IMG/VR virus record: IMGVR_UViG_3300045988_131786
Location: 86,055-150,054 of that record
Length of the DNA stretch: 64,000 bases
Reading direction: 5' to 3' (one strand)
Source: a virus
Positions 1-64,000 of the stretch are shown here, piece after piece. How positions within the stretch are numbered: position 1 is the first letter of the stretch; each line of letters opens with the position of its first letter. The notes beneath the pieces were generated by a model. The model did not search any database and had not been told where the DNA came from. It was given only the letters and a program-made list of their open reading frames with translations. The position numbers were made by a program, and so were the translations under genes.

Positions 1-971
1 AAGAAGTTACCATTGAATCAAAAGATACAAAACTTACTGGTTTAACGGGTGCGGCAGCCGCAGAAGGATTTACCATCACAGGTCATAATTCTGATGGTGG
101 CGACACTACAGCCGCAACTATTAATCCACAAATTAAAGTAGGTAAAACTACACAACCAATAGCAAAATTTGTTGATGGTACTGCTACATTAGACGTATAT
201 AGTACTAAAGACATTGACGATAAGATGAAAGCTCTTAACGCAATGGTTTACAAAGGTACTCTTGGTAAAGCAGGTACAGTAGAAACATTACCTACAACTA
301 ATATTTGCGTTGGTGATACTTATCTTGCTGCTGAAGATGTTACAATTAATGAACATACTGTACATGCTGGTTCTCTTGTAATCGCTAGAGGTACTGAAGA
401 TGCTTCTGGATTTATTACAACTGATACATTAGTATGGGATATCGTTGAAAGTACTCAAGATACTGATACACAGTATAGTTTCCAAGCTATTGAAGGTGGT
501 ATTAAATTACATGGCACCGCAGGTGGAGATACTGGACAGTTAGTAGTTGAAGGAGGCACTGATGTATCTGTAGCTACAGCTAATAGTGATGCATCAGCTA
601 ATCAGACATTAACTGTAAACCATAAAGCTGTTACAAGAACCGATAGTGCTGATGCGGCCTTAGACCAAATCAAAAACGGAGAGACACCAATAACAGTAAT
701 AACTGGTGTAACAACTAGCGAAACAGGACATGTTACTGGTGTTAAAACTCAAAAAATAACACTTCAAGATAGTAATACAACACTTACATCTGTTAGTAAT
801 GCAGTTGCAGCCACAGGTAATATTGCAACTGTTACTTCTACAGTAAAAGGTACTTTAGGTACTGGTGCTGAGACTAGCGCTGCAGGTACTTTTAAAGTAG
901 CCAGTACTTCTATGACTGTGACTGGTTCAAATAGCCAAGTAAATATTGATTTAACTTGGGGCACTTTCTAA
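1..971 (+). CDS. 3' part of a Thr/Gly/Ser-rich structural (fibre- or decoration-like) protein. The reading frame is open from the window start, so the 5' end is missing.
   Basis: Frame 3 has no stop from position 3 to 969. The composition (TGxxT repeats, V/T-rich strands) is typical of phage fibre or Ig-like structural proteins. A terminator follows directly. Confidence 0.55.
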   Translation, partial: EVTIESKDTKLTGLTGAAAAEGFTITGHNSDGGDTTAATINPQIKVGKTTQPIAKFVDGTATLDVYSTKDIDDKMKALNAMVYKGTLGKAGTVETLPTTNICVGDTYLAAEDVTINEHTVHAGSLVIARGTEDASGFITTDTLVWDIVESTQDTDTQYSFQAIEGGIKLHGTAGGDTGQLVVEGGTDVSVATANSDASANQTLTVNHKAVTRTDSADAALDQIKNGETPITVITGVTTSETGHVTGVKTQKITLQDSNTTLTSVSNAVAATGNIATVTSTVKGTLGTGAETSAAGTFKVASTSMTVTGSNSQVNIDLTWGTF

Positions 972-1002
972 TAATTGATTAAAAATAACTTTTAATTCTA
1001 TT

Positions 1003-1047
1003 AGAGAGATTGGAACGGAAGAGAAATGTTTGTTTCATTTCTCTTCC
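1003..1047 (+). terminator. Rho-independent terminator
   Basis: Stem aacggaagagaaatg / catttctcttccgtt is followed by a T-run (ttttttt). The ORF-track start at 1026 lies inside this hairpin and is therefore unlikely to be real. Confidence 0.6.
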
Positions 1048-1088
1048 GTTTTTTTACTTTATATAAAAAGATAGAAAGGAGATACCGC

Positions 1089-4000
1089 ATGAATCCAAGT
1101 TTTAGACCTATACGTGGTACAGAAGAAAAACTTCTAAGTACACCATATCAAGAAGGTTATATATATTTCGCTGTTGACACCGGTAATATCTACATGGATG
1201 CCAATGGTCAAGCTAAAATACCGCTTGGAGGCAGAGGAGCCGCAGTACTATATTCTAAAGTTAAAGGCGCTCAAAATGCTGGTGATGATAATTATACTCT
1301 TTATCAGGATGGTTTAGAAGACCCGAGCCAAACTGTTAGAGAAGGTGATTTAATTATTAATACTGCTGATGGAGCTTTTTATAAAGTTCTTGAACTTAAT
1401 CCAGTAGAAGAAGCAATTATTTGCGCGAGAATCGCTGTAAGTGGCTCTGGTGGTGGTGGCGGAACTGGTGGAGATACTGGTCCGACAATTCGAAGAGGTC
1501 GTTTAACAGTAACTAATGATGGCGAATCAGATATTCTTAATGGTTCACCTTGTACTTTTACTATTACAACAACTTCCGCTACGCAAACTGTTGAAGGAAA
1601 ATTAGAGCCGATTGATGATGAATTACAATTAGCTATTAAATTTATACTAACTGAATCAAATCAAGTTTTTTATACAGAAACTTTAACTGTTAAGCATGGC
1701 CAAACATTCACTTATAATGTAGGAGAGCATTTAAGAACCTCTTCAGATATTACTATTGACTTTAAATTATCAGGTAGTTCAACAAACTCCTTTTATAATA
1801 GTGGACAGCTACAAAGACGAGTTAAAACTCATGAATTAAGTATTGAATGGGTAGCTAGTCAGTTTAGTAATATGAAATACTTTACTGATTCTATTAATAC
1901 CTCAATTCGTTTTTCTACTGGTGCTAGACGTATTCTTGATGTTTATTTTGATGATGCATTAATTTATACAAAAATTTATTCCGCGGAAGCATCAGATGCA
2001 AACGCCGCACCTATTATTACCAGAAATTCTACTATTTATAATTTAGATGGAACTTCTACTGGTAATACTCTTAGTGCAGCTTATTCTCATGGTAGACATA
2101 CCATTAGTGCTAGATTAAGTTTAGCTAAAGCTGATGGTAGCCGTGGTAGTAGCACTAATTTAATCAAAAAAGAAGTAGCTCTTTATCTTGATGAGGGATA
2201 TCCTCTTATTTGGTTTGGTGATATGGAATCTGTTTATTATGAATATGATACTCCATTAGTACCAATTCGTGTATATGATCCACACGCTGGAGCGGCTGGC
2301 GCAGAAGTATATTTATATATTGATGGTTCAGATGCTTTAGATGGTTCTTGCTATACAATTTCTAATGATGCTTCTAATTACTTATATTGGACTCTTACAA
2401 AACTTGCGGCAGGTCAAACAACTATTTATCAAGTTCGTGTAGGAGAAGATAAATATGAAACTTGGGAAACTGTTCCAGAGTTTGAAGTATTAGAAGACCC
2501 AAGAAAGATGGATGTCGCTAGAAGTTCTTTAATTGTTGATTTCGACTCAAGAGGACGTTCTAATTCAGAAGTTGCTCAAAGACGTTCACAATTAAAAATT
2601 GGTGATTCTTATGCTACTTTATCAGGATTTAACTGGTATAATAATGGTTGGGTTATGGATAGCAATAATGTAACCTGTTTAAGAATCAGTAATGGTGCAA
2701 GTGTATCATTACCAATAGGTTCTATGTCATTTGCGGGAAATATAGCTTCTCATACTATTGAGATGAGATTGAAAATTCGTAATGTTCAATCTTATGATAA
2801 ACTTATTACTAATTATACTCGTTATCAAGTAATTAGTGATCCAGATAAATTATCTAGTCCTGATATTGATAGAAGCTGGACTGATGATGTTGTTTTTGCA
2901 GAATTCTTAGCTCAAAAAGCTACAGGGCTTGCAAGTTATGATGCTTATCTGACAAAGAGATTACCAGAATTAAGAGAGCAAAATCCAACAATTCCTACTT
3001 ATGAAGATTTGGAATTTAGTCGTTTACATCGTACATATGACCTTGCTTCTGCAATGGTTAAATATATCGAAAATGAATCTAGCCCTCAAACTGAAGCTGC
3101 AATTTGTCTTGGACCACAAGATGGTTATTTTTCTAATGGAACAAATGCTGTAACAGTAGATTATGTAGAAGATAAAGTTATTAACTTAACTATCGTTTAT
3201 GATAATGGTACTGGTACAAGTAATTTAGGAAATAATAAATTAATGAAATTCTATCTGAATGGTATGTTAACTAGCGTTGCTCGTTCTCAATCCGCAGGTA
3301 GCTGGTCAATTGGAGCTAAAAATCTTATTATTAGTTCTGGTGGATGTGATGTTGACCTTTATAAATTTAGAGTTTATAATCGTGCATTAGGACTTAATGA
3401 AGTTCTTAAAAACATTGCATATGATGATACAGATACAACAGCATGGGATTTAGCTGAGCTTTATGTAGCTAATGAATCTATTGGCGAGGATTACCAATTT
3501 TCTTACAATAAGATGATTGAGTATAATAAAAATCATCCAGATGGTTATATTATGCCTTATATTATCTTTACTACTGATGATACAGATAACTCTACTGGTG
3601 GTAAATTACCTTGGAGAAAAGATACACCTGTAACTGCGGGAATTGAATTTGTTAATACTGGGCTTGAAAGAGCTTATGATAACGGTGATTTAGCCGCAGA
3701 GGCAAAAGCCGCAGGAGTAGAAATTGAAGATTACTATTTACATCATTGTCCTTCTTGGATTTCTGAAGGTGCAACGTTAAGTGTTCAAGGTACTTCTTCT
3801 GAGTTTTATCCACGTCGTAATTACAAAGGTAAGACAAAAGTTAATGTACCACACGTAGATGAAAATGGTGGTACTTCCACTGATGAATTCGGTGATGTAA
3901 GAACAGATACTGTTTATACTATGAAATGTCATAAAGGACCTTTCAAAAAGAAATATGATGCTGGCGAAGCAAAACCTCAAAAATTCTTCTATTATGATAA

Positions 4001-7000
4001 TAATACAGTAGGTACTAATAAATTTACTTTAAAAGTAGATTATATGGAATCTTCTGGTACTTATAATATGGGTCTTGCGAATTTAGTCAATACAGCTTAT
4101 TCACATCATCCATTAAGAGATTATAATAGTGCAGAAGCTTTTGTTACTGGAACCGCAGGAAAAGAAACTCTTATTTCAGCATATCCTGCTAATGGATTAT
4201 GTTGGTACAGAAACCATAAAGGTAATTGGAAATGTGCATCAACTGGCGACGCTAGTAGAGATGAACAATTAATTACTACTCCTTATGGTGATGTATTAGG
4301 AGATATTTCTTGTACAAGTGCCGCAGATTTTGCTAAAGGACCATGGCAATTAGCTAAAGAGCAAGGACAAACTAAAGTTCTTGGTGGAACTAAGAAAACT
4401 TTACCAAATTCATTAGATGACATTGATACTATTACTAATAATATTAATCAAACTAGTGAAAACGGTACTTATGATGACCTTAAAGGTTATATTAACAAAT
4501 GGTATTCATATGTTCCAGGTACATTATCTCCTATCACTGTAGGTAATTTAAGTGACTATAGAACTTCTGTTCAAGGATTCCCTACTTTAGCATTCTGGCA
4601 GACAAAAACTGGAAAAGAAAATAAACAAGAACCATTATTTATTGGACGTTATAATATGTTACTTGATAAAGGTTCTGCTGAAGCATATGGATTTAAACTT
4701 GGTGGAAGTTATAAACAAGCTTTTATTGAAGGTAATCCATCAGTAGCTGATGTCGCTGAATGTTGGGAATTTGAAAACAACTCTCGTGGTTATTGTTCAT
4801 TTAGAGACCCATGGAGTCGTAAGGAACTTTCCTTTAAAGCTCCAGTAGGAGAAAGTAATGAATTTACCGCAAAAGGCGCACCTATTGTTGCCGACTATTT
4901 TGAATATAGATATAATGCTAATGATGATTATATTGATATGCTTTATAGTATGAATGCTTCTTTTGAAAATACTAATACTATAAAGAAATTACAAAAACAG
5001 TTTGGCGCAGACCAAATTACTGATATTGCTTCTGGTCGTAAAAAATTACTTGATTTATATAGTAATTGGGAAAGAGCAGTAGCATGGGTATGGTCAACTG
5101 CAACAGATGCTGTAATTGATGGAAAAGCTGTTCCTACTCTTGGTTCTTATAATAAAATTGAATTAGCAGAATATGTTTTTACTCCAAATAAATTTTATAT
5201 TGAGGATGAACAAGGCGGATATAAATTTGCTACTGAATATAAAACTGGTATTTCTTATTACTTAATGAATAATGATAAACAATACTATGGTGTTACAGTA
5301 ACAAATGAAGCTAATAAGGTATATGTAGCTAATAAATATTATACTTTAGAGAATGATAGCTATGTTCTTGCTGAGGGAACATATGATTCTAGTGAAGCAT
5401 ATTATGAATTAGTACAAGATACAAGTAAAATTGATGAGTTTTGGAAGCTTCCAGCGCCAGTAACTTATGGAATAACAACTTATGAATATGATACACAAGA
5501 ATATCGTTTAGCTAAGTTTAAAAATGAGGTTGAAGATCACTTTAATCTTGAATACTTAGTAACATATTTTGTAATTACTGAAGTTCTTGAATGTTATGAT
5601 TCTCGTGGAAAGAATGCAATGTTTGCTTCTTGGGGTCCTCAAAAGGCTAAAGGAGATTATATCTGGTATCCAATTTTCTACGATATGGATACACAGTTAG
5701 GTATCAACAATACTGGTATTCCTTCTTTTGAATATAACATTGATGCTACTGAAGATGGAACATTCTCTACTAATGATAGTGTTCTGTGGAATAATTTGTA
5801 TGCGCTGTTTAAAAATCTGATTACAGATAAATATGAGCAGTTAACAGGAGTTCCTAGTGATTATTTTGGTGGAACACTTGCAAATCCTCCATTTGTTAAC
5901 GTAGAAACTATTCAAAGTTGGTATACATGTGACCCTAAATATATTAAGAGTTATTCTGTAAAAGGAGTTAGACCTTTACTTGCTCTTAATCTTGATGAGC
6001 AATATAAATATATCTCTATTACTAATGGTAAAGTCGGTTATCAATATCAAAATGGTGAAATAACCCAAGATACAAGTAACACTTATTTCTATGCTTTACA
6101 AGGTGATAGAAAATTATCTAATAATCAGTTCTTAACAAACCGTTTGAATTATATTGATTCATGGTTGGCTGTAGGAAACTACAAGCGTGGCGGCGCAAAT
6201 AGAATTCGTTCTCGTGTATCCGCAAATAATGCACAAAATACATCAGATAAATGGATTGAGGGTACTTCTACTAATGGTGCTAGTGGTCTTATCATTAATA
6301 CACCTTATTATAAAGAAGACGGAAAAACTAAAACTCATTTATTCGATGGTGAATATTGGATTACAATGACACCTGTTCGTAATATGTATGTAACTGTTGG
6401 TACTGATGCGGCAAATTTCCCATCTCTGAAATATTCTGGTACTCCTGTACGTTTTGAAACTTCGGACTTGGAAAAAGGTGTACGCGAAAGTGGTAACTAT
6501 CGTGAGCAGTTATATTATATTTATGGACTTGACCAAATGAAATCACTTGGAGATTTAAGTAGATTATATTTCCAAGAGTTTGAACTTTCTGGTAAAGCTT
6601 CTAAGATGGTAGATTTACTTCTTGGATATGATGGAACTGATGAAGAAGGAAGTCAATATAAAAATAGTGGCGTAAATGATTGGACAATCCCAGCTGCTGC
6701 AGGTACTATTACTGGTGGTATGCCATTATTAAGAGAGGTTAATTTAAGTAATATTACTTTTAAAAACCAAACTCCTACATTTGATTTTTCAAGTTGTGAA
6801 AAACTTGAGAATTTCCGTGATATTGGTTCAAACATTACTCAAGTTACTTTTGCTGATGGTGTTGCTTTAAATACTTTGTATTTATCTGATTCTACAGTAA
6901 ACTTAAAACTTGTTGAAGCTAGATTACTTACTGATTTAGTAACTGATGAAAAAGCTCCAATTACTAGAAAGAAAGACAATACACTTACAGCTAAACCTGG

Positions 7001-8972
7001 TTTATTTATTGATGGTTTAACAAATAATAAGCAACAAACTAAACTTATTACTTTTGATATCCAAGGTGGTAATTTAGGTTATAATAGTTATAAACTATTA
7101 AAACTTTATATTGACGCCGCAAGTCATACAGATGCAAATGCAACTCGTAGTATTAATCTTACTGATGTTCAGTGGAGTCCATATGTTAAAGTTACTGATT
7201 CAGATTTAGGATTTAGTAATACTGCTAAATATTTTAAGGATGATGGACATTTCGGATTAGTTGCATTTACTAGAGATAATTATGATGAAGTAGGTTTCTC
7301 TGGATGGTCTCAATTAATCAAAAATGAAATGATTTATGAATATACACCAACCGCAATAAATGGTATCACTTTAGATGAAGTTAATGGTGTAACGAATATT
7401 ACAGATACAGCTCTTTTTGAAGAACTTGTAAGTAATGTTCATTATCTTAGCACTGCAGAATCTAATAATGAAGTTCCAAATATTACAGGTTATGTATATA
7501 TTAATAATGAAACTGCTGTTGATGAAGGAACAATTCAAACTAAGTTAGCAAGTAAATTCCCTGGTTTAACTTTCTTCTTTAATAAAGTTGACAAAGGATA
7601 TGCGGCTAGATTTGTTATTCTTGAAAATGGTGTAGAGACATTAATTGGAACTGATAAGATTAGTAAGCAAAACTTTAATACTTTCTTTACTAATCCATTA
7701 GAAAGAACAGAGACTGCATTTAGTCCAAGCAGAATTAATGCTTTAAGACCTACTAAAGACTTCTTAGGTTGGAGTACAACTAATGACAGAAATGGCTTAG
7801 TTGAAACATATGATGAAGTTGCTACTGGTCTTGGACTACCTGTAACTCATACATGGAAAGACTTGAAGCTAGAAAAAGATAAATATGATTATACTTTCTA
7901 TGCAGTGTTTGAAGACCACCACTGGAATATTTCATTCTATATGGTTGAAGCTGACGGAAATTATACTCCAATTACAAAAGATACTTACTCTTATGTTGGC
8001 GGACAAGTTGTAGTAAATAAAGTTCCAATTTCTTATAAGGCGGTTCATGGTACTACTTTACATGACCCTGGCGTTAATGTAGTTCGTAGTGATGAAGTTA
8101 ATTTGGCTAAAGACCAACGTTATAGATTCATTGGCTTTACAAGAAAAGTAAATGGTAAAAATGTTTATTCTGCGGAAAATGCAGTTAATGTAGTAGATTT
8201 TTCTAAAATAGTTGCAACTGCAAATACAAGTTTTTATGCGGCATTTGTAGAAGAAAGTGTTTATGATAAAGTCACTGACGATAAATATTTTGACTATGTA
8301 GATATACGAATGGATGGAGCTTCTGGATATAGACTTGAACTTAAATCTAAATATCGTAATGCTGGATTCGGAGGTAAAATTACTTTACCAGTAGAATACA
8401 ACGAAAAGCCTATCCTTCAAATTAGCGGATTTGGTGGTAGAGATTCTAACCATACAAATATTACTCATGTATTCTTTAAAGGAACACCAAAGGTTAAATC
8501 TATCGCAGCAAATTGCTTCCAAAATTGTAACCAATTAAAATATTTCCAATATCCAGATACTATAACTGAATTAGGAGCATATTGTTTCCAACTTACAAAT
8601 TCACTTGAAGCTTTTAGACTTAATAAAGGTTTAAAAACTATTGGCGATAATGCTTTAAACCAAGCATTTGAAGAATCATCTGCTCCTTATGAATTATATA
8701 TTCCAGGTACAGTTAGTCAACTTAATCAAAGTGGTCTTTCTTACTTAAAGAGTAATATTACATCTATTGTTATTGGTGGTCCTGGAGATGGAACTAACTT
8801 AAAAACTCTTAGTACTAATGCTTTATCTCAGAACCATAAAGCAAGTAGTATGACTGTTTACTCTAATGGTCCACTTGAATCTTCATTCAAGACATTGTTG
8901 GAGGCAGCTTCTACAGATCCTTTAACAGGATTTATTAAACCTAACGTAACTATTAACTATGTAAATGCATGA
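1089..8972 (+). CDS. Giant tail, host-recognition or adhesin protein of about 2,627 aa. It has an N-terminal tail-fibre-like motif, an internal concanavalin/LamG-like segment and a C-terminal BspA-type leucine-rich-repeat region.
   Basis: ATG at 1089 is preceded by AAAGGAGAT. The N-terminus has YFAVDTGNIYMDANGQAKIPLGG. A LamG-like stretch KFYLNGMLTSVARSQSAGSWSIGAKNLIISSGG...DLYKFRVYNRALG lies around 3230 to 3400. The C-terminus has repeated xxCFxxCxxLxxIxxP/GxxVxxIGxxAFxxxxxL units (FKGTPKVKSIAANCFQNCNQLKYFQYPDTITELGAYCFQLTNSLEAF...), typical of BspA-like LRRs. Confidence 0.7.
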   Translation: MNPSFRPIRGTEEKLLSTPYQEGYIYFAVDTGNIYMDANGQAKIPLGGRGAAVLYSKVKGAQNAGDDNYTLYQDGLEDPSQTVREGDLIINTADGAFYKVLELNPVEEAIICARIAVSGSGGGGGTGGDTGPTIRRGRLTVTNDGESDILNGSPCTFTITTTSATQTVEGKLEPIDDELQLAIKFILTESNQVFYTETLTVKHGQTFTYNVGEHLRTSSDITIDFKLSGSSTNSFYNSGQLQRRVKTHELSIEWVASQFSNMKYFTDSINTSIRFSTGARRILDVYFDDALIYTKIYSAEASDANAAPIITRNSTIYNLDGTSTGNTLSAAYSHGRHTISARLSLAKADGSRGSSTNLIKKEVALYLDEGYPLIWFGDMESVYYEYDTPLVPIRVYDPHAGAAGAEVYLYIDGSDALDGSCYTISNDASNYLYWTLTKLAAGQTTIYQVRVGEDKYETWETVPEFEVLEDPRKMDVARSSLIVDFDSRGRSNSEVAQRRSQLKIGDSYATLSGFNWYNNGWVMDSNNVTCLRISNGASVSLPIGSMSFAGNIASHTIEMRLKIRNVQSYDKLITNYTRYQVISDPDKLSSPDIDRSWTDDVVFAEFLAQKATGLASYDAYLTKRLPELREQNPTIPTYEDLEFSRLHRTYDLASAMVKYIENESSPQTEAAICLGPQDGYFSNGTNAVTVDYVEDKVINLTIVYDNGTGTSNLGNNKLMKFYLNGMLTSVARSQSAGSWSIGAKNLIISSGGCDVDLYKFRVYNRALGLNEVLKNIAYDDTDTTAWDLAELYVANESIGEDYQFSYNKMIEYNKNHPDGYIMPYIIFTTDDTDNSTGGKLPWRKDTPVTAGIEFVNTGLERAYDNGDLAAEAKAAGVEIEDYYLHHCPSWISEGATLSVQGTSSEFYPRRNYKGKTKVNVPHVDENGGTSTDEFGDVRTDTVYTMKCHKGPFKKKYDAGEAKPQKFFYYDNNTVGTNKFTLKVDYMESSGTYNMGLANLVNTAYSHHPLRDYNSAEAFVTGTAGKETLISAYPANGLCWYRNHKGNWKCASTGDASRDEQLITTPYGDVLGDISCTSAADFAKGPWQLAKEQGQTKVLGGTKKTLPNSLDDIDTITNNINQTSENGTYDDLKGYINKWYSYVPGTLSPITVGNLSDYRTSVQGFPTLAFWQTKTGKENKQEPLFIGRYNMLLDKGSAEAYGFKLGGSYKQAFIEGNPSVADVAECWEFENNSRGYCSFRDPWSRKELSFKAPVGESNEFTAKGAPIVADYFEYRYNANDDYIDMLYSMNASFENTNTIKKLQKQFGADQITDIASGRKKLLDLYSNWERAVAWVWSTATDAVIDGKAVPTLGSYNKIELAEYVFTPNKFYIEDEQGGYKFATEYKTGISYYLMNNDKQYYGVTVTNEANKVYVANKYYTLENDSYVLAEGTYDSSEAYYELVQDTSKIDEFWKLPAPVTYGITTYEYDTQEYRLAKFKNEVEDHFNLEYLVTYFVITEVLECYDSRGKNAMFASWGPQKAKGDYIWYPIFYDMDTQLGINNTGIPSFEYNIDATEDGTFSTNDSVLWNNLYALFKNLITDKYEQLTGVPSDYFGGTLANPPFVNVETIQSWYTCDPKYIKSYSVKGVRPLLALNLDEQYKYISITNGKVGYQYQNGEITQDTSNTYFYALQGDRKLSNNQFLTNRLNYIDSWLAVGNYKRGGANRIRSRVSANNAQNTSDKWIEGTSTNGASGLIINTPYYKEDGKTKTHLFDGEYWITMTPVRNMYVTVGTDAANFPSLKYSGTPVRFETSDLEKGVRESGNYREQLYYIYGLDQMKSLGDLSRLYFQEFELSGKASKMVDLLLGYDGTDEEGSQYKNSGVNDWTIPAAAGTITGGMPLLREVNLSNITFKNQTPTFDFSSCEKLENFRDIGSNITQVTFADGVALNTLYLSDSTVNLKLVEARLLTDLVTDEKAPITRKKDNTLTAKPGLFIDGLTNNKQQTKLITFDIQGGNLGYNSYKLLKLYIDAASHTDANATRSINLTDVQWSPYVKVTDSDLGFSNTAKYFKDDGHFGLVAFTRDNYDEVGFSGWSQLIKNEMIYEYTPTAINGITLDEVNGVTNITDTALFEELVSNVHYLSTAESNNEVPNITGYVYINNETAVDEGTIQTKLASKFPGLTFFFNKVDKGYAARFVILENGVETLIGTDKISKQNFNTFFTNPLERTETAFSPSRINALRPTKDFLGWSTTNDRNGLVETYDEVATGLGLPVTHTWKDLKLEKDKYDYTFYAVFEDHHWNISFYMVEADGNYTPITKDTYSYVGGQVVVNKVPISYKAVHGTTLHDPGVNVVRSDEVNLAKDQRYRFIGFTRKVNGKNVYSAENAVNVVDFSKIVATANTSFYAAFVEESVYDKVTDDKYFDYVDIRMDGASGYRLELKSKYRNAGFGGKITLPVEYNEKPILQISGFGGRDSNHTNITHVFFKGTPKVKSIAANCFQNCNQLKYFQYPDTITELGAYCFQLTNSLEAFRLNKGLKTIGDNALNQAFEESSAPYELYIPGTVSQLNQSGLSYLKSNITSIVIGGPGDGTNLKTLSTNALSQNHKASSMTVYSNGPLESSFKTLLEAASTDPLTGFIKPNVTINYVNA

Positions 8973-8987
8973 TAACGGAGGCTTAAC

Positions 8988-9200
8988 ATGACAAAGGTTA
9001 AATTATATGTCTATCTGGGGACCAATGGAACCATTGAGTCTCCGGTCCATTTGGAAGATATATTTTACACTACTCGTTATCGTCTTGTAGCAGACAACAA
9101 CAAAGTTCTTACTAAAGATGGTAAGAACTTTGTCGGTTCTACAACTGTTCCAGAAGATGAAGTTGATGAGTGGAAAGAAGTTCCAGCTGGACAAAAATAA
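8988..9200 (+). CDS. Small hypothetical protein (70 aa)
   Basis: ORF with GGAGG 8 nt upstream of the ATG. It sits between structural genes. Confidence 0.4.
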   Translation: MTKVKLYVYLGTNGTIESPVHLEDIFYTTRYRLVADNNKVLTKDGKNFVGSTTVPEDEVDEWKEVPAGQK

Positions 9201-9313
9201 TTATAAATAATAATTTATCTTTCAGAATATTGTGAAAGAAAATACAAGCGGTTTCTGATTGTGCTTCGCGCCAATCGGGAGCCGCAATAATATAGAAAGG
9301 ATTGGGCATTTAG

Positions 9314-11479
9314 ATGATTACAAAACAGACTAAAGAGTATGGTGACCTTTTTAGACAAGCATCAGAAGACCTTAAAAAGTATAATACTAGTTATCAGCTA
9401 ATTTCTGACCCAAAGACTCAAGATAAAACACCAATTTTAAAAACAAATTATGTTGTAATTGAGTTAACTGCGGATGATTATGTTCCAAAGACATATTACA
9501 TCCAAAAGAGTGAAGGTGTTTACGAAATTGATAATAGTCTTACTTTTACTCCTGGTCAGACTTATTACTATGATGCGGCTGAACAGATTACCAGTTTGGA
9601 TGAGTATTTTTCATACATTGAAGATTTGAATCATATTAATCGTAAATATACAATTCTTCCATTAGATGAAGAGCCTTTTGTAATTGATGCTAATACAAGA
9701 ACTATTACAGTTCCTAAGTCTTTTAAGACTAATGGTATTAGTGTTCAAGGTGATGAAGTTGCAGAAACTATTTATTTTAAAATTGATAGATTCTTCGATG
9801 CTACAGACCTTGACATGATGGACATTTATGTTCAGTGGCGCTCTTCTGAAGTTGATGAGGAAGGTAATCCAGTAGAAAAGGTATCTCCTATCTGGGTTAA
9901 AGATATTGAAAGTCAGCCAGGTTATATTATTTTTGGTTGGCCTATCAGCTCAAAAGCTACTGCTGTAGATGGTAAAATTCAGTTCTCTGTTCGTTTTTAT
10001 AAATATGATAGAGAAACAGAAAAACTTACTTACAGTTTATCTACATTAACTTGTACTGCTGAAATTAAGCCTTCTCTTAACTTTGACCTTCCAGGAATTA
10101 TTAAAGATGGAAAAGAAAGAATTGATGATGCAACTAATCTGATTAATAACAGATTTGTTAATTCTACTGGAACTACGGGCGGAACACCTGCCGCAGAACC
10201 TTTATTCGTTAAAGACCTTGATGGTAAACCATTTGTTGATGAAAAAGGAAACAATGTTAAGGAAGCATTTCTTGATAAGAGAACTGGAATCCTTAAAGAC
10301 CATGTTGAGGCTGTTTCTACAGATGGTGGCGCAATTACTTATACATGGAAGAAATATAATATTGATACTAACGAAAGAATGCAAGGATTAGATTCTGATG
10401 GTCAAGATGTAATGCCTTATGAAACAGTTCATATTGAATCTACGGATACAGAACGTAATCCTAATAAACTTTATTATGTTTCTTCTACTATTTCTGATGG
10501 TTTAACTCCTGTATATACTTTATACAAAGGTGCTATTCCTCCAGAAGATGAAGAAACAATTATCTATGAGAAAGTTTCTCAAGGAACTATGAATTCTGTT
10601 GGTAAATATATTGTTACTTCTACAAATCGTGTTAAACAGAGTAGAAAAACCGCAGATAGTACAATGGTTTATATTAAGAAACCATCTGAAGTTGTCGTTG
10701 AGGAAAGCTTTAAAGATAGCCTTAGTGCAATTATTCCTCCACAAGCAAAAGATTCAGATGTACCAGGAAGTGTTACTTTAAATGTTAAAGCAACTACTCA
10801 GGATACTGTTGACAAGAAACCTAATGAAGTTACTTATCAGTGGTATAAGAAACCTATTACTGCAAAACCAGATGATAAGACTGAATGGGAAAAACTTACA
10901 CCTGGTGGAACTGGAAGCAGCTATATGGTAACAGGTTATGATGCTGTTGTTGGCGGAGTGCATGAAGGCGACGGTTACTATAAAGCTATTGTAACAAATA
11001 CACTTAATAAAGAAGCTGTTTCTACAGAATCTAAAGTATGTCGTGTTACTCACAAAGCTTCAGTTCCTGCTATCAAAGAAACTACTGACCTTTCTAAACC
11101 AGTAAGTTTAGCTAAGAGAATTGGTTTCTCTATTGAGGGAAGTATTCCAGCAGAAGCTGGTGAAGCTGGCAGAACTGACCAAGATACTTTTGAATATCAA
11201 TGGTTTATTTATAGATATAGTAATATCAATAAACTTCAAGAGGATAGAGAAAAAGCAGAGAAACAAGAATATCTGTTTGATAAAGACCTTGAGATTGTTG
11301 GAGCTACTAAAGCTAAAATTAAGCTTGAGGATTATACGATTCCTGCGGCTGCAGATTCTGATACCTGGGCTGGTTTAACAATCTTCTGCCAGGTAACAAA
11401 TGTTTATAATGGAACTAAAGCAGTTCGTTGTTCTAGATTCTTTGATATTCTTCGTGATGCTGCGGCAGATGGTGAATGA
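9314..11479 (+). CDS. Structural protein with an N-terminal domain shared with the next gene and three Ig-like (BIG-like) domains
   Basis: 721-aa ORF. It contains repeated Y-x-W-(Y/K)-K ... G-x-Y-x-(A/C)-x-V-T-N units (TYTWKKYN..., TYQWYKKP...GYYKAIVTN, EYQWFIYR...IFCQVTNV), characteristic of Ig-like folds on phage virion proteins. Confidence 0.55.
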   Translation: MITKQTKEYGDLFRQASEDLKKYNTSYQLISDPKTQDKTPILKTNYVVIELTADDYVPKTYYIQKSEGVYEIDNSLTFTPGQTYYYDAAEQITSLDEYFSYIEDLNHINRKYTILPLDEEPFVIDANTRTITVPKSFKTNGISVQGDEVAETIYFKIDRFFDATDLDMMDIYVQWRSSEVDEEGNPVEKVSPIWVKDIESQPGYIIFGWPISSKATAVDGKIQFSVRFYKYDRETEKLTYSLSTLTCTAEIKPSLNFDLPGIIKDGKERIDDATNLINNRFVNSTGTTGGTPAAEPLFVKDLDGKPFVDEKGNNVKEAFLDKRTGILKDHVEAVSTDGGAITYTWKKYNIDTNERMQGLDSDGQDVMPYETVHIESTDTERNPNKLYYVSSTISDGLTPVYTLYKGAIPPEDEETIIYEKVSQGTMNSVGKYIVTSTNRVKQSRKTADSTMVYIKKPSEVVVEESFKDSLSAIIPPQAKDSDVPGSVTLNVKATTQDTVDKKPNEVTYQWYKKPITAKPDDKTEWEKLTPGGTGSSYMVTGYDAVVGGVHEGDGYYKAIVTNTLNKEAVSTESKVCRVTHKASVPAIKETTDLSKPVSLAKRIGFSIEGSIPAEAGEAGRTDQDTFEYQWFIYRYSNINKLQEDREKAEKQEYLFDKDLEIVGATKAKIKLEDYTIPAAADSDTWAGLTIFCQVTNVYNGTKAVRCSRFFDILRDAAADGE

Positions 11480-11506
11480 TTAATTAAGTAAAGGAGGTCA
11501 TTAAAA

Positions 11507-12097
11507 GTGATTACAACTCCACAAGAATACTATGACTTACTTTACAGAATTCAGGATGAAAATAAACCAACTCTTGCGCTATTACTTCCTAGTGATGAAA
11601 AAATCTTTGAAATAGATTTGAATACGCGTAAGATTGATGCTCCTAAATATTTAAGCGTAGAATTAGACCATAAAGCTGAAACAATTTATTTTAAAATCGC
11701 AAGATATTATGATAATATTGATTTAGCTAATATGACTTGTATAGTTCAATATATTAATGCTAAAGGTGAGGGCCGCGTCTATGCGGTCCCTTACTATGAT
11801 GTTGATACTTACTCCGACGAGAATATGATGCTTTTTCCTTGGTGTATAGATGGAGAAGCAACAAAAGCCGCAGGTAATGTATCATATTCAGTACGTTTTT
11901 ATGATATAGATGAGTCTGGTACTTATTTACGTTATAATATTAGTACTCTTCCTTCAAAAAGTGAAGTATTACATGGTATTGCACCAAAGACTGATATAGA
12001 TGATTCCAATGATTATTTAGCTAGTTTTAAAGACCAGTTATTTGCGGAAATTAAGAAAATTTCTGAATATGATTTACATTGGGAAGACCACTTTTAA
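11507..12097 (+). CDS. Structural protein (196 aa) whose domain is paralogous to the N-terminus of the 9314..11479 product
   Basis: GTG start with AGGAGG 7 nt upstream. The motif ...IDLNTRKIDAPKY...AETIYFKIARYYDNIDLANM...VQYIN...VSYSVRFYDIDE aligns with ...IDANTRTITVPKSF...AETIYFKIDRFFDATDLDMM...VQW...IQFSVRFYKYDRE in the preceding protein. Confidence 0.55.
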   Translation: MITTPQEYYDLLYRIQDENKPTLALLLPSDEKIFEIDLNTRKIDAPKYLSVELDHKAETIYFKIARYYDNIDLANMTCIVQYINAKGEGRVYAVPYYDVDTYSDENMMLFPWCIDGEATKAAGNVSYSVRFYDIDESGTYLRYNISTLPSKSEVLHGIAPKTDIDDSNDYLASFKDQLFAEIKKISEYDLHWEDHF

Positions 12098-12104
12098 CTC
12101 ATAT

Positions 12105-12142
12105 AGAGAGGGTGACCTGCGGGTTGCCCTCTCTTTTTTTTT
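12105..12142 (+). terminator. Rho-independent terminator
   Basis: agagaggg...ccctctct stem followed by ttttttttt. Confidence 0.55.
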
Positions 12143-12232
12143 GGACAAAAATAATTAAAACAAAATTAGATATTTTTATAAATTCATAGAGATATAAAAA
12201 ACTTAAATGAAATGAGAAAAAGGAGGTTAAAC

Positions 12233-15200
12233 ATGGCAGACAATACAATAGCTAATGCTATTAAATTTTTAAAAGGCGAAGAAAAAAGTTTGCCTGCAAC
12301 CAAAACTGAAGGTCAAGTATATTTTGCCTATAAGAATGTCGGCACCGCAGAAAAACCTTCATATACAGGTGCTATTTATATAGATACTCCTATTGGAGGA
12401 ACTCAAACTAGAGTAAAAATGACCGCGAATGCGGATATAGCAGATAAAGCATTTAATGATTCTGCTGGATTAAATATTAGAGAAACTTATTTAAGTAGTT
12501 TAGGATATACAGATGATGGTAAGCAAACTATATTAATTAAAGGTAGTGGAAATAACCAAACAAAAATAGCATTACCAATAGCTAGTACAACTAAATCTGG
12601 TATTGTTACTACTGATGCTCAAAGTTTTGGTGGAACAAAGACTTTTGCTACTATTAATTCTACTAATTTAACTGTAACTGGTTCTAGTGGTTTTAATTAT
12701 AGTGGTATTGAAACTGCTACTGAAAGTAAAGCACGACCTATATGGTTTGCAGATAATTCTGGTAATGGTAAACCTGTAGTTAATATTAATTTTACTTATA
12801 ATCCTGCTACTCAGACTCTTAGTGTTGCGAATTTATCTGGAACCGCAGATAAAGCCAATAAAGATAATGCTGGATATGATATTAGAAGCACTTATATTAG
12901 TAATATTACTTTAGATGATAGTATTATGACTATTACTAAAGGGTCTGGAGCTACTTCAACATTAAGTATAAAAGATAAACTTTATAGTGGTGATGAAATA
13001 ACAACTAAAGATGATTTAGATGATTTTATTGAGACTAATGTTTTTAAATTTGGACATATAGGTCCTATAGAAGGCTATAACGGCTTAGAGAAAAATGATG
13101 GAATTATTTTAAGCAGCTCTTGGAAAACTACTCCAAATTATGGTCATCAGATTTTTATAGATGATAGTGGTTATGCTTTAAGACATAGATATAGAACTAA
13201 TAAAGTTTGGTCAGATTGGGCTTCAATTCTTGATTCAACTAATTATAATAGTTACGCTCCTACTAAGACTGGTGGCGGAGCTTCTGGTACTTGGGGTATT
13301 AATATTTCAGGTAATGCCGCGAGTGCTAATAAATTAAATACTAATGCAGGTTCAGCAATCTTACCAGTGTATTTTTCTAACGGTGTGCCAGTAGCTTGTA
13401 GTACAAATTTAGGAGTTAGTATAACAGGAAATGCAGCTTCTGCTACTAAATTAACTTCAAGTGCAGGCTCTGCTACACAGCCTATTTATTTTAAAGATGG
13501 GAAACCAGTAGCTACTACTTACTCTTTGAATGCTACTGTAAAAGCAGGAGTATCTAGTAGAATAGCTTATTATTCTGGAAATAATGAGATTTCAAGTGCA
13601 AGTTCTTTAAAATATTATACTACCACTAATAATAAAAAAGCAATACAAACTATTTTACGAATTTGGGGTTCTACTTATGGTAATGACATAAATACTACAA
13701 TTAGCGGTAAAGCAAGTTCTTTGAGTTGGAATGATGGCGGTCCGCAAATACAATTTAGTACTTCTGAAGCGGGAGCCCAAGATGGAGCTTTAATTTTTAC
13801 AGACCATGATTCAGCAGGTATTGGAGCAAGTTTTCATTTTGTATCAAATCAAAGCGAATGGAGCGTTGTTTCTAAAAGATTTGTTGCAAAAACAAGCGTA
13901 ATTATTGGTCAAGAAAATCATACTGCTAATAATCAAGGTTATAATTTATATGTTAATGGAACTGAATATATTAATGGAATTTTAACAGCTGTTGGTGATT
14001 GTAAATTTATTGCTCATGGTAATGAATTCAATTTTGTTCCAACATTAAAAGCTTCGACAAAGGTATGGTTTAATTATAGACAAACTGGTGGACAACCCAC
14101 AGATGGTGATTTTATTATTAATGAATATATTTTTGGCAATGGAGCAAATAAAGCTTTAGCAAGCATTAAAGATGGTTTATTTTCCGGAGCAGCTACTTAT
14201 GTACGTGATTCTAATAATAATACGAATAATATTTCAATAACTTATTCTAAGGCTGGACAAGCTTCAACTTCTTGGCTTGCTTCTTGGAATGAATATGAAT
14301 TAGGCCGAATTTCCCCCGCTAATATTACTGCGGGTAAAGCTACTAAATTAGCTACAGCACGTACTATAACTTTATCTGGAGCTGTAACTGGTTCAGTTAG
14401 TTTTGATGGTAGTGCAAATGTAACTCTTACTACAAGTGTTAATCATACGCATAGTCAATATTATGATTCAAATATATCAAGAACTAAAAATACAGTACTT
14501 GCTGCACCAAATGGAACAGATGGAAAAGCTATCTTTAGAAGTTTGGTGGCTGCAGATATTCCTTCTTTAACCAAAAGCAAAATATCTGATTTTCCAACAT
14601 CTATGCCCGCAAGTGATGTATACGCTTGGGCGAAAGCTTCTACGAAACCAAGCTATTCTTGGGGTGAGATTACTGGTAAGCCTAGTACATTTACACCAAG
14701 TAGTCATGAGCATAGTTATATTATTGGTTATGGTACTAATACGATATCATCATCAAGCAAAGATACTCCTGCTGAATGGGGAAAATGTAAATGCAGTGTT
14801 CATTGGTATACTACATCTAATTATATTACTGACCAACCAACTCAGTGGGGATACTTGGTAAATATTGGAACTCCTGGCGAAGTTCATCAATTATGGTTAT
14901 CTCAACCAGGTGGAGCTATTGCCCATAGAGGTGGAAATGCTAACGGGTGGGAAGGTTCATGGAAAGTCATGCTTGATTCTTCCAACTATACTTCTTATAC
15001 AGTTACAAAATCTGGTTCGGGTGCATCTGGTACTTGGGGAATCAACGTTACAGGTAACGCCGCCACAGCAACCAAGCTTCAAACAGCACGTACTATTAGT
15101 TTAACAGGTTCAGTTACTGGTTCTGGAACTTTTGATGGATCTGGTAATTTAAGTATTACAACTTCAACTAACCATTCACATAGTCAGTATTTGCCATTAG

Positions 15201-15640
15201 CCGGTGGCACTATGACTGGTACTATTAATTTTACTGTTAATAAATTAGCTTGCAATTTTAGAAGTGGTAGCAATAGCTTTCGTTCTGGTGTAATGCATCA
15301 ATCAGATGGAAATGAAGCTTTAGTTTTTGCAGTAGCAAGGGCAACTACTAGTTTTATATTTAAATGTGGACAAGATCCTGTTGGTATGACGTCTTCTACT
15401 TGGAAGAATATTACCCCTTCAATGCAAATAAGAAATCAAAGCGTATATATAAATTATTTAGTTAAAAGTGATGCAGTAGCAAGTTATAATTTATATGTAA
15501 ATGGCACTACTCGTTGCAATGGAACTTTAGGAGTAGGAAATGGTTCGAATGCGGAAATAGATTTTTTCCCTAATAGTGCTTCAATTATTGGCGCTAGAAT
15601 TAAAGCTTATAGCGATAGAATAGAATTCATATTTAGTTAA
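12233..15640 (+). CDS. Long tail fibre protein (about 1,135 aa) with internally duplicated repeat modules
   Basis: ATG at 12233 has AGGAGG 6 nt upstream; the track's ATG at 12212 lies inside the RBS. The N-terminus GQVYFAYKNVGTAEKPSYTGAIYIDT is fibre-like. Duplicated blocks are TGGGASGTWGINISGNAASANKL / SGSGASGTWGINVTGNAATATKL and ARTITLSGAVTGSVSFDGSANVTLTTSVNHTHSQYY / ARTISLTGSVTGSGTFDGSGNLSITTSTNHSHSQYL. Confidence 0.75.
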   Translation: MADNTIANAIKFLKGEEKSLPATKTEGQVYFAYKNVGTAEKPSYTGAIYIDTPIGGTQTRVKMTANADIADKAFNDSAGLNIRETYLSSLGYTDDGKQTILIKGSGNNQTKIALPIASTTKSGIVTTDAQSFGGTKTFATINSTNLTVTGSSGFNYSGIETATESKARPIWFADNSGNGKPVVNINFTYNPATQTLSVANLSGTADKANKDNAGYDIRSTYISNITLDDSIMTITKGSGATSTLSIKDKLYSGDEITTKDDLDDFIETNVFKFGHIGPIEGYNGLEKNDGIILSSSWKTTPNYGHQIFIDDSGYALRHRYRTNKVWSDWASILDSTNYNSYAPTKTGGGASGTWGINISGNAASANKLNTNAGSAILPVYFSNGVPVACSTNLGVSITGNAASATKLTSSAGSATQPIYFKDGKPVATTYSLNATVKAGVSSRIAYYSGNNEISSASSLKYYTTTNNKKAIQTILRIWGSTYGNDINTTISGKASSLSWNDGGPQIQFSTSEAGAQDGALIFTDHDSAGIGASFHFVSNQSEWSVVSKRFVAKTSVIIGQENHTANNQGYNLYVNGTEYINGILTAVGDCKFIAHGNEFNFVPTLKASTKVWFNYRQTGGQPTDGDFIINEYIFGNGANKALASIKDGLFSGAATYVRDSNNNTNNISITYSKAGQASTSWLASWNEYELGRISPANITAGKATKLATARTITLSGAVTGSVSFDGSANVTLTTSVNHTHSQYYDSNISRTKNTVLAAPNGTDGKAIFRSLVAADIPSLTKSKISDFPTSMPASDVYAWAKASTKPSYSWGEITGKPSTFTPSSHEHSYIIGYGTNTISSSSKDTPAEWGKCKCSVHWYTTSNYITDQPTQWGYLVNIGTPGEVHQLWLSQPGGAIAHRGGNANGWEGSWKVMLDSSNYTSYTVTKSGSGASGTWGINVTGNAATATKLQTARTISLTGSVTGSGTFDGSGNLSITTSTNHSHSQYLPLAGGTMTGTINFTVNKLACNFRSGSNSFRSGVMHQSDGNEALVFAVARATTSFIFKCGQDPVGMTSSTWKNITPSMQIRNQSVYINYLVKSDAVASYNLYVNGTTRCNGTLGVGNGSNAEIDFFPNSASIIGARIKAYSDRIEFIFS

Positions 15641-15655
15641 TATAAAAATTTAATA

Positions 15656-15694
15656 GGTTAAGGTCAGTTAATTTGACTTTAACCTATTTTTTTT
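15656..15694 (+). terminator. Rho-independent terminator
   Basis: aggttaaggtca ... tgactttaacct stem followed by tttttttt. Confidence 0.6.
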
Positions 15695-15728
15695 ATACTA
15701 TTTTTTAGATATAAAGGAGATTAAATAT

Positions 15729-16646
15729 ATGTTATGGGATAAAAAAGATAATTTATATGCTGAAGGATCGAGCGTCAGAAATGATAAACCCTACTTTTAT
15801 TATTATTATGAAAATCATTCACAATTTTTTATTTCTAAAGATTGGGTTGCATACTATCCCGGCCCTGGCTTTACTGAAGGTTATGTAAATAATACTTTTG
15901 AATCTGGACCTCAGTATACTTATGATAAAGCACATATGAAAACTGTAAAGCACACTTTAAAAAATGGAACATCTTATAATCTTTATACAGTTTTTATGGC
16001 TACCAATGGATTTGGACGAGAAGGAGCTGTACTATTTCGTATTTGGTCAACAGATGATTCAACAAGATCCCCTGCTTTTGGGGTTATAAGTGCCACAGGT
16101 TATGGTGCTGCCACTATTTCAGAAACATCAGGAATAAAAGATGCATGGGTATTATTAAATTTAACTTACAACCAATCTTCAAATTCTTATATATTTAGTA
16201 TGAATAGATATGATTGTACATCAAAAAGATGGTTGAGTAATAGACTTAGTACTGAAAATAATAATATTAATTTTTCACAGTCTGGTCTTAATGCTTTGAA
16301 AATGCCCAATGGTTATAATCCTCAAGAATTTAGTGAATATTTTCCAAAATTTATAATAAATATGTCTGAACCAGGTGAATATGGTTTTTCTAATTTTTTA
16401 GGATATAGCGTTAATATTACTGAAGCAGAAGCAGAAGAAATCATAAATGGAAAATTTTTTTATTCTAAAACTAATAATTCAATGTATGCTTTATTTTATA
16501 ATGAATATACTCAAAAAGAAGCTTACCCTAATACAACTTTTTATTATGATGGGACTATAATACCAAGAGGACAATTAGTTGAGGGTGCAATAAATCAAGT
16601 ATGTAAAAATGGCGATATAAAATCTCAAGAATTTATTGAGTATTAA
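15729..16646 (+). CDS. Hypothetical protein (305 aa), Tyr/Asn-rich, located between the tail fibre gene and the cassette array
   Basis: ORF with AAGGAGAT 8 nt upstream of the ATG. Its stop codon lies 2 nt upstream of the first copy of the conserved 47-nt module. Confidence 0.5.
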   Translation: MLWDKKDNLYAEGSSVRNDKPYFYYYYENHSQFFISKDWVAYYPGPGFTEGYVNNTFESGPQYTYDKAHMKTVKHTLKNGTSYNLYTVFMATNGFGREGAVLFRIWSTDDSTRSPAFGVISATGYGAATISETSGIKDAWVLLNLTYNQSSNSYIFSMNRYDCTSKRWLSNRLSTENNNINFSQSGLNALKMPNGYNPQEFSEYFPKFIINMSEPGEYGFSNFLGYSVNITEAEAEEIINGKFFYSKTNNSMYALFYNEYTQKEAYPNTTFYYDGTIIPRGQLVEGAINQVCKNGDIKSQEFIEY

Positions 16647-16648
16647 TT

Positions 16649-16695
16649 AACTTAAATCAACTACTATTAACGGAAACTTATCCGTCACTGGGAAT
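16649..16695 (+). repeat. Copy 1 of a 47-nt direct repeat module (aacttaaatcaactactattaacggaaacttatccgtcactgggaat). The module encodes (Q/*)LKSTTINGNLSVTGN.
   Basis: Nucleotide-identical to 17038..17084 and 17478..17524, as read directly from the sequence. Confidence 0.9.
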
Positions 16696-17031
16696 ATCTC
16701 ATGTCCTGGATTAAGAGCAAATTTTGGGTTGATAACTTATAATTATGGTAATTTAGGTTCACTAGGAGGAAATTATTGTTATTGGAATGATTTTTTCTTA
16801 TATGCACATATTGCATTTCAATTTCCAGATAATATTCCTGGTGGAACTTTATTAATGACATTTCCAGCTTCATCAACTGCAAATCTAACTAATATAGGAT
16901 TTTGCGGTTTCAATAATGCGACACAGACACAAAACATTGTAGCATTTAATTTTATTGGAAATAAAATGTATATGTGTACAAATAGACCGGCTGCAGGTAA
17001 CTTTAGCTTTGATATTATTTTACCTAGATAA
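16651..17031 (+). CDS. Cassette 1. The open frame runs from the module (LKSTTINGNLSVTGN) into a roughly 110-aa variable domain. There is no canonical start codon or RBS, and a TAA sits immediately 5' of the module.
   Basis: The frame is open from 16651 to the stop at 17029..17031. The ORF track calls only 16729..17031, from TTG. This first cassette is the most divergent of the three. Confidence 0.4.
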   Translation, partial: LKSTTINGNLSVTGNISCPGLRANFGLITYNYGNLGSLGGNYCYWNDFFLYAHIAFQFPDNIPGGTLLMTFPASSTANLTNIGFCGFNNATQTQNIVAFNFIGNKMYMCTNRPAAGNFSFDIILPR

Positions 17032-17037
17032 AAAATT

Positions 17038-17084
17038 AACTTAAATCAACTACTATTAACGGAAACTTATCCGTCACTGGGAAT
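17038..17084 (+). repeat. Copy 2 of the 47-nt direct repeat module
   Basis: Identical to copies 1 and 3. Confidence 0.9.
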
Positions 17085-17429
17085 TTGGTTAAAAATGATA
17101 GTTGGACAGGTAGTGTTAACTGTAATTCTGGTTTTGTACTTACTATTAGATTTTACAAAGTAAGTAATTTAGTTTTTGGAACTTTTGATTTTGCTACTCA
17201 AGCTGGAAAAACTATACCACCTTGGAAATGGATTAACATTTGTCCCGCTGGAACTATACCGATTAATTTTAGACCAAAATCAAGTAATAAAGATATGATG
17301 ATTTCTTTACAAGGTGTTGGTGCAGGTAAAGTTGGATTTAATATTGATGGAAGTATTGATATGATGTGTTTTGATACTTTTCAGTCACAGCATGAAGGTG
17401 GTATGCAAGTTATTTATCTTGTAGATTGA
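17040..17429 (+). CDS. Cassette 2. The module frame continues into a variable domain paralogous to cassette 3. There is no ATG or RBS; a TAA lies immediately 5', and a TTG at 17085 follows the module.
   Basis: The translation LKSTTINGNLSVTGN-LVKNDSWTGSVNCNSGF...FATQAGKTIPPWKWINICPAGTIPINFRP...GAGKVGFNIDGSIDMMCFDTF...GGMQVIYLVD aligns with cassette 3 (WTGSFACNSGY...FATASEKSIPAWKWTRISPAGAIPSNFRP...GAGAINFNADGSIDVNCYGTF...GGLQVIYPIN). Confidence 0.45.
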   Translation, partial: LKSTTINGNLSVTGNLVKNDSWTGSVNCNSGFVLTIRFYKVSNLVFGTFDFATQAGKTIPPWKWINICPAGTIPINFRPKSSNKDMMISLQGVGAGKVGFNIDGSIDMMCFDTFQSQHEGGMQVIYLVD

Positions 17430-17470
17430 GATATTCCAATTTTTTGTAAACAAAAAGGAGGAAAATTTAC

Positions 17471-17866
17471 ATGGCGCAACTTAAATCAACTACTATTAAC
17501 GGAAACTTATCCGTCACTGGGAATTTTAATTATAATAATTATTGGACGGGTTCTTTTGCTTGCAATTCTGGATATAAAGCATCAGGCACCTTATGGAGAA
17601 TAGGTAATTTGGTTATTGGCTATTTTACTTTTGCTACAGCAAGTGAAAAAAGTATACCAGCCTGGAAATGGACTAGAATTTCTCCTGCTGGAGCTATTCC
17701 GAGTAATTTCAGGCCAAATGTAAATAGATCCCAATCTATTGCATTACAAAAAATCGGTGCAGGAGCAATAAATTTTAATGCAGACGGAAGTATTGATGTA
17801 AACTGCTATGGAACTTTTGGTGGACCTTGGGCTGGAGGATTACAAGTTATTTATCCTATAAATTAA
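17471..17866 (+). CDS. Cassette 3. This is the only copy with a canonical RBS and ATG (MAQ + LKSTTINGNLSVTGN + variable domain). It is a putative tail-fibre tip or adhesin-like protein of 131 aa.
   Basis: AAAGGAGG lies 9 nt upstream of the ATG. The module sits at codons 4 to 18. The variable domain is paralogous to cassette 2. Confidence 0.7.
   Translation: MAQLKSTTINGNLSVTGNFNYNNYWTGSFACNSGYKASGTLWRIGNLVIGYFTFATASEKSIPAWKWTRISPAGAIPSNFRPNVNRSQSIALQKIGAGAINFNADGSIDVNCYGTFGGPWAGGLQVIYPIN
17478..17524 (+). repeat. Copy 3 of the 47-nt direct repeat module
   Basis: Identical to copies 1 and 2. Confidence 0.9.
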
Positions 17867-17906
17867 GATATTCTAATTTTTTAGAAATAAAAAGGAGATA
17901 TTAAAA

Positions 17907-18185
17907 ATGAGATTACATGCAGGAGATGTAGTTAGACATTTTAAACGAGAAACTCTTTCACAAGAAGAACAGGAAAACACTAAAAAATATTTATATATAA
18001 TTTATGATATAGCAGAACATACTGAAACTGGTGAAAAGCTAGTAATATATCATAACTTATATGAGCCATTTAAATTATATGCTCGTCCAATAGATATGTT
18101 TATGAGTAAGGTGGATAAAGAAAAATATCCAAACATAAAACAAGAATATAGATTTGAACTTTTGGAGGATAAGAAAGATGAATAA
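17907..18185 (+). CDS. DUF1653-like small protein
   Basis: AAAGGAGAT RBS. The motif ...YLYIIYDIAEHTETGEKLVIYHNLYEPFKLYARPIDMF resembles the DUF1653 family, as recalled from memory. Confidence 0.45.
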   Translation: MRLHAGDVVRHFKRETLSQEEQENTKKYLYIIYDIAEHTETGEKLVIYHNLYEPFKLYARPIDMFMSKVDKEKYPNIKQEYRFELLEDKKDE

Positions 18186-18576
18186 TTTAGATATTTTAAA
18201 ACAAATTTTTGATGTATGTATTGTACCTTTAATTGCAATTTTAACTTCTTATTTAATTAGTTATATTCAAGTTCAAAAAGAGCAATTAAAGAAAAAAACA
18301 AATAATGAATTGCTAAATAAATATATTGACATGGCAGCTAATACTATTGCAGATTGTGTTACTACAACTAATCAAACATATGTAGAAGCCTTAAAAAAAG
18401 AAGGTAAGTTTGATGAAGAAGCGCAAAAGGTTGCCTTCCAAAAAACTTTAAATGCGGTTTTAGCTTTACTTACTAAAGAGGCTAAAGATTATTTAACTGA
18501 GGCTTATGGAGATTTGAATTTATATTTAACTAATAAAATCGAGTCTACAGTTAATGAGAAGAAAACTTCTAAATAA
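18178..18576 (+). CDS. Small membrane protein with one N-terminal transmembrane helix
   Basis: ATG at 18178 is preceded by GGAGGA. Hydrophobic stretch IVPLIAILTSYLISYI. A terminator follows. Confidence 0.45.
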   Translation: MNNLDILKQIFDVCIVPLIAILTSYLISYIQVQKEQLKKKTNNELLNKYIDMAANTIADCVTTTNQTYVEALKKEGKFDEEAQKVAFQKTLNAVLALLTKEAKDYLTEAYGDLNLYLTNKIESTVNEKKTSK

Positions 18577-18589
18577 TACGTTACCAGAA

Positions 18590-18627
18590 GGGTAGGTTCT
18601 TAGAAAAAGAACCTACCCCTTATTTTG
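18590..18627 (+). terminator. Rho-independent terminator
   Basis: gggtaggttc...gaacctaccc 10-bp stem followed by a T-rich tail. Confidence 0.65.
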
Positions 18628-18721
18628 CGTTATACCAAAAATTTTTTAGAAAAATATCTTGGGGTATAGGAGAAAACTGGGCGAATGAAGTAAAAGATTA
18701 CCAAAAAATTCGCATATACTT

Positions 18722-19177
18722 ATGAAAGGAAGAGGAGAAAAAGTTAATAGAAAGAAGGTAAGTAAAATGTATCCTAATTACAATTATTACCCACCTCGCC
18801 AACAGCAACAACAACCGCAACCTCAAATTCCTCCTTTTCTTAAAGGTAGACCAGTATCTTCATTAGAAGAGGTTAGGGCTATTCCAATAGACTTTGATGG
18901 TTCTGTTTTTTACTTCCCAGATATAGCCAATAGAAGAATATATACAAAACAAATTAATTTAGATGGGACAGCATTAATAAACATGTACGAATTTAAGCCT
19001 ATTCCAGTAGCACAAGAATCTACTACTAATACAAATACAGATGCCTTTGTGACTAGAGAAGAATTTGAAGAAACAATGTCAAAAATTAAGGAAATGTTTG
19101 CGGCGATGCCGGCTCAGAGCCCGCAACCGGTGCAAAAAGAAGTAACTAAGAAACCCGCAGAAATGCCAAAATTTTAA
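18722..19177 (+). CDS. Hypothetical protein with a Gln/Pro-rich N-terminal region
   Basis: ORF. The alternative internal start MYPNYNYYPP at 18767 cannot be excluded. Confidence 0.4.
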   Translation: MKGRGEKVNRKKVSKMYPNYNYYPPRQQQQQPQPQIPPFLKGRPVSSLEEVRAIPIDFDGSVFYFPDIANRRIYTKQINLDGTALINMYEFKPIPVAQESTTNTNTDAFVTREEFEETMSKIKEMFAAMPAQSPQPVQKEVTKKPAEMPKF

Positions 19178-19189
19178 GGAGGAAACCGC

Positions 19190-19435
19190 ATGAATAACAT
19201 AAATCCTATGCAATTAATTCAGATGATTAAAGGCGGTCAAAATCCGCAACAACTTATGATGAGTATACTTGAACAACAAATGCAAAATACTCCAATGGGA
19301 GCTAATCTATTGTCTTTAGCAAAGCAAAATAGAAGTGCAGATATTGAACAAATCGCCCGCAATATATGTAAACAAAGCGGAAAAGATTTTGATAAAGAAT
19401 TTAATGCTTTCAAGCAAATGCTTGGGCTTAAATAA
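19190..19435 (+). CDS. Small hypothetical protein (81 aa)
   Basis: AAGGAGG 7 nt upstream of the ATG. Confidence 0.45.
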   Translation: MNNINPMQLIQMIKGGQNPQQLMMSILEQQMQNTPMGANLLSLAKQNRSADIEQIARNICKQSGKDFDKEFNAFKQMLGLK

Positions 19436-19459
19436 TAAATTTTAAAGGAGGACATTAAT

Positions 19460-20227
19460 ATGTTCAATAATGCAGCTAGTGGCTATAGTTTAGCCGATAT
19501 CGCAGCCGCTACAGGTTCTACCCGCAATGACAATGGTTGGGGCTTTGGTGGCGATGGAGCTTGGTGGATTATTATTTTATTCCTGTTCTGTTTCGCAGGA
19601 TGGGGAGGAAATGGAAATGGTCTCTTTGGAGGCGGTTCCACAGGTTCTGGAATTACTGATGGTTATATTTTAACATCAGATTTTGCCAACATTGAAAGAA
19701 AAATTGATGGTGTAAATAGTGGTGTTTGTGATGGATTTTATGCCATGAACACAGGCATGCTGAATGGATTTGCTGGTATTAATAATAATATTACACAGCA
19801 AACAATTGCAGATATGCAGAATACCAACGCTATCAACGCAGGTATTACTAATTTAGGTACTCAGTTACAGCAATGTTGCTGCCAAACAAGATATGAAGAC
19901 GCTCAGAACTTTGCTCAATTAAATTATAATTTAGCAGACCAAGAATGTTCAACTCGTAGAGCTGTTACTGATGCGACAAGAGATTTAATGGAAAATCAAA
20001 ATGCTAATACTAGAAGTGTATTAAGCGCAATTCAAGAAATGCAAACACAGGCACTGCATGATAAGATTACTGAACTTACAGCTGTTAATTCTGACCTTAA
20101 ATTCCAAGCTAGCCAGGCAGCTCAGAACAGTTATCTAATCAATGCACTTAACCCTTCACCTGTACCTGCATACACAGTTCCTAACCCTTATTCAAGTTAT
20201 AGAAGCTGTGGATGTTCAACTTTATGA
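19460..20227 (+). CDS. Gly-rich membrane protein with one transmembrane helix and a coiled-coil / Gln-Asn-rich tail
   Basis: AAAGGAGG RBS. WWIIILFLFCFAGW transmembrane helix; GGNGNGLFGGGSTGSG; CCC and C-terminal CGC motifs. Confidence 0.45.
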   Translation: MFNNAASGYSLADIAAATGSTRNDNGWGFGGDGAWWIIILFLFCFAGWGGNGNGLFGGGSTGSGITDGYILTSDFANIERKIDGVNSGVCDGFYAMNTGMLNGFAGINNNITQQTIADMQNTNAINAGITNLGTQLQQCCCQTRYEDAQNFAQLNYNLADQECSTRRAVTDATRDLMENQNANTRSVLSAIQEMQTQALHDKITELTAVNSDLKFQASQAAQNSYLINALNPSPVPAYTVPNPYSSYRSCGCSTL

Positions 20228-20296
20228 TTAATTAGTTTGACTACTAGGGAGTCTGCCAACTCCCTAGATAGTTAAATTCCTGAAAGGAGACTATAT

Positions 20297-20719
20297 ATGG
20301 AACTAACTAGTAATGTAGTACAAACTGTAAACCCAAATGGTAATGTTGTATTTATTACAACAAGAATCCCTGGTAATTGCTCAGTTCTTCATACCGAGGG
20401 AAGTGGAAATATTAAAATGAGAGGCTTGTCTAATAACCAATGCCGCTCAAGATTCAAGGTAACTTTCACTGGTAATATTGCGGTTCCAACTGGCGGTACT
20501 GCAGGAGCTATTTCATTAACTATCACTATAGATGGTGAAGCAGTCCGTACCGCGCAAATGATTGTAACACCTGCCGCAGTAGAGCAATATTTTAATGTAG
20601 CTTCATGTGTATACATTGATGTACCTACTGGATGCTGCTCAACCGCAGGAGTAACTAATACTTCAACACAAGCGATTAACGTTCAAAACGCTAATCTTAT
20701 AGTAGAAAGGGTGGCGTAA
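20297..20719 (+). CDS. Small beta-rich Cys-containing protein, possibly with a TNF/C1q-like fold resembling exosporium or BclA C-terminal domains (weak)
   Basis: GAAAGGAGA RBS. Alternating hydrophobic beta pattern; CC pair near the C-terminus. Confidence 0.35.
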   Translation: MELTSNVVQTVNPNGNVVFITTRIPGNCSVLHTEGSGNIKMRGLSNNQCRSRFKVTFTGNIAVPTGGTAGAISLTITIDGEAVRTAQMIVTPAAVEQYFNVASCVYIDVPTGCCSTAGVTNTSTQAINVQNANLIVERVA

Positions 20720-20722
20720 TAT

Positions 20723-21259
20723 ATGCATAGACTATATGATATGAAAAATTGTTTAATTAGTGCTGCCCAATCTCAAATGGGAAATCTTCAAGATTGTAAC
20801 GCTGAAGAGCTTGGTGAAGTAATTGATATGATAAAGGACCTTGAAGAAGCAATTTATTATTGCACAATTACAAAAGCTATGAACGATAAAGAAGAAAGTA
20901 ATCCTTCTCAATATCGTATGTATTACAAAGAAAGAGGAGGACATGATTATGATAATTCCTCTTCATATATTAACTATCCTAGAATTGATAAGTATAATGA
21001 TAAAAGCAATGAACCTTATCGAGAGAGAGAATTTCCTTTAGAGATGCGGGATGCTCGCGAGGGTCGCAGCCCAGTACGTCGCCGCATGTATATGGAATCT
21101 AAAGAACTTCATAAGGATAAAGTAACTGCAATGAAAGAACTTGAAGAATATATGCAAGAATTAAGTTCTGACATTTGTGAAATGATTGAAGACGCTTCTC
21201 CAGAAGAGAAACAACTGCTTCAAAAGAAAATTATTGCTTTATCAAATAAAATACAATGA
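20723..21259 (+). CDS. Hypothetical acidic protein
   Basis: 178-aa ORF overlapping the next gene by 4 nt. Confidence 0.4.
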   Translation: MHRLYDMKNCLISAAQSQMGNLQDCNAEELGEVIDMIKDLEEAIYYCTITKAMNDKEESNPSQYRMYYKERGGHDYDNSSSYINYPRIDKYNDKSNEPYREREFPLEMRDAREGRSPVRRRMYMESKELHKDKVTAMKELEEYMQELSSDICEMIEDASPEEKQLLQKKIIALSNKIQ

Positions 21260-21573
21260 TTAAAATAAATGGAGAAACCTGGAGAATATTCTTGGTTTCT
21301 CCTAATCATCCAATTCTATATATTAATGGTTCTTATACACTTGGGGCTTGTGATAATGTTACTCATTCAATTTATATTAATGAAAACCTTAATTCTCATA
21401 AAATGAAAAAAGTATTATGCCATGAATTAACACATGCCGCAATGTTTAGTTATGAGGTAGAATTAACGCTAGAACAAGAAGAACTACTAGCGGATTTACT
21501 TGCTACTTATGGGCAAGAAATTATTGATATGACAAATGAAATTTTTATTAAATTAAAGAGGAATATTTATTAG
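21256..21573 (+). CDS. Putative zinc metallopeptidase-like protein (HExxH)
   Basis: LCHELTHAAM motif. The size and context match small SprT/DUF955-like phage proteins. Confidence 0.4.
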   Translation: MIKINGETWRIFLVSPNHPILYINGSYTLGACDNVTHSIYINENLNSHKMKKVLCHELTHAAMFSYEVELTLEQEELLADLLATYGQEIIDMTNEIFIKLKRNIY

Positions 21574-21603
21574 CATGATTAATAAATATTCTTCTTTTTT
21601 CAT

Positions 21604-22035
21604 TTAATCAGTAATATGTTTTGCTTTTTGTACAACTAAAGCAAATAAACTATCACCATTATGGTTGCCTTTTAAACCATTATAAGCATCATGGTCTTCA
21701 ATGCACTGTTGGTATTCTTCCAACGTTATTTCGTGGTCTTCAGCTAATAATGCTTGGCATTCAGCTATAAATTCTTTCTTTTGCATTGAAAGAATTCCTT
21801 TTCTAAGAGCATCTAACTGTTTTTGTAACTCTTGGTCGCCATCTCTTGATTCTTTTTCTATCGCATCATATCGAGAAAACATATCTTCTTTAAGATTTTC
21901 ATAAAATTTAGCACGTTCAGAATTTTGTTCTTCTTCTTTCATTTTCATATATTTCTTAAAAAAGTATCCACCAAGTGCAATTATTAAGCCAAAACCAAAT
22001 TCAAGCCAATATTTAATTACAAAATCTAGTAACAT
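21604..22035 (-). CDS. Membrane protein (N-terminal transmembrane helix), hypothetical
   Basis: 143-aa ORF with an N-terminal hydrophobic helix. It is the first gene of the - strand block. Confidence 0.4.
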   Translation of the reverse strand: MLLDFVIKYWLEFGFGLIIALGGYFFKKYMKMKEEEQNSERAKFYENLKEDMFSRYDAIEKESRDGDQELQKQLDALRKGILSMQKKEFIAECQALLAEDHEITLEEYQQCIEDHDAYNGLKGNHNGDSLFALVVQKAKHITD

Positions 22036-22096
22036 GGTGTTCCTCCTACCTTAATTCTCATATAGAATTAAAAAATAGGAAGGTCAAATTTACTTA

Positions 22097-22588
22097 TTAA
22101 GACCAATCAAACATTTCTGTTTCTTCTTCTTTTACAAAATAGTGAGTTCCAATACATATTGCATCAGCTTCATCTTCTGTACATTTTAATCCATAAGTAG
22201 ATTGAACATATGCTTGCGCGTTTTTCTTTTGTTCTGCTCTAACTTTACCTTTAATCTGTAAAGTAGAACGCCATTGCACTGCTAAAACTGAACTATTAGG
22301 CATTTTAGTTTCTGTAAAATATTCACATAAAACTCCAATAACTTCTGCGAGTTTTTTAAATGTTAATACATTGTTCCCCGCACCAGTTTTTAATTGTATA
22401 TCTTCAAAAATGACTTCATCTACTTCATACTTTTCAATTAATTCCTTAACCTTATTTTTAATATTCATTAACCTTTCACCAAAATCTTTATCGGTAAAAG
22501 TAAAATGTCCATAATCAAGAAGTTTGCCGTCTTCAAAAACGGCAAATCCTGATATTCGACTACTTTGGTCTAAAGCTAAAAGTTTCAT
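22097..22588 (-). CDS. RuvC-like Holliday junction resolvase
   Basis: N-terminus LALDQSSRISGFAVFE (D...S/T...G pattern of phage RuvC-like resolvases); about 160 aa. Confidence 0.55.
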   Translation of the reverse strand: MKLLALDQSSRISGFAVFEDGKLLDYGHFTFTDKDFGERLMNIKNKVKELIEKYEVDEVIFEDIQLKTGAGNNVLTFKKLAEVIGVLCEYFTETKMPNSSVLAVQWRSTLQIKGKVRAEQKKNAQAYVQSTYGLKCTEDEADAICIGTHYFVKEEETEMFDWS

Positions 22589-23160
22589 TATATAGTAGAG
22601 ATAAGGACTGAAGATACTGCAACATCATCAGTGGAACCGAATCCGCCAGCTCTTGTCTTATTAAACTGAATATCATTTGAAGCTTTATAATACTTTTTGA
22701 TAATACCCTGTCCAATAATGTCTCCTTTTTTAATTTGAATAGGATAAGGACTTAAATTAATTAATTGAAAGAAAATTTCACCTTCATTAGCTTCACAGTT
22801 ATAATAATCCGCATCAATAATACCAACACCATTAGCTAAGATAAGCCAATATTTAAGTGGGGTAGATGAACGAACTGAAAGCTCGAGGTATTTATCTGTT
22901 GGAAGTTCACATTTAACTCCAGTAGATACAAGAACTGGTCTTGCTCCTGGTTTATCGGTCACTTTTTTCATCATGTCTAATGTTAAAATTGAATTTTCTG
23001 GATAGCTATTTTTGCACATTTCTGTTATTGACTGATAATATGGCGGAATCACTACATCTTCCGCGGCAGCCATATCATAACCTGCGGCGTTTGTAGTTGC
23101 GCGTTCAGGCATCTTAATATCTTCATCTTTAAATTTAGATACTTTTTCAAATTTAATCAT
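22588..23160 (-). CDS. dut: dUTP diphosphatase (dUTPase)
   Basis: Motifs AGYDM, RSSTPLK, GIIDADYY, RAGGFGSTD. Confidence 0.8.
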   Translation of the reverse strand: MIKFEKVSKFKDEDIKMPERATTNAAGYDMAAAEDVVIPPYYQSITEMCKNSYPENSILTLDMMKKVTDKPGARPVLVSTGVKCELPTDKYLELSVRSSTPLKYWLILANGVGIIDADYYNCEANEGEIFFQLINLSPYPIQIKKGDIIGQGIIKKYYKASNDIQFNKTRAGGFGSTDDVAVSSVLISTI

Positions 23161-23397
23161 TTATTCTACCTCGTAACTAATCAAAACTGACTGGTCAGGT
23201 TCTTTTTCATCTGTAAAGGTTTTTGTTAAGGTTACTCTATACCATTCATCAATAACTTCACCTTTAGATTTTCTTTCTTTATGAACACAACTATATTTTG
23301 ATAAATTACCTTCCTGCTTTGCCTCTTCTAATAGAGTATTTGCTTCACTTTCTGAATCCAATCTATAAACTTCTGTTGTTCCAAGTAAATATTTCAT
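23161..23397 (-). CDS. Hypothetical protein
   Basis: ORF in the co-directional array. Confidence 0.35.
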   Translation of the reverse strand: MKYLLGTTEVYRLDSESEANTLLEEAKQEGNLSKYSCVHKERKSKGEVIDEWYRVTLTKTFTDEKEPDQSVLISYEVE

Positions 23398-23409
23398 TTA
23401 TTTTCTCCT

Positions 23410-23667
23410 TTACTCATTAACTTTTATTTCTACTACATTATGTCCATATTCTGATTTGCTATATTCTAAAATATTATTTTTTATTTCATCTAAATAGCTT
23501 GCATTACCCATTAAATGTGCAGTTCCAATATGACGACTTCTGCAAAAATCAGTAATTGTTTCTACCGCTCTATTTAATGGAATTTTTTCGTCTATAGTTT
23601 TATCTTCTGTTTGAATTTGAACTGTCATATCAAACATAGAAAAGATACAATATAAATCTTTAACCAT
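23410..23667 (-). CDS. Hypothetical protein
   Basis: ORF in the co-directional array. Confidence 0.35.
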   Translation of the reverse strand: MVKDLYCIFSMFDMTVQIQTEDKTIDEKIPLNRAVETITDFCRSRHIGTAHLMGNASYLDEIKNNILEYSKSEYGHNVVEIKVNE

Positions 23668-24217
23668 TAAAATTCACCATTCCTTCATCCCAACCACCAA
23701 GATATAAACAAGTAATTTTATCTTGATATTTAATCCAAAATTCAACAACTTTTTGAGTTTCAAGATAAGAAATATCATATATTTCAGAAAATTCAGATAA
23801 AAGGTCAACTGCGGTTTCCATTAAACTTTTTTCTGTATCATCTTTAACTCGATTTAAAATTGTAAAATAACCTATTTCTTTTCCATACAAAAGATATAAA
23901 TTATCATCTGTATCTTTATCGAATGATTCTTGACAAGCTTTAATCGCGCCATTAACTTTTCTTTTTGCCATAGGTCCGAGTTGTTCAACTATTGATTTAT
24001 TAATATCATATAAATTTAAAGCTAATTGACCTGTTGCTGTTTTTTTGACATCTACTGGTTCCCAATTATTTCCATTAAAAAGAAAATATTGGTTATTATC
24101 TTCAGTACAAGCAATTTGTCCTGTTGTATATTTTTCTTTTGATATTCCTAACTCAAAAATATTTTTAGCATAAATAATACTTTCTTGAGCAGGAGCTTCA
24201 ATTATTTCTTCACTCAT
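23660..24217 (-). CDS. Hypothetical protein
   Basis: ORF in the co-directional array. Confidence 0.4.
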   Translation of the reverse strand: MSEEIIEAPAQESIIYAKNIFELGISKEKYTTGQIACTEDNNQYFLFNGNNWEPVDVKKTATGQLALNLYDINKSIVEQLGPMAKRKVNGAIKACQESFDKDTDDNLYLLYGKEIGYFTILNRVKDDTEKSLMETAVDLLSEFSEIYDISYLETQKVVEFWIKYQDKITCLYLGGWDEGMVNFNG

Positions 24218-24269
24218 AATATTTGTTTCCTTTTCGCTTTATATATATAATTATATAACTTTTTATATA

Positions 24270-24776
24270 TTATGTCAACTTTACAAAATCTCCAGCTTCA
24301 TTTCGTTCATAAATATCTTGATTACTTGAACCACGCAAAAGTAAAGTAATATCTCTTTTATTTTGTTCAAAAGGTCCATCTATAAGAACATCTGTAAATC
24401 CAAGAATTACTTTAATATAACTATCATTCATTTGGTCTAATTCTTTTTTAGTATAACCTGTCCATAAATAAACTTTTAAATCTGGAATCTTAATTTTAAG
24501 ACAAGATAATATATAACAAATGTCTTCTCTATTTTGCGGCGCCAGTGGTTCTCCACCTAAAATGCTAAAACTTCTTTGAATACCATTACTTTTAATTGCA
24601 TCATAAAGTTCTTCAATTAAAAGGTCAACATCTTTTTCATACCCGCCATTAAAATCCCAGGCTTCCGAGTTATGGCACCCAGGGCAGTGTTTATCACAAC
24701 CCTGAGTGAAAAGAGATACAGTAAAACCAGATTTTGTATTTACAACATCATTTTTAATTATTCCAAAATAACGCAT
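24270..24776 (-). CDS. nrdG: Anaerobic ribonucleotide reductase activating protein (radical SAM)
   Basis: CDKHCPGCHN cysteine cluster. The small size fits. It lies immediately downstream of nrdD. Confidence 0.75.
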   Translation of the reverse strand: MRYFGIIKNDVVNTKSGFTVSLFTQGCDKHCPGCHNSEAWDFNGGYEKDVDLLIEELYDAIKSNGIQRSFSILGGEPLAPQNREDICYILSCLKIKIPDLKVYLWTGYTKKELDQMNDSYIKVILGFTDVLIDGPFEQNKRDITLLLRGSSNQDIYERNEAGDFVKLT

Positions 24777-27100
24777 TATTGTTCTAACCTTCCTATATGT
24801 TTTATTCTGAGATTAACTTCATTCTGTTTACCCAAATTAAATGCGGTTTTATAATTACCAGTTAAATAACCAGTTACTCTACGTAATTGCTGAATATTTT
24901 TACTTCCGCATATTGGACAGCAATCATTAAATTCTCCAGTATAACCACAATCTAAACATGTATCATTAGGTACATTAATTGCAAAGTAAGGAATATCATG
25001 GTCCATAGCATATTGAACAATTTCGTTCAAAGCATCTAAATTATTTTTAACTGCACCATCTAATTCGACGTAAGTTATACATCCCGCAGAAGAATATCCT
25101 GTTAATTGACATTCAATATCAATTTTTTCAAAAGGAGAAACCTCTTTCCAAACTGGAACATGCATTGAATTAGTAAAGAAATCTTTATCACTTACATCTT
25201 TAATTACACCATATTTAGCTCTAAATTTCTTAAGCGCAGTATAACAGAGATTTTCAGCTGGGGTATAATATACTCCGAAATTAAGTTTATATTTTTCTTT
25301 AAATTCCGCGCATCTGTCTTTAAATAACTGCTCAATCTTTTTAGCTAATTTCATTCCTTCTGAGGTAGTATGGTCTGTACCAATAAGAATTTGTAAAGCT
25401 TCAGCCAAACCTAATTGACCGACAGCTAAAGTACCATGCTTAAGTGCGCTTCTAATTCCTTCTTCTGGAACATAACCAGCCATAGTCCCATTTTCATACA
25501 TAAATTTTGCAGAATCCGCAGGTTGAGAACAAATCCAATCAAAACGTTCAATTAACATATCTTTAGCTTCATGAATCTTTGTATCTAATAAATCCATGAA
25601 AGCATTAATATAATGCTCATCTGTTACACTAAATGGATTACATTTTATATCTAATTCATACTCTTTATCAATTTTTTCTTTAGCTTCCATCGCTAATGTA
25701 GGCAATATGATAGTTACAGGACAGATATTACCTCGTCCATCTTTCTTCTGACCGAAACCATTAATGTCCCACCCGTTGGCTGTGCGGCAGCCCATAGTTG
25801 AGAAGTAAGTCGTTGGGTCGTCTGGATCATATCCTGCATTACCGCTCCAATCACAATTCGCATAATTAGGATAAAGTCTTGCCGCAGTTGATTTAAGAGC
25901 CAGTCTATATAAATCATAATTTGGTTCTCCTGGTTTACGATTAACACCTTTCATACATTGGAAAATACCACATGGAAAAATGCTTGTTTTATGAATTTTA
26001 CCTACTCCCGCCAAAGAACCTTCAAGTAAAGCCTTAATTACCATTCTTCCTTCTGGAAGAGTACATGTTCCATAATTAATAGAAGTAAAAGGTAATTGGT
26101 TACCGCTTCGAGATTGTAATGTATTAAGGTTATGATACATACCTTCAACGGCTTGTTTTGTTTCTTTTGTTGTCATATCCATTGCATATTTATAAGCTGC
26201 TTCATTTCTAATAAATACATCATCATTAATAGAAGCATTAGTTTTAATCCATGTTTCTTTTGCATTGGATAAATCAAAATCTTCATAAGTTCCAGTTAAT
26301 CCAAGCATTTGACCTTTTTGACAATACTTAACACCGTCTAAGAAATGTTTATAAAAACTTTTACGAACATATGGAACTGCAGACCAATCAAGATGAGTAG
26401 CAGAAACGCCTCCAAATTGCTGTAAGCTTTGAAGCTGAAATAATACTGCTAAAAGTTGAAAGAATGTACTGATGCTGTTTGCTGGACGCACATCAGTTTG
26501 TCTTGTATTAAAGCCTTTTTCCATCAAAGGATCTATTGGCAAACTCAAACAGTTATGTGAGCCAACAGCATATGAGCCTGCATCATGAATATAAATTTCA
26601 TTATTCATATGATTCTCTCTGGATTTCTTAGAAATAATATAATCAAAAGCATATTCTTTTGTCATAACTTCTGCGGCTTCACCTAAACGTCCTCCAAAAG
26701 AATGCTCATCTACATTAGCATTTTGATTTTGAACATTGCGGGCTTCCAATTTTTCTCTAATTGGCGCAATAAAAACTGCTTCATGCTCACGTTGTACTTC
26801 TTGTTTATAACGATAACGAATATAAGCTCTAGCTACATCTCTGCGTTCAGATTGCATAAGCTCATCTTCTACCATATCTTGAATATCCTCAACTGAAACT
26901 GCAGTTGCTTTTTCTTCATCAAGATCATACATTGCATCTTCAATTTCTTTAGCAATATCTCTTGCAGTATCATCCTCATAAAGCTGACCGTCTACCTCAA
27001 TTAAGGCTTTATTAACTGCATTTATAATTTTTTGTCTATCAAAGGGAACTAAAGTTCCGTTACGTTTTTGTATCTGCAACATAATGTTGTATTCCCCCAT
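24776..27100 (-). CDS. nrdD: Anaerobic ribonucleoside-triphosphate reductase (class III, glycyl radical)
   Basis: N-terminal ATP-cone-like region. Zinc motif C-terminal CLDCG...CPICG. Glycyl-radical motif RRVTGYL near the C-terminus. Confidence 0.85.
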   Translation of the reverse strand: MGEYNIMLQIQKRNGTLVPFDRQKIINAVNKALIEVDGQLYEDDTARDIAKEIEDAMYDLDEEKATAVSVEDIQDMVEDELMQSERRDVARAYIRYRYKQEVQREHEAVFIAPIREKLEARNVQNQNANVDEHSFGGRLGEAAEVMTKEYAFDYIISKKSRENHMNNEIYIHDAGSYAVGSHNCLSLPIDPLMEKGFNTRQTDVRPANSISTFFQLLAVLFQLQSLQQFGGVSATHLDWSAVPYVRKSFYKHFLDGVKYCQKGQMLGLTGTYEDFDLSNAKETWIKTNASINDDVFIRNEAAYKYAMDMTTKETKQAVEGMYHNLNTLQSRSGNQLPFTSINYGTCTLPEGRMVIKALLEGSLAGVGKIHKTSIFPCGIFQCMKGVNRKPGEPNYDLYRLALKSTAARLYPNYANCDWSGNAGYDPDDPTTYFSTMGCRTANGWDINGFGQKKDGRGNICPVTIILPTLAMEAKEKIDKEYELDIKCNPFSVTDEHYINAFMDLLDTKIHEAKDMLIERFDWICSQPADSAKFMYENGTMAGYVPEEGIRSALKHGTLAVGQLGLAEALQILIGTDHTTSEGMKLAKKIEQLFKDRCAEFKEKYKLNFGVYYTPAENLCYTALKKFRAKYGVIKDVSDKDFFTNSMHVPVWKEVSPFEKIDIECQLTGYSSAGCITYVELDGAVKNNLDALNEIVQYAMDHDIPYFAINVPNDTCLDCGYTGEFNDCCPICGSKNIQQLRRVTGYLTGNYKTAFNLGKQNEVNLRIKHIGRLEQ

Positions 27101-27152
27101 TCTAAATTTTGTGTCTCATACTATATTTAGACGAAAGCTATAAACTTTTTAG

Positions 27153-27740
27153 CTATTTCTGCCCTAATTGCATCGCATAGATTTCATTAATTAATAACAT
27201 AATATGCTTAATATTTTCTTCTAACTCTGTTAAATTATCATTATAAAGAGTATCTTCAAAAGAAAATTCTTGTTCTAAACCATCAAAATCTATATCATCA
27301 GCTTTAAAACGTCTAATAATTTCATATACATTAGGATTTTCTTCTCGCTCAAGTTGTCTAATCATTCGTTGTTTATCCGAAGCAACAACATAGAATGGAA
27401 ATAATATGATATCTTTATTATGTGAAAGGGCTTCAATTCCCGCAGGATTAAATACTCCAATATTTATCTTACTTTTGGATAAAGAATCATATGAAGTTCC
27501 GTAAAACCAATTATTAAAGCAAGTAGCTTCTAACATTTCACCTTTAAGAACTTTTTCCGCAAACTGCTCGGGATTAAGAAAATAATAATTTATTCCATTC
27601 TGTTCTCCGCTTCTAGGTTCACGAGTAGTACATGAAATTATTTCGTGAATAAAAGGGGCGTCTTTTGTAACGCCCTTTAATATTGTATCTTTTCCGCTTC
27701 CAGCTTTACCAACCAATGCTATAATAATATATTTATTCAT
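27153..27740 (-). CDS. Guanylate kinase-like nucleoside monophosphate kinase
   Basis: P-loop GKAGSGKDT and the motif SCTTREPRSGEQNGINYYF (S-x-TTR-x-PR-x-GE-x-G-x-Y-x-F). Confidence 0.65.
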   Translation of the reverse strand: MNKYIIIALVGKAGSGKDTILKGVTKDAPFIHEIISCTTREPRSGEQNGINYYFLNPEQFAEKVLKGEMLEATCFNNWFYGTSYDSLSKSKINIGVFNPAGIEALSHNKDIILFPFYVVASDKQRMIRQLEREENPNVYEIIRRFKADDIDFDGLEQEFSFEDTLYNDNLTELEENIKHIMLLINEIYAMQLGQK

Positions 27741-30700
27741 TTTCTTCTAAACCTTGATACCTTTCTGTTTTTAATAATAAATCTCCATTATCTTCTAATT
27801 TATCAATTTTGTATAATTGATGTCCGCCACTAGAAGCATACTTTTTAGCTACAAATTCATCTCCACTTCTTATGCCTTGTACTATAATCATATTTCCACG
27901 GTTAAACCAGCTCTTTTCTACTACGTGTTTAGCTCCATCTTCACCACGCTCAGATATCTGCTTATCAAAGAGAGAAAAATATTCCTTTCTAAATTTAACA
28001 CTAACAACTCCATCAGTTGTTAATAAAGATACAGTTCCTTTATCTTTATTTTTTGCAATACAAGTTCCGCAGATTTTAAATAATTTAAACATTTTAATTT
28101 CTTTGTTGCCTTTATAAAATACTTTATCTACTATTGGTTGTTCTGGTAAATCTTTAAAATTACTTAAACCATATTTACCCATATTAACATGCGCTAATTC
28201 ATGCTCATGATAATAAAAGCATAATGCTTTCATTTCCCAAGATGAATAATTTCCTTCTGCATAATTTTTCCAATCTGTATAAAAAATTCTTTCATTTAGG
28301 TTTTGTAGAATTTTTTCTTTATCACTCGCAATCCAATTTCTGAAAACATCCATTTCTTTATGATAAACTCGTTCCCAAGACTTTACATTTAATTTATTTC
28401 CATCCTCAATAAGTCCTTCTTTTTCAGTTTCTGTTAAGAAATCCATTGAACGTTCATCAAGAATAAAATAAGCTGCGGTTTTAGATGGTTTACACATAGC
28501 CTTTAAATATCTATTAAATTCATAGATTCTTCTAGCTAAAATTTTTTCATCTGTATCTTCTGGTAATAATCCATAATGAATTAATCCTGGAAGATTAGAT
28601 AAAGTAAGATTTTTCTTTTTATCACAAGTTTCCCATATAAACCAAGCCATTGCCAGTTTTCTTTCCATAAAAATATCAAAAGCTCCGCCTTTTATTAAAG
28701 AAATCATAGCCTGTTTATTTGGCTTAACTTTATAATAATAATCTTTTATTGATATATATGGACGATTTTGAATAGTTCTTTCAATCACATCATCACCAAC
28801 ATTCAACATAGCCTTTAAACCAAAAAGAATTTTATTATGTTTAATATCTGGTTTAAATCCAAAATCAGATGTATTAATATCAACTAAAGAAATTTTAGTA
28901 TCTGTCTGCATAATTTTACCAATAGCATTTGCAATCTTGGTATAATCTGTACTTCCATTAGCCTCAAGTTCTCCACTATCAGTAATAAGACAAGCTGTAT
29001 TCCATAAGATAGTTGGATAATGATAAGCTAAATTCATTTCCTGTAAAGCTACCAGTGAATAAGCTAAAGTATGAGACTGATTAAATCCATAACCCTTACT
29101 CATAGATACCAATACTTCCCATACATATTTTGCGAATCTAGAATCTATTCCTTTTTCTGCGGTTGTCTTATAAAATTCTTCAGTTAATTTATCAAATGCT
29201 GCAGGATTCTTTTTAGCAATAGATTTACGTAATCCATCCGCCCAGGTCAGAGAAAAACCACCAAGTTCTGGAAGCTGTACAAGTTCCATAAATTGTTCCT
29301 GCGCAATACATAAACCATAAGATGAATCAAGAATTGGCTCAAGGATTTCTTTTTCCTTTTTACCCAAACCCCATTTTGCAAGTTCTTTATCCCAAGCTGT
29401 AGGGTCATTCTTAAATCTTGCTAATTTGTCTGTTGGCATCTCTGTACTACCCTCTTGCGCCATAAGTCGAATGGTTGAGTTTAATACTGCTAAATCATCA
29501 ACTGAAGTTGGTTTTAAAGTTGTAATACCTTTAATACCACTTTGTTTTTCCATCTGAAACAATGAAAGAATTTTATGTTGCCAAATCATCTTCCACATTT
29601 CTTTAGAATCTCTATCTATTCTATAAATTCCAAGAACTTTTTCATAGGTTTCTTTTAATGTTGGCTCTGGAGTAACATATCCATCCTTAACTAATAAATC
29701 AAGGCAAACATGAATTTTATCTTCAGCTTCAACTGAAAGAGCATCATATTTAATTAATGATACATCCTCTGCATCATGCAAATCAAACTGCGTACAAATA
29801 GTTCCATCAGGCGCTCTCATAAGACCAGTAGAGTTTGTAAATGGTTCATCTACAAAAATAACTCCACCCGCATGAATACCAGATCCGCAAATTAATCCCT
29901 CAATCTTTTGCGCGACCTCCCACAATTCAGGATAATCGTCTCTCATGGCTTTAACAAAAGATGCTACTGGTTTCATATCTTTTTCTTCATCACCATAATA
30001 AACCTGCTTTAAAGTTCTTAATTGTCCTCTATCTGCGGGGATTAGACTTGCTAAATACTGAGCTTCATCAACATCAATTTTTAAACCTCTTGCCGCAGTT
30101 AAGATAGCCGCCTTACTTTTTTCTGTTCTGAAAGTTGTTACATTAGCTACTCTATCTTCACCATAAAACTCTCTAAATTTATTTAATACTGCTGCTCTTT
30201 TGGAACCCTCAATATCAAAGTCTACATCTAAGACAGATACACGTTCAGGATTAAGAAATCTCCAAGCAAAAGTTCTAGTTTTTTCTCTAAGTGGATTAAT
30301 CTGTGTAATTCCTAATACATAAAGAAGAATAAATCCAACACCAGAACCACGACCTGGTCCAACTAAAGAACCAGCTTCCCAACATAAATCAATAATCTGC
30401 TGAAGATTAAGATAATATGCTGACCAATGTGCTTTATTTACATTTGAAGAAATCCAAGTCATTTCAAGATTACTATTAATTTCATCATATGATTCTTGAT
30501 TTTGTAAATCTGAATGTTCTACAATACCATCAAGGATAGCTTTAACAAGTTCTCTATCACCTACAAAATCTGATTCATTAAATGTTTTTAACATTGGAAT
30601 CTTCTCTATCCAATCTGTAGTTAATTGAGAATAGTAAGTTTTCCATTTTAAGGAAGGAATCTTTAAAGGTTTTAAAATTGAATAATCTTCACATTTTTCC

Positions 30701-31581
30701 TTTATTTTCAATATATTTTCATATGCAGTATCTAACTCTTCTCTGGTTAAATCTAAATGCTCTTCAAGGTCATCTGTATCCATAAGATAAGTTGTTGCAT
30801 AAAAAGCATCTACTTCACGTTCCTTATCCTGAGAATTAAGATACGCTTTATGAATCTCTCTATCTTCTTTTTTAAGATAATGACTATCTGTTGTTATGAT
30901 ATATGGAATCTTTGTATGATTTGATAACTCAATTAACTTGCGGTTAACATAAGTTTGTTCTTTAGACGCAGAAGGTTGTAATTCTAAATAAAAATTACCC
31001 CTTCCAAATACAGATTCCATAAGATAACACCAATTAATAATTTTTAACCATAAGGCTTCTGAATCTGTTTGCTGATATTTTAAAATTTGAGTTGGCAACA
31101 TACCGCCAAGGCATGCAGAAGATCCAATTACATGACCTGGATTTTCTTTAATTATATCTAATAAATCTTGATAATATGTAGGAACTCTTCTTTGTCCACC
31201 CGCTATATAACTGCGATGCCATGCTCTTGTAGAGATTTCACAAATTTGCTGATAGCCAATTAAATCTTTCGCTAAAAGAATAAAGTGATAATATTTATCT
31301 TCACCTCTAACAAAATTAGTTTCATTTAATCCATCTCTACAAAGATAAATTTCATTACCCATTATTACTTTTAATGGGATATTTTTTTCTTTTATTTTTT
31401 TATATATTTTTTCTACCCTAACCGCAGATGCAATAGTTTCATGGTCAGTTATTGCAACAACAGAATGACCTAATTCAGCCGCTCGGTAAATTAGGTCTTC
31501 TTCATGAATAATACAGTCCAGTAAACGAAGATTTGACATCTGGGTATGATTATGTAATGATCCTGGATATAACATTCGCAC
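27733..31581 (-). CDS. dnaE: DNA polymerase III alpha subunit (DnaE-type replicative polymerase) with an N-terminal PHP domain
   Basis: PHP motif SLHNHTQMSNLRLLD at the N-terminus. The 1,282-aa size and conserved palm-region motifs are consistent with Pol III alpha. Confidence 0.8.
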   Translation of the reverse strand: MRMLYPGSLHNHTQMSNLRLLDCIIHEEDLIYRAAELGHSVVAITDHETIASAVRVEKIYKKIKEKNIPLKVIMGNEIYLCRDGLNETNFVRGEDKYYHFILLAKDLIGYQQICEISTRAWHRSYIAGGQRRVPTYYQDLLDIIKENPGHVIGSSACLGGMLPTQILKYQQTDSEALWLKIINWCYLMESVFGRGNFYLELQPSASKEQTYVNRKLIELSNHTKIPYIITTDSHYLKKEDREIHKAYLNSQDKEREVDAFYATTYLMDTDDLEEHLDLTREELDTAYENILKIKEKCEDYSILKPLKIPSLKWKTYYSQLTTDWIEKIPMLKTFNESDFVGDRELVKAILDGIVEHSDLQNQESYDEINSNLEMTWISSNVNKAHWSAYYLNLQQIIDLCWEAGSLVGPGRGSGVGFILLYVLGITQINPLREKTRTFAWRFLNPERVSVLDVDFDIEGSKRAAVLNKFREFYGEDRVANVTTFRTEKSKAAILTAARGLKIDVDEAQYLASLIPADRGQLRTLKQVYYGDEEKDMKPVASFVKAMRDDYPELWEVAQKIEGLICGSGIHAGGVIFVDEPFTNSTGLMRAPDGTICTQFDLHDAEDVSLIKYDALSVEAEDKIHVCLDLLVKDGYVTPEPTLKETYEKVLGIYRIDRDSKEMWKMIWQHKILSLFQMEKQSGIKGITTLKPTSVDDLAVLNSTIRLMAQEGSTEMPTDKLARFKNDPTAWDKELAKWGLGKKEKEILEPILDSSYGLCIAQEQFMELVQLPELGGFSLTWADGLRKSIAKKNPAAFDKLTEEFYKTTAEKGIDSRFAKYVWEVLVSMSKGYGFNQSHTLAYSLVALQEMNLAYHYPTILWNTACLITDSGELEANGSTDYTKIANAIGKIMQTDTKISLVDINTSDFGFKPDIKHNKILFGLKAMLNVGDDVIERTIQNRPYISIKDYYYKVKPNKQAMISLIKGGAFDIFMERKLAMAWFIWETCDKKKNLTLSNLPGLIHYGLLPEDTDEKILARRIYEFNRYLKAMCKPSKTAAYFILDERSMDFLTETEKEGLIEDGNKLNVKSWERVYHKEMDVFRNWIASDKEKILQNLNERIFYTDWKNYAEGNYSSWEMKALCFYYHEHELAHVNMGKYGLSNFKDLPEQPIVDKVFYKGNKEIKMFKLFKICGTCIAKNKDKGTVSLLTTDGVVSVKFRKEYFSLFDKQISERGEDGAKHVVEKSWFNRGNMIIVQGIRSGDEFVAKKYASSGGHQLYKIDKLEDNGDLLLKTERYQGLEENE

Positions 31582-31642
31582 TTTATCCTTTACTTCATAA
31601 TAATTCTTCTTTTACTTATATATATTACTAAATTTTTTAATA

Positions 31643-32269
31643 TTAATCAATTAAAGTATATTTGCGGCCGGTTATTTCTTCATAAATACCAACCCATGTA
31701 TAAAATAAAGGCTGATACATACGAGGAACCCATTCAAAAGACTGACATATAATTAATATATCAGTATTTTTAGCCAAATCAATTAAAGAATAATCTTTAA
31801 GTAAATGATCTTCAACATTATAAATTTCAGCGGCTTCATCAGGTAAAACATCTGATAGTGGATTTGATACCCAATCATAGTGATTGATTACTTTAGTATC
31901 AAAAAGTTTTTTTACCCAATTCCCGCACTGTGATTTTCCTACTATTGGTTTTGTCCAATCTTCGATTTCATAGCCTATATCGTGATGATGATCAATATTA
32001 ACAAGGTTTGCATCTCTATATTTACTAACTAATGGAACAATTTGCTCATGTGAACGAATAAATTGAATTTTGTCTTGCGGCAATGCTTTTATAACATCTA
32101 CAATATATCTGGTAAGATACTCATAAATGTTTAAATCTGCGGGAACATTGCTTAAAAATGGATAGTCTTCAATTATACTATCCACTTTAAAATCTTCATT
32201 AACTGCATTATTATATACTCCAATGCTTGGTCCCATAATAATATCAAAGTCTATTGTAACTATATTCAT
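31643..32269 (-). CDS. Hypothetical protein with a His-rich motif (NIDHHHDIGYEIEDW)
   Basis: 208-aa ORF. The metal-binding-like HHHD cluster has no family assigned. Confidence 0.35.
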   Translation of the reverse strand: MNIVTIDFDIIMGPSIGVYNNAVNEDFKVDSIIEDYPFLSNVPADLNIYEYLTRYIVDVIKALPQDKIQFIRSHEQIVPLVSKYRDANLVNIDHHHDIGYEIEDWTKPIVGKSQCGNWVKKLFDTKVINHYDWVSNPLSDVLPDEAAEIYNVEDHLLKDYSLIDLAKNTDILIICQSFEWVPRMYQPLFYTWVGIYEEITGRKYTLID

Positions 32270-32277
32270 ATTTTCTC

Positions 32278-33474
32278 CTAATCTGCAAGTACTACAAGTT
32301 TAACTCCAGCTCTTGTACAAGCTGTATACATAGCTGAACGATGTTCAGCTTTATCAAATGGAAATCCTTCTTCAAGTGCTAATACTTTGGGCCACTCACT
32401 ACCTTGGGCTTTCCAAAAAGTTAAAGCATATCCATATGTGAGTTCTTCTGGAACCATGTCTTTATATTTTGTTTTATTTATTTTATATTTCATTTTATTA
32501 TCTAAGATAGGAATACCAGTAGTAATACATTGTTCATCGCAATGTAATGCATCAAAAATATCACCATAATCTGTAATAAAAGTTCCCTTTAAATAACCAA
32601 CTCTATTTTCTGGAATACCAAAAGAATTAAAACGTTCAGGTAAATAAAATGCTTTATAATCAAAATCATTTAAGGTTCCAACGCATCCATTAGTCAAATA
32701 ACCACCTTTGTCTGACATAATATCCCAATTATTTCTAAGAACAATAAGTTTTTCGCCTTCCTCTATTGGCTTTGTATAACCTTTTAGTTGTCTTGCTATT
32801 TGATTAAGCTGATTACGAGTTCTATTTGTAGCACATAATGTTTGGTCTGCCCAAGTAATCATTGTTGGATCAAAATCTTTTTTAGGTAAAACTATTGCAT
32901 CATCTGATTTAAAACCACTAATAGATTCACCATTACGTATTCGCATACTTAAACGAATAATACCACTTTCTTGCGCTTGTCGCATAATCTCATTAAGAAA
33001 TATATGTGGTGCATATAAAAGATTATTATTCTGACTTTTCTCGATTGGTGGAAGCTGACCTGGATCGCCGCAAAAAATAACATAAACAGGATAACTTAAA
33101 AGCAATTTTGTCATATCCATTGGGAGCATAGAACATTCATCTACAACAACTACTTTTGCATCTATTGATTCTACTGGTTCTCTTGTAAATTTTCCATTAG
33201 GCAAAGGTTTAGTTTTATATAATAATTTATGTGCGGTTTTACAATTAGGATTTCCTTTTTGACGTAAAACTTCTGCAGCTTTACCTGTATAAGCACAATA
33301 AGCTACATCTAATTCTGGATCAACTCCATAAGAAGAAAGAGCTGAAATAATAAATCTAATAAGAGTTGACTTTCCGGACCCCGCGTACCCAGATATTACG
33401 GTACATTTCTCTCCGTCAAGGTATCTTTGAACTGCGATTTTAAGTCCTTGTTCTTGTCGTAATGTAAGTTCCAT
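32278..33474 (-). CDS. SF1B Dda/RecD-like DNA helicase
   Basis: Walker A GYAGSGKSTLI; motif II VVVDECSML; C-terminal RecD-like domain. Confidence 0.65.
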   Translation of the reverse strand: MELTLRQEQGLKIAVQRYLDGEKCTVISGYAGSGKSTLIRFIISALSSYGVDPELDVAYCAYTGKAAEVLRQKGNPNCKTAHKLLYKTKPLPNGKFTREPVESIDAKVVVVDECSMLPMDMTKLLLSYPVYVIFCGDPGQLPPIEKSQNNNLLYAPHIFLNEIMRQAQESGIIRLSMRIRNGESISGFKSDDAIVLPKKDFDPTMITWADQTLCATNRTRNQLNQIARQLKGYTKPIEEGEKLIVLRNNWDIMSDKGGYLTNGCVGTLNDFDYKAFYLPERFNSFGIPENRVGYLKGTFITDYGDIFDALHCDEQCITTGIPILDNKMKYKINKTKYKDMVPEELTYGYALTFWKAQGSEWPKVLALEEGFPFDKAEHRSAMYTACTRAGVKLVVLAD

Positions 33475-33785
33475 TAGAGAATCTCAACCACCTTTCCGTA
33501 GATACTGCGTTTTGTAATCCAACCATTTATATGCCCATGATTATTTGAGATTTGAAATTGATTATTATTTCTAATAGCTGTTATTTTGTGTAAATAAAAA
33601 TGTCCATTCACTTTGCAAAATACAATATCATTTTTCTTTAATTCTACATTGTCTGCGGGAATAACTCTTACCGGCTGCCCTGACTTCAGAATTGGGGTCA
33701 TAGATTGGCCAAACCCTGTAACAATGCACTCTTCACCCTTTTGGAGATGAATAGCTGTAATTAAATTTTCTTTTCCCTTATACAT
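33474..33785 (-). CDS. S24-like (LexA/UmuD C-terminal domain-like) peptidase fold protein
   Basis: GQSMTP Ser motif and a downstream Lys (VFCKVNGHFYLHKI), in about 100 aa. Confidence 0.4.
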   Translation of the reverse strand: MYKGKENLITAIHLQKGEECIVTGFGQSMTPILKSGQPVRVIPADNVELKKNDIVFCKVNGHFYLHKITAIRNNNQFQISNNHGHINGWITKRSIYGKVVEIL

Positions 33786-34165
33786 TAGTCGTGTTCTCCC
33801 AATAAATCATCTAAAATTTGGCAAAACCGCATAAAGTCTCTTTCCGCACGTTTATCCGCCCTTTCTTTTGCTGTATATGGATCTTTACCGTTTTTTCTAG
33901 CTTCAATCGCTTCAAGCTCAGCCTGTTTATATCTAGCTTCCTTAAAACGAAAAACTAAACTATCATAACCATAACCTTTTACTCTTTTTTCATCTTTTAT
34001 CTCAGTCTTTTTAGCTGCTTCCTCTTTTTCTCTTTTTGCATCTTCTTCCTTAGAAACTCTAATTAAGTCTGTAAGGTATGCAGCCACAATACTCATCGTC
34101 ATACTTGTTTTTGATTTTTCTTCTGCTCTACTTTTATATAACTCTAATTGTCCTGTTCTAATCAT
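33785..34165 (-). CDS. Hypothetical charged protein
   Basis: ORF. Confidence 0.35.
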   Translation of the reverse strand: MIRTGQLELYKSRAEEKSKTSMTMSIVAAYLTDLIRVSKEEDAKREKEEAAKKTEIKDEKRVKGYGYDSLVFRFKEARYKQAELEAIEARKNGKDPYTAKERADKRAERDFMRFCQILDDLLGEHD

Positions 34166-34224
34166 ATTTTTTACCTCTTTTATTTTTATACATTATTATT
34201 ATACTATATTATTATAATAAAATA

Positions 34225-34262
34225 AAGACAAGCTATACTTAACTTGCCTTTATTTTTTAAGG
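34225..34262 (-). terminator. Probable bidirectional rho-independent terminator downstream of the RecJ-like gene
   Basis: aagacaag...cttgcctt stem with T/A runs on both sides. Confidence 0.4.
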
Positions 34263-34362
34263 AAAAGATTAAAAATCCAAAAATTGGATTAAAAAATTCT
34301 AAATCACTTTTTTAATTTGGGTTTGCGGTTAAAGCATCTGCCACCGGCACGAGTCTAGATAA

Positions 34363-36156
34363 TTAAAAATAATATTCAGTGCTTCCAACTATTTGATAGT
34401 CTTCAATTAAAATTTGAGGAGTGACTTCTCCGCCCCAAGCATTTTTTGCACATTTACCAACCAAATCAATTTTTACACTTCCGTTTTCAGAACGTAAAGC
34501 TTCATACTCTTCTTCAGAAGCTTTAAATTTCATTATGTCAACTCCGCAAGGCAATTTAATTCTAATCGTTGGATTTTTGTCTTTTGATAAAAGCTGAATG
34601 TTATCTTTAGTAATATTTAATCCTTTAATACCAACATATGCTCTATCAAAATCTTGCCCCCACAAATCATTAAATCCAGATATATCTAAAATTCTTTGTT
34701 TATCTCGTGGAGTTAAATTTTTTTCAAATAAATAATCAACCTTATAAATTGGATTACTTGAATACTGTGAAAGTAATTCATCAGACTGTTCAATAAAAGT
34801 GTCTATTTTACTAGCATCAAGTGAACATCCTGCCGCGTTTTGATGACCTTGAACCCAATTAACACCATCACATTGTTCAAGTGCCGCTTTAAAATCCATT
34901 AGCCCATTCTTAGTATAACCTCTCATGGAACCTTCATAAGTACCATGGTCAGTTTTTGTAAGTACCATACAAGGTCTTTGATATTTAGCCATATGTTTAT
35001 TTGCAACTAGACCTCTTATGGTTCCTTCTACTTCTTTACTTTCCAAAAGAAAAGTAAGTATCTTATGATTAAGTAGATTTTCCTCTTTAATCTTCTTATC
35101 AAGAAATAACATTGCATTATCTTCTAGGCGGGTTTGTCTATTTTTAATATTTCCAATTACTCGCACAGCTTGTAAGACTAAATCTTCTTGTTTACCTGTT
35201 TCTTTACCTCTTTTTATTTCTGGAATTTTTTTATGAGCTTTATATTCAAGCATTGAATCAAAAATTAAATGTTTTTCATTTAATTCACCTGTTCTAGTTG
35301 TGGCATTTATAAAAGGAACTATAAAGAAAGCTGCTCCTATATCTGTACAAGCTTGAGTTTCATATGCACTAGCATAATCTGTTTTTCCTAATGGAAAACC
35401 ATTTTTGTCTAACATATATTCAATAAAAGGATTATGAATATTATCTTCATTTAAACCTTTCATAATGATATGCTTAGTTTCAAATGAATGTAAACTCATC
35501 ATATCACCAATATTAGCTAAAGCCACAAGGTCAAGTAATTGATTTGCATAGTTAGTATTTAAAATAGAGTCAATATATCGACAAAATTGCCAAGTAACAC
35601 CAGCCCCGCAAAATTCTTTATTTGGATAATCAGAAAGTTGATTATTAATTATAATAGCATCTTCGCTTATTTTATCAGCCAAGTGATGGTCTAAACAAAT
35701 AACTGCTATATCTTTATCTTTTAATATTTTATGATACTCATAATCATTACTTCCCGCATCTGGTAATAATACTAATTTATATTCTGATTTTGCAAATTTA
35801 TCATAACAATCTTCTAGTCCATGTTGTTTGCCCGAATGCATAAAATAATCTAAATTATTTTCAACCCAAGTAGGAAAAAAATAATGAAGATAATTAATAA
35901 GAATCGCCGCACTACAATATCCATCACAATCACAATCTACTACAATTACAGCTTTTTGTTTATTAGCTACCGTTGTAATTATATAAGATAAAGCTTGATA
36001 TAAATTATTTTTACCTAAAAGAGTAAAATCATTAATATCATCATCTGTTGTATTAAGATAATGATAAAACTCTTCTGGCGGAATTCCTCGATTTAATAAA
36101 ATCTGTTCAATAGTAGAATATTGTTCTTGTACACTATTTAATAATTCTAATCTCAT
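34363..36156 (-). CDS. RecJ-like DHH-family single-strand DNA exonuclease
   Basis: DHH motifs VVDCDCDGYCSA and ICLDHHLAD; 597 aa. Confidence 0.65.
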   Translation of the reverse strand: MRLELLNSVQEQYSTIEQILLNRGIPPEEFYHYLNTTDDDINDFTLLGKNNLYQALSYIITTVANKQKAVIVVDCDCDGYCSAAILINYLHYFFPTWVENNLDYFMHSGKQHGLEDCYDKFAKSEYKLVLLPDAGSNDYEYHKILKDKDIAVICLDHHLADKISEDAIIINNQLSDYPNKEFCGAGVTWQFCRYIDSILNTNYANQLLDLVALANIGDMMSLHSFETKHIIMKGLNEDNIHNPFIEYMLDKNGFPLGKTDYASAYETQACTDIGAAFFIVPFINATTRTGELNEKHLIFDSMLEYKAHKKIPEIKRGKETGKQEDLVLQAVRVIGNIKNRQTRLEDNAMLFLDKKIKEENLLNHKILTFLLESKEVEGTIRGLVANKHMAKYQRPCMVLTKTDHGTYEGSMRGYTKNGLMDFKAALEQCDGVNWVQGHQNAAGCSLDASKIDTFIEQSDELLSQYSSNPIYKVDYLFEKNLTPRDKQRILDISGFNDLWGQDFDRAYVGIKGLNITKDNIQLLSKDKNPTIRIKLPCGVDIMKFKASEEEYEALRSENGSVKIDLVGKCAKNAWGGEVTPQILIEDYQIVGSTEYYF

Positions 36157-36184
36157 AAGTTAAATAACTCCTTTCATCTTTCTA

Positions 36185-36484
36185 TCACTCTCCTTTATCA
36201 AAATCAATTTTATTTACTGAGCTGACTTCTTTTCCATACCCAGCTTTTTCATCAAGAGATTTTTTCATTTGATTTAGCATATCTACAAATTCATTAAACT
36301 CCCAATAATCTTGGAAAATAAAACTAATCATATTTGCATCAATTATATCTAATGCATCTTTATGTTCCCGAGAAAATTTACATTTAGCCCAATATCTGTC
36401 TCCATGAATAGGTACTTCTATATTAAAACCCGCATAATCTCTTAATGGATATTTATCAAGGTTAAAAGGCTCATCTACTATCAT
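36185..36484 (-). CDS. Hypothetical protein
   Basis: ORF. Confidence 0.35.
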   Translation of the reverse strand: MIVDEPFNLDKYPLRDYAGFNIEVPIHGDRYWAKCKFSREHKDALDIIDANMISFIFQDYWEFNEFVDMLNQMKKSLDEKAGYGKEVSSVNKIDFDKGE

Positions 36485-37593
36485 AATAAAATCCTTTCTT
36501 TAAATAATGTAAGAAACTTTTCTTTTCCTTCATCTATTGGAGCATCTTTATACCTAGTTATCATTTCTTTGTCGAAAATAAAAGAAATATTTACATAATT
36601 ACTATATTTTGAATGAAGTTTTAAAAGATTCTTTTTAAGATGTTGAAATTCTGCATCTCCTATTTCTTGGAACTGTCTATCAAAAGCTACTATAATTTCT
36701 TCTACACTTGCGCGCAATAGCATTTCTATCTGATAATTAGAAATATTAGAACCACAACAAGCTACTGAAATATCATTATCTATACCAAAATAACTTTTAT
36801 ATTTTAAGCAAGATTTTTCCGATTCAAACACAATTACTTTCCGAATTTTTGAGATATTTTCTTTAATATAATAGTAATTATATAAATTCATTCCAAGAGG
36901 GTGATTATACATTATCTGATTAATTCTAAGTGGTCTATATTTTCCATATAATTCCGCTTCCTCTTTAATCATTGTTCTTCCACGAATTCCTACAAGTCTA
37001 CCAGTTTCATCAACATGCGGAATTGTGATTTGCGCCCCTCCTGGATAATAACCAATACGCATAAAATCTAATACTTCTTGACTTATATCTTCATCAATCC
37101 AAGGCTTTAAAATTACATCATAATTAAATCTGTCTAAGATTTGTTTATTATATTCTTTAAGAGTAATTATTCCTTGCTTTTTTGGTTCAATACTTTCTAT
37201 TCTTTCATATCCAGAAAAGATTTTAAAATCTTCGCTGTTAATTAATTCTTCTTGTTCTTGAACATATTCTCCAGAAAATCCAAAATAAGAAGCAACCCAT
37301 CGAACTGCATCATTTAAGTCAATATCTATATCTTTTTGGATTTTATTAACTTTTCTACACAATTCAAATACATCAAAAAAAGATTCCGCACATCCAGTAT
37401 AACAAATAAATAAACCACTATTTTCATAAAAATAAAGTTTTCTACTTCCTATACCTGGTGGATTATGACATATTGTAGAAGAAATGATGCCGAAGTTTGT
37501 ATACTCCGGCTCACCTCCCCATAATTGAAGTAAAGCAAAAATATGTTCAATTTGTAAATGTTCACGTATTTCTACTTTATCATAATTAATCAT
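36481..37593 (-). CDS. DnaG-like DNA primase (CHC2 zinc finger plus Toprim-like region)
   Basis: CHNPPGIGSRKLYFYENSGLFICYTGC matches the CHC2 zinc-finger pattern. Acidic Toprim-like segment VIVFESEKS. Confidence 0.5.
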   Translation of the reverse strand: MINYDKVEIREHLQIEHIFALLQLWGGEPEYTNFGIISSTICHNPPGIGSRKLYFYENSGLFICYTGCAESFFDVFELCRKVNKIQKDIDIDLNDAVRWVASYFGFSGEYVQEQEELINSEDFKIFSGYERIESIEPKKQGIITLKEYNKQILDRFNYDVILKPWIDEDISQEVLDFMRIGYYPGGAQITIPHVDETGRLVGIRGRTMIKEEAELYGKYRPLRINQIMYNHPLGMNLYNYYYIKENISKIRKVIVFESEKSCLKYKSYFGIDNDISVACCGSNISNYQIEMLLRASVEEIIVAFDRQFQEIGDAEFQHLKKNLLKLHSKYSNYVNISFIFDKEMITRYKDAPIDEGKEKFLTLFKERILL

Positions 37594-37594
37594 A

Positions 37595-37888
37595 TTAAAC
37601 TACATGTACATTTACACATGTTCCCATAAGACCATGAAATTCATTTACACAATAACAAAGATACTGATATTTAGACATTTTCTTTTCCTGCGGAGTTCCA
37701 TGAGCCTTTCTATCAGCTAAATAATCGTTTGCCATAACAAGTGGCATATTATATTCAAATGGTCTAATCAACATACCAGAAGTAGCTTCAACTTTTCGTT
37801 TTGCATCAGCTTTAGTATTTACTTTAACTTTATCATTTCCGTTATTAGTTCTTTTTACTTTTCCTTTAAAATTTCTTTTTTCTGCCAT
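37595..37888 (-). CDS. Hypothetical basic protein
   Basis: ORF. Confidence 0.35.
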   Translation of the reverse strand: MAEKRNFKGKVKRTNNGNDKVKVNTKADAKRKVEATSGMLIRPFEYNMPLVMANDYLADRKAHGTPQEKKMSKYQYLCYCVNEFHGLMGTCVNVHVV

Positions 37889-37903
37889 ATTATATATTCT
37901 CCT

Positions 37904-38411
37904 TTATTCTTCAAATGTCATCATTTTATCATCATCTAAAACATTGATAGAGACATTATCTATTTCTATTATATCATAATTATAAGTTGTAGCAAACATA
38001 GGTTCAATTCTACAAGTTCCTAAATCTGCTTTACAAAATAGGTAAATTCCTTTATACCTTCCTCGTCTATTTTTATATATTGATAATTTAATTGTTGGCG
38101 TATCAAAAGCATTTGTTGCTAAAATACTTTGAAGAGCTTCTAAATCTCTAGTTGTGACGCTAAGTAAAATACTACCATAATCAATTTTATCTGCGATTGA
38201 TTTTGCTCCACGAAGTAAATTCTGGTCAGGTGTTTCTGAATCTTTATAAGTCCCATTTAACTGAGTCGCAGACATAATAAAGATACCATATTGATTACAT
38301 AAATCTTTTAAGCGATTAGATAACATAAAAAGAATATTATCTTCTCTAAGTTTTACCCCACCGGAGCGTTTAGTTATCTCTTCAAGAATCTTTAGGCTAG
38401 TATGTATATAA
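37904..38411 (-). CDS. DnaB-like replicative helicase, exon 2 (C-terminal part). The upstream boundary is approximate.
   Basis: ...LSNRLKDLCNQYGIFIMSATQLNGTYKDSETPDQNLLRGAKSIADKIDYGSILL matches the DnaB region [29 protein letters not shown]...ADLIM. The in-frame extension upstream of the annotated Met (…HDYIHTSLKILEEITKRSGGVKLREDNILFM) continues the DnaB alignment. Confidence 0.6.
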
Positions 38412-39474
38412 TCGTGACGCGAACTTCTTATATTTCTATAAGCGCTGACTATCTCTTACTTAACTAATATAAGTTAAGGAAACCGTTTCGGCATTTAACT
38501 AGCTTCGTTACCTAAAACTAGACTATGTACTAATAATAGCCCTACTTCCCTGCCCAGAAGGCTTAGGGAATAGTCGATACAGGTTCTTTAGACGTTTTTC
38601 CAGGTTCTTTTTTTAATAATGTCTGCAACGGTTGATTTTGATATACCATAATTTTTAGCTAAATTTTCATAAGAAATATTATTTTTTTCTCTATCTTCCC
38701 TAATCTGTTTAACTAATTCAGCATTTAATTTAGTATGTCTTTTTCTAACTTTAAATACTTCTGGCATGATTAAACCATATCTTTTTCCAGACCATATATT
38801 TAAAAAAGAATTAAAATGTAGCCTATCTTTGTATTTCTCATTATATATTTTTGTTGGACTTTCATTATTTAGATAAGCTTTTCTAAGTTCAATAATTTCT
38901 GACTCTGTTAATTTTGCTTGACCCCAAATTTCTTTTTTTCTATGCTCTAAAGTTTTCGGTTTAGAGCAATTTTTCCCACCATCTTCTACATTATAACCAT
39001 TAGGAACTTTAGTATTATAAAAATTAATATAATATATTTCTAATTCATTTAAAATATTTATATCATCAATATCTTTTACCAAAATTTCATATTTAAAGCT
39101 TTCATATCCATATTTTCTAAAAGCTTTATGTAATAAAGAATTATAATCAGAATTATTTGGATTTTTATATGCTGATTTATGTGCTGCATATCTTGCTTTT
39201 GGATTCACAGTTTGTCCAATATATTTTTTATTATTTTTTAAATTTGTATAACAATATATAATTCCCATATGTTATACCTCCTTTCATAATTAATATGAAA
39301 GGAGTCAGAAATTATTTAACTACTTACGTCCAAAGTTTCCCACGGGACTCCCTTATTTTTCAATTTAGGGTCCCCCGTTAGCATACATACCATTGTTTTG
39401 GTGTATGTATACCCCTAGCAGTCACTAGGCAAAGTTTTTCATTGTCCCAACACCCTTTTAATAGGGTTGAACAC
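38412..39474 (-). mobile_element. Group I intron (boundaries approximate) interrupting the DnaB-like helicase gene and carrying a GIY-YIG homing endonuclease ORF
   Basis: The helicase reading frame is broken between the two exons. The intervening DNA contains GC-richer structured segments (agtttcccacggga..cccgttagc ; ctgcccagaaggcttagggaatagtc) that recur at about 90% identity in the second intron at 44080..45158. Confidence 0.6.
38588..39268 (-). CDS. GIY-YIG homing endonuclease (intron-encoded), with a C-terminal helix-turn-helix
   Basis: GIIYCYTNLKNNKKYIGQT...R...H (GIY-x10-YIG); EDGG; C-terminal HTH (ISKSTVADIIKKRTWKN). GGAGG RBS upstream. Confidence 0.8.
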   Translation of the reverse strand: MGIIYCYTNLKNNKKYIGQTVNPKARYAAHKSAYKNPNNSDYNSLLHKAFRKYGYESFKYEILVKDIDDINILNELEIYYINFYNTKVPNGYNVEDGGKNCSKPKTLEHRKKEIWGQAKLTESEIIELRKAYLNNESPTKIYNEKYKDRLHFNSFLNIWSGKRYGLIMPEVFKVRKRHTKLNAELVKQIREDREKNNISYENLAKNYGISKSTVADIIKKRTWKNV

Positions 39475-40509
39475 AAACCTAACATCATGGTCGCGAATAT
39501 TCCGCTTTATTGTATTTTCTATATCCTGCAAATTAAAGTCTGGTAGTTCTTCTACATATAAAGGAGCTTTTGAAAGAATTTCCGCAGCTTTGAGTACTCT
39601 ATCTTCCTCATCACCTTCATATTTACCATTTAAAATATGTTCTTCATTTACATTTGAAAGAAAAGCTAACATCATTGTTTGTATTTCTTCCAATTCCTGC
39701 TCAGTTGTAATAAATAAAGTAGGATTACAAGCCCCTGTACTTATCCAACCAAATGTTTCATTATATATATGACTACAAGCTATATAGCAAGCATCTGCCA
39801 CCATTGACCTTGTCTTGCCAATCCCCGTGGCGGCTGACCGCAAATAAAACTTCTTTAATCTTGCACCACGAGTAACTGTATTAATAAGAGGTCCATATAA
39901 TGGAACACCTACTTCTGGATATTGTTTAAATTTTTCAATTAAATCAAAAACACCTTCGCCCGCTTGCTCACTAGCATTTTGAACATCATCAACATATTGC
40001 ATTCTGATAAGTTCAATTTTATCATTCACTCTACTGGCTATGTCGGTTAAAGAACAATTATCAAGTAGCTCTTCTTGTTCTTGTTTCTTTTTCATATCTA
40101 ATATATTATCTGGATCATATATATCAGATACATCAATCCCAAAATTATCAAATGCTCTTAATAGAGTCATTTTTTTAAGTCGATTATAATAATAATCAAA
40201 AGCTAAAGGGGAAGCACCATCTGAGGCTTTAATTAACCACTCTTCACCTTTTTGCTGCTTATATAAAGCTCCACTAGTTGGATGTGTTTCAAAAAAATCA
40301 GATACAGTTTTTAAATTTACCTCTTTTGCGCCTTGCTCATGAATTTTATATAAAGCCCCAAAAACTATTTTATGAAATTCATTAGAAAAGTCTTCTTCAT
40401 TTATTGTATATCTATCTTTTTCATCTAATAAAGATAAATTTTTAAATACATTTCCTATAACTTGAACTATAGCCGAAACATCTACATATTTACTTGCCAT
40501 TAATATCAA
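39475..40509 (-). CDS. DnaB-like replicative helicase, exon 1 (N-terminal and RecA-like core). The 3' boundary is approximate.
   Basis: Walker A GIGKTRSMVADACYIA; APLYVEE (the DnaB APIYIDD region); ...RDHDVRFVF parallels DnaB RDHGGLSLIMIDY. Confidence 0.65.
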
Positions 40510-41014
40510 CCTCCTCGTCTAAAAAACTAAATTTCTTTTTTGATTTTTTAATTTTTCTTTGTGGCTGAGGGATTGTTATATTAATAGTTTTAGGTATATA
40601 ATTTTCAATATTTACTTCTGAATTTCTCTTATTAACGCTCCACATCTTATAGTAATAATTCTTAGCTTCTTCATATACATATGGAACTATTCCTATTGAA
40701 CGACTAGCTTCATCTTCAATAGCATTACCCTGTACTTCATAAAAATATATTAATGCTTTATGAATACCAGAATATGTAAAGCCTAATTCAGTTACATATT
40801 TTTTAATAAGCAAATTTGTTCTTGCAAAATCATATTTACCATTATATAAAGTATATAAATATTTGTTTAAATTTGCTTTATCAACTTCTGTTTGATTTAT
40901 TGGTCCCTCTGGACATTTTTTATGAGCATATCTTCTTGAACTCACTTGAATAAAAGGAACTTTATCCCTATCAAATTGTCGCCCACAATTAACACATTTA
41001 CAAGGATGTGCCAT
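40490..41014 (-). CDS. Zinc-ribbon protein, hypothetical
   Basis: CKCVNCGRQF...HKKC near the N-terminus. Confidence 0.35.
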   Translation of the reverse strand: MAHPCKCVNCGRQFDRDKVPFIQVSSRRYAHKKCPEGPINQTEVDKANLNKYLYTLYNGKYDFARTNLLIKKYVTELGFTYSGIHKALIYFYEVQGNAIEDEASRSIGIVPYVYEEAKNYYYKMWSVNKRNSEVNIENYIPKTINITIPQPQRKIKKSKKKFSFLDEEVDINGK

Positions 41015-41107
41015 TTCTTTTTCCTCATTTCAATTTATATATAAATATTAACATATTTTAATAAAAAAATCAAGATAAGATAACTTACCTTGATTTTTCA
41101 TTTGACT

Positions 41108-42085
41108 TTACAGCAAATCTTCTTTAATTTCAGAAACAATTAAATAAATAATCTCTGCTTGTTCTCTCGTAGCATCAGATACTTTCTTTCCTTTTCCGAG
41201 GTATTTATCTACAATTTCTGTAATTTTTTCGCTGTTTTTTGTATCTCTCTGCATCAGCTCTCCAACTACAGTCTGAAATTCTGCCATAAGGGCATCAAAG
41301 TCATAAGTTGGTGCTTCTGTTTTCTCCATTTTCTCTTCTGTCACAAATTTATTGTCATGCTCTGCGGCTTCCTTATCAATAGCTGCATGAATGGTATCAA
41401 CAAGGGCATTATAATTCATTTCAATACAATCAGGAATATACTTAAAACGACAACCGCACTCAATAAATCCTGTTCTATCTCTTAAAACAAGAATAGAATT
41501 TTCACTACCATTCTGTTTTGCATATCCATAGATATCAGCCATACCACCAATAATTTCTCTTGTGGAATTGGAAAGTGCTGGGCGAATATTTGTTACATTA
41601 CCATTATCGTCTTTTGCTTCCTTATCATGTCCAAGAAAGAAAACTGCATAACCAAGCTGTGTAAGCCCTCTAAATACTTCATTGAATTCGTCTTTAAACT
41701 TAGACCATCCTTTTCCATAACCAAGGTCTCCAAGCTCTTCAATTCCATTTTGCTGACAAATATATTTCTTACATTTATCTGCGGCAACATCAATAGTGTC
41801 AACTACAACTGCTTTATAAACCTCTTTTACTTCTGGCTTTTTAAGTTCTCTATAAACCTGTTTCATCTCGCCCCAAGTTGTAATATCCTGAGCCATTACA
41901 CCAGGAAGAGCATTATATCCTGCCTCAAAAGCTAAAAGCAAAGCCCCTTCCATCTGAGTTGCTAAAGTAGTTTTTCCAGTCTTATATCCGCCATAAAGAT
42001 AGGTTATATACCCGCTGAGGTCTTTACTAACTTTATGTGGTTGAATTCCTAATAAATTAATTCCCATTCTTTTTATCTCCCTCAA
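41108..42085 (-). CDS. Sak4-like (AAA_24 family) RecA-fold ATPase
   Basis: YLYGGYKTGKTTLA Walker A with LLLAFEAG following. Size about 325 aa. Confidence 0.55.
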   Translation of the reverse strand: MREIKRMGINLLGIQPHKVSKDLSGYITYLYGGYKTGKTTLATQMEGALLLAFEAGYNALPGVMAQDITTWGEMKQVYRELKKPEVKEVYKAVVVDTIDVAADKCKKYICQQNGIEELGDLGYGKGWSKFKDEFNEVFRGLTQLGYAVFFLGHDKEAKDDNGNVTNIRPALSNSTREIIGGMADIYGYAKQNGSENSILVLRDRTGFIECGCRFKYIPDCIEMNYNALVDTIHAAIDKEAAEHDNKFVTEEKMEKTEAPTYDFDALMAEFQTVVGELMQRDTKNSEKITEIVDKYLGKGKKVSDATREQAEIIYLIVSEIKEDLL

Positions 42086-42199
42086 TTATATATGCTACTT
42101 TATCTATTAGCTTTTTCAATGCCAGTAAAATTTTTACCAACATAAAAATCTTTATTTTAATATCTTCTTTTTTTAAAATACCACAATCATTAACTACAT

Positions 42200-42232
42200 A
42201 CATATCTAAAAGATATGTATGTAGAATTTTGA
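42200..42232. promoter_or_regulatory. Perfect 13-bp inverted repeat (ctacatacatatc taaaa gatatgtatgtag) in the intergenic region upstream of the Sak4-like gene
   Basis: Read directly from the sequence. No T-run follows on either strand, so it is more likely an operator or processing site than a terminator. Confidence 0.3.
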
Positions 42233-42267
42233 TTAAATCTTCAACAGTTAAATAACCATTTTACTTA

Positions 42268-43224
42268 TTAGAAATTAAAACCTCCGCTTGCAGAAACTGC
42301 TGGCTTAGCAGTAGCTGATGCCGCAACAGGTGCCTGATTAGCTTTCTGTTCTTTCCACTCGATTGCTCTCTGTTTTACTCCTGCAAGATATGTTTCTCTT
42401 TCTGAAACAAGCTCTGCAAGCTTCTCCGCAGTAATGAAATCTTCAGAATCCCATTCATAAGGTACTTTTGCACTTCTGGTAAGTACATATTCCTTACGAG
42501 TGGAAGTAGATTCTCTTACAATATCATCACCGAAAGCATTCTCTTCTCGAATCTCTTTAACAATAGTTGTATTAATCTGATTACCACTAACTTCAGTACA
42601 TAATGGATTTTGATTAGAAATTTCACATCCTTCAAAATAGTCCATAGCGTTGGTATTATAAACCATTAACTCAATTGGAAGAATCTGACCTCTAAAATCA
42701 AAACATACTCCACCAAGTGTCATTCTTTCTGGAAGCTTTCTTTCCTCATCTTCTTCAATTCTTGTTGCTCTAGTAATTACCATATCAAGAGTAAAATAAT
42801 TACGAGAAGAATCATTAATACCATCAGTAATTACATGAACGAATCCGCCTTCATTTCTTTTTGGAGAAGCTAATTTCCACTCTCCGCCATTCTCAGTATA
42901 AAAATCATTCAAACCAATAGCAGAATCAATTCTTAACTTTGCGGCTCCATCTTTTCCAACTTCCATTGCGGTTTTAAGACGACCTTCAATAATATCTTTT
43001 AAAACTGTAAACGTTGCATTTGATTTTCCTGATGAAGTTACTGCAGTTACATATGTGAAATGAAATTCAACAATATTTTTTAACTCCTCATCAGTGGCAA
43101 TTCCAATTGTTCCTCTAATGAATTCAGTCCCTGGTTTCTTTGAATTTGGACCACTTACTTTCATCTCTAACTCATGCTCATAAAGATATCCTTCTGCGTG
43201 AACTACATTTTTCATTTTCTTCAT
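42268..43224 (-). CDS. Hypothetical protein with an acidic/Ala-Ser-rich C-terminal tail, possibly a ssDNA-binding partner of the Sak4-like ATPase
   Basis: Position upstream of the Sak4-like gene; C-terminal tail ...ASGGFNF. The functional suggestion is weak. Confidence 0.3.
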   Translation of the reverse strand: MKKMKNVVHAEGYLYEHELEMKVSGPNSKKPGTEFIRGTIGIATDEELKNIVEFHFTYVTAVTSSGKSNATFTVLKDIIEGRLKTAMEVGKDGAAKLRIDSAIGLNDFYTENGGEWKLASPKRNEGGFVHVITDGINDSSRNYFTLDMVITRATRIEEDEERKLPERMTLGGVCFDFRGQILPIELMVYNTNAMDYFEGCEISNQNPLCTEVSGNQINTTIVKEIREENAFGDDIVRESTSTRKEYVLTRSAKVPYEWDSEDFITAEKLAELVSERETYLAGVKQRAIEWKEQKANQAPVAASATAKPAVSASGGFNF

Positions 43225-43260
43225 ATTATTTTTTCTCCTTTAAAATAAAATTTTAATTAA

Positions 43261-43617
43261 TTAAGATATTTCGATATTTTTTCCTTTTTCTGTAATCGCA
43301 TAAAGAACTGGGTCTTGCCCTACTTTATCTACAAAACCATCAGAGCAGAGCTTTCTAATTCCACCCGAAACAACTCTAGAAGAAACTAACAATCCTTCTC
43401 CTATATCTTTTGCTTTCCACACTTCTGTAGATGGATTATCTTGTAGGAACTTTAATATCATTTTTCCCATATCAGTTAATATTGGTTTTTCAGCTGAATC
43501 TGTTGTACTTTTAAAAAGTCTCCAATATTCAACTGCTTCTGGATCAAACTCTGATAAATCTTCTTTTTCATTCATCAAAGTATCAATCATATTAATAAAT
43601 TTTTCTTTTTTTGTCAT
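43261..43617 (-). CDS. Small winged-helix-like putative DNA-binding protein
   Basis: VSSRVVSGGIRKLCSDGFVDKVG resembles wHTH recognition helix-wing regions. Confidence 0.35.
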   Translation of the reverse strand: MTKKEKFINMIDTLMNEKEDLSEFDPEAVEYWRLFKSTTDSAEKPILTDMGKMILKFLQDNPSTEVWKAKDIGEGLLVSSRVVSGGIRKLCSDGFVDKVGQDPVLYAITEKGKNIEIS

Positions 43618-43690
43618 TTTTTAACTCTCTTTCATTAATTTATATATTAATGATATAAAATTTAATATATAAAATCCAATAAAAGATTTT

Positions 43691-44079
43691 TTATTCAAAC
43701 AAAAAGTCATCAGCATAAGGCAAATATTTCGCAAATTTAATAAAACTGTCTAATTCTGAATCTATTCCATCAGTTTTACTCCATTCAACAAGTTTATGCC
43801 CTTTTCTTTGCTGAATCATTGTACGAATATTTTCATAACTCATTGTTACTGTGCGAGTTTGGAGCCATGATTCTGGAAGCCAGCACACAAGCTCTTTCCA
43901 GTAACGTTTATCTTTAGTTGCCAGATATTTCTGACGCAAACCCTCAAGAAATTGAATAAGATAATCAATTTCTTCTCCAGAAGTAATAATATCTGGACAA
44001 TAATCTCCTGTTTCAAAGCAATCTAAAGTAATTGGTTTACTTGTAAGTTTATGCATTGTAGATGTAGAATTTGCGGTTG
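43691..44079 (-). CDS. ThyX-fold (FAD-dependent thymidylate synthase-like) protein, exon 2
   Basis: After splicing, the junction reads APLYW|WKEFDTYKIGTTANSTSTMHKL, aligning with ThyX [27 protein letters not shown]. The C-terminal LPESWLQTRTVTMSYENIRTMIQQRKGHKLVEW aligns with ThyX [34 protein letters not shown]. The ThyX sequences are recalled from memory. Confidence 0.55.
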
Positions 44080-45158
44080 TACCGATTTTGTAAGTATCAA
44101 ATTCCTTCCCATTTATGGACTATCTTTTACCCCTTTTGCAATAAAGGAGGATACCATTTCGACATTTAACTAACTTCGTTACCTAAAATTAGACTACGTA
44201 TCAATAGTAGCTCTACTTCCCTGCCCAAAAGGCTTAGGGAATAGTCTCTACAGGTTCTAATTATATTAAATCTTCAATAGTAAAATTTTGGTTATATTTA
44301 ATAATTTTCAATGGAATATTATGCTTTTCACAATATTCTCTTTTTCTCTTATCATTTTCAATAAGATTATCCCATTCTTTTCCCCAACTTCCTTCAGGTC
44401 TTAAATAATGTTGTAATCCATTAAATTCGATAAGACTTTTTAATTCTCCATTAGAAAATATTGCGAAATCGAATCTTAATCTTCTTCCACCAATTCCGTT
44501 TAAATCAGAAAAAGTGTATTGAGTAGAAAATTCATAATTTCCATCAATAAGCATTTTAGTAATTTTCTGTTCTCCTAAAGAATGAAGACATCCACAAGAT
44601 TGTATACCAACAGAACGTATATTGCTTCCTTTTGTTGTAAAAATATTTCCACAATGCTTACAAATACATTTCCAATGAGCAATTCCTTGCGGAGATGAGC
44701 CGTCTCTTTCAAGAACTTTAAAATTATCATCCTCATAACCAGTCATATCAACAACATTTTGAACGGCTTTTTCTTTTTGTAAACACCCGCATGATTGAGT
44801 ATGATTAGAATTAAGATTTCTTGTATCTACGTCTAATTCATTACCACAATCACAAATACAATGCCATTTACCACCTTTTATATAATATTGAGGTGTTAAT
44901 CGACCAAATTTTTTACCTGTTAAATCAACTCTTGGTTTAGATTTTCTTGTTTGTTTTTCCATATTAAATTATCTCCTTACTTTTTATCGTTCTATTATAT
45001 CTAAAAAGTATCCAAGTATAATTTAATAAGTTTGACACGATTTTTTATAATTAGTTTCCCACGGGATTCCAATGGGTGGTTCCCCGTTAGCTATATTTTA
45101 CAAAAATATAACCCTCGCTGATAAGCGAGCAAAGTATTTCATTGGCAGAAAGAATTCT
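44080..45158 (-). mobile_element. Group I intron in the ThyX-like gene, carrying a homing endonuclease ORF
   Basis: Exon 1 ends in U (..tac tgg t|) and the intron ends in G (..aaatg|gg aag), matching group I splice-site rules and restoring the ThyX alignment across the junction. The 5' and 3' structured segments are about 90% identical to the DnaB intron (38412..39474). Confidence 0.65.
44261..44962 (-). CDS. Intron-encoded homing endonuclease-like protein. Its N-terminal half has repeated zinc-ribbon CxxC pairs; its C-terminal domain is Vsr/EDxHD-like.
   Basis: CICDCG...CGCLQKE and CICKHCGN...CGCLHS Cys pairs. C-terminal RLRFDFAIFSNGELKSLIEFNGLQHY resembles very-short-patch-repair / EDxHD-type nuclease motifs. 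Confidence 0.5.
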   Translation of the reverse strand: MEKQTRKSKPRVDLTGKKFGRLTPQYYIKGGKWHCICDCGNELDVDTRNLNSNHTQSCGCLQKEKAVQNVVDMTGYEDDNFKVLERDGSSPQGIAHWKCICKHCGNIFTTKGSNIRSVGIQSCGCLHSLGEQKITKMLIDGNYEFSTQYTFSDLNGIGGRRLRFDFAIFSNGELKSLIEFNGLQHYLRPEGSWGKEWDNLIENDKRKREYCEKHNIPLKIIKYNQNFTIEDLI

Positions 45159-45579
45159 ACCAGTAGAGTGGAGCCGTAATGTCAACTGTTACCATAATTT
45201 GACGTAAAAATTTCCTATGCTCAGGACCTGCTTTAATTAAACGTTTAGCTAAATCCATATCATTTGGACCAATAAAAGCAACATTAGCTATTTGATGGTC
45301 AAAATCAATTTCAAGTAAACCATTTTTAAGTAACCATCTATCATAATCATCTGTTAAATCAGAAGAAGCTTTGCTATAAGTCTCTGGATAATCTGGGTCT
45401 TTGGTCTCTTGAACCCAAGTTTCCGCCACTAAATAATCCTGTTGACTGTCTTCTATATTAATCAAACCAAAAAAACTATCACTCTTATTCCAGCTCTCTA
45501 ATGGATTTCTCATTCCTCTAAGAGCAGGTCCAAAATTATAAGTTTTAATATTTTCAAACTTCATTCTTTTACCTTCCAT
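45159..45579 (-). CDS. ThyX-fold protein, exon 1
   Basis: GPALRGMRNPLESWNKS parallels ThyX GRACYQSWSKPNP. AGPEHRKFLRQIMVTVDITAPLYW parallels [20 protein letters not shown]. Confidence 0.55.
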
Positions 45580-45851
45580 TCTATAACTAATTTCATTTTC
45601 TGTTTTAATTCTACTTCTATAATTAACATATCATTATAACCAAAAGCAGTTTTGATTAATTTAAAATAACGATTATGAATTTCAATTATATCTTCTTTAG
45701 TAGACTTATCAGATTTACCATATTCTGCAACCATTAGGTCACTTATGGTAGGATAACCTTTATATAAATATGTTCGCGGTTTCCCATTATCATACCAAGA
45801 TAAAAAGGTATCACCTAATATATTTTTATTATAATTAGTAAAAAAATACAT
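45561..45851 (-). CDS. Hypothetical protein (96 aa)
   Basis: ORF overlapping the start of the ThyX-like exon 1. Confidence 0.35.
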   Translation of the reverse strand: MYFFTNYNKNILGDTFLSWYDNGKPRTYLYKGYPTISDLMVAEYGKSDKSTKEDIIEIHNRYFKLIKTAFGYNDMLIIEVELKQKMKLVIEWKVKE

Positions 45852-45864
45852 AAGTAATACCTCC

Positions 45865-46854
45865 TTATTTTATACTATAACCAAAATCTTTGGCATGAAA
45901 ATATTCTTGCCAATAATCTTCACGTTCATTTAATTCTTCTGGTTTTACTTTTTCAATTACTTCAAAAGTAAAATTTTCTGGTCCACTCTCTTGCATTGCT
46001 GGATATAATTTATTGCGGGTTGGCGTTTCTGCGCCTACTCCACGTTTGATATGCTGTCGCCAACGCTCTCGAATATTGACCGCCTGCCCAATATAACATT
46101 TTCCATCTAAAATATTTGTAATTTTATAAATACCTGTAATATCTTTATCTCCAATGACTCTACCAATTAAAGCATTATAAGGTTTTTCATAGTACACTTT
46201 ATAAATTACTTTATTAATAGCATCTGGATAACGAATATTAGAACTTACCTCACGTAGTTTTTTAATTTCTGCAACATCTTGTTCTGATAATTGGAGTCTA
46301 TAAAAATCTTGCTGAGACTCTTTTTCTTCTTCACGTTTTTTAGCTTCAACAGCCGCATCTACAAGAGACTTATATTTTTCTAATTCATTTCGGAATTGAA
46401 GAATTTCATTTTTTTTATTTTTAGAATCTTCATTAAAACCTTTTACAATTTCTTCAACAGATTTTAAATAAGCATCTTTATAAGAACTTCTATCTTCTTC
46501 AAGTTTAGCAGATAATTTTTCTGCTTCTCTATCATAAGTATCATTTAATCCATTAATAAATTCTTGTAACTTCATAGATTCTTTATTATAAGAGTCTTTT
46601 AACTTTGTAATTTCACTCGTATAATTAAAAGATTCTTTAGTCAATGCTCTAAGAGTACCTCTCATTTTAGCTATTTTAGATTCATAATCTTCATTAGTTA
46701 AATTAAGAAATTGTTTATTAGATTCTAATTCTTCAATATCAAATTCTAATAATGATTTAGTTTTCTTTAATTTTGAAATTTGATAAATTTCCAGACAAAT
46801 TATAATCAAACCTAAAATACCTAAGAAAAACATTATTAAATATAATACATTCAT
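45865..46854 (-). CDS. Membrane-anchored coiled-coil protein with a C-terminal GIY-YIG nuclease domain
   Basis: N-terminal transmembrane helix VLYLIMFFLGILGLIIICL; about 180 aa of coiled coil (KLKDSYNKESMKLQEFINGL...); C-terminal GIYKITNILDGKCYIGQAVNIRERWRQH...ENFTFEVIEKV...REDYWQ. Confidence 0.6.
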   Translation of the reverse strand: MNVLYLIMFFLGILGLIIICLEIYQISKLKKTKSLLEFDIEELESNKQFLNLTNEDYESKIAKMRGTLRALTKESFNYTSEITKLKDSYNKESMKLQEFINGLNDTYDREAEKLSAKLEEDRSSYKDAYLKSVEEIVKGFNEDSKNKKNEILQFRNELEKYKSLVDAAVEAKKREEEKESQQDFYRLQLSEQDVAEIKKLREVSSNIRYPDAINKVIYKVYYEKPYNALIGRVIGDKDITGIYKITNILDGKCYIGQAVNIRERWRQHIKRGVGAETPTRNKLYPAMQESGPENFTFEVIEKVKPEELNEREDYWQEYFHAKDFGYSIK

Positions 46855-46909
46855 ATTTTTAGAGAAAAAGAGGACAATTAATATTGCCCTCTTTGTTTTT
46901 ATATATTAA

Positions 46910-47278
46910 TTACTCAGCTTCTGTTGCGTCTGGGTCAAATGCCATTCCAGCTGGTGTAAGTTTAAGGAATTTAACTGGTTTATGTGTTCCATCCTCAAGT
47001 TCTACCTCTGCAGGAACGCGAACGCCATATCCTTTACGCTGAATAGCTGCTGTAAAAATACCATCTACACTTTTCTTCGGAATATCAAGTGCTTCAGCTA
47101 CATCTGCTGCTGTTACGTTTGCTCCATCAATCTCTTTCAGATAATTAAATACTTTCTTAGAATTGTCTTTCATCATGGTAATAATCTCCTTTAAATATAT
47201 AATTTGTTTATTTTTATAATAGCTATTTTTACTAGCTTTATTTTTAAATATTATATCAAAAAAATTTTTAATGGTCAA
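46910..47278 (-). CDS. Hypothetical small protein. The real start is possibly the internal MMKDNSKK at 47174.
   Basis: ORF. The C-terminal half is hydrophilic with a helix-like VTAADVAEALDIPKKSV segment. Confidence 0.35.
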   Translation of the reverse strand: MTIKNFFDIIFKNKASKNSYYKNKQIIYLKEIITMMKDNSKKVFNYLKEIDGANVTAADVAEALDIPKKSVDGIFTAAIQRKGYGVRVPAEVELEDGTHKPVKFLKLTPAGMAFDPDATEAE

Positions 47279-47284
47279 ATATTT

Positions 47285-47485
47285 TTATTCGCCATAAAGC
47301 AAATCTAAAACCATTTCATCCAAATCGAATAATTGCTCAAAATCCACTTCGCTAGTTATATTTTCTATTTTGCCTGAAGCTACTTCTTCAGTATACTCAC
47401 CAGATTCTACTTTTTTCTCTATTTCACAAATCTGTCTAGCCATTCTTCTAAGCTGCTTTTTCCCGAAGGATTTTCGAGTGGTCAT
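47285..47485 (-). CDS. Hypothetical small protein
   Basis: ORF. Confidence 0.3.
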   Translation of the reverse strand: MTTRKSFGKKQLRRMARQICEIEKKVESGEYTEEVASGKIENITSEVDFEQLFDLDEMVLDLLYGE

Positions 47486-47533
47486 TTATTTTTTCTCCTT
47501 AATATTTATTACATTTATAGTATACTTAAATTT

Positions 47534-49492
47534 TTAAAAAAAATCAAAGTATTTTTCCTTGAAATCTTTTTCCGACATAATGGGGATACCCAATTTCTTA
47601 GCAGAAACATTTTTAGAACTAGAACTATTAACATCATTATTGATTAAAATATTTGTATTCTTGCTTACAGAGCCAACAACCTGGCCGCCGCAAGATTCAA
47701 TAAGTTCTTTAAGTTCATTTCTATTTTTAAAAGTTGATAATTTGCCTGTGATTACGACTTTAATACCAGATAAACTCTGACTATGTTCTTCTTTTGGTTC
47801 TATTTCATTAAAAATGATAATACCTTTATCAACCATTTCCTTAGCCAATACATAGTCAAAATTAATTAAAGCATCATGCATTTCTGGTCCAAAACCATCC
47901 CAAAGATAAAACTTATTCATAGAATTTATATCATTAATAAAATTATCCCAAGTTCCTTCTTTTTCAGCTATAATTTTAGCATATCTTCTTCCAATTAAAG
48001 GAATTCCCAACGCCGCAATATAGTTCTCCAAATTACAGTGCCGTGCAGTTTCAATAGACTCAAGCATCTTATCAACTGATTTAACTCCAAAACCATCCTT
48101 TTTAATCCAATCTTCCCTGTATTCTTTTAAATTAAAAATATCTTCAGCACAATTAATCCAACCCCAGTCAATTAATTTACCAAAAGTAGCTTTAGATATT
48201 CCTTTTATATCAAGACCTTTTTTACCCGCAAAATGCTCAATACGATTAATAAGCTTTCCATCGCAATCTGGGTTCATACAAAAAAGATTCACTACTCCAG
48301 AAGCAGAAATAATTAATTTTGTTTCACCGCCGCATACAGGACATTTAGTAGGTACTTGAAATACACCATTAATCTTTTCTATTGGCTCTACTTCTGCCCG
48401 CACAATTTGCGGAATAATCATATTCATCTTAGCGACATATACTTTCTGACCTCTATATGGTGTAGTTAATGTTTGCATAAGGACACTTACATTGTGCATA
48501 CTTGCCCGAGATACAGTTGTACCATCTATTTCTATTGGATCAAAAATTGCAATAGGGGTTAAAATAGAAGTTCTTCCCATACTCCACTCAATATCTTGAA
48601 GTGTAGTCTCATATTCTTCATCATAAAATTTAAAAGCATAAGCTGCTCTTGCGTGATGACCAGTTTCACCAAGATTAGTACCATATGCTACATCATCAAA
48701 ACGTCCAACTAAACCATCAGAAGGATAACCAAGTTTCTTTGCGGTTTCAACAAGATAATCTTTTGCATCCTGGTCAAAAGAAGAAATATAAGGTACAATA
48801 AGAAAACCTAACTTTTTTACTGCATCTAAACGTGCCATAAAAGAATTTTCATCATAAAAACCTTTTACAACATTCCATACAACGAAAGTTAAATGGCGCT
48901 TCTTACATTCATTTGCATCCAAAAGACGAATACTTCCAGAAGCAAAATTACGAGGATTTTTATACTCATCCTTAAATTTCTCAAAGTCACTTATTGTACA
49001 AATAACTTCACCATCAATAACCAATTCACTATCATAATCAATATACTGTGGCACTGAAGTTAAAGTTAAAATGTTATGAAGAATATCCTCACCAATTTCT
49101 CCATTGCCCCTTGTTTCTGCGGAAATCAGTTTACCACCCGCATATCGCAAACTACAAGTTAAACCATCAAGCTTAATCATTCCACAAACATCTTTTGAAG
49201 AATCCAAACCCGAAAAATAGTTAAGAAATTCATCCCAGTCTTTAGTTTTATCCAAAGAAAGCATTTTATGATTATGTTTAACTTTTTTAAGTTCAGATTT
49301 AACTTCATATGAGATTTTACCTGTTGGAGAACCCGGTAACGCAATGCCAGATTCGTCTTCAAATTTCTTTAATTCAAAGTATAGTTCATCCCATTCTTTA
49401 TCTGAGACTACTGGATGTCCTTCATCATATGCTTTTGTCCACTTATTTAAAATTTGAATCAATTCATACATCTTTTTTTCAATCTTATCCAT
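47534..49492 (-). CDS. ligA: NAD-dependent DNA ligase
   Basis: Adenylation motif IKLDGLT (KxDG). Zinc finger CPVCGG...CMNPDC. C-terminal BRCT-like region. 652 aa. Confidence 0.85.
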   Translation of the reverse strand: MDKIEKKMYELIQILNKWTKAYDEGHPVVSDKEWDELYFELKKFEDESGIALPGSPTGKISYEVKSELKKVKHNHKMLSLDKTKDWDEFLNYFSGLDSSKDVCGMIKLDGLTCSLRYAGGKLISAETRGNGEIGEDILHNILTLTSVPQYIDYDSELVIDGEVICTISDFEKFKDEYKNPRNFASGSIRLLDANECKKRHLTFVVWNVVKGFYDENSFMARLDAVKKLGFLIVPYISSFDQDAKDYLVETAKKLGYPSDGLVGRFDDVAYGTNLGETGHHARAAYAFKFYDEEYETTLQDIEWSMGRTSILTPIAIFDPIEIDGTTVSRASMHNVSVLMQTLTTPYRGQKVYVAKMNMIIPQIVRAEVEPIEKINGVFQVPTKCPVCGGETKLIISASGVVNLFCMNPDCDGKLINRIEHFAGKKGLDIKGISKATFGKLIDWGWINCAEDIFNLKEYREDWIKKDGFGVKSVDKMLESIETARHCNLENYIAALGIPLIGRRYAKIIAEKEGTWDNFINDINSMNKFYLWDGFGPEMHDALINFDYVLAKEMVDKGIIIFNEIEPKEEHSQSLSGIKVVITGKLSTFKNRNELKELIESCGGQVVGSVSKNTNILINNDVNSSSSKNVSAKKLGIPIMSEKDFKEKYFDFF

Positions 49493-49648
49493 GTAATCTC
49501 TCCATTTCTAATACTATATAATTTGAAGCAAATTGTATTATTGTTAAGCCTTTTAAAGATAAATTAATAAAATCTTCTAATGTCATAGTTATTAATCCCT
49601 GGAAATAGATAGTTGCTCTATCTCCAGGTTGTAACTCATATGCTCTTA

Positions 49649-51985
49649 TCATACTTTTGTTATTGAACTAATATTACCATGCTTAATTAACTGATTTCCA
49701 ATAGCATTTCTACCTTGCAGAGGAATATCTTTAGCAGAAATACAAATTGAATTTGGTACTCCCACTAGAAGAATAGAATCTTCATCAGAAATTAAACTTG
49801 CGCCAATAACCTCTCCAGATACATCTGTTGGTTTATAACAAATTAAGCCTTTTCCTGCTCGTTTTTGTCTAATAGCTTCTTTAAGAGAAACTTTCTTTCC
49901 GAGACCTTTCTCAGAAACAATAGCAATTTGGTCATCTTCATGACGGACTGGTAAAGCTGAAACAACCTCATCTCCATCTGCAAGATTAATACCTTTCATA
50001 CCCATCGTCGCACGAGAGCTAGAAGTAATCTCACTAGAAGCAAATCTAATCATCATACCTTTTTTGGTAATAAGAAGAATATCTTCATCCTTAATAAGAT
50101 TTACAGAAGCTAAACTATCATCTTCCCGCAAATTAATTGCCGCAAGACCAGTTTTCTTTTTAGTCTTAATATATTCTTCAAGACTTGTTTTCTTAACGAT
50201 ACCATTTTTAGTTGCAAATAAAACATAATTTGCATCAGTATCTCTATAAATGGAATAAATGAGAGTTGGCTTTTCATCACTTTCCATTTCAATAAGAGAT
50301 TGTAATGACTGACCTTTAGTTGCATTTGTTCCTACTGGAATATTATCAACTAAGATACGATACATTTTACCTTTATTTGTAAATACCATAAGAGAATCAA
50401 TAGTATTTGTGCGGATAACCGCAGATACAACATCATTCTCGGTTTTAATACCTTTTCCATTTCTTCTCTGGGTGCGGAAACTAGAACTTGGGATTCTCTT
50501 AACAAGACCACCTTCTGTCATAACCACAACACATTTTTCTGGTTCTACAAATGCAATTTCTTTTTCTTCTGGTTTAATTTCAATATGAGTTAATTCTGTT
50601 TTTCTAGGATTACCATATTTTTTTACAAGCGTAAAAATATTTTCAACTAATATATCTTTACGTTTATCAGCACTTTCAAGCAATTCAATTAAATTTGCTA
50701 TAGTTGCATTTAGTTCATTTAATTCATCTTTAATTTTAATTCCGTCTAATTTTGTTAATTGACCAATCGTCATTTTTAATACACAATCAGCTTGATGAGA
50801 ATTAAAATTCCATTTAGTCATTAAATTATTTTTTGCTTCTGCTTTATTATTACTATTTCTAACTATTTCAATTATTTCATCAATATGAGCAATAGCAATT
50901 AATAAACCTTCACATTCTTCTTTTCTTAATTCAGCTTTTTCTTTATCAAAATTATATTCACGAACTAAACATTCATCATTATGTTTATATAATAATTGAA
51001 AATATCTCTCAGTATTTACGAGTTGAGGAATTTTATCAATTAATAAATTTTGATTAGCTGAATATGATTTTTGTAAATCAGTTTTTTTATAAAGCATTTG
51101 TAATACTTTATAGGGGTCAGCTTTTTTATCACAAATTATTTTAATATTAATTCCTTTTTTACCAGAATTATTTAGAATATCTGCTACACCAGGTAATTCA
51201 TCTTGGTCATATAATTTTTTAAAATCTTCCATTAAATCTCTTACACAAGTTTGATAGCAGATTTCTGTAATAATAATTGTATTTTTCTCAACTTCTGCTT
51301 TAGCTCTTAAAACAACTTTACCTTTTCCAGTCTTTAAAATAGTATCTAACTCTTTCTGATTTATAATTATACCGCCAGAAGGAAAAGAAGGACTTAATGT
51401 ATAATCCATTTTTCCTGTTTTAATATAATTAGCATAAGCCGTTGATACTTCAGCTAAATCATAAGGTAACCATTTTTGGGCGATTGTAGTTCCAATCCCT
51501 TCACTACCATTAATCATTAATGTTGGAAGTGGAGAAGGAAGTACCTCTGGCCACTCAACTGTTTCATCAAAATTCATGATGAATGGAACATTTTTCTTTT
51601 TAATTCCAGTAAACATCTCTAATCCAGCTTTACTAAGTCTTACTTCTGTATAACGACTAGAAGCTGCTTCTGGAATAATTTGGTTACCATTAGAACCATG
51701 AAATTCACAAAGAGGAACATTATTTGTAAATCCCTGAGACATACGAGCAAAAGTCTCATAAATAGCTGTATCACCATGCGGCCAAAGCTCTGCGATAACT
51801 CCACCAGATACCTTGGCGCTCTTTACGTGAGGTTTATTTGGAAGATAACCTCGTCTATACATTTCATATAAACAAGCTCTTTGTCCCGGTTTTAATCCAT
51901 CAATTGCAGGGAAAGCTCGCTCTACATTGGTTTGATAACAATAATCCAAAAAGTCTTGTGACATCTCTTCAATAAAATCTATCAT
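49649..51985 (-). CDS. Type II DNA topoisomerase, DNA-cleavage (GyrA/ParC-like) subunit
   Basis: ELWPHGDTAIYETFARMSQGF matches the GyrA HPHGD motif region. 778 aa. Confidence 0.8.
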   Translation of the reverse strand: MIDFIEEMSQDFLDYCYQTNVERAFPAIDGLKPGQRACLYEMYRRGYLPNKPHVKSAKVSGGVIAELWPHGDTAIYETFARMSQGFTNNVPLCEFHGSNGNQIIPEAASSRYTEVRLSKAGLEMFTGIKKKNVPFIMNFDETVEWPEVLPSPLPTLMINGSEGIGTTIAQKWLPYDLAEVSTAYANYIKTGKMDYTLSPSFPSGGIIINQKELDTILKTGKGKVVLRAKAEVEKNTIIITEICYQTCVRDLMEDFKKLYDQDELPGVADILNNSGKKGINIKIICDKKADPYKVLQMLYKKTDLQKSYSANQNLLIDKIPQLVNTERYFQLLYKHNDECLVREYNFDKEKAELRKEECEGLLIAIAHIDEIIEIVRNSNNKAEAKNNLMTKWNFNSHQADCVLKMTIGQLTKLDGIKIKDELNELNATIANLIELLESADKRKDILVENIFTLVKKYGNPRKTELTHIEIKPEEKEIAFVEPEKCVVVMTEGGLVKRIPSSSFRTQRRNGKGIKTENDVVSAVIRTNTIDSLMVFTNKGKMYRILVDNIPVGTNATKGQSLQSLIEMESDEKPTLIYSIYRDTDANYVLFATKNGIVKKTSLEEYIKTKKKTGLAAINLREDDSLASVNLIKDEDILLITKKGMMIRFASSEITSSSRATMGMKGINLADGDEVVSALPVRHEDDQIAIVSEKGLGKKVSLKEAIRQKRAGKGLICYKPTDVSGEVIGASLISDEDSILLVGVPNSICISAKDIPLQGRNAIGNQLIKHGNISSITKV

Positions 51986-53907
51986 TCTTCACTCTCCCAT
52001 AAATCATTTGCTTTATTTCCATTAGCTAATAAAAACTGTCTTCTTCCAGTAACACTTGTTCCCATTAACATTTCAAGATGTTTTTCAGCTTTTATAGCAT
52101 CTTCAACGACTAATTGTTTTACGTTTCTTGTTTTTGGGTCAAGAAGAACATCTGATAATTCATCTGCATCGCACTCTCCAAGACCTTTCATACGATTTAC
52201 TCTATATTTTTCACCAATATGTTTCTTTTTATAATCCTCTAAAGCCTGAGCATCTTTAATATAAATATATTCATTTTTATTTGTTGTTATTCTAAATAAA
52301 GGCGCATATGCTACATAAAAATGACCATTTATAATAAGTTCTGGACATAAACTCCAAAGATTAACAGCAATTAACATTCTGATATTTTGTCCGTCTGGAT
52401 CACCATCTGTATCTGCAATAATCTTACCATAACGCAATTTACTTTTATCATAAATTAATTTGCCCTTATCATTAAGCTCTAATCCTAAAGCTTTAATAAG
52501 ATTATTCACTTCTTGATTAGCCATTACTTTTTCATTTTTATTTTTAAAACTATTTATCATTTTTCCTCTAATCGGGAAAATAGCCTGATACTCAGCTATT
52601 CTCGCACCAACTAGACCTGAAGCAGCACTATCCCCCTCACAGATATGCAATTCCGCCTCCAAACGATTTTCAGTAGAACAATCAACTAACTTAGATGGAA
52701 GATTTGCTAATTTAGATTTTTTATTACCTTTTGTGGCTCTAGCAACTTCACGAGCTTTCTTTGCCGCATTTCTAGCTCTTCGCGCAAGTAATGCCTTTTC
52801 AATAATTGTTTTTACATCTTTTGGATTTTCATTCATCCATTCAACAAAATTTACATTAATTGCTTCAAGAATAAGAGCCTTATCAATGTCTGTTACACGT
52901 ACTTTAGTCTGGCTATCATATTTAACAGATTTTGCTTTTAAATTAAATACAATAATTAATCCTTCATTTAATTCTGCGCCAGTTAAATTTGTTTCATCTT
53001 TTTTATATAATTTATTGTCATTTGCATATTTATTTAATGCACGAGTTAAATTTGCTCTAAGGGTAGTAAGATGAATACCACTTTCTACTTTACCATAATT
53101 GACATAGCTTACAATATCTTCTGAATAACCAGAAGTATAAGTCATACAAATATCAATTAAATCATTACCTTTAACAATATGTGCATTAAAACGCTTTTTG
53201 ATAATTTCATCATCTTTAACTTTTTCATCCACAAGGTCATTAATACCATTCTTAGAATGAAAATCTTCTTCTTTTCCATCAATAATCAATTTAATAGTTA
53301 AAGTTGGACTAAGAGCAGACTCTTCTTTAAATAATGTGCGGATGTCATTCAAATTTGCTTCTGGATTTTGAAAGAATTGCGGGTCTGGAATATAGGTAAC
53401 TTTAGTGCCATGAACCCCAACTTTTTCTTTAGTAATTTCTCTTTTCTGGAATAAACCATCCTTATACCAAAGTGTTTCTCTTTGACCTTTACCATCAGAT
53501 GTAGTAATCATTGAGCTGGATGAAAGGAAGCAAACAAGCTTCATACCAATTCCATTAAGTCCAAGTGCACTACCACCATAAATAGAATCATCAGAATCAT
53601 CATATTTACCAGAAGTATTAATTACTGAAAAACATTCAGAAAGCATTGTTTCACCATCTGGTCTTTCTACTCCTGGAATAAAACCTTGTGCAAAATCTTC
53701 ACAAGTATATTCATTTTTCTTTGTATCCACACTAATGATAATTTCAGTTCCATGACCGATAATATGTTCATCATGTGCATTTGCAAATAGCTCTTTTAAA
53801 AGCTGTGTACTATATTCAGTAGAACCACAATATGTACTAGGTCTTTTTCTTGTAAATTCTCTAGCATCAATATGTTGCGTACTATTCTCATTATACTTTT
53901 TTGACAT
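51982..53907 (-). CDS. Type II DNA topoisomerase, ATPase (GyrB/ParE-like) subunit
   Basis: Toprim ICEGDSAASG and PIRGKMIN motifs; N-terminal GHKL ATPase region. Confidence 0.8.
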   Translation of the reverse strand: MSKKYNENSTQHIDAREFTRKRPSTYCGSTEYSTQLLKELFANAHDEHIIGHGTEIIISVDTKKNEYTCEDFAQGFIPGVERPDGETMLSECFSVINTSGKYDDSDDSIYGGSALGLNGIGMKLVCFLSSSSMITTSDGKGQRETLWYKDGLFQKREITKEKVGVHGTKVTYIPDPQFFQNPEANLNDIRTLFKEESALSPTLTIKLIIDGKEEDFHSKNGINDLVDEKVKDDEIIKKRFNAHIVKGNDLIDICMTYTSGYSEDIVSYVNYGKVESGIHLTTLRANLTRALNKYANDNKLYKKDETNLTGAELNEGLIIVFNLKAKSVKYDSQTKVRVTDIDKALILEAINVNFVEWMNENPKDVKTIIEKALLARRARNAAKKAREVARATKGNKKSKLANLPSKLVDCSTENRLEAELHICEGDSAASGLVGARIAEYQAIFPIRGKMINSFKNKNEKVMANQEVNNLIKALGLELNDKGKLIYDKSKLRYGKIIADTDGDPDGQNIRMLIAVNLWSLCPELIINGHFYVAYAPLFRITTNKNEYIYIKDAQALEDYKKKHIGEKYRVNRMKGLGECDADELSDVLLDPKTRNVKQLVVEDAIKAEKHLEMLMGTSVTGRRQFLLANGNKANDLWESEE

Positions 53908-54096
53908 AAAGAATTTTTCCTTTCTCTTTATTCTTTATATATTATATAAAAATTTTTATAAAAAATCAATAAGATTATGATTTTATCGTGAAAGTATTTT
54001 TTATTAAAATTAGTTAACTGTAGAATTGCTAGAGTTAATAAAAAATATTGAATCTTAATTTTCCGGAGAAATATACTACTGTTAAAAAATTTACAT

Positions 54097-54125
54097 TTGA
54101 CTTTGGAAAAAATTTTTTCTACAAT
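54097..54125 (+). promoter_or_regulatory. Near-consensus sigma70-type promoter (TTGACT - 17 nt - TACAAT) on the + strand inside a - strand intergenic region
   Basis: TTGACT at 54097..54102, a 17-nt spacer, TACAAT at 54120..54125, and an A/T-rich upstream tract. Confidence 0.4.
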
Positions 54126-54131
54126 AAACAT

Positions 54132-54290
54132 ATGGAAAAGAAAAAAAGGGAAAAAGTTTAGTTTAATTATTATATATAAATAATATTTTTTATTAATATA
54201 GGGCGGTTTTGGAAATAAAATGGAAATAATCTCTCTTTAAATAAATATAAGAAGACAGGATACTTAATTGCATCCTGTCTTTATTTTGTT
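54132..54290 (+). ncRNA. Candidate small RNA of about 160 nt, from the predicted + strand promoter to a rho-independent terminator, antisense to the topoisomerase ATPase leader region
   Basis: Promoter as above. The terminator hairpin 54252..54281 (aagacaggat/atcctgtctt) is followed by ttattttg. Only tiny peptides are possible in the interval. Confidence 0.3.
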
Positions 54291-54767
54291 TATAATAATA
54301 TTTAATTTAGGTTTATTATCCGCCGCCAAGGCATCTGCTAACTCATTACCTATAATTCCCGCATGTCCGTGTACCTTTAATATATTTATATTCTTTTTCT
54401 TCTTTTGGATTCCTTGAATATTTTCTTGCCAATATAATGGATACATTTTTTCAAATAAATCTTGATTTTTAACTTCTTGATTCTTTGGACGTTTCCAATT
54501 TGCTTTTCGCCAACCTAAAACCCAATCATTCATAGCATTAACGCAATAAGCCGAATCGCAATATATATTAATTTCTTCATCTTCTGGAAGATTATTTGCA
54601 AATAATAAACCATAAGCTAAAGCTGTTAATTCCATTCTATTATTAGTTACCTCGTCTTGGTATTCTGCTCTATGAGTTATATAATGCCCGTCTTTATAAA
54701 TTACAGTTGCCCATCCACCTTTTCCTGGATTCCCTTTACTGCTTCCATCACAATATATTTCAAACAT
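54264..54767 (-). CDS. rnhA: Ribonuclease H
   Basis: IYCDGSSKGNPGKGGWATVI start; conserved RNase HI acidic residues; HGHAGIIGNELADALA. Confidence 0.8.
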   Translation of the reverse strand: MFEIYCDGSSKGNPGKGGWATVIYKDGHYITHRAEYQDEVTNNRMELTALAYGLLFANNLPEDEEINIYCDSAYCVNAMNDWVLGWRKANWKRPKNQEVKNQDLFEKMYPLYWQENIQGIQKKKKNINILKVHGHAGIIGNELADALAADNKPKLNIIINKIKTGCN

Positions 54768-54866
54768 TTTCTATCACCTTTATTTCTCTTTTAAATATAT
54801 TACTGTAAAAAAGTTATAAAATCAAGAAAAGCCCTATGCAGATATAAAATCTACATAGGGCTAAAA

Positions 54867-55325
54867 TTAACCTTGTGCTTCTTCTTCATCAGAAGTATTT
54901 TCTTCTGTTGAATTACTTTCATTATTATTTAATGATTGTTGTGCCATCATATAAGTTATTCCATTGGCAGTATTTTCTTTAGTGGCTTTTACTGCATAAA
55001 CTGCAAAACCCATTACTTCAGTTACCACTGCTCCAATGAGAGTAACTAATGGAGAGAAATCCATTGGATTTCCTGTCATGCTTGAAATTTTTAAACTCTG
55101 TGCGGTTGCCCATCCTGTAAATAATTCCACAAGGGTACAATTTATAAATAAAAACCCAATTAAAAACTTAGTTGTTGACATTTTTTTGGGTTTCCGCATT
55201 TCTCTTTTTTCTTCGTGCAGTTTTTGTTTTCTTTCAAGAATAACTTTTTCTGCATTCCAATATATTTCTTCTCTTTTAATTTCGTGTTCTTGTTCACGCA
55301 GACTCTTCTTTCTAAAAAGTCCCAT
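54867..55325 (-). CDS. Putative holin (two transmembrane segments, charged termini)
   Basis: Hydrophobic segments FLIGFLFINCTLVELFTGWA and LVTLIGAVVTEVMGFAVYAV. Charged N- and C-termini. Immediately downstream of the endolysin gene. Confidence 0.45.
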   Translation of the reverse strand: MGLFRKKSLREQEHEIKREEIYWNAEKVILERKQKLHEEKREMRKPKKMSTTKFLIGFLFINCTLVELFTGWATAQSLKISSMTGNPMDFSPLVTLIGAVVTEVMGFAVYAVKATKENTANGITYMMAQQSLNNNESNSTEENTSDEEEAQG

Positions 55326-55327
55326 AA

Positions 55328-57034
55328 TTATTTCTTTCTAAGATAATCTTTAGAAGCAAATCCAGTATAAATTACATTTTTATAAGTAAATTGGATATAA
55401 AGCCAAATATCACCATTAGATACATTATAATATCCATAATTTTTTACTTTTGTTCCTTTTGGAATTGCTACTAAAACTGATTTTTTAGTTCCAGCGCCAT
55501 CTCTAACATTTAAAGTTCCACCGTTAGTACTTACTACATAAGTTCCTGCAAGATTTTTATTAAAAGAGTCTGCTCCTTGCTTTGCTGTAACTTTTTTAAT
55601 GTTAGTTGTAGCTGTAGTTGTTTGTTGCTTTTTATTAGCAACATATTTATAATAACTATTTTTTTCACAAGATGTATATGCATATCCTTTTGCTGCGCCA
55701 GGCCATACGATCTTATACCAATTATTACTTGTTTTTCCAAGAACTTCAACTGCAGTTCCCGCAGTAATTAAACCATAAGAAGTATAAGAAGTTCCATTAC
55801 CAGCACGAATATTCATTTCGCATAAAGCTGTTGCAGTTCCAATTCCTTTTCCACAATATGATTTATTTCCTTGTGGAACTTTATTTCCACCTGTAGTAGT
55901 AGAAGTACCTGGATTAAAACTTACATGAGCGCCTTTAGTTACATTTGTAGCTGTATGTGAACGTTCATTAAGAAGAATATCTCCAGGAAGTAAATATCCA
56001 TAACCAGAGGTATATTTACTATCAGTTAAAATAGTAAATCCTGCTCGACTATATGCAGCTCTCATATCGCCTGTATAAGTTGCGCTAATAGTTTGAAGTG
56101 CTGGAATACCGAGTAAATATCCTACAGCTCTAGTATTTGCAATAACGCCAGCAGAACAATCATCTTCACATTTTTTTGTAATTTTAGATGGATCATATCC
56201 AACCAATCTTAAATTATTCCAGTAGCTATCTCTTCCATATTGGTCATATCCAATATTATCGTTTAAAGCTGCGGCACATCCTAGTTCTGCCAATTTCAGA
56301 CCTACTTGTGGATTTTTTGTATATCTAATTACACAATTCCATGGTCTATTATACCAAGAGCGGAGATACCACTCGTCACCAGTTTGGTCACCTGCGGCGC
56401 CACCATGATATTGACCATTCTCATCATGCCCAGAATTAGAAATATAATGAGTTCCTTTACTATAAATATAATTATCATAATTTCCCATATTAGTTACTTT
56501 ACCTCCTGCATATTTATTATAATATTGCTTTCCATAATTTGCTCTTGTGGTTTTTACGCTACTTCCTGTATTTGCTGGACATTCAAATCTCGTTAGCACT
56601 ATATCAGATGCTTCTTGAACACTTTTTGCATTTTTTAATGTTTTTAATACTGTTGGATAAGTTGTAGTTAATTCTTTTATTAACCATTCTAATTGTGTAT
56701 TTTCATCACTGATTGATACACCTTTTGATTTTACTAAATCATATAAACCCGCTTTTCGACTAGGGCTAGTCCATTGACACAAACCATAGCCATAACGTTT
56801 GCCAGGTAAAGGATTTAAAAATGTAGCTCTAGAAATTCTACCAGAATCTATTGCCGCAGTATAAGTAACATCATTGTAATTTTGTCCATTTTGAGAAAGT
56901 CGTTTTAAACATAGCATTTCTACTCTATTGGCTCTCATGCCAGATTCAGCATAAATATTTCCCATTAAACCTGCAACGCCATATTCATTTCCAAGTTGCT
57001 TTAATAAATAATCCCATATGTTCTTGTCCGTCAT
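55328..57034 (-). CDS. Endolysin (peptidoglycan hydrolase) with an N-terminal catalytic domain and C-terminal SH3b-like cell-wall-binding repeats
   Basis: N-terminal GLMGNIYAESG-type lysozyme/glucosaminidase-like motif. C-terminal repeats such as TSNNWYKIVWPGAAKGYAYTS and GDIWLYIQFTYKNVIYTGFASKDYL are typical of SH3b. Confidence 0.6.
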   Translation of the reverse strand: MTDKNIWDYLLKQLGNEYGVAGLMGNIYAESGMRANRVEMLCLKRLSQNGQNYNDVTYTAAIDSGRISRATFLNPLPGKRYGYGLCQWTSPSRKAGLYDLVKSKGVSISDENTQLEWLIKELTTTYPTVLKTLKNAKSVQEASDIVLTRFECPANTGSSVKTTRANYGKQYYNKYAGGKVTNMGNYDNYIYSKGTHYISNSGHDENGQYHGGAAGDQTGDEWYLRSWYNRPWNCVIRYTKNPQVGLKLAELGCAAALNDNIGYDQYGRDSYWNNLRLVGYDPSKITKKCEDDCSAGVIANTRAVGYLLGIPALQTISATYTGDMRAAYSRAGFTILTDSKYTSGYGYLLPGDILLNERSHTATNVTKGAHVSFNPGTSTTTGGNKVPQGNKSYCGKGIGTATALCEMNIRAGNGTSYTSYGLITAGTAVEVLGKTSNNWYKIVWPGAAKGYAYTSCEKNSYYKYVANKKQQTTTATTNIKKVTAKQGADSFNKNLAGTYVVSTNGGTLNVRDGAGTKKSVLVAIPKGTKVKNYGYYNVSNGDIWLYIQFTYKNVIYTGFASKDYLRKK

Positions 57035-57088
57035 ATTTTTCTCCTTTCAAAATTTTATAATAAAAAAGGAAGACCTTTTGGTCTTCCT

Positions 57089-58336
57089 TTACATTAATTC
57101 AGCTTGTTCAGCTATTTTACTTCTATAAATTTTTTGTAATTCAATTTCACCATAATAGTCGCAACCTCTGAATACCTCAGACATTTTTCGCATACCATTA
57201 TTTGCACCACTATATAAAATTGAATCTACTTGATGTTTGGTATCTCCATCAATAATACAAATACTATCTTCTCCAATACGTTGAAGAGCAAGTCTCATTA
57301 ATTCAACACTTAAATTTTGAGCTTCTGTAATATATATGCCTGCATTTAATCCAGTAGTATCAAATCCACGTAAGTCAGACATTGGTAATAACATAAGTTT
57401 TCTGTCAGTAATTAATCTTTCTACTTCAATTCTATCGCCAAGTTTGCTAGAAAGCATATTACCTATTTGTGAATCCAATAACTTATCATTTTTATCGCCT
57501 GGATAATAGCCAAGTTTTGCGGCGCCTTGAGCGGCAATTGTATTACAAAATACTATAATTTTATCTATCTTGCGCTTTTCAAGCTGCTCAAATAGAAAAC
57601 CGAGACTTAAATAACTTTTACCAGAACCCGCACGTCCTTGAATCATTGTAATTTGATTATTATTAAAAGATTCTAAAGCTGCGCATTGGTAAGCATCTTT
57701 TGGAGTAATTTTACCAAACATATAACTTTCAGTTTTATAATAATGAAGTTGTTCAAATCCATTCTCAGTTCTTTTATATTTATCTACTATTTCTCCTTGC
57801 GGATTTTTAATAAATAAATATTCATTAATTAAACAATTGAATTTTTTAGAAATTTCCTTGTCAAATAAATCTGCATAAATTTGTGCTAATTCTTCATCAG
57901 AAGAATAAGTAATTTCTTTAAATCCTGTATAATCATCAGTGCTTTTTTCTACAACTGAGATTATATGGTCATTATCAAAGAAAATTGTTGCTAGTGATCT
58001 TAAGCATAAATCATTAGAACAAAAATAAACTTCGTCAGGATAATTATAAGCAGAAATTAAGATTCTACTATCATTATTATCTGGTAAATTATATTTTTTA
58101 ATTAATTCAGATAAATCATAATAAATATCAGTAATGAACTTTTCTTTATTTTTATCTAAAATTCTAGTTAAATGCCTTGCGGCATATTTAACATCAGCAT
58201 CTTTTTTATCAGAACTTTTTATGTCTTCCAATTCCCGCAATGAAACTGAAGAGATAATTACTTGTTCTTCTGGATTATCAAATAAAGTATCTGCAGTTAA
58301 TAGCAGACTACAAGTATCATAATAGATATTTCTCAT
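57089..58336 (-). CDS. PIN-domain plus PhoH-like ATPase fusion (PhoH2/YlaK type)
   Basis: N-terminal PIN-like YYDTCSLL...D. C-terminal Walker A GRAGSGKSYLSLG followed by PhoH-like motifs. Confidence 0.65.
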   Translation of the reverse strand: MRNIYYDTCSLLLTADTLFDNPEEQVIISSVSLRELEDIKSSDKKDADVKYAARHLTRILDKNKEKFITDIYYDLSELIKKYNLPDNNDSRILISAYNYPDEVYFCSNDLCLRSLATIFFDNDHIISVVEKSTDDYTGFKEITYSSDEELAQIYADLFDKEISKKFNCLINEYLFIKNPQGEIVDKYKRTENGFEQLHYYKTESYMFGKITPKDAYQCAALESFNNNQITMIQGRAGSGKSYLSLGFLFEQLEKRKIDKIIVFCNTIAAQGAAKLGYYPGDKNDKLLDSQIGNMLSSKLGDRIEVERLITDRKLMLLPMSDLRGFDTTGLNAGIYITEAQNLSVELMRLALQRIGEDSICIIDGDTKHQVDSILYSGANNGMRKMSEVFRGCDYYGEIELQKIYRSKIAEQAELM

Positions 58337-58584
58337 TCGTCTTCTTCTGCCTCGCTTTCGTCCTCTTCTACTGTTGGTTCTGTAATAAAACCTATTGAGT
58401 TAGAAGTGGTTTCTTGTGGTTGACTTGCTTTTTCATAATCGGCTCGTAATTTAGCTATTTGAACTTGCATTTTTCCTTTTTCAACTTCGCATTTTTGAAG
58501 TATTAAACTAGAAAAAGAATCAAACAACTCAAGTCCTGCTTTTGCTGTAAACATGCCAAGTAAGAAATATTTTAATTTATTCAT
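58333..58584 (-). CDS. Small protein with an N-terminal hydrophobic segment and an acidic tail
   Basis: ORF with FLLGMFTAKAGL and a C-terminal EEDESEAEEDE. Confidence 0.3.
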   Translation of the reverse strand: MNKLKYFLLGMFTAKAGLELFDSFSSLILQKCEVEKGKMQVQIAKLRADYEKASQPQETTSNSIGFITEPTVEEDESEAEEDE

Positions 58585-58633
58585 ATATTTTCCTTCTTAT
58601 ATAGATTTATAATTTTTAAATTAAAATATTTAT

Positions 58634-59059
58634 TTATTTTTGACCTCTATTACGATTGCGCCTGATTTTTTGGTAAAACTTTTCCTTTTCCGCGATGTAT
58701 TCTATTAAGGTATCTTTCATTTCTTTAAGGGAATTTTCATTTTCTTTAATATCTTTTTCTCTTCTTCTAATTTCTTTTATAAGTAATTTAACTTCACGAT
58801 TTTCTTCATTATAGTATGGATTAAATTTAAGCAAACTATGAAAATCTTTTAAAGCTTTTAATTCTTTTTTAGATTCTTTAATTAAACGCTTTAGAAATTT
58901 AATATTGGCACGAGTTTCTGCAATCTGTAATCCAGTTTTTTCATTCATCATATCTGCATCTTCTGGATGGCAATGAGCTTCACCATCATAAATACTTCCA
59001 TCATTATCTATAATAGTATATTTAGCAATTCCATTATGATATATATAAGTTGTTTTCAT
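58634..59059 (-). CDS. Hypothetical coiled-coil protein
   Basis: ORF. Confidence 0.35.
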   Translation of the reverse strand: MKTTYIYHNGIAKYTIIDNDGSIYDGEAHCHPEDADMMNEKTGLQIAETRANIKFLKRLIKESKKELKALKDFHSLLKFNPYYNEENREVKLLIKEIRRREKDIKENENSLKEMKDTLIEYIAEKEKFYQKIRRNRNRGQK

Positions 59060-59194
59060 ATATCGAATCTCCTTTATTTTATTAAAAAATTATACAATAA
59101 AATAAGGTAATTATCAAATTTAGACATTTTGCTCAAAAAATTTGTATAGGCGAGTGGAAACCAACAAGCGGACCTGACACTAGATACGGGTATT

Positions 59195-59225
59195 AAAAAA
59201 GGAGACCTATAAAAGGTCTCCTCAT
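59195..59225 (-). terminator. Rho-independent terminator downstream of the flotillin-like gene
   Basis: On the - strand, ggagacc ttttata ggtctcc followed by tttttt. Confidence 0.6.
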
Positions 59226-59227
59226 AA

Positions 59228-60775
59228 TTACTCATTTGTATCTATATTTGTTTCTTTAAAAGATTCAACAGCTTTTGTTCCAAGAACGCCAGCTAAAAGA
59301 GATTTAATGTCAATACCAAGAGATTCACTTAGTCCCTCAGAAACCTGAGTTACATTAGTCATAATATCTCCAGCAAGTTTAGATGTATCTCCGCCAAACA
59401 TCATAATCTTATCAACATTTGTATATCCTTTACCAACAGCTTCAGCGATTGCAGGTAACTGCTCGAAGTAAAGTTTAAGTGTTTCAAGTTTCATGTTAAT
59501 AACCGCCGCATCCTGGTAGTTTTTCATTGCTTCCGCTTTCTTCTGAAGACCTTCTGCTTCAGCTTCAAGTTTAGCTTTAATTGCAGCAGCTTCAGCCTCA
59601 CCTTTAGCTTTTGTTGCAGCTGCATCAGCTTCACCCTGAGCTTTTACTGCATCTGCAAGTGCTTTTTTAGCTTCAGAATCTCTCTGTGCTTCTGCAAGAG
59701 CTGCTTCTGCCTGTTTTGTTCTTTCAAACAATTCAGCCTCAGATTTCTTCTGAGTTTCATACAGTTTAGCATCAGCTCTCTGCTGTGCTGCATACTTCTC
59801 AGCTTCAGCGGTCTTTTTAACTTCAGCTTCCAGAGCGCGCTCTTTGATAGCGACTTCTCTTTCTTTTAACTCAATCTGTTTTTCTTGACGAGCAATATCT
59901 GCTTCAGTAGCAGCAACATCTTTAACCTGACGCTGTCTCTCATCCTCAATAGCTTTTGCTGCAGCAGCCTGCGCTTTGCGGGTATCCGCACTTTTCTTTA
60001 AATCTGCCTGTTTGATTTCAAATTCATTGTTACGAACTGCAATTTGTTCAGCAGCTGCAACTTTAGCATCATTGGCAGCTTTAGAGTTCTGAGCTTCTGC
60101 AATAGCAACTTCTCTTTCAGCATTAGACTTAGCAATAGCAGCATTTTTAGAAATCTGTGCCATATTGTCCTGACCAAGAGCAGTGATAAGATTTTTCTCA
60201 TCCTCTAACTTCTGAATATTGCAGGACTCAATCCAAATACCAAGAGCATTCATGTCCTTCTGTGCTTTTGCTTGAACTTCATCTCCAAAAGCCTTACGGT
60301 CATTACATAACTGCTTTAATTCCTGGGTTCCAATGATTTCTCTCATGTTACCCTGTAAAGAATCCTGCAAAGACTGCTCAATCTGCTCTTTAGACATATT
60401 AAGGAAGTTTTTCATAGCTGCGGCAACCATCTCAGAGGTAATACCTTTTTCTTCATCTTTAAGGTCATTCTCAGTAAGGACTCTTACTTTTGCAACTGCA
60501 TCAATATTTACACCAATAAAATCCTTAGTTGGAATATAACCATTTGTTTTAATGTCAATAGACATCTGACGCAATGTTAAAGTATCCAAACGTTCAAAGA
60601 AAGGAATCTTAATACCGGCTTTACCAATTAAAATTCTAGGTTCTTTGTGGAAACCAGAAATAATGTAAGCTGTATCCGGTGGAGCTTTAACATATCCTGA
60701 AGCAATTACCGCGATAACGACAACCGCAAGTAAAACAAAGGGTACGAACGGTAAGATAGTTGTTAGAAAATTCAT
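59228..60775 (-). CDS. Flotillin / SPFH (band 7) domain membrane protein
   Basis: N-terminal transmembrane helix ILPFVPFVLLAVVVIAVIASG. SPFH core GVNIDAVAKVRV... Long Ala/Glu/Lys-rich coiled coil (EAEAA...) typical of the flotillin family. Confidence 0.75.
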   Translation of the reverse strand: MNFLTTILPFVPFVLLAVVVIAVIASGYVKAPPDTAYIISGFHKEPRILIGKAGIKIPFFERLDTLTLRQMSIDIKTNGYIPTKDFIGVNIDAVAKVRVLTENDLKDEEKGITSEMVAAAMKNFLNMSKEQIEQSLQDSLQGNMREIIGTQELKQLCNDRKAFGDEVQAKAQKDMNALGIWIESCNIQKLEDEKNLITALGQDNMAQISKNAAIAKSNAEREVAIAEAQNSKAANDAKVAAAEQIAVRNNEFEIKQADLKKSADTRKAQAAAAKAIEDERQRQVKDVAATEADIARQEKQIELKEREVAIKERALEAEVKKTAEAEKYAAQQRADAKLYETQKKSEAELFERTKQAEAALAEAQRDSEAKKALADAVKAQGEADAAATKAKGEAEAAAIKAKLEAEAEGLQKKAEAMKNYQDAAVINMKLETLKLYFEQLPAIAEAVGKGYTNVDKIMMFGGDTSKLAGDIMTNVTQVSEGLSESLGIDIKSLLAGVLGTKAVESFKETNIDTNE

Positions 60776-60827
60776 AAATTCTTTTCTCCTTTTTATTTAG
60801 TTTTCAATGTACTATTTATTCAAAAAG

Positions 60828-61390
60828 CTACACAGCTTTTTGTTCATTAAATTTAATTTTCATATCTTCAATAATTGTATCTAAAGAAACTGGAAAACAA
60901 TTATGTGCATCAACTGCTACATTATACAGATATGAAATATTATTATAAAACTTATCTTTAAAATGCGTATGACCCGAAAGCCCGCAAATAGCTTGATGAA
61001 GAGATTTAATTTCTCCATTACTTGTTACTGTTGGATAATGACTTAAATAAAAATGATATTTTTTATATTTAAGCATTGTAGCATATCCTTCATCAATAAT
61101 GCCGATTTCAGAGTAAAGGCGGCATCGAGTCGAGGTATCGTGATTCCCACGAACGAAATGTTTATTTCCATTTAATTGCCGCAGACATTCAAGTCCATGT
61201 TCATTATCGCATAACATCAAATCACCAAGAATATACAAATCGTCTTCTGGTTTTACGATTGAATTAAAATTCTTAATAATTGCTTCATTATGCTCTTCAA
61301 CAGAAGTAAAACCTCTTGGTTCATAAATAAAATCTTTATTATGACCTAACCAAAGTGGAGATCACTTGTTAAATAAATCATTCCACTCAT
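60828..61390 (-). pseudogene. Calcineurin-like metallophosphoesterase whose frame breaks about 15 codons after the start. It could be a frameshifted pseudogene, a sequencing indel or a recoding site.
   Basis: Frame A 61390..61346 reads MSGMIYLTSDLHFG then a stop. Frame B, at -1, continues WLGHNKDFIYEPRGFTSVEEHNEAIIKNFNSIVKPEDDLYILGD...GNHD...GHTH. Confidence 0.5.
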
Positions 61391-61391
61391 T

Positions 61392-62135
61392 TTATTCTTC
61401 ACCAACCTTTCTCCATATTCGTCCTCCTACGGTTGAATACCGAGAAGAACCAGCTATACATTTTCCAATGCTTTGTCTATTTATTTTTTCTACTCTTGAT
61501 GCTTCACTAATACTATCATAATAAACAATATCTTTAGGATTATCTTTTTTTATACCATAAATAGCAGTTCTCCTTTTTCGAGTTTTCATTTCTGGAATAA
61601 TAACTTTATTATTTTCATCTAAATAACGAAAAATTAATCCATTACAAGAATAAACGTCTCCATCGCAAATTTGTTTAACTGAACTTGCTCTTGCGTCTCT
61701 ATCCCAACCTTGTTTTTCAGCTGCGTCATGAAGAGAATTATAAATTTCTAAAATTTCATTTTTTTCATTTACTAAAGCACATTTTTTACTAACTTTTTTA
61801 ATATATTTTTGAGTATTTTCATGTGCAAGAGAATTTGATGTTGTGCAAGTTGTTTGATTATATCCGTTAGGAACTAAAGAACTATAATGAATAATTTCAT
61901 AATGCTCATAACCCTGCATTTCTTCTATTGTTAAAAAATCATCTTTTAAAATTTCAAAAGAAAAATTTTTAACTCCATATTTTCTAAAAGCCTTATACAA
62001 GGGATAATTATACTGAGGATTATTTTTATTAAAAGCGGCATTAATATGCTCTTTCCATCTTTTATTAACCCTTGTACTAGAACCAATATAAATTTTATTA
62101 TTTATTTTATTAGTAATTTTATAAACAGTTTTCAT
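61392..62135 (-). CDS. Free-standing GIY-YIG homing endonuclease (Seg-like)
   Basis: VYKITNKINNKIYIGSS...R...H...N motifs. Its stop codon abuts the start of the phosphoesterase gene. Confidence 0.75.
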   Translation of the reverse strand: MKTVYKITNKINNKIYIGSSTRVNKRWKEHINAAFNKNNPQYNYPLYKAFRKYGVKNFSFEILKDDFLTIEEMQGYEHYEIIHYSSLVPNGYNQTTCTTSNSLAHENTQKYIKKVSKKCALVNEKNEILEIYNSLHDAAEKQGWDRDARASSVKQICDGDVYSCNGLIFRYLDENNKVIIPEMKTRKRRTAIYGIKKDNPKDIVYYDSISEASRVEKINRQSIGKCIAGSSRYSTVGGRIWRKVGEE

Positions 62136-62237
62136 ATATAATATACTCCTTTTTCTTTCATTATATTATATAAAAAAGAAAAATAATATATTATATATTT
62201 TTGACCTACATTTTAGACATTATGACAAAAATGTAAA

Positions 62238-62765
62238 TCACTGGTCAGGTAAATCAATTGTAATACCTCCTTCATTTACTTTAGCGATTGCAAAATAAGT
62301 ATATTTTTCAGAAAAAGTTGGTTTTTCAAACTGTTCATTCATTCTACGAATAACTCCTCTAGGAACATAAGCGAGTTCATCGTTTTTTCTTAATTCATTT
62401 CTGCTTAAACAAGTTTCAAGAGGAAGCTCAAAGCTAAAAGGAATAATTTTAACATCTTTAAGATTTAAACTATCAAGTAATTTATTTCTTGATTTCTGAT
62501 TAAGCTGAGTAGCATCCGCAATAACAAAATCAATTTTTTCATCAAGATATTTCTGAATAGTATCAATATATTCTTTCCAAACTTCTTTTTCTTTATCAAA
62601 ATATTGAATATTTTTATTTTCACGAAGTTTAGCAAAACGAATAGCATCTCTTGAAACTATTTCAAAAGTATTCTTTCCAATTCCGTCTACAATTTCTTTT
62701 ATAGAACGAAAAGTAGTAGATTTTCCAGAACCAGGTATTCCACAAGCAACATATAAAGTTGTCAT
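62238..62765 (-). CDS. P-loop polynucleotide kinase-like (AAA_33 / Pnk N-terminal domain-like) protein
   Basis: LYVACGIPGSGKSTTF Walker A plus RDAIR. About 175 aa, as in the kinase domains of T4 Pnk-like enzymes. Confidence 0.5.
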   Translation of the reverse strand: MTTLYVACGIPGSGKSTTFRSIKEIVDGIGKNTFEIVSRDAIRFAKLRENKNIQYFDKEKEVWKEYIDTIQKYLDEKIDFVIADATQLNQKSRNKLLDSLNLKDVKIIPFSFELPLETCLSRNELRKNDELAYVPRGVIRRMNEQFEKPTFSEKYTYFAIAKVNEGGITIDLPDQ

Positions 62766-62766
62766 A

Positions 62767-63036
62767 TTAAATCAACTCTCCCTTTAAATATTCTAAACTT
62801 TCTTCTAACTCTTCTTTAAAAACTCCATCTTCAAAATCCTGTTTAAATTGAAATACATCTTCTTCATTTCTACATTCTACATGATTTACTTCAATGCGAC
62901 AATGTGGACAATACATTTTTTTTCTGTGAAATCTTGCCTTCTGCCCGCCTTTTTTCCTTGGCAAGTCATAGCTTTTATTGCCACATTTCATACAATAAAA
63001 GCTATTAAATACAATATTATTATTTCTTCTTCCCAT
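62767..63036 (-). CDS. Small zinc-ribbon protein
   Basis: CMKCGN...CPHCR cysteine pairs. Confidence 0.35.
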   Translation of the reverse strand: MGRRNNNIVFNSFYCMKCGNKSYDLPRKKGGQKARFHRKKMYCPHCRIEVNHVECRNEEDVFQFKQDFEDGVFKEELEESLEYLKGELI

Positions 63037-63103
63037 TTCTTTTCTTTTCCTTATCTTTAATTGATAAATATATTATATAATAATTTTAATAATTTATCAA
63101 TTA

Positions 63104-63784
63104 TTATACTTTAAAGTAAATGGTTTCAAAGGTTTCAAGGTCTAAAAGAGCTATTGTGTTAGTCCAAAAGGAACCACAATCAATATCAATTTTATGACCA
63201 AGGGCATATGTATATACATATGGCTCTGATTCATCATCTACATCTGCAATATAGCACCAAGGTGTATGTCCATGTACTACATATACATCGGGAAACTCTT
63301 TAAAGTCAAAAGCATCATGAATATGTTTTCTATCCCAAATAAAATCAGTAAGTTTAGAGCCAGGAGTAAAACCAGCATGTGACAATACAACAATTTTGCC
63401 ATCTTTCCGGTAATAGGTTGCAGTTTTCTGGAGCCCCATAATTTTGCGGCACCAAGTTAAATTTGCCCCATCTGCTTCCCATTGTTCACAAGTGGATTTT
63501 CCGCCATTTCTTACATGAAGATAAAAATTATCTCCGCAAAAATAACCATATTTGCTATAATCATCAATGCTTTTAGCTAACATATCCTCATGGTTTCCTT
63601 TAAGAAAAATAAATTGTGGGTCATAATAAATTGACTTAAAACATTTCCAAGGCTCTGGACCACGGTCAACAGCATCACCTAAAAAATATACTTTATCTTC
63701 TGGACCGATAAAGTCTTTAATTTTTTTATAAAGACTATAAACGCCATGAATATCTGAACAACAATATGTACTCATTTTAATCAC
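63104..63784 (-). CDS. Calcineurin-like metallophosphoesterase (Ser/Thr phosphatase or 2',3'-phosphatase-like)
   Basis: CCSDIHG, GDAVDRG, GNHE and VVHGHT motifs in the canonical order. Confidence 0.7.
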   Translation of the reverse strand: MIKMSTYCCSDIHGVYSLYKKIKDFIGPEDKVYFLGDAVDRGPEPWKCFKSIYYDPQFIFLKGNHEDMLAKSIDDYSKYGYFCGDNFYLHVRNGGKSTCEQWEADGANLTWCRKIMGLQKTATYYRKDGKIVVLSHAGFTPGSKLTDFIWDRKHIHDAFDFKEFPDVYVVHGHTPWCYIADVDDESEPYVYTYALGHKIDIDCGSFWTNTIALLDLETFETIYFKV

Positions 63785-63949
63785 TCCTATTAGAATCTCA
63801 TTACTGGTAAGCCTTCTTCTTTTAGCTTTTGATAAATATCTTCTTCTCTGACATCATACCAGGTAGGATGTTCATGTTGAATTAATTGTATCGCTAAAGT
63901 TTCACATACATCCTGTAACTGACTTTTTTCACAACCGCCAAATTCAATC
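63785..63949 (-). CDS. Small hypothetical ORF (about 54 aa), absent from the ORF track
   Basis: ATG...TAA ORF on the - strand (MIEFGGCEKSQLQDV...). It overlaps the next upstream coding region, which is cut off by the window end. Confidence 0.2.
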
Positions 63950-64000
63950 ATTATTAAATCCTCCCTTTAATTTATATATATAAATTAAAGAACTCTCAGA

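Follow-up and report, generated by a model that had tools for sequence, protein, structure and literature searches.

Two predicted group I introns in one phage genome belong to a family whose cores and endonuclease cassettes very probably have separate histories

According to the current consensus, endonuclease genes invaded ORF-free introns independently (PMC3984707). Phage T4 carries several homologous IA-type cores in its DNA-metabolism genes td, nrdB and nrdD (sunY), with a different endonuclease in each intron (I-TevI, I-TevII and I-TevIII). In the Bacillus cereus group, the nrdE/nrdF genes hold group IA introns at several sites of one operon (Nord and Sjoberg 2007, PMC2248736); these introns contain an ORF or have had it deleted depending on the strain, their ORFs start in P6a, and horizontal transfer has been inferred (PMC2248736). 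The window analyzed here, the whole 64,000-nt stretch of phage DNA, resembles T4 in both respects: homologous IA-type cores interrupt two genes, and each carries its own kind of endonuclease.

Both elements are, as judged from their sequences, minus-strand group I introns whose predicted removal restores both host frames; all features below lie on the minus strand and are numbered in the window. Intron 1 (38418-39469, 1052 nt) interrupts a dnaB-like replicative helicase gene in the Walker B region, between VRFVF and HDYIHTS. Exon 1 (39470-40509; Pfam DnaB, DnaB_C) ends in ...GUG UU, and the frame resumes in exon 2 (37904-38417) as HDYIHTSLKILEE..., with zero indels relative to intron-less homologs. 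Once spliced, the product aligns colinearly with two helicases that lack the intron, those of Enterococcus phage VRE9_3 and SPbeta (YorI), and it is 98% identical to the uninterrupted helicase of the relative L009. Intron 2 (44110-45158, 1049 nt) lies between APLYW and WKEFDTYK in a gene of PHROG 6721, a family annotated as 'unknown function'. Here exon 1 (45159-45579) ends in ...UGG U, and exon 2 (43691-44109) is colinear with intron-less homologs. The 279-aa spliced product is colinear, with no indels, with a contiguous 279-aa protein (P0121, 93% identity) and with a protein of bajarodcaudo virus 5. Intron-less alleles read ...TGG/TGGAA at this site, and the junction is identical in 15 distinct intron-bearing alleles. 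The first-pass annotation called this host gene 'ThyX-like', a resemblance that may stand only at the level of the fold, on a weak model; for the ThyX signature, including RHR...S...SxR, the protein gave no Pfam match at E<=0.1 and no NCBIfam match at E<=1, and at the expected motif position it reads, by eye, TYK..ANSTSTMH.

The splice sites have the expected features. In intron 2, P1 is UGGU/AGAA..UUCUGCCA, with a U.G wobble at the 5' splice site (-10.4 kcal/mol, z=-5.9). P1 of intron 1, UGUU/C..GGGACA, places the exon-terminal U in a U.G pair with the guide sequence and is energetically weak (folding energy z=-1.1). At the same dnaB site in L006, exon position -3 has changed from G to A (GUG to GUA) and the guide from C to U (GACA to GAUA), so that the pair is kept. 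The introns end in ...UUCGCG and ...AUAAAUG, both with a terminal G (38418 and 44110).

Helix coordinates and pair counts were compiled for both cores. In intron 1, the 5' core (39335-39469) runs from the P1 3' strand, or guide sequence (39443-39456), through the P3 5' strand AAACU (39433-39437), hairpin X (39414-39429), hairpin Y (39381-39412), J3/4-P4 (39373-39380), P5 (39350-39370) and P4' (39342-39347) to the P6 5' strand. The 3' core (38418-38594) opens with the P6a 3' strand (38586-38594) and P6'/J6/7, and continues through P7 (38570-38575), P7.1 (38547-38569), P7.2 (38521-38541), P7.3 (38500-38520), P3' (GGUUU, 38480-38484), P8 (38459-38478), J8/7-P7' (38447-38458) and P9 (38427-38443) to the terminal G. 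Intron 2 comprises, in its 5' core (45054-45158), the P1 3' strand (45143-45150), the P3 5' strand AUACU (45133-45137), X (45114-45129), Y (45090-45112), J3/4-P4 (45082-45089), P5 (45069-45079), P4' (45061-45066) and the P6 5' strand; its 3' core (44110-44265) holds the P6a 3' strand (44257-44265), P6'/J6/7, P7, P7.1 (44218-44240), P7.2 (44192-44212), P7.3 (44171-44191), P3' (GGUAU, 44151-44155), P8 (44130-44149) and J8/7-P7' (44118-44129), with no P9 hairpin.

Covariation was tested at 49 pairs in nine helices, including the P3/P7 pseudoknot, in an alignment of 17 cores. Paired cells amounted to 96.2%, compared with 83.0% in shuffles and 37-45% in slid controls; both-sided changes were seen at 25 pairs, and 0 of 500 shuffles reached the observed values. 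P3, P4 and P6 each covaried and P7 was invariant. Both P7.1 and P7.2, the hairpins that separate P7 from the P3' strand in IA2 introns, covaried.

The order of the helices departs from the canonical IA2 series P1-P2-P3-J3/4-P4: the P3 5' strand directly follows P1 and is separated from J3/4 by hairpins X and Y. A survey of 73 distinct family members never placed the best complement of P3' within 3 nt of J3/4, while the td control gave a distance of 0; the permutation control of this survey was only moderate. The additional hairpin P7.3 has a conserved loop of 13-15 nt, UUUAGGnAACGAA. The family is common among gut-Firmicutes phages; it occupies at least 119 IMG/VR loci and occurs in Enterococcus phages EF5 and VRE9_3. 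Rfam model RF00028 (Intron_gpI; gathering score 50 bits) found no match anywhere in the window. An ORF-less intron in L006 aligned with it over its full length at 28.8 bits (E=1.3e-5 in a 381-nt search), below the gathering score and with the model's canonical P3 left unpaired, and the ORF-less ThyX-type intron of L012 gave no match. This P2-less, largely Rfam-invisible family, with P3 after P1, X and Y inserted, and P7.3, might constitute an undescribed IA structural subclass, possibly with non-nuclease cargo besides three nuclease families, a tentative proposal that we lean somewhat against.

Structure modeling, which the first-pass annotation had recommended, identified P6a as the ORF-hosting loop in both introns, with each stop codon inside the P6a 3' strand. 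ORF 1 (38588-39268, 226 aa) joins a GIY-YIG domain (PF01541, 28.2 bits; cut-off 22.6) to a C-terminal HTH (HTH_3, 24.4 bits; cut-off 23). It matches TIGR01453, 'group I intron endonuclease', over its full length (65.6 bits; cut-off 56.05) and PHROG 7168, 'homing endonuclease' (5e-34), and on these profile matches is a predicted GIY-YIG/I-TevI-like homing endonuclease. ORF 2 (44261-44962, 233 aa) has two N-terminal, zinc-ribbon-like CxCxC...SCGC beta modules and a C-terminal Vsr/EDxHD-fold nuclease domain, in which the Vsr-like nuclease fold could be recognized. E131, D165, N181 and H185 do not vary across 24 homologs, and D204 is present in at least 90% of them; compared by sequence, these residues stand in the right order for the EDxHD composite catalytic motif, E...D...(N/H)...H...D (PMC3239194). 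ORF 2 had no PDB match by phmmer or profile, no Pfam domain and no NUMOD-type N-terminus. ORF 1 and ORF 2 are unrelated to each other (BLASTP E=0.23), one GIY-YIG and the other zinc-ribbon-like plus Vsr/EDxHD-like, just as the first-pass annotation had described them. Upstream of ORF 1, a predicted hairpin (39278-39304; CUCCUUUCAUA/UAUGAAAGGAG; -15.7 kcal/mol, z=-3.8) would sequester the Shine-Dalgarno sequence and, read by eye, is kept with compensating changes in L063, L065 and L066. Translation of the ORFs in both introns appears to be restrained by such a predicted hairpin over the ribosome-binding site. In T4 introns, a hairpin over the ribosome-binding site likewise restrains endonuclease translation.

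How alike are the two introns? The first-pass annotation had described 5' and 3' segments about 90% identical. Its coordinates and quoted strings were correct, and the near-identity of the 3' segments was borne out by a repeat search, which returned a shared 111-nt block at 88% identity (38477-38587 and 44148-44258). This block spans P6' through P7, P7.1, P7.2, P7.3 and P3', and is thus structured core RNA rather than low-complexity or exon sequence; one 34-nt core string is present at exactly two places in the window, with 0 occurrences expected (100 shuffles). The claim failed for the 5' segments, where matches are limited to J3/4-P4 (12/13), P4'-P6 (14/15) and the CAAUGAAAnACUUUGC element, and the half as a whole is 62% identical over aligned columns, or 46% counting gaps. 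The 3' half reaches 79% and 66% on the same measures. When the introns were aligned with the ORFs masked, as had been advised, the cores were 72.5% identical over aligned columns, and the similarity was uneven: 88% in the block and 33-57% in the adjoining hairpins. X, Y, P5 and P8 are unlike in sequence, yet pair in both introns, and P1 and P9 are also unrelated in sequence.

A search for the core in related phages found family members at both sites and in other genes, and both sites occur in intron-less, ORF-less and ORF-containing forms. The first-pass annotation had proposed a single lineage that spread within this genome and then exchanged its endonuclease. Such a move, of one intron to a second site by reverse splicing or ectopic homing followed by a swap of the endonuclease gene, would account for the common family, the unusual architecture and the 88% block, as well as for two or three P7.1 states (UAAG...CAGG) that are shared by the window introns alone and absent from L006, L012 and L073. 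Identity matrices over ~170 conserved columns of the 17 cores make it improbable. On these columns the window introns are 82% identical to each other. The dnaB intron has its nearest core match, at 92%, in an ORF-less intron that occupies the same dnaB site in other phages; for the ThyX-site intron (87-91%) the nearest are the dnaB-site intron of L073 (87%) and the intron in a GIY gene of L067, both in other phages. Neither window intron is the nearest relative of the other, and intra-genome spread followed by a cargo swap is therefore unsupported. Furthermore, the peripheral helices (P1, X, Y, P5, P8 and P9) show no sequence relationship, and the nearest relatives of the window phage (L009, L010 and L020) lack both introns. 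The ThyX-site intron, ORF included, is 97.2-97.6% identical in L005 and L008, whose exons are only 70-75% identical to those of the window and whose 60 nt adjoining the site are 88-92% identical; an intron 97% identical across exons that have diverged by ~25-30% indicates arrival by horizontal homing.

The part of the proposal that survives is cargo exchange, as modular turnover across the phage population rather than as a swap after spread within one genome. Among relatives, the ThyX-site intron carries an EDxHD-type, HNH-type or other ORF, or none. The core of the window dnaB intron is 85% identical to that of the ORF-less L006 intron. Its P6a-ORF cassette, in contrast, matches the cassettes of L063 and L066 at 76-77%, and the cores of these two reach only 59-64% identity to the window core. 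L073 is itself a mosaic, its 5' core like L063 (91%) and its 3' core like L067 (95%). Taken on their sequences, these patterns describe a family that is presumably shared and recombined across the phage population, rather than duplicated in the window genome.

Slightly less probable again than an intra-genome move is partial gene conversion within one genome, which would have homogenized the 111-nt block while the remainder of each intron diverged. The concentration of identity in the block and the few P7.1 states unique to the window pair fit this scenario, and these states might point to a degree of intra-genome exchange; L063 likewise has introns of a common core type at both sites. However, this block is also where conservation is highest family-wide, at 83-95% identity between phages and sites, so conservation alone explains the pattern, and the 88% identity of the window pair reveals no recent conversion tract. 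That the shared segments are repeated exon, regulatory or low-complexity sequence and not introns, a reading that the lack of an Rfam match at the gathering threshold might encourage, is almost certainly wrong, as removal of the segments leaves host proteins that are colinear with uninterrupted homologs, the helices are supported by covariation, the core string was matched in 0/100 shuffles, and intron-less alleles had already refuted it.

We consider it very probable that these are two mobile, self-splicing IA group I introns of one gut-Firmicutes-phage family, that their cores and P6a-ORF cassettes have separate histories, and that their likeness reflects a conserved catalytic core without a recent intra-genome copy. 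From the anatomy, the transcript would fold into a P3-P9 core, an external guanosine would attack at the U.G pair of P1, and joining of the exons after the terminal G would restore both host reading frames. The endonuclease, in its putative role, would cut intron-less alleles during mixed infection, and repair would copy the intron in. Cassettes are probably gained, lost and exchanged by recombination in the conserved P6a flanks (GGGAAAC ... GAACCUGUA).

Except for the unusual core layout, the window introns are a well-known kind of mobile element, and they and their relatives leave the accepted picture of intron/endonuclease modularity unchanged. The two fixed sites provide a natural series that runs from the empty site through introns without an ORF to introns that carry one of several cargos; core and cassette shuffling is visible along this series, which can serve as a study system for the entry of endonuclease genes into introns and their loss from them. 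Because Rfam does not call the introns of this family, helicase and polymerase genes, among others, are split into 'hypothetical' fragments, a blind spot of annotation that affects metagenomic and cultured phage genomes alike. ORF 2 would add a new DNA-binding architecture to the small EDxHD family.

Among described systems, T4 td is one of those closest to the window introns. Its ORF is looped out of P6a, as in both of them; P7.1 and P7.2 are present, as also in the Twort introns; the context GACUAU..AGUAG..GAAAY matches; and ORF 1 belongs to the I-TevI-type family TIGR01453. The host genes differ, BLAST detected no nucleotide similarity of the window introns to T4 introns, and the window introns have the extra P7.3 hairpin with its conserved loop. 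In td the P3 5' strand abuts J3/4, as the control showed, whereas in the window introns it follows P1 and two hairpins intervene. I-Bth0305I, the EDxHD-family enzyme of the recA intron of Bacillus phage 0305phi8-36, is encoded in P5 (PMC3239194), whereas ORF 2 lies in P6a, has no sequence-level match to its structure (3r3p), and binds DNA, by prediction, through two cysteine-rich beta modules instead of NUMOD2/HTH. The nrdE/nrdF introns are similar in their several sites, in ORF presence or absence and in P6a ORFs, but have bacterial chromosomal hosts and intron and endonuclease sequences unlike those of the window. For an insertion between P3 and P4, the sole precedent we found is the yeast mitochondrial COX1 intron aI5beta, with a 'noncanonical sequence inserted between P3 and P4' (PMC2396411). 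That intron is organellar and protein-dependent and its insertion is large, whereas the insertion in the phage family is a pair of small covarying hairpins.

Excising 39469..38418 (minus strand) from dnaB fuses ...DVRFVF to HDYIHTS..., and the spliced product aligns without indels with two helicases that lack the interruption, that of Enterococcus phage VRE9_3 and YorI of SPbeta. An IMG/VR relative, L009, carries an uninterrupted dnaB whose protein is 98% identical to the spliced window product. Excision of 45158..44110 (minus strand) from the ThyX-fold gene fuses ...APLYW to WKEFDTYK..., yielding a 279-aa product; an uninterrupted database protein, also of 279 aa, is colinear with it at 93% identity, and 14 distinct intron-less alleles of this site all read TGG|TGGAA. 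In both introns the terminal U of the 5' exon pairs with a G of the internal guide sequence, and the terminal base is G. P1 at the ThyX site folded at -10.4 kcal/mol (z=-5.9); P1 of the dnaB intron was weak (z=-1.1). In the related locus L006, a synonymous GUG to GUA change in the exon is matched by a GACA to GAUA change in the guide sequence. Alternative dnaB junctions after g5 or g12 of GUUCGCGUCACG were rejected because, compared with homologs, the product is one residue short or lacks the Walker B aspartate context.

An in-frame stop codon occurs early in each intron: a UAG across the ThyX-site junction (45156-45158, minus strand) and, in the dnaB intron, a UGA ten codons past the splice site (39439-39441, minus strand). 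These stops fit the ribosome-stalling idea mentioned in PMC3984707.

Secondary structure was derived by hand from an alignment of 17 ORF-deleted cores (window and related contigs) and comprises 49 pairs in nine helices. Paired cells reached 96.2% (83.0 +/- 0.8% in shuffles), 25 pairs were changed on both sides (16.6 in shuffles) and the covariation score was 0.393 (0.158 in shuffles); not one shuffle in 500 reached any of the three values, and sliding the 3' partners by 1-3 columns left only 37-45% paired. The 5' half runs P1, P3 (5' strand), hairpins X and Y, J3/4, P4, P5, P4', P6 and P6a, which holds the ORF; the 3' half runs P6', J6/7, P7, P7.1, P7.2, P7.3, P3', P8, J8/7 and P7', and ends with P9 in the dnaB intron but not in the ThyX-site intron. 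The hairpins P7.1 and P7.2 and sequence contexts such as GACUAU..AGUAG..GAAAY..AUAGUC mark an IA2-like intron, as in T4 td. Rfam reported no intron in the whole window at the gathering threshold or in 37800-45800 at E<=10, because the ORFs split the model, and none in 10.5 kb of L006 and L007 at E<=1. Only in a 381-nt search space holding the ORF-less L006 intron was the model recovered: RF00028 (Intron_gpI) aligned over its full length (28.8 bits, E=1.3e-5), below the gathering score.

P7.3 is an extra hairpin after P7.2 (38500-38520 and 44171-44191, minus strand), whose stem covaries and whose loop, UUUAGG(U/A)AACGAA, hardly varies. Both window introns have it, as do L006, L012, L073 and the intron of phage EF5, and it is missing from the "short-type" members L063, L065, L066 and VRE9_3. 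It may make a tertiary contact or bind a protein.

Every gene in 36-47 kb of the window lies on the minus strand, and the strings that the first-pass annotation quoted from the two introns were found where it had placed them. A repeat search of the window aligned 38477-38587 with 44148-44258 at 88% identity over 111 nt, and the window holds exactly two copies of the 34-nt string GACTATTCCCTAAGCCTTYTGGGCAGGGAAGTAG, which none of 100 dinucleotide-preserving shuffles contained. The shared 5' elements are limited to J3/4-P4 (12/13), P4'-P6 (14/15) and CAAUGAAAnACUUUGC. Across the 5' half, identity was 62% over aligned columns and 46% with gaps counted, compared with 79% and 66% for the 3' half; the ORF-deleted whole cores were 72.5% identical. 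The claim of about 90% identity in both core segments thus holds for the 3' block, whereas the 5' segments correspond far less well than proposed, so that the observation is confirmed only in part. When the region was compared with the phage collection by megablast, nothing matched.

The conserved core of both introns extends to P6 (GGG/CCU; GGC/GCC, GGC/GCU or GUG/CAU in relatives, hence covarying) and an A-rich internal loop. Beyond it, P6a pairs in each intron with unrelated sequences (CUUUGGACG/CGUCUAAAG and CUAAUUAUA/UAUAAUUAG), and its loop is filled by the ORF, whose stop codon lies within the P6a 3' strand. An upstream hairpin covers the Shine-Dalgarno region of each ORF (z=-3.8 and -2.7). 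The dnaB-intron ORF (39268..38588, minus strand) encodes 226 aa with GIY-YIG and HTH domains and exceeds the cut-off of TIGR01453, "group I intron endonuclease". In the ThyX-site ORF (44261..44962, minus strand), there is no variation at E131, D165, N181 and H185 and almost none at D204, and these residues follow the order of the EDxHD residues defined for I-Bth0305I (PMC3239194); its N-terminus is built from two cysteine-rich beta modules, or three in some homologs, in place of NUMOD. The two ORFs show no relationship to each other, and the endonuclease labels first assigned to them therefore appear right.

Elsewhere in the window, a free-standing GIY-YIG and NUMOD endonuclease gene (247 aa; 61392-62135, minus strand) has as its neighbours a polynucleotide-kinase-like gene (62765..62238) on one side and a metallophosphoesterase gene (60828-61390, minus strand) on the other. 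The metallophosphoesterase frame breaks 14 codons in (...GAU CUC CAC UUU GGU UAG), directly adjoining the endonuclease gene, and resumes 5 nt on (CAU AAU AAA...); the break may reflect a 5-nt insertion, a -1 frameshift or a sequencing error, or the gene may be a pseudogene.

Scans of IMG/VR by sequence pattern and by DnaB yielded 69 related loci. At dnaB residue 344/345, an intron with a GIY-YIG ORF is present in the window, L063, L065, L066, L069 and L073, and an ORF-less 348-nt intron in L006 and L007; the site is empty in most of the rest, among them the closest relatives (L009, L010 and L020). The ThyX-fold site has 15 distinct intron-containing alleles of 270-1282 nt: ORF-less (L012, L098, L182), with an EDxHD-type ORF (window, L005, L008, L063, L135), with an HNH endonuclease (L127), or with other small ORFs. 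The window's ThyX-site intron is 97.2-97.6% identical to those of L005 and L008, but exon identity is only 70-75%, and 88-92% in the 60 nt adjoining the site; this is the classic signature of horizontal homing with co-conversion. Differences between the window dnaB and the intron-less L009, L010 and L020 genes show no clear clustering at the junction, and a literature search for phage dnaB introns found nothing relevant.

Several other insertions were seen among the relatives. Among the ThyX-site introns of L160, L175, L176, L171, L165, L178 and L191, some hold ORFs without a nuclease signature and others look degenerate; the non-nuclease ORFs match PHROG 774 or PHROG 38171 (neither with an assigned function) or, weakly, an acetyltransferase. 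Three further dnaB sites carry insertions, both ORF-less (~305 nt) and ORF-containing (~1.1 kb), near residues 230 (L055/L056/L067), 401 (L061) and 421 (L054/L058/L073); L073 has two within one gene, and only the L061 insertion was recognised as belonging to the same core family. The window also encodes an intron-free 329-aa protein with a C-terminal GIY-YIG domain (45865-46854, minus strand). Four homologs contain a same-family intron in the GIY-YIG motif region (GQAV|NI..RERW; L029 3501-4652, L055 1523-2662, L057 1785-3003, L067 1757-2894), in which a 298-aa GIY-YIG ORF forms a third kind of cargo. The cultured Enterococcus phages EF5 (L074; MF001361.1, ~127200-128190) and VRE9_3 (L075; PP680569.1, ~135720-136710) carry unannotated family introns; the one in EF5 splits the gene for DNA polymerase III alpha, whose parts are annotated as separate CDSs. 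Prevotella Lak megaphages have 61-nt matches to the P7.2-P7.3 region.

Over conserved columns, the dnaB intron has its nearest core (92%) in the same-site, ORF-less intron of L006/L007. Those nearest to the ThyX-site intron are the dnaB-site intron of L073 (87%; 91% in the 3' part) and the GIY-domain-gene intron of L067 (90% in the 3' part); the window introns match each other at 82%. The window dnaB intron combines an L006-like core (85%) with an L063/L066-like cassette (76-77%), although L063 and L066 share only 59-64% core identity with it, and L073 joins an L063-type 5' core (91%) to an L067-type 3' core (95%). Cores and cassettes are mosaic, and insertion site is tracked by endonuclease type, not by core type. 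The first-pass annotation had proposed a single lineage that spread within this genome and exchanged its cargo. Because closer cores lie elsewhere, we conclude that the likeness of the window introns probably reflects a family-wide conserved core, not duplication within the genome; the cargo exchange survives as a population-wide process, in which turnover would occur by recombination within conserved P6a flanks.

The family's P3 is displaced: its 5' strand directly follows P1, and hairpins X and Y stand between it and J3/4 (P3 5' strand to Y, 39381-39437 and 45090-45137, minus strand, supported by covariation). X and Y covary, the X loop being close to UAAUCAG, and one P3 position in the 17 cores is AU in 8, UA in 4, CG in 2, GC in 1 and UG in 1. 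The EF5 and VRE9_3 introns share the layout with new P3 pairings, AAUGGUU/AGCCAUU and AAUCUUU/GGAGAUU. The L006 alignment to RF00028 has a deletion in place of the canonical P3 5' strand of the model, which agrees with a relocated P3. A looser, unanchored and noisy survey of 73 distinct IMG/VR introns never placed P3 within 3 nt of J3/4; its control was modest (score at least 6 in 63% of true versus 34% of permuted pairings) and it places the window's own ThyX-site intron wrongly, so that it serves as supporting evidence only, beside the pair count. In T4 td, used as a control, the P3 5' strand abuts J3/4 (distance 0), unlike in this family, and the Rfam consensus P3 layout differs as well. 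A literature search for "P3.1/P3.2" gave nothing relevant; in the literature searched, the sole precedent found for P3-P4 material is the "noncanonical" insertion of yeast COX1 aI5beta (PMC2396411). The consensus already holds that introns are invaded independently by endonuclease genes (PMC3984707), and the window introns therefore add a member to a known kind.

Follow-up and report, generated by a model that had tools for sequence, protein, structure and literature searches.

A putative GIY-YIG endonuclease with a predicted membrane anchor and a long helical stalk, encoded among the replication and nucleotide-metabolism genes of large gut phages of one clade

The known GIY-YIG enzymes include soluble homing endonucleases, the repair nucleases UvrC and Slx1, restriction enzymes and the T4 endonuclease II (DenA; PDB 2wsh), a phage enzyme of the non-homing type that acts in phage DNA metabolism, is small, soluble and tetrameric and starts the breakdown of host DNA. 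Uzume (UzuA), which is bacterial and often plasmid-borne, is listed as a single-gene GIY-YIG anti-phage system, and in the PADLOC models about 180 residues precede its GIY-YIG domain, which forms the C-terminal part of a protein of ~280-310 aa; neither the architecture nor the mechanism of Uzume was found described in the literature. A membrane-bound layout is known from another phage protein, p16.7, encoded by an early gene of the Bacillota phage phi29. This protein of ~130 aa consists of an N-terminal transmembrane helix, a coiled coil and a C-terminal DNA-acting domain, and it binds DNA without cutting it. The p16.7 protein organises the membrane-associated replication of the phi29 DNA, and its solved structures are available as 1zae, 2bnk and 2c5r (PMC11476376). 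For the GIY-YIG enzymes, no form that is anchored in a membrane and carried on a stalk was found in the literature.

A protein with this layout is encoded in the window analysed here, a stretch of 64,000 nucleotides of viral DNA (IMG/VR record IMGVR_UViG_3300045988_131786, positions 86,055 to 150,054). The gene is complete (45865..46854, minus strand), starts with ATG, ends with the stop codon at 45865-45867 and appears in the list of open reading frames as coding for 329 aa, which are arranged as a transmembrane helix (residues 3-24), a helix of ~155 residues, a pre-domain (residues 181-240) and the GIY-YIG domain (residues 241-329). The initial annotation had proposed one protein in which a transmembrane helix and a long helix tether a C-terminal GIY-YIG domain, and this proposal was confirmed by profile matches, by the AF2 model (mean pLDDT of 87.7) and by full-length homologues with 43-97% identity that have the same unbroken architecture. 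The concern that the reading frame could be two separate genes is ruled out by this conservation, as a single gene is found uninterrupted across the whole identity range. An exact copy of the 329-aa protein is present in 20 metagenome contigs, and two viral proteins retrieved in the BFVD search (A0A345BPZ2 and A0A8S5RTR9) share the long-helix plus GIY-YIG layout; near-identical DNA was not found in the GenBank phages. The stalk and the pre-domain gave no match in Pfam, NCBIfam or PHROG. Matches of the protein to designed PPR proteins in the PDB sequence search were repeat artefacts, and those to apolipoprotein and other coiled-coil proteins in the profile search were compositional.

The catalytic domain (45868..46134, minus strand; residues 241-329) was recognised by Pfam, TIGR01453, PHROG, PADLOC, Foldseek and an alignment with I-TevI. 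The Pfam family PF01541 matched residues 241-319 with 34.2 bits (cutoff 22.6), and TIGR01453 scored 65.5 bits (cutoff 56.05) over model positions 3-87 of 215 only, which correspond to the catalytic part; the best PHROG matches were homing or intron endonucleases (phrog_314, phrog_7168 and phrog_5123). The core is an alpha/beta fold with a three-stranded sheet, formed in the AF2 model by strands 241-247, 253-258 and 295-302 with flanking helices, and Foldseek superimposed it on 1ln0/1mk0, the catalytic domain of I-TevI (TM-score of 0.79 and rmsd of 1.9 A for 1ln0_B). Because I-TevI is the best match in both sequence and structure, the nuclease domain probably derives from the I-TevI lineage.

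The GIY motif occupies residues 241-243, and among 27 sequences with 43-59% identity there is no variation at Y243, Y254, R264, H268 and E312, which align with Y6, Y17, R27, H31 and E75 of I-TevI. Both the core fold and the Tyr, Tyr, Arg, His, Glu set are those of the I-TevI-like homing endonucleases. The motif had been described as canonical, with a loss of catalytic residues in the alignment named as the result that would speak against this. The description holds for these five residues, which are retained, and fails for the sixth: no Asn follows the catalytic Glu, and the position of I-TevI N90 is taken by the invariant Ser327 within GYSIK, the last core motif, at which the protein terminates. 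In more distant members of the family, GYN is retained and a GG tail comes after it. The core is N-terminal in I-TevI and C-terminal here; the linker and the DNA-binding domain are missing, no NUMOD, HTH or zinc-finger tail being present, and an N-terminal anchor and the ~155-residue helix are found instead. The best reading of the protein includes a putative GIY-YIG DNA endonuclease that is catalytically competent, as suggested by the conservation of these residues.

The N-terminal transmembrane anchor (46783..46848, minus strand; residues 3-24, VLYLIMFFLGILGLIIICLEIY, followed by KLKKTK) was assigned from its hydropathy and its conservation. It is the only hydrophobic segment in the protein, with a Kyte-Doolittle maximum (19-residue) of 3.0 from residue 3, and it is present in 110 of the 119 full-length representatives of 50% clusters, among the 147 best that were checked, despite a diverging helix sequence. 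In each of the 229 anchor-bearing members of the family, Lys/Arg residues are located after the helix and not before it, with means of 3.6 in 15 residues and 0.06, respectively, and the tail preceding the helix is 2 residues long in the median. From this positive-inside charge bias, an N-out/C-in topology is predicted, with the nuclease on the cytoplasmic side, and injected DNA would therefore be reachable only after its entry into the cell.

The anchor is followed by a helical stalk or coiled coil (46315..46782, minus strand; residues 25-180), which is proline-free and heptad-like and is a helix in the AF2 model. Residues 26-180 include no proline and three glycines, with 42% of charged residues and a heptad-like a/d pattern, and a continuous single helix was predicted for residues 2-180 in the AF2 monomer (pLDDT 88-95), consistent with the long coiled coil claimed beforehand, although a coiled coil as such cannot be seen in a monomer model. 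The lack of proline is a family-wide feature, with a mean fraction of 0.04% in this region; the N-terminal half of the stalk is variable in length and sequence, and the C-terminal half is moderately conserved, with Y129 and R174 invariant. The F-type ATP synthase subunit b also has a single N-terminal transmembrane helix that continues into a long dimerising helix and holds a functional unit off the membrane, and the N-terminal module of RNase Y has the same architecture. A weak profile similarity of the stalk to subunit b was detected (E = 0.005), but the C-terminal functions of both proteins are unrelated, and the likeness is compositional or architectural, with no claim of homology. Between the stalk and the nuclease core there is a conserved pre-domain (46135..46314, minus strand; residues 181-240), which constantly precedes the core and was defined by its invariant residues and its AF2 helices (191-204 and 210-233). 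Its pattern is QDFYRL.LS..D..EI..LR...NKVIYKVYYEKPY..LIGRV.G, with 16 invariant residues (D193, E196, I197, L200, N214-I217, K219, Y221-E223, P225, G231, R232 and G235), and it had no match in Pfam or in the PDB.

The family comprises 382 cluster representatives at E<=1e-30 and was seen solely on phage-like contigs, including viral contigs of IMG/VR. In the species-representative genome set, the 21 matches were all in metagenome-assembled genomes (MAG) or metagenome-binned contigs, 14 of them sharing the phage synteny and several others being 160-180 kb in size, and no bacterial (non-phage) copies were found in this set. The only GenBank phage that shared more than the nuclease core in the protein search was phAss-1, in which the nuclease gene comes after gyrB-gyrA and contains 8 TAG codons that are read through. 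In public records the gene is mis-annotated or split, as in phAss-1.

In a clade of gut phages of 150-200 kb, whose probable hosts are Clostridia/Bacillota, the gene is a fixed and vertically inherited part of a module for replication and nucleotide metabolism. The order in this module is gyrB, gyrA, ligA, s88, the nuclease gene, thymidylate synthase, YorF, AAA_24 and DnaB, and this synteny is kept in lineages with a GyrB only 35% identical. When 80 loci were selected through s88 alone, without using the nuclease gene for the choice, the nuclease gene was found directly downstream of s88 in all 80. The next slot is occupied either by ThyA plus DHFR or by a phrog_6721 gene; NrdD and a flotillin/SPFH membrane-scaffold protein are encoded elsewhere in the window. 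Immediately downstream in the window there is a gene for 96 aa (s96; 45561..45851, minus strand) with a strong Shine-Dalgarno sequence and no family match in Pfam, NCBIfam or PHROG, and a gene of similar size is in the same place in several relatives.

The upstream gene s88 (46910..47176, minus strand), assigned by synteny, AF2 and Foldseek, codes for a predicted winged-helix protein of 88 aa that invariably adjoins the nuclease gene and was seen, as a marker, on hundreds of gut-metagenome contigs. Its AF2 model, built with database homologues, has a pLDDT of 85 and matched the MarR/MepR and TFIIE winged helix in Foldseek, and no family match was obtained in Pfam, NCBIfam or PHROG. Conservation of s88 is very strong: its identity is 62-87% in all the compared lineages but one and 47% in the most distant one, with GyrB identities of 35-84% in the same loci. 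Between the stop codon of s88 and the ATG of the nuclease gene, which is located 12 nt further on, there is a terminator-like GC-rich hairpin of 12 bp and, after it, a U-rich run (46867..46894, minus strand; RNA folding energy -14.8 kcal/mol, z = -3.9). The hairpin was missed by a simple terminator scanner, and its assignment is therefore based on folding and on conservation across lineages: an equivalent hairpin plus T-run, with differing stem sequences, recurs in 13 of 14 related loci, which together with the window makes 14 of 15 sequences. The genes around the nuclease gene have GGAGG-type Shine-Dalgarno sequences, and none precedes its ATG. The conserved hairpin and the missing Shine-Dalgarno sequence suggest that the nuclease is expressed at a low level through terminator read-through, although the hairpin could equally serve just to end the transcripts of a strongly expressed s88. 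A promoter-like site upstream of s88 (47250..47278, minus strand; TTGACC, 17-nt spacer, TG-TATAAT) was detected in a consensus scan as a pattern match only, with 11 of 12 consensus positions.

Taken as a whole, the explanation that we favour, with a confidence somewhat short of even, is that of a competent GIY-YIG endonuclease tethered to the host membrane on its cytoplasmic side and encoded by a fixed phage gene. A tail of two residues would remain outside the cell and one anchor helix would cross the membrane, from which the proline-free helix of ~155 residues, ~20 nm long if extended, would reach into the cytoplasm and carry at its tip the two-helix pre-domain and the nuclease core. As each GIY-YIG domain has one active site and there is no DNA-binding tail, the stalk probably dimerises the nuclease; two or more chains would be paired, and two active sites could thus cut both strands. 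The tether, rather than sequence recognition, would then determine how far the enzyme reaches and what substrate is accessible to it, and the winged-helix protein s88 may contribute to the cleavage, as judged by guilt by association. The most likely origin would be the capture of a catalytic domain from a homing enzyme like I-TevI and its fusion to a membrane stalk.

The role of the tethered nuclease would be to cut non-phage DNA located at the membrane, and host DNA, incoming DNA or replication intermediates may be its target. By analogy with T4 endonuclease II, the first choice would be the breakdown of the host chromosome to feed the adjacent nucleotide-salvage and dTMP genes. Both genes are fixed and not mobile, and the gene described here sits among nucleotide-metabolism genes; T4 endonuclease II has no anchor or stalk, and its structural match to the AF2 model is weak (Foldseek E = 1.1, TM-score of 0.38). 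Against the favoured explanation count the Asn to Ser replacement in the subfamily of the window and the lack of any clue in the sequence to how the DNA of the phage itself would be spared.

The nature of the best family matches (TIGR01453 and the three PHROG families) and the richness of the phage genomes in homing genes would fit a free-standing homing endonuclease, that is, a selfish mobile gene with an unusual N-terminus. This identity is effectively refuted by conservation and distribution, and we give it hardly any credence. The gene keeps the same locus in all of the independently selected relatives and across deep divergence, its catalytic domain is C-terminal and the protein stops at the core, and the protein is membrane-anchored, whereas classic GIY-YIG and HNH homing genes are sporadic and patchy across the same genomes and have the opposite domain order. 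Two true homing GIY-YIG genes in the window itself (61392-62135 and 38588-39268) show the canonical order. The initial contrast with homing GIY-YIG enzymes was thus well founded and extends to the fixed and syntenic condition of the gene. Moreover, the nuclease gene is itself invaded by a homing element, as a mobile insertion carrying a homing gene splits it at the same codon in two lineages (L030 and L069), and it resembles in this respect the conserved, functionally important phage genes that are typical targets of such insertions. No group I intron model was detected in this insertion with Rfam (gathering threshold or E<=1), so that calling it an intron relies on the homing gene that it carries and on its junctions, with U as the last base of the 5' exon and G as the last base of the insert. 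A structural use of a domesticated fold had also been raised at the outset. A catalytically dead fold with a structural or DNA-binding function, for instance as a membrane tether for DNA, would account for two features of the subfamily of the window, the loss of the canonical Asn and a domain that is cut short directly behind its last motif. However, both Tyr, the Arg, the His and the Glu are invariant family-wide, the replacing Ser is invariant too and the sister subfamilies retain the Asn, which indicates selection on the active site and makes a purely structural fold improbable.

Two other roles for an active enzyme have been considered; the first had been named at the outset beside host-DNA degradation and an action at injection, and the second is added here. 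In superinfection exclusion or inter-phage competition, the DNA of a competing phage or plasmid would be cut on emerging at the inner face of the membrane, and the protein would be the phage equivalent of UzuA and other defence proteins that act as single-gene GIY-YIG systems. The cytoplasmic, membrane-proximal nuclease and the low, constitutive-type expression expected of a sentinel would be consistent with it, and so are the weak PADLOC matches to the UzuA models PDLC03973/03974 (E = 2e-9 and 1e-6), in which the GIY-YIG domain is likewise C-terminal, together with one distant family member that aligns to UzuA model positions 8-278 of 278. Nevertheless, the UzuA match of the protein itself (35.4 bits, model positions 182-275 of 278) covers essentially the nuclease core only, and generic homing-endonuclease models equal or outscore it. 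The family, compared with Uzume through the PADLOC models, is found on phage contigs only, and no UzuA-like C-terminal GIY-YIG gene was found on plasmids, the Bacillus plasmid matches being ordinary homing genes with an N-terminal GIY-YIG domain. Exclusion genes are usually located in variable accessory or moron regions, whereas this gene is universally conserved inside the replication/nucleotide module, and we regard such a role as unlikely. Similarly doubtful is a membrane-bound replication or recombination factor that would anchor the replicating phage DNA and process it by nicking or by flap or junction cleavage, with a layout like that of p16.7 and a chemistry like that of structure-specific GIY-YIG enzymes such as Slx1. 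This role is suggested by the position of the gene, between the DNA ligase gene on one side and the YorF, AAA_24, DnaB, RecJ-like and Pol III alpha genes on the other, by its tight linkage to the predicted DNA-binding protein s88, by the flotillin/SPFH gene in the window and by the parallel with p16.7 in the succession of transmembrane helix, coiled coil and C-terminal domain. The C-terminal domain is here a nuclease, however, and the sequence and fold searches against the PDB gave no similarity to p16.7 or Slx1; in addition, the core is closest to homing-type enzymes, which cut duplex DNA, and the low-expression signals are more in keeping with a dangerous enzyme than with a stoichiometric organiser.

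A further proposal, more speculative than the tethered endonuclease on which it builds and which we put forward with low confidence, is that anchor and stalk are a device for spatial specificity, confining the nuclease to ~20 nm under the membrane with s88 as its partner. A sequence-unspecific nuclease would then be harmless to the phage, whose replication would run elsewhere, and would destroy host DNA attached to the membrane or foreign DNA just entering the cell, with the co-inherited s88 as a DNA-targeting or protective partner.

The family is not a one-off, since it includes hundreds of sequence clusters and is fixed in an abundant clade of gut phages, and it offers a clean case of a homing catalytic domain that was probably captured for a fixed viral function and whose gene is in turn parasitised by a homing element. 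Knowing the substrate would show how uncultured gut phages handle the DNA of their hosts or competitors, and spatial confinement could emerge as a control for a dangerous enzyme. If true, confinement would be a new principle of self/non-self discrimination for a viral nuclease, relying on location and not on sequence or base modification, and it would be carried by very abundant phages of the human and animal gut.

The minus-strand ORF at 45865-46854 starts with ATG and encodes a protein of 329 residues, which the initial annotation had described as a GIY-YIG nuclease domain placed behind an N-terminal transmembrane helix and a long coiled coil. The anchor (residues 3-24, VLYLIMFFLGILGLIIICLEIY) is the only hydrophobic segment of this anchored nuclease (19-residue Kyte-Doolittle maximum of 3.0) and is followed by KLKKTK. 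The stalk (residues 25-180) contains no proline and three glycines, is 42% charged and shows a heptad-like pattern, and an AlphaFold2 model built on a 27-sequence alignment (mean pLDDT 87.7) predicts one unbroken helix at residues 2-180, followed by helices 191-204 and 210-233. A strongly conserved pre-domain (residues 181-240), for which the family profile search matched no known family, precedes the GIY-YIG domain (residues 241-329). This domain was recognized by Pfam PF01541 (34.2 bits, cutoff 22.6), by the catalytic third only of the TIGR01453 model 'group I intron endonuclease' (65.5, cutoff 56.05) and by several PHROG homing-endonuclease families. The predicted core topology is beta-beta-alpha-alpha-beta-alpha, and in a Foldseek analysis it superposed on the catalytic domain of I-TevI (PDB 1ln0/1mk0) with a TM-score of 0.79 and rmsd of 1.9 A.

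The alignment with I-TevI has zero net offset, and residues Y243, Y254, R264, H268 and E312 correspond to I-TevI Y6, Y17, R27, H31 and E75, respectively. All five are invariant in 27/27 family members at 43-59% identity. The asparagine expected after the catalytic glutamate was the part of the motif claim that did not hold, because the position of I-TevI N90 (GYNI) is occupied by an invariant Ser327, and the protein ends two residues further on (GYSIK). More distant members of the family retain GYN and a Gly-rich tail, and therefore the serine form is a derived, fixed state of the window's subfamily. Overall, the residue pattern argues for a functional active site, and a purely structural role of the protein is disfavoured.

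A word-indexed protein search revealed more than 5,600 proteins at E<=0.001, and the best 120 of these matches were nearly all full-length (306-343 residues), with a few shorter truncated or fragment calls. When residues 179-329 were searched exhaustively against 1.84 billion cluster representatives, 382 clusters were obtained at E<=1e-30; among the 150 matches listed, the matched region was at or near the C-terminus. Sequences were checked for 147 of those listed, 119 of them with at least 290 residues, and an N-terminal hydrophobic helix, itself not conserved in sequence, was found in 110 of these 119. Lys/Arg residues were enriched on the C-terminal side of the helix in all 229 anchor-bearing members (mean 3.6 per 15 residues, as against 0.06 before the helix, where the tail is a median of 2 residues long), so that the positive-inside rule predicts a cytoplasmic nuclease. 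The stalk is proline-free family-wide (0.04% proline); its N-terminal half is variable in length, the family proteins ranging from 290 to 413 residues, and its C-terminal half is conserved at positions including Y129 and R174.

The gene occupies a fixed position among DNA-metabolism genes. The order gyrB, gyrA, (ligA), small ORF, s88, anchored nuclease, small ORF, (phrog_6721 gene, or ThyA and DHFR), s118, YorF, AAA_24, YorH-like and DnaB is retained even where GyrB identity falls to 35%. A synteny analysis free of nuclease bias was carried out by fetching 80 IMG/VR loci with the 88-residue product of s88, the gene directly upstream, as the sole query; the anchored nuclease gene was directly downstream of s88 in 80/80 loci, intact in 78 and split by an insertion in 2. 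A homing endonuclease role, which the nuclease matches might suggest, is disfavoured for this non-mobile gene with reversed domain order and without DNA-binding tail. The two GIY-YIG homing genes of the window have an N-terminal catalytic domain with canonical GYN and a C-terminal DNA-binding part. One of them, with an HTH (38588-39268), splits dnaB (37904-40509, minus strand; N-terminal part 39439-40509, C-terminal part 37904-38326), which is unsplit in the related loci L002, L004 and L006. The other is a free-standing 247-residue GIY-YIG and NUMOD-like gene (61392-62135, minus strand), an internal control for the canonical domain order and GYN motif. Relatives carry other homing genes that interrupt gyrB, dnaB or AAA_24, at sites that vary. 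The phrog_6721 gene is also split in the window (43691-45579, minus strand), with two PHROG-matched halves (N-terminal 45157-45579, C-terminal 43691-44056) around a 233-residue HNH-like homing-endonuclease ORF (44261-44962); in relatives this slot is occupied by one undivided gene of 261-268 residues, and L009 carries the same insertion. Since ThyA and DHFR fill the slot in other lineages, phrog_6721 may, speculatively, be an alternative thymidylate-synthase-type enzyme.

The two split copies of the anchored nuclease gene are those of L030, an allele 97% identical to that of the window, and of L069, from a lineage about 57% identical. A mobile insertion some 1.2 kb long interrupts both at the same codon (GQAVNI/RERW; L030:7096-8316 and L069:~7128-8352; window equivalent ~46072-46079). 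In L030 the cargo is a classic 298-residue GIY-YIG homing gene, of which L069 retains a decayed remnant, and the database entries P0009 (263 residues) and P0274 (43 residues) are exon fragments arising from the split gene. The junctions are group-I-like (U ends the 5' exon, G ends the insert), and no Rfam match was obtained for the insertion in either locus. Homing elements typically lodge in important phage genes, at conserved codons of the catalytic site, and this insertion thus supports the importance of the gene for the phage.

The start codon of the linked gene s88 (46910-47176, minus strand) is the ATG at 47176, which is preceded by a strong Shine-Dalgarno sequence, and a 122-residue ORF with TTG start is an ORF-listing artefact. 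The s88 product is predicted to fold as a stand-alone winged helix (pLDDT 85), which Foldseek matched to MarR/MepR and TFIIE. Identity is 62-87% to the compared lineages except the most distant one (47%), and single sequence variants were found on 200-570 gut metagenome contigs. A consensus scan located a promoter-like site with a near-consensus extended -10 upstream of s88 (47250-47278, minus strand). Between the s88 stop and the nuclease ATG there is a 12-bp hairpin with a U-rich run (46867-46894; -14.8 kcal/mol, z = -3.9), which a simple terminator scanner did not call. Equivalent GC-rich hairpins with a T-run, differing in stem sequence, were present in 14/15 sequences (the window and 13/14 related loci), within roughly 5-25 nt upstream of the nuclease ATG in lineages with a defined start. 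The nuclease gene lacks a Shine-Dalgarno sequence, whereas neighbouring genes have GGAGG-type sites. From these signals we infer that the s88 unit would be strongly expressed and the nuclease produced only by weak read-through and weak translation, which, if true, would be a reasonable way to handle a dangerous enzyme.

The window is phage DNA, and its genes encode a tail-fibre-like protein, a 2,648-residue protein whose sole match is a PHROG without assigned function, a tail lysozyme/endolysin, an SPbeta-like replication set (YorF, AAA_24, DnaB, RecJ-like DHH protein and Pol III alpha), NrdD, gyrase, NAD-dependent ligase and RNase H. The minus-strand block of the replication genes also includes a PIN-PhoH fusion protein (57089-58336) and a 568-residue tail-lysozyme, endolysin-like and SH3 protein (55328-57034). 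A 515-residue SPFH/Band 7 and flotillin-like protein (59228-60775, minus strand), a membrane-microdomain scaffold unusual in phage, may be relevant to membrane-associated processes of this clade.

The metagenome contigs that carry homologues are 150-200 kb long. All 21 matches in the species-representative genome set were on MAG or metagenome-binned gut contigs with many assigned taxa; 14 agreed with the window in phage synteny, and several of the others were on contigs of 160-180 kb. The only GenBank phage matching beyond the core was phAss-1, a TAG-recoded gut phage with Clostridia as predicted hosts (PMC10607447). Its homologue (OQ749652.1, 4488-5468 and 5863-6028) again follows gyrB-gyrA. 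Eight in-frame TAG codons, which all fall within the stalk, are the reason why its annotation shows two short hypothetical proteins; read through, they give a 326-residue anchor/stalk/GIY-YIG protein. It is followed, at a distance of about 400 nt, by two TAG-suppressor tRNA genes. In-frame stops were also observed within otherwise well-conserved genes (s88 in L010 and L013, the nuclease gene in L069). These stops suggest that several lineages of the clade use a recoded stop codon; the lineage of the window is read without interruption in the standard code.

The GIY-YIG domain has one active site, and known enzymes oligomerise or nick sequentially (R.Eco29kI, Cfr42I, I-TevI); for this reason, the long helix would pair nuclease chains. 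Because the protein has no DNA-binding tail, substrate choice would be set by location, with the heads kept no more than about 20 nm from the inner face of the membrane, and a partner may also contribute, the s88 product being the obvious candidate. T4 EndoII, a functional analogue with a weak structural match, breaks down host DNA, and the proposed role ranked first is likewise host DNA breakdown, which would shut off the host and supply the adjacent dTMP/dNTP genes. Exclusion by cutting incoming foreign DNA is ranked second. Ranked third is a role at a replication site bound to the membrane, where the nuclease would process intermediates of phage replication or recombination; its layout parallels that of phi29 p16.7, an organiser of membrane-associated replication (PMC11476376), and the window also encodes the flotillin-like scaffold.

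Within the GIY-YIG superfamily, the closest relatives of the core are I-TevI-type enzymes, but their defining features, a domain order with DNA-binding tail and mobility, are absent here. PADLOC models of UzuA, the single protein of the Uzume anti-phage system, match weakly and over the core only, and in the sets searched the anchored nuclease did not occur on bacterial chromosomes or plasmids; Uzume is treated as an analogue with similar layout and a separate family. The literature search yielded no paper on a membrane-anchored GIY-YIG nuclease, and no source searched gave a family name. The stalk-borne form is therefore classed as a new architecture for a known kind of enzyme, widespread and unnamed, and both this architecture and its strict conservation are surprising.

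Follow-up and report, generated by a model that had tools for sequence, protein, structure and literature searches.

A phage-encoded flotillin-family protein of mosaic, probably Lachnospiraceae-type ancestry in a conserved gene slot of large gut phages

The DNA analyzed here, a 64,000-nucleotide stretch referred to as the window, is part of a tailed phage of ∼178 kb. It encodes a tail-fibre protein, an endolysin, a holin-like protein, a Pol III-alpha-type polymerase, NrdD, a topoisomerase II, a primase, and homing endonucleases, and it also contains members of phage-only PHROG families; a megablast search returned no near-identical deposited phage genome. Our subject is a 515-amino-acid open reading frame (ORF) that occupies exactly positions 59228..60775 on the minus strand, with phage genes on both sides; tblastn found no second SPFH gene in the 64-kb window. 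Copies 91 to 97% identical to it are found on IMG/VR contigs, the longest of which, IMGVR_UViG_3300045988_135203, measures 177,698 bp and carries the 97% copy. The gene, its signals, and its protein regions are as follows.

59228..60775, minus strand: flotillin gene, a complete 515-aa ORF with an ATG start, single copy in the window
60786..60792, minus strand: ribosome-binding site AAAGGAG, 10 nt 5' of the flotillin ATG, read off the sequence
60701..60757, minus strand: N-terminal hydrophobic membrane anchor, residues 7-25 (ILPFVPFVLLAVVVIAVIA), from Kyte-Doolittle hydropathy and a predicted helix
60116..60688, minus strand: SPFH/Band_7 domain, residues 30-220, from Pfam PF01145 and the predicted fold
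60176..60595, minus strand: SPFH core of cellular (Lachnospiraceae) type, residues 61-200, from identity, domain tree, bootstrap, and GC3
59432..60172, minus strand: Ala/Glu/Lys-rich coiled-coil region of phage-family type, residues 202-448, from predicted helices and composition
59741..59935, minus strand: segment recently exchanged between phage lineages, residues 281-345, from identity and dS against locus L001
59396..59632, minus strand: Flot (flotillin C-terminal) domain, residues 382-460, from Pfam PF15975
59199..59223, minus strand: intrinsic-terminator-like hairpin and T-run, directly 3' of the flotillin stop codon

The preliminary description had proposed a phage-encoded flotillin/SPFH protein with an N-terminal hydrophobic segment, an SPFH domain, and a long Ala/Glu-rich coiled coil, and each of these parts is present (residues 7-25, 30-220, and 200-450, respectively). 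The Band_7 match scores 77.2 bits against a cutoff of 23.6 (E = 2e-21; profile positions 2 to 175 of 176), and the Flot match passes its gathering cutoff by a narrow margin (31.6 versus 27 bits), an assignment that is nevertheless supported because the C-terminal part of flotillin-1 aligns as well; the domain search made no assignment to another coiled-coil family lacking an SPFH core. The FloT model (NCBIfam NF058507) is matched end to end, over residues 47-496 and profile positions 52 to 474 of 477, but the score of 198.6 bits fails the equivalog test, whose curated cutoff is 700. The protein is thus, by its sequence, a member of the flotillin family for which functional equivalence with Bacillus subtilis FloT cannot be assumed.

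Comparison with solved structures agrees with this assignment. The closest relatives by sequence are flotillin-1 (E = 1.6e-43) and flotillin-2 (∼1e-31), followed at a distance by QmcA (7e-6), and the alignment to the flotillin-1/flotillin-2 pair takes in the C-terminal part as well as the SPFH domain with the coiled coil. Foldseek likewise ranks the flotillin complex first (E = 4e-20) and then returns only SPFH cage proteins, and the Band 7 domain of flotillin-2 (1win) superimposes on the SPFH core of our model with a TM score of 0.74 and an rmsd of 2.7 Å. The AlphaFold2 monomer model has only moderate confidence (mean pLDDT 61, 70 to 80 in the SPFH core, below 50 at the C terminus), and we drew on it solely for that core and the secondary structure; it consists of an anchor, an alpha/beta core, and two very long helices (residues 202-313 and 324-448). 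Ala makes up 26% of residues 200-450, Glu 14%, and Lys 13%; there are 29 EA/AE dipeptides and a single Pro. Residues 7-25 form the one strongly hydrophobic segment (Kyte-Doolittle 3.05 in a 19-residue window), modelled by AlphaFold2 as a helix and predicted to attach the protein to the membrane, as a single span or a re-entrant segment. Homologues number in the thousands, with relatives labelled "flotillin" in the source databases, and because these come together with clear purifying selection, the ORF is far beyond chance.

The gene lies in a slot with a conserved order, namely, metallophosphoesterase (Metallophos), flotillin, orf141, PIN-PhoH, and endolysin. The neighbours in the window are the following.

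60828..62257, minus strand: Metallophos gene, left-hand slot boundary, interrupted by an 881-nt GIY-YIG cassette
58634..59059, minus strand: orf141, downstream slot neighbour, a conserved soluble coiled-coil protein without a transmembrane (TM) segment
58333..58584, minus strand: orf83, hydrophobic N terminus and acidic tail, 3' end overlapping the PIN-PhoH start
57089..58336, minus strand: PIN-PhoH ATPase, right-hand slot boundary (Pfam PhoH 4e-28, PIN_4 3e-10)
55328..57034, minus strand: endolysin with Phage_lysozyme2, ELLD, and SH3_3 domains (Pfam)
54867..55325, minus strand: holin-like protein with two TM segments (residues 54-72 and 94-112), directly 3' of the endolysin and followed by a terminator-like hairpin at 54862..54830

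The flotillin was correctly placed among replication and lysis genes, with PIN-PhoH, the endolysin, and the holin-like ORF downstream on the same strand and topoisomerase II, ligase, and DNA polymerase further on. The interrupted Metallophos gene gave no group I intron match in Rfam at E ≤ 1. The product of orf141 recurs in most slot-carrying loci at 24 to 54% identity and has no significant match to a Pfam or PHROG family. The ORF at 58333..58584 had been suggested as a small membrane protein and a candidate NfeD-like partner, and neither suggestion stood up: orf83 has no clear TM segment in the window (Kyte-Doolittle maximum 1.0), although its orthologue in the G2 phages has a strong one (2.7), and it matches nothing in Pfam, PHROG, or PADLOC. 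Further, a scan of the flotillin neighbours in the window, the G2 phages, loci L027 to L030, and Waltera found no NfeD at E ≤ 0.01 to 0.05. We read orf83 as a probably helical, acidic-tailed protein that would be translationally coupled to PIN-PhoH and not to the flotillin. Another small ORF, orf53 (59074..59235, 53 aa), is an unlikely gene because it overlaps the hairpin at 59199..59223, and it is patchily conserved. Promoter prediction returned 40 sites, compared to 51 expected by chance.

The endolysin and the two-TM holin-like gene follow a few kilobases downstream of the flotillin, in the same orientation, an arrangement that counts for a reading in which the protein is a platform that concentrates or sequesters the holin, and so bears on lysis timing, or gathers replication or assembly factors attached to the membrane. 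Flotillins are commonly regarded as scaffolding for complexes of membrane proteins, and the orf83 family of small proteins with a hydrophobic N terminus is conserved nearby. Moreover, the phage groups with the closest flotillin coiled coil and C terminus also share the closest endolysin (62 to 67%) and holin-like protein (51 to 54%), whereas their backbone proteins are only 27 to 51% identical. Yet nearness to the lysis cassette carries little weight: the hairpin at 59223..59199 (10 bp, 5 of them G-C pairs, G+C-rich, followed by a T-run) separates the flotillin from the downstream genes, so that it appears to end its own transcription unit, and PhoH lies in between. The lysis genes beside PhoH vary or are missing in several flotillin-bearing relatives, and the flotillins captured by L027 to L030 have entirely different neighbours. 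We therefore regard a platform for phage proteins as quite unlikely.

A survey of the slot across the phage family, anchored on PIN-PhoH, yielded 61 related viral loci in which the slot is fully covered; 36 carry the flotillin and 25 do not, and the gene is therefore dispensable for the basic life cycle of the family. The slot is common to three divergent phage groups whose GyrB, PhoH, and RNase H proteins share only the 27 to 51% identity given above, and in the PhoH tree the flotillin-bearing phages form one clade, with the window's group basal in it. The phage copies are under purifying selection (dN/dS 0.03 to 0.18 at dS 0.14 to 0.54), in a range comparable to that of the cellular copies (0.03 to 0.05). 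Four phage-like contigs outside this family, L027 to L030, carry flotillins in unrelated gene contexts, and these flotillins branch among those of other bacteria, which points to independent capture by at least four other large, unrelated jumbo phages. Among further flotillin-carrying "viral" or metagenome-assembled contigs, some are plainly of cellular origin or wrongly binned, L024 and L036 being examples.

Contigs of this last kind, and the 63 to 67% identity of the window protein to chromosomal Waltera/Acetatifactor flotillins, are what could be said for a mis-assembled piece of bacterial chromosome or a decaying, nonfunctional recent pick-up. Synteny and selection effectively refute this: the gene recurs at one slot in dozens of assemblies, made independently of one another and from different samples, between phage genes, with an intact ORF at the dN/dS values given above, and its codon composition is largely ameliorated while its synonymous divergence from Waltera is saturated.

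The present/absent distribution within the family is that of an accessory gene, and modules have been exchanged between lineages, as is typical of genes under conflict; SPFH domains also occur in some defence-associated operons. These observations are compatible with a role in competition between phages, in which a membrane cage would block the entry of superinfecting DNA, or with a hijacked defence or anti-defence component, as had also been proposed. The defence proposal fared poorly, in that PADLOC gave no match for the flotillin, orf53, orf141, orf83, or the Metallophos protein and only weak RecD/Mad8-like ATPase matches for PhoH, a Pfam scan of the neighbours found no partner effector gene, and a full-text literature search combining SPFH with anti-phage terms yielded no functional study. 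Strong purifying selection over the whole protein is, moreover, unlike typical arms-race genes, and we consider such a role very unlikely.

A flotillin is unusual for a phage. The protein matches no PHROG family, and tblastn found matches in only 8 of 50,697 deposited phage records, all below 50% identity. Our literature search found no precedent for a phage-encoded flotillin, the papers retrieved either annotating short SPFH proteins or describing a phage that integrates into the floA gene of its host. The protein is thus of a known kind in a viral context that is essentially undescribed.

The nearest cellular proteins are the Waltera/Acetatifactor flotillins, with which the phage copies form a clade in 100 of 100 bootstraps, in neighbour-joining trees built on simple distances from a gene that is itself recombinant. 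At the level of sequence, our comparisons demonstrate that a Lachnospiraceae-type cellular flotillin was acquired once, by the common ancestor of a group of large phages (∼100 to 200 kb, from gut metagenomes) that form a clade, and they indicate that the gene has stayed in a single slot since then, with later swapping of modules. With a cellular outgroup, a location in phage genomes, and retention under selection, the gene qualifies as a putatively host-derived auxiliary gene. Its codon composition appears largely ameliorated to that of the phage, with a GC3 of 0.25 between the phage background (0.13 to 0.19) and Waltera (0.59 to 0.65). Overall GC differs as well (31.5% in the phage compared to ∼47 to 49% at Waltera loci), and Waltera as the flotillin relative is thus only a host lead.

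Within the gene, three segments differ in their apparent history: (i) the SPFH core (residues 61-200) is 79% identical to Waltera and 71% (maximum 81%) to other bacteria but only 39 to 40% to other syntenic phage copies, and its cellular type is also seen in the domain tree and bootstrap, with the highest GC3 in the gene (0.33, against the phage background); (ii) the coiled coil (residues 201-380) is 77% (maximum 87%) identical to the phage copies of the G2/G3 type and 58% to Waltera; and (iii) residues 281-345 share 97% amino acid and 92% nucleotide identity with L001 at a dS of 0.385, compared to 0.74 to 1.22 or saturated, noncomputable values in the other segments. By these data, the window copy is mosaic, its SPFH core being of the cellular type and its coiled coil and C terminus of the phage type; the cellular-type core is the module setting the window's phage group apart from other flotillin-bearing phages, and residues 281-345 were recently exchanged between phage lineages. 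A recent host-to-phage transfer of the core is unsupported, dS against Waltera being saturated in every region. As for its age, the basal position in the PhoH tree fits an ancestral core, and the raised GC3 fits later acquisition. Most phage copies have instead a strongly divergent SPFH core, 39 to 41% identical to any cellular core; a word-index search with this core, which also missed the full-length phage proteins, retrieved metagenomic proteins alone, for the most part fragmentary, and not one of them came from an NCBI genome or bore the name of a cellular organism.

Such module sharing bears on a reading in which the phage protein co-assembles with the host flotillin through related coiled-coil/C-terminal modules, much as flotillin-1 does with flotillin-2, and reprograms or poisons the microdomains, for example by disabling a flotillin/dynamin/Psp membrane-repair response that slows phage-induced lysis. 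Over the C-terminal ∼120 residues, phage copies of groups G1 to G3 are 62% (maximum 66 to 67%) identical to Waltera, above the 45% (maximum 55%) between Waltera and other bacteria, and for residues 201-500 the phage and Waltera proteins form one clade in 60 of 60 bootstraps; the divergent core of most phage copies is, further, what a subunit of altered function might look like. The window's own copy, however, has a normal cellular-type core, which argues against a poison subunit in this phage, in the coiled coil proper (residues 201-380) the Waltera protein resembles those of other bacteria (62%) more than those of phages (48 to 58%), and Waltera is only a candidate host. Sabotage of this kind is possible but unlikely. 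In its broader form, the phage flotillin would be a device for taking over host membrane microdomains, co-assembling with or replacing host flotillin cages, controlling membrane integrity and the timing or efficiency of lysis, and countering flotillin/dynamin/Psp-type repair as a "last line of defence," a proposal to which we also assign a low probability. If it were true, the modules shared with Waltera would be the outcome of gene flow in both directions between phage and host, for which this interaction would be the driving force, with coiled-coil/C-terminal modules exchanged among co-infecting phages and the C-terminal ∼120 residues specifically common to the Waltera chromosomal flotillin.

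Bacterial flotillins are debated organizers of membrane microdomains, membrane fluidity, and envelope-stress tolerance, and we know of almost no exploration of their role during phage infection. By homology to flotillin, HflK/C, stomatin, and prohibitin assemblies, the N-terminal segment would anchor the protein in the host cytoplasmic membrane, the SPFH domain would lie at the inner leaflet, and the long coiled coil with the C-terminal Flot domain would build a large oligomeric dome that fences off a patch of membrane (assembly by homology to 9bq2/9l3g, 7vhq, and 8z5g, with a monomer model here). Both FloA and FloT are under the control of sigma-W, which responds to membrane stress, phage infection being one of its triggers (PMC8581546), and DynA, a membrane-repair protein linked to flotillin, shifts the time of phage lysis, delaying it (PMC8844932), a genetic link that also counts for the co-assembly reading above. 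Produced in the course of infection, at a stage when expression of host genes has presumably suffered, the phage flotillin could supply or override the envelope-stress function that Firmicutes normally switch on when infected, so that the membrane would stay fluid, energized, and intact through a long cycle until the holin and endolysin trigger lysis. A membrane kept working until lysis is, in our estimate, the most likely benefit to the phage, held tentatively and somewhat short of an even chance. Taken together, we consider it likely that the ORF is a real, functional phage-encoded FloT/YuaG-like flotillin of Lachnospiraceae-type origin, with a scaffold mechanism suggested by homology.

Retention under purifying selection across an entire clade of abundant large gut phages and independent capture by unrelated jumbo phages suggest that manipulating SPFH scaffolds pays off for phages. 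Since the flotillin is kept at one slot across the clade, infection by these phages probably involves remodelling or protection of the host membrane. Phage relatives that have or lack the gene, together with copies whose SPFH core is of the cellular or the phage type, amount to a natural experiment that could address flotillin effects on membrane integrity, lysis timing, and infection. The protein also adds a family missing from PHROGs, and for this uncultured phage family it provides a host lead, Waltera/Acetatifactor-like Lachnospiraceae.

Several groups of SPFH proteins invite comparison. Short SPFH/Band-7 proteins have been annotated in viruses in passing (PMC13239085; PMC13384950). Those of Rhizobium phage Pasto, Vibrio phage pVa5, Streptomyces phage StarPlatinum, phages GIB1 and X1, and many giant viruses are, like the window protein, virus-encoded membrane proteins of the SPFH fold, but most of the named ones are stomatin/HflK-like, 170 to 340 aa long, and lack the flotillin coiled coil and Flot domain. 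Matches in BFVD are 10 to 17% identical to the window flotillin, and the only entry of flotillin length, A0A679DKI1, is 22% identical.

The HflK/HflC-FtsH and QmcA-YbbJ (SPFH-NfeD) systems of Escherichia coli share the SPFH fold followed by a helical, wall-forming region. HflK/C is tied to phage lambda lysogeny, an indication that SPFH cages can matter to phages. The matches to these proteins are much weaker than those to flotillins (E = 7e-6 for QmcA), and HflK, HflC, and QmcA, at ∼300 aa, have short helices and lack a Flot domain, whereas the window protein has long helices and Flot, with no paired paralogue, NfeD, or FtsH gene nearby. Eukaryotic flotillins attach by acylation and a hairpin, not by an N-terminal helix, and form a hetero-oligomer of two paralogues, whereas the window has a single gene. 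A large dome-shaped oligomer is nonetheless suggested here because the flotillin-1/flotillin-2 complex (PDB 9bq2, 9l3g), only ∼25% identical, is the best solved relative by both sequence and fold.

The closest likeness is to B. subtilis FloT (YuaG) and to the flotillins of Clostridia such as Waltera intestinalis and Clostridium sp. TF08-15, which have the same anchor, SPFH/Band_7 domain, Ala/Glu-rich coiled coil, and Flot domain and are under comparable purifying selection. The window has no adjacent NfeD (YuaF-like) gene, and neither does the Waltera locus, which nevertheless has a GNAT acetyltransferase gene nearby, an arrangement that we take to resemble the yuaFGI operon. Compared to the 552-aa Waltera flotillin, the window protein is 37 residues shorter: it has no N-terminal extension, a difference that could stem from how the start codon was called, and is missing 11 residues of an insertion in the SPFH core. 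It differs from bacterial flotillins in that a phage encodes it, at a slot conserved among phages, and in its mosaic structure, which joins a cellular-type SPFH core to a phage-type coiled coil and C terminus.

The gene and its immediate signals are as follows:
59228..60775, minus strand: flotillin ORF, 515 aa, from ORF reading
10 nt upstream of its ATG, minus strand: ribosome-binding site AAAGGAG, read from the sequence
59223..59199, minus strand: strong terminator-like hairpin directly 3' of the flotillin stop codon

The preliminary description had taken the product for a flotillin with an N-terminal hydrophobic helix, an SPFH domain and a long Ala/Glu-rich coiled coil, and all three features were recovered. 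The single strongly hydrophobic segment covers residues 7-25, Pfam recognises Band_7/SPFH over residues 30-220 (E=2e-21; 77 bits, cutoff 23.6) and Flot over residues 382-460 (31.6 bits, cutoff 27), and the stretch from residue 200 to residue 450 is rich in Ala (26%), Glu (14%) and Lys (13%) and contains a single Pro. The AlphaFold2 model (mean pLDDT 61; 70-80 in the SPFH core) runs from an N-terminal helix through an alpha/beta core into two very long helices. Among solved structures, flotillin-1 (E=1.6e-43) and flotillin-2 are the top sequence matches; the top fold match of the model is the flotillin complex (E=4e-20), followed solely by HflK/C, stomatin, prohibitin, QmcA and erlin. With an SPFH core and a Flot domain both found, the flotillin assignment stands over one to another coiled-coil family lacking SPFH. 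Every defining sequence feature open to testing was found, and the protein, the only SPFH protein of the window, is a member of the flotillin family. By its score it is not an NCBIfam FloT equivalog: that model spans residues 47-496, nearly end to end, but gives 199 bits, far under the 700-bit cutoff.

The flotillin is a phage gene. Domain, family and TM searches identified a tail-fibre-like protein, an endolysin and a two-TM holin-like protein in the window, and domain and family searches added PIN-PhoH, a Pol III-alpha-type DNA polymerase, NrdD, both subunits of topoisomerase II, an NAD-dependent ligase, RecJ, a Dda-like helicase, DnaB, primase and three GIY-YIG endonucleases. No tRNA genes were found in the window and no near-identical genome among deposited phages; a 177,698-bp IMG/VR contig carries a flotillin 97% identical to the window's, with the same neighbours. 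Two large ORFs lie in one plus-strand block:
1026..8972, plus strand: giant ORF, 2,648 aa, matching solely phrog_14959, a phage-only family of unknown function
12212..15640, plus strand: tail-fibre-like ORF, 1,142 aa

Gene orientation and GC skew switch together at ~21300, with plus-strand ORFs and positive skew up to ~21 kb and minus-strand ORFs and negative skew from ~22 kb to the window end. This position is a divergent junction between the block with the tail-fibre-like gene and giant ORF and the replication/lysis block.

The flotillin occupies a conserved slot, in the order orf89 (Zn-ribbon-like), AAA_33 kinase, Metallophos, flotillin, orf141, (orf83), PIN-PhoH and endolysin, in three phage groups: G1 (the window, loci L009-L013 and the set L003-L005, 79% identical), G2 (for example L001, a contig of 141,987 bp) and G3 (L022 and L023). 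From group to group, identity to the window proteins is only 27-51% for GyrB, PhoH, AAA_33 and RNase H; for the flotillin it is 66-71%. A wider survey anchored on PIN-PhoH collected at least 294 related viral stretches; among the 61 loci in which the slot was fully covered, the flotillin is present in 36 and absent from 25. On the PhoH tree, all phages with the flotillin fall into one clade, in which the window's group is basal, and relatives without flotillin make up its sister clade, a pattern that fits a single gain of the gene. Pairs of phage flotillins have dN/dS of 0.03-0.18 at dS of 0.14-0.54 (unsaturated pairs), which indicates selection on the protein in phages; pairs from Waltera, a genus of Lachnospiraceae, have 0.03-0.05. 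The phage flotillin is intact, long retained and under purifying selection.

The closest cellular flotillins, at 63-67% identity to the window's, are chromosomal genes of Waltera intestinalis, W. hominis, W. acetigignens and Acetatifactor MAGs; other Lachnospiraceae and Clostridia reach 51-61%. In Waltera/Acetatifactor loci L034, L035, L037 and others, the flotillin lies at 5001-~6560. In the full-length tree, the syntenic phages form a clade in 100/100 bootstraps, as do the Waltera sequences and the two sets combined. Segment by segment, the comparisons show a history that differs between modules. For the SPFH core (residues 61-200), identity of the window's group is 79% with Waltera, 71% (maximum 81%) with other bacteria and only 39-40% with all other syntenic phage copies. 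The latter have a common, divergent phage-type core, 39-41% identical to any cellular protein and matched in metagenomic proteins only. In the coiled coil (residues 201-380), the window shares 77% (maximum 87%) identity with G2/G3-type copies, against 58% with Waltera and 53% with other bacteria. Over the C-terminal ~120 residues, the phage copies of G1-G3 are 62% (maximum 66-67%) identical to Waltera, and Waltera is 45% (maximum 55%) identical to other sampled bacteria. Trees of the two regions differ likewise: for residues 26-200, a phage clade without the window's group appears in 60/60 bootstraps and all-phage monophyly in 6/60; for residues 201-500, phages and Waltera group in 60/60, with Waltera nested inside the phages in 47/60. 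The C-terminal module of the Waltera flotillin may possibly have been transferred from phage to host, and the cellular-type SPFH core of the window could be either ancestral or the product of a later replacement.

Residues 281-345 of the window and L001 share 92% DNA identity with a dS of 0.385, against 0.74-1.22 or no computable value in all other segments of the gene, which points to a recent exchange of this segment between phages. Versus Waltera, dS is saturated throughout, and GC3 (0.25 in the flotillin gene, 0.33 in its SPFH core) is higher than the phage background (0.13-0.19) and lower than that of Waltera (0.59-0.65); the uptake is therefore old, and the gene is largely ameliorated.

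A flotillin also occurs, in unrelated gene surroundings, on four other phage-like IMG/VR contigs of 67-290 kb:
L027, 7941-9452: flotillin in a large viral contig
L028, 7977-9509: flotillin in a large viral contig
L029, 8001-9473: flotillin in a large viral contig
L030, 7929-9458: flotillin in a large viral contig

Their neighbours are of phage type (tail fibre, NAMPT with PRPP synthetase, SbcC-like nuclease, T4-type RNA ligase, homing endonucleases); a DUF3592 membrane protein is encoded upstream of the L027 flotillin. Since these flotillins also branch among different bacterial lineages, they were captured independently.

The small ORF at 58333..58584 (orf83) had been put forward as an NfeD-like partner, which did not hold up: it is not NfeD-like, its N-terminus is weakly hydrophobic (strongly so in the G2 orthologue), its tail is acidic and its 3' end overlaps the PIN-PhoH start. 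An NfeD partner was rejected because NfeD had no match among the flotillin neighbours in the window, the extra flotillin-adjacent genes of G2 phages, the neighbours in the independent captures or those on Waltera chromosomes (GNAT acetyltransferase, a 126-aa protein, a SecB-like protein). The suggestion of a defence-system protein likewise found no backing: the flotillin has no match to any PADLOC model.

Nine terminator-like sites were detected, where 3.4 would be expected by chance. Besides the flotillin hairpin, three strong ones (11-14 pairs) lie exactly at gene ends:
57065..57090, minus strand: hairpin at the PIN-PhoH end
54830..54862, minus strand: hairpin at the end of the holin-like gene
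54252..54281, minus strand: hairpin at the RNase H gene end

Together, the four hairpins are predicted to split the region into short transcription units. Homing elements are also present:
60828..62257, minus strand: Metallophos gene adjoining flotillin, interrupted by an 881-nt insert at 61338..62218
45865..46854, minus strand: GIY-YIG endonuclease ORF of the replication region, with C-terminal GIY-YIG and a ~200-residue N-terminal part faintly matching LMBR1-like membrane proteins
38588..39268, minus strand: GIY-YIG endonuclease ORF with an HTH_3 domain, also in the replication region

The Metallophos insert carries a GIY-YIG ORF (61392..62135) and is bounded by the direct repeat GTCATAAT at 62226..62219 and 61345..61338; its precise excision yields a 182-aa ORF collinear with the uninterrupted gene of L009, DxH motif included. 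At its 3' end the insert repeats the first ~13 Metallophos codons in a diverged and frameshifted form, and the G2 phage L020 has the same cassette at the same site, with an endonuclease 89% identical. The boundaries look group-I-like (the 5' exon ends in U, the insert in G), and Rfam gave no intron match in the insert at E<=1; it may be either an intron or a homing cassette that lacks one. The GyrB-like topoisomerase subunit is intact in the window (51982..53907, 641 aa); in several relatives (L009 at 14857-17303, and likewise L013, L016, L018 and L019) a GIY-YIG endonuclease ORF splits it, in one example leaving a 517-aa piece ahead of the endonuclease and the remainder behind it. Homing elements in this core replication gene are thus present in some phages and absent from others. 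PIN-PhoH, one 415-aa ORF in the window, is two adjacent ORFs (two BLAST hits per locus) in many relatives (L132-L136, L138, L139, L142, L146-L148, L151, L153, L155 and others), for which a split gene, a frameshift or an insertion could be responsible.

By analogy with solved SPFH assemblies, the phage flotillin would be anchored in the cytoplasmic membrane, and its coiled coil and C-terminus would drive assembly into a large dome delimiting a membrane patch. FloA and FloT of B. subtilis belong to the sigma-W envelope-stress regulon, which is triggered by phage infection (PMC8581546), and the flotillin-linked dynamin DynA changes phage lysis timing (PMC8844932). We favour the reading that the phage, by supplying its own flotillin, would keep the host membrane functional through a long infection, by which time the host's own response may be shut off. 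The protein may instead co-assemble with host flotillin and disable it, scaffold phage membrane proteins such as the holin, or serve superinfection exclusion. Sequence data cannot separate membrane upkeep, our preferred reading, from these three.

Phage SPFH proteins are mentioned in two papers, one of which terms the reason for their presence "unclear" (PMC13239085, PMC13384950), and a full-text literature search found no study of a phage-encoded flotillin. No PHROG family matches the window flotillin, and tblastn matched it in only 8 of 50,697 deposited phage records, all 8 unannotated. The modular way in which it evolved makes the protein an attractive subject for experiments. Named virus-encoded SPFH proteins are mostly short, stomatin/HflK-like and 10-17% identical to the window flotillin, and BFVD holds only one entry of flotillin length. 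Flotillins as a family and virus-encoded SPFH proteins are known; the viral context of this flotillin is essentially undescribed.
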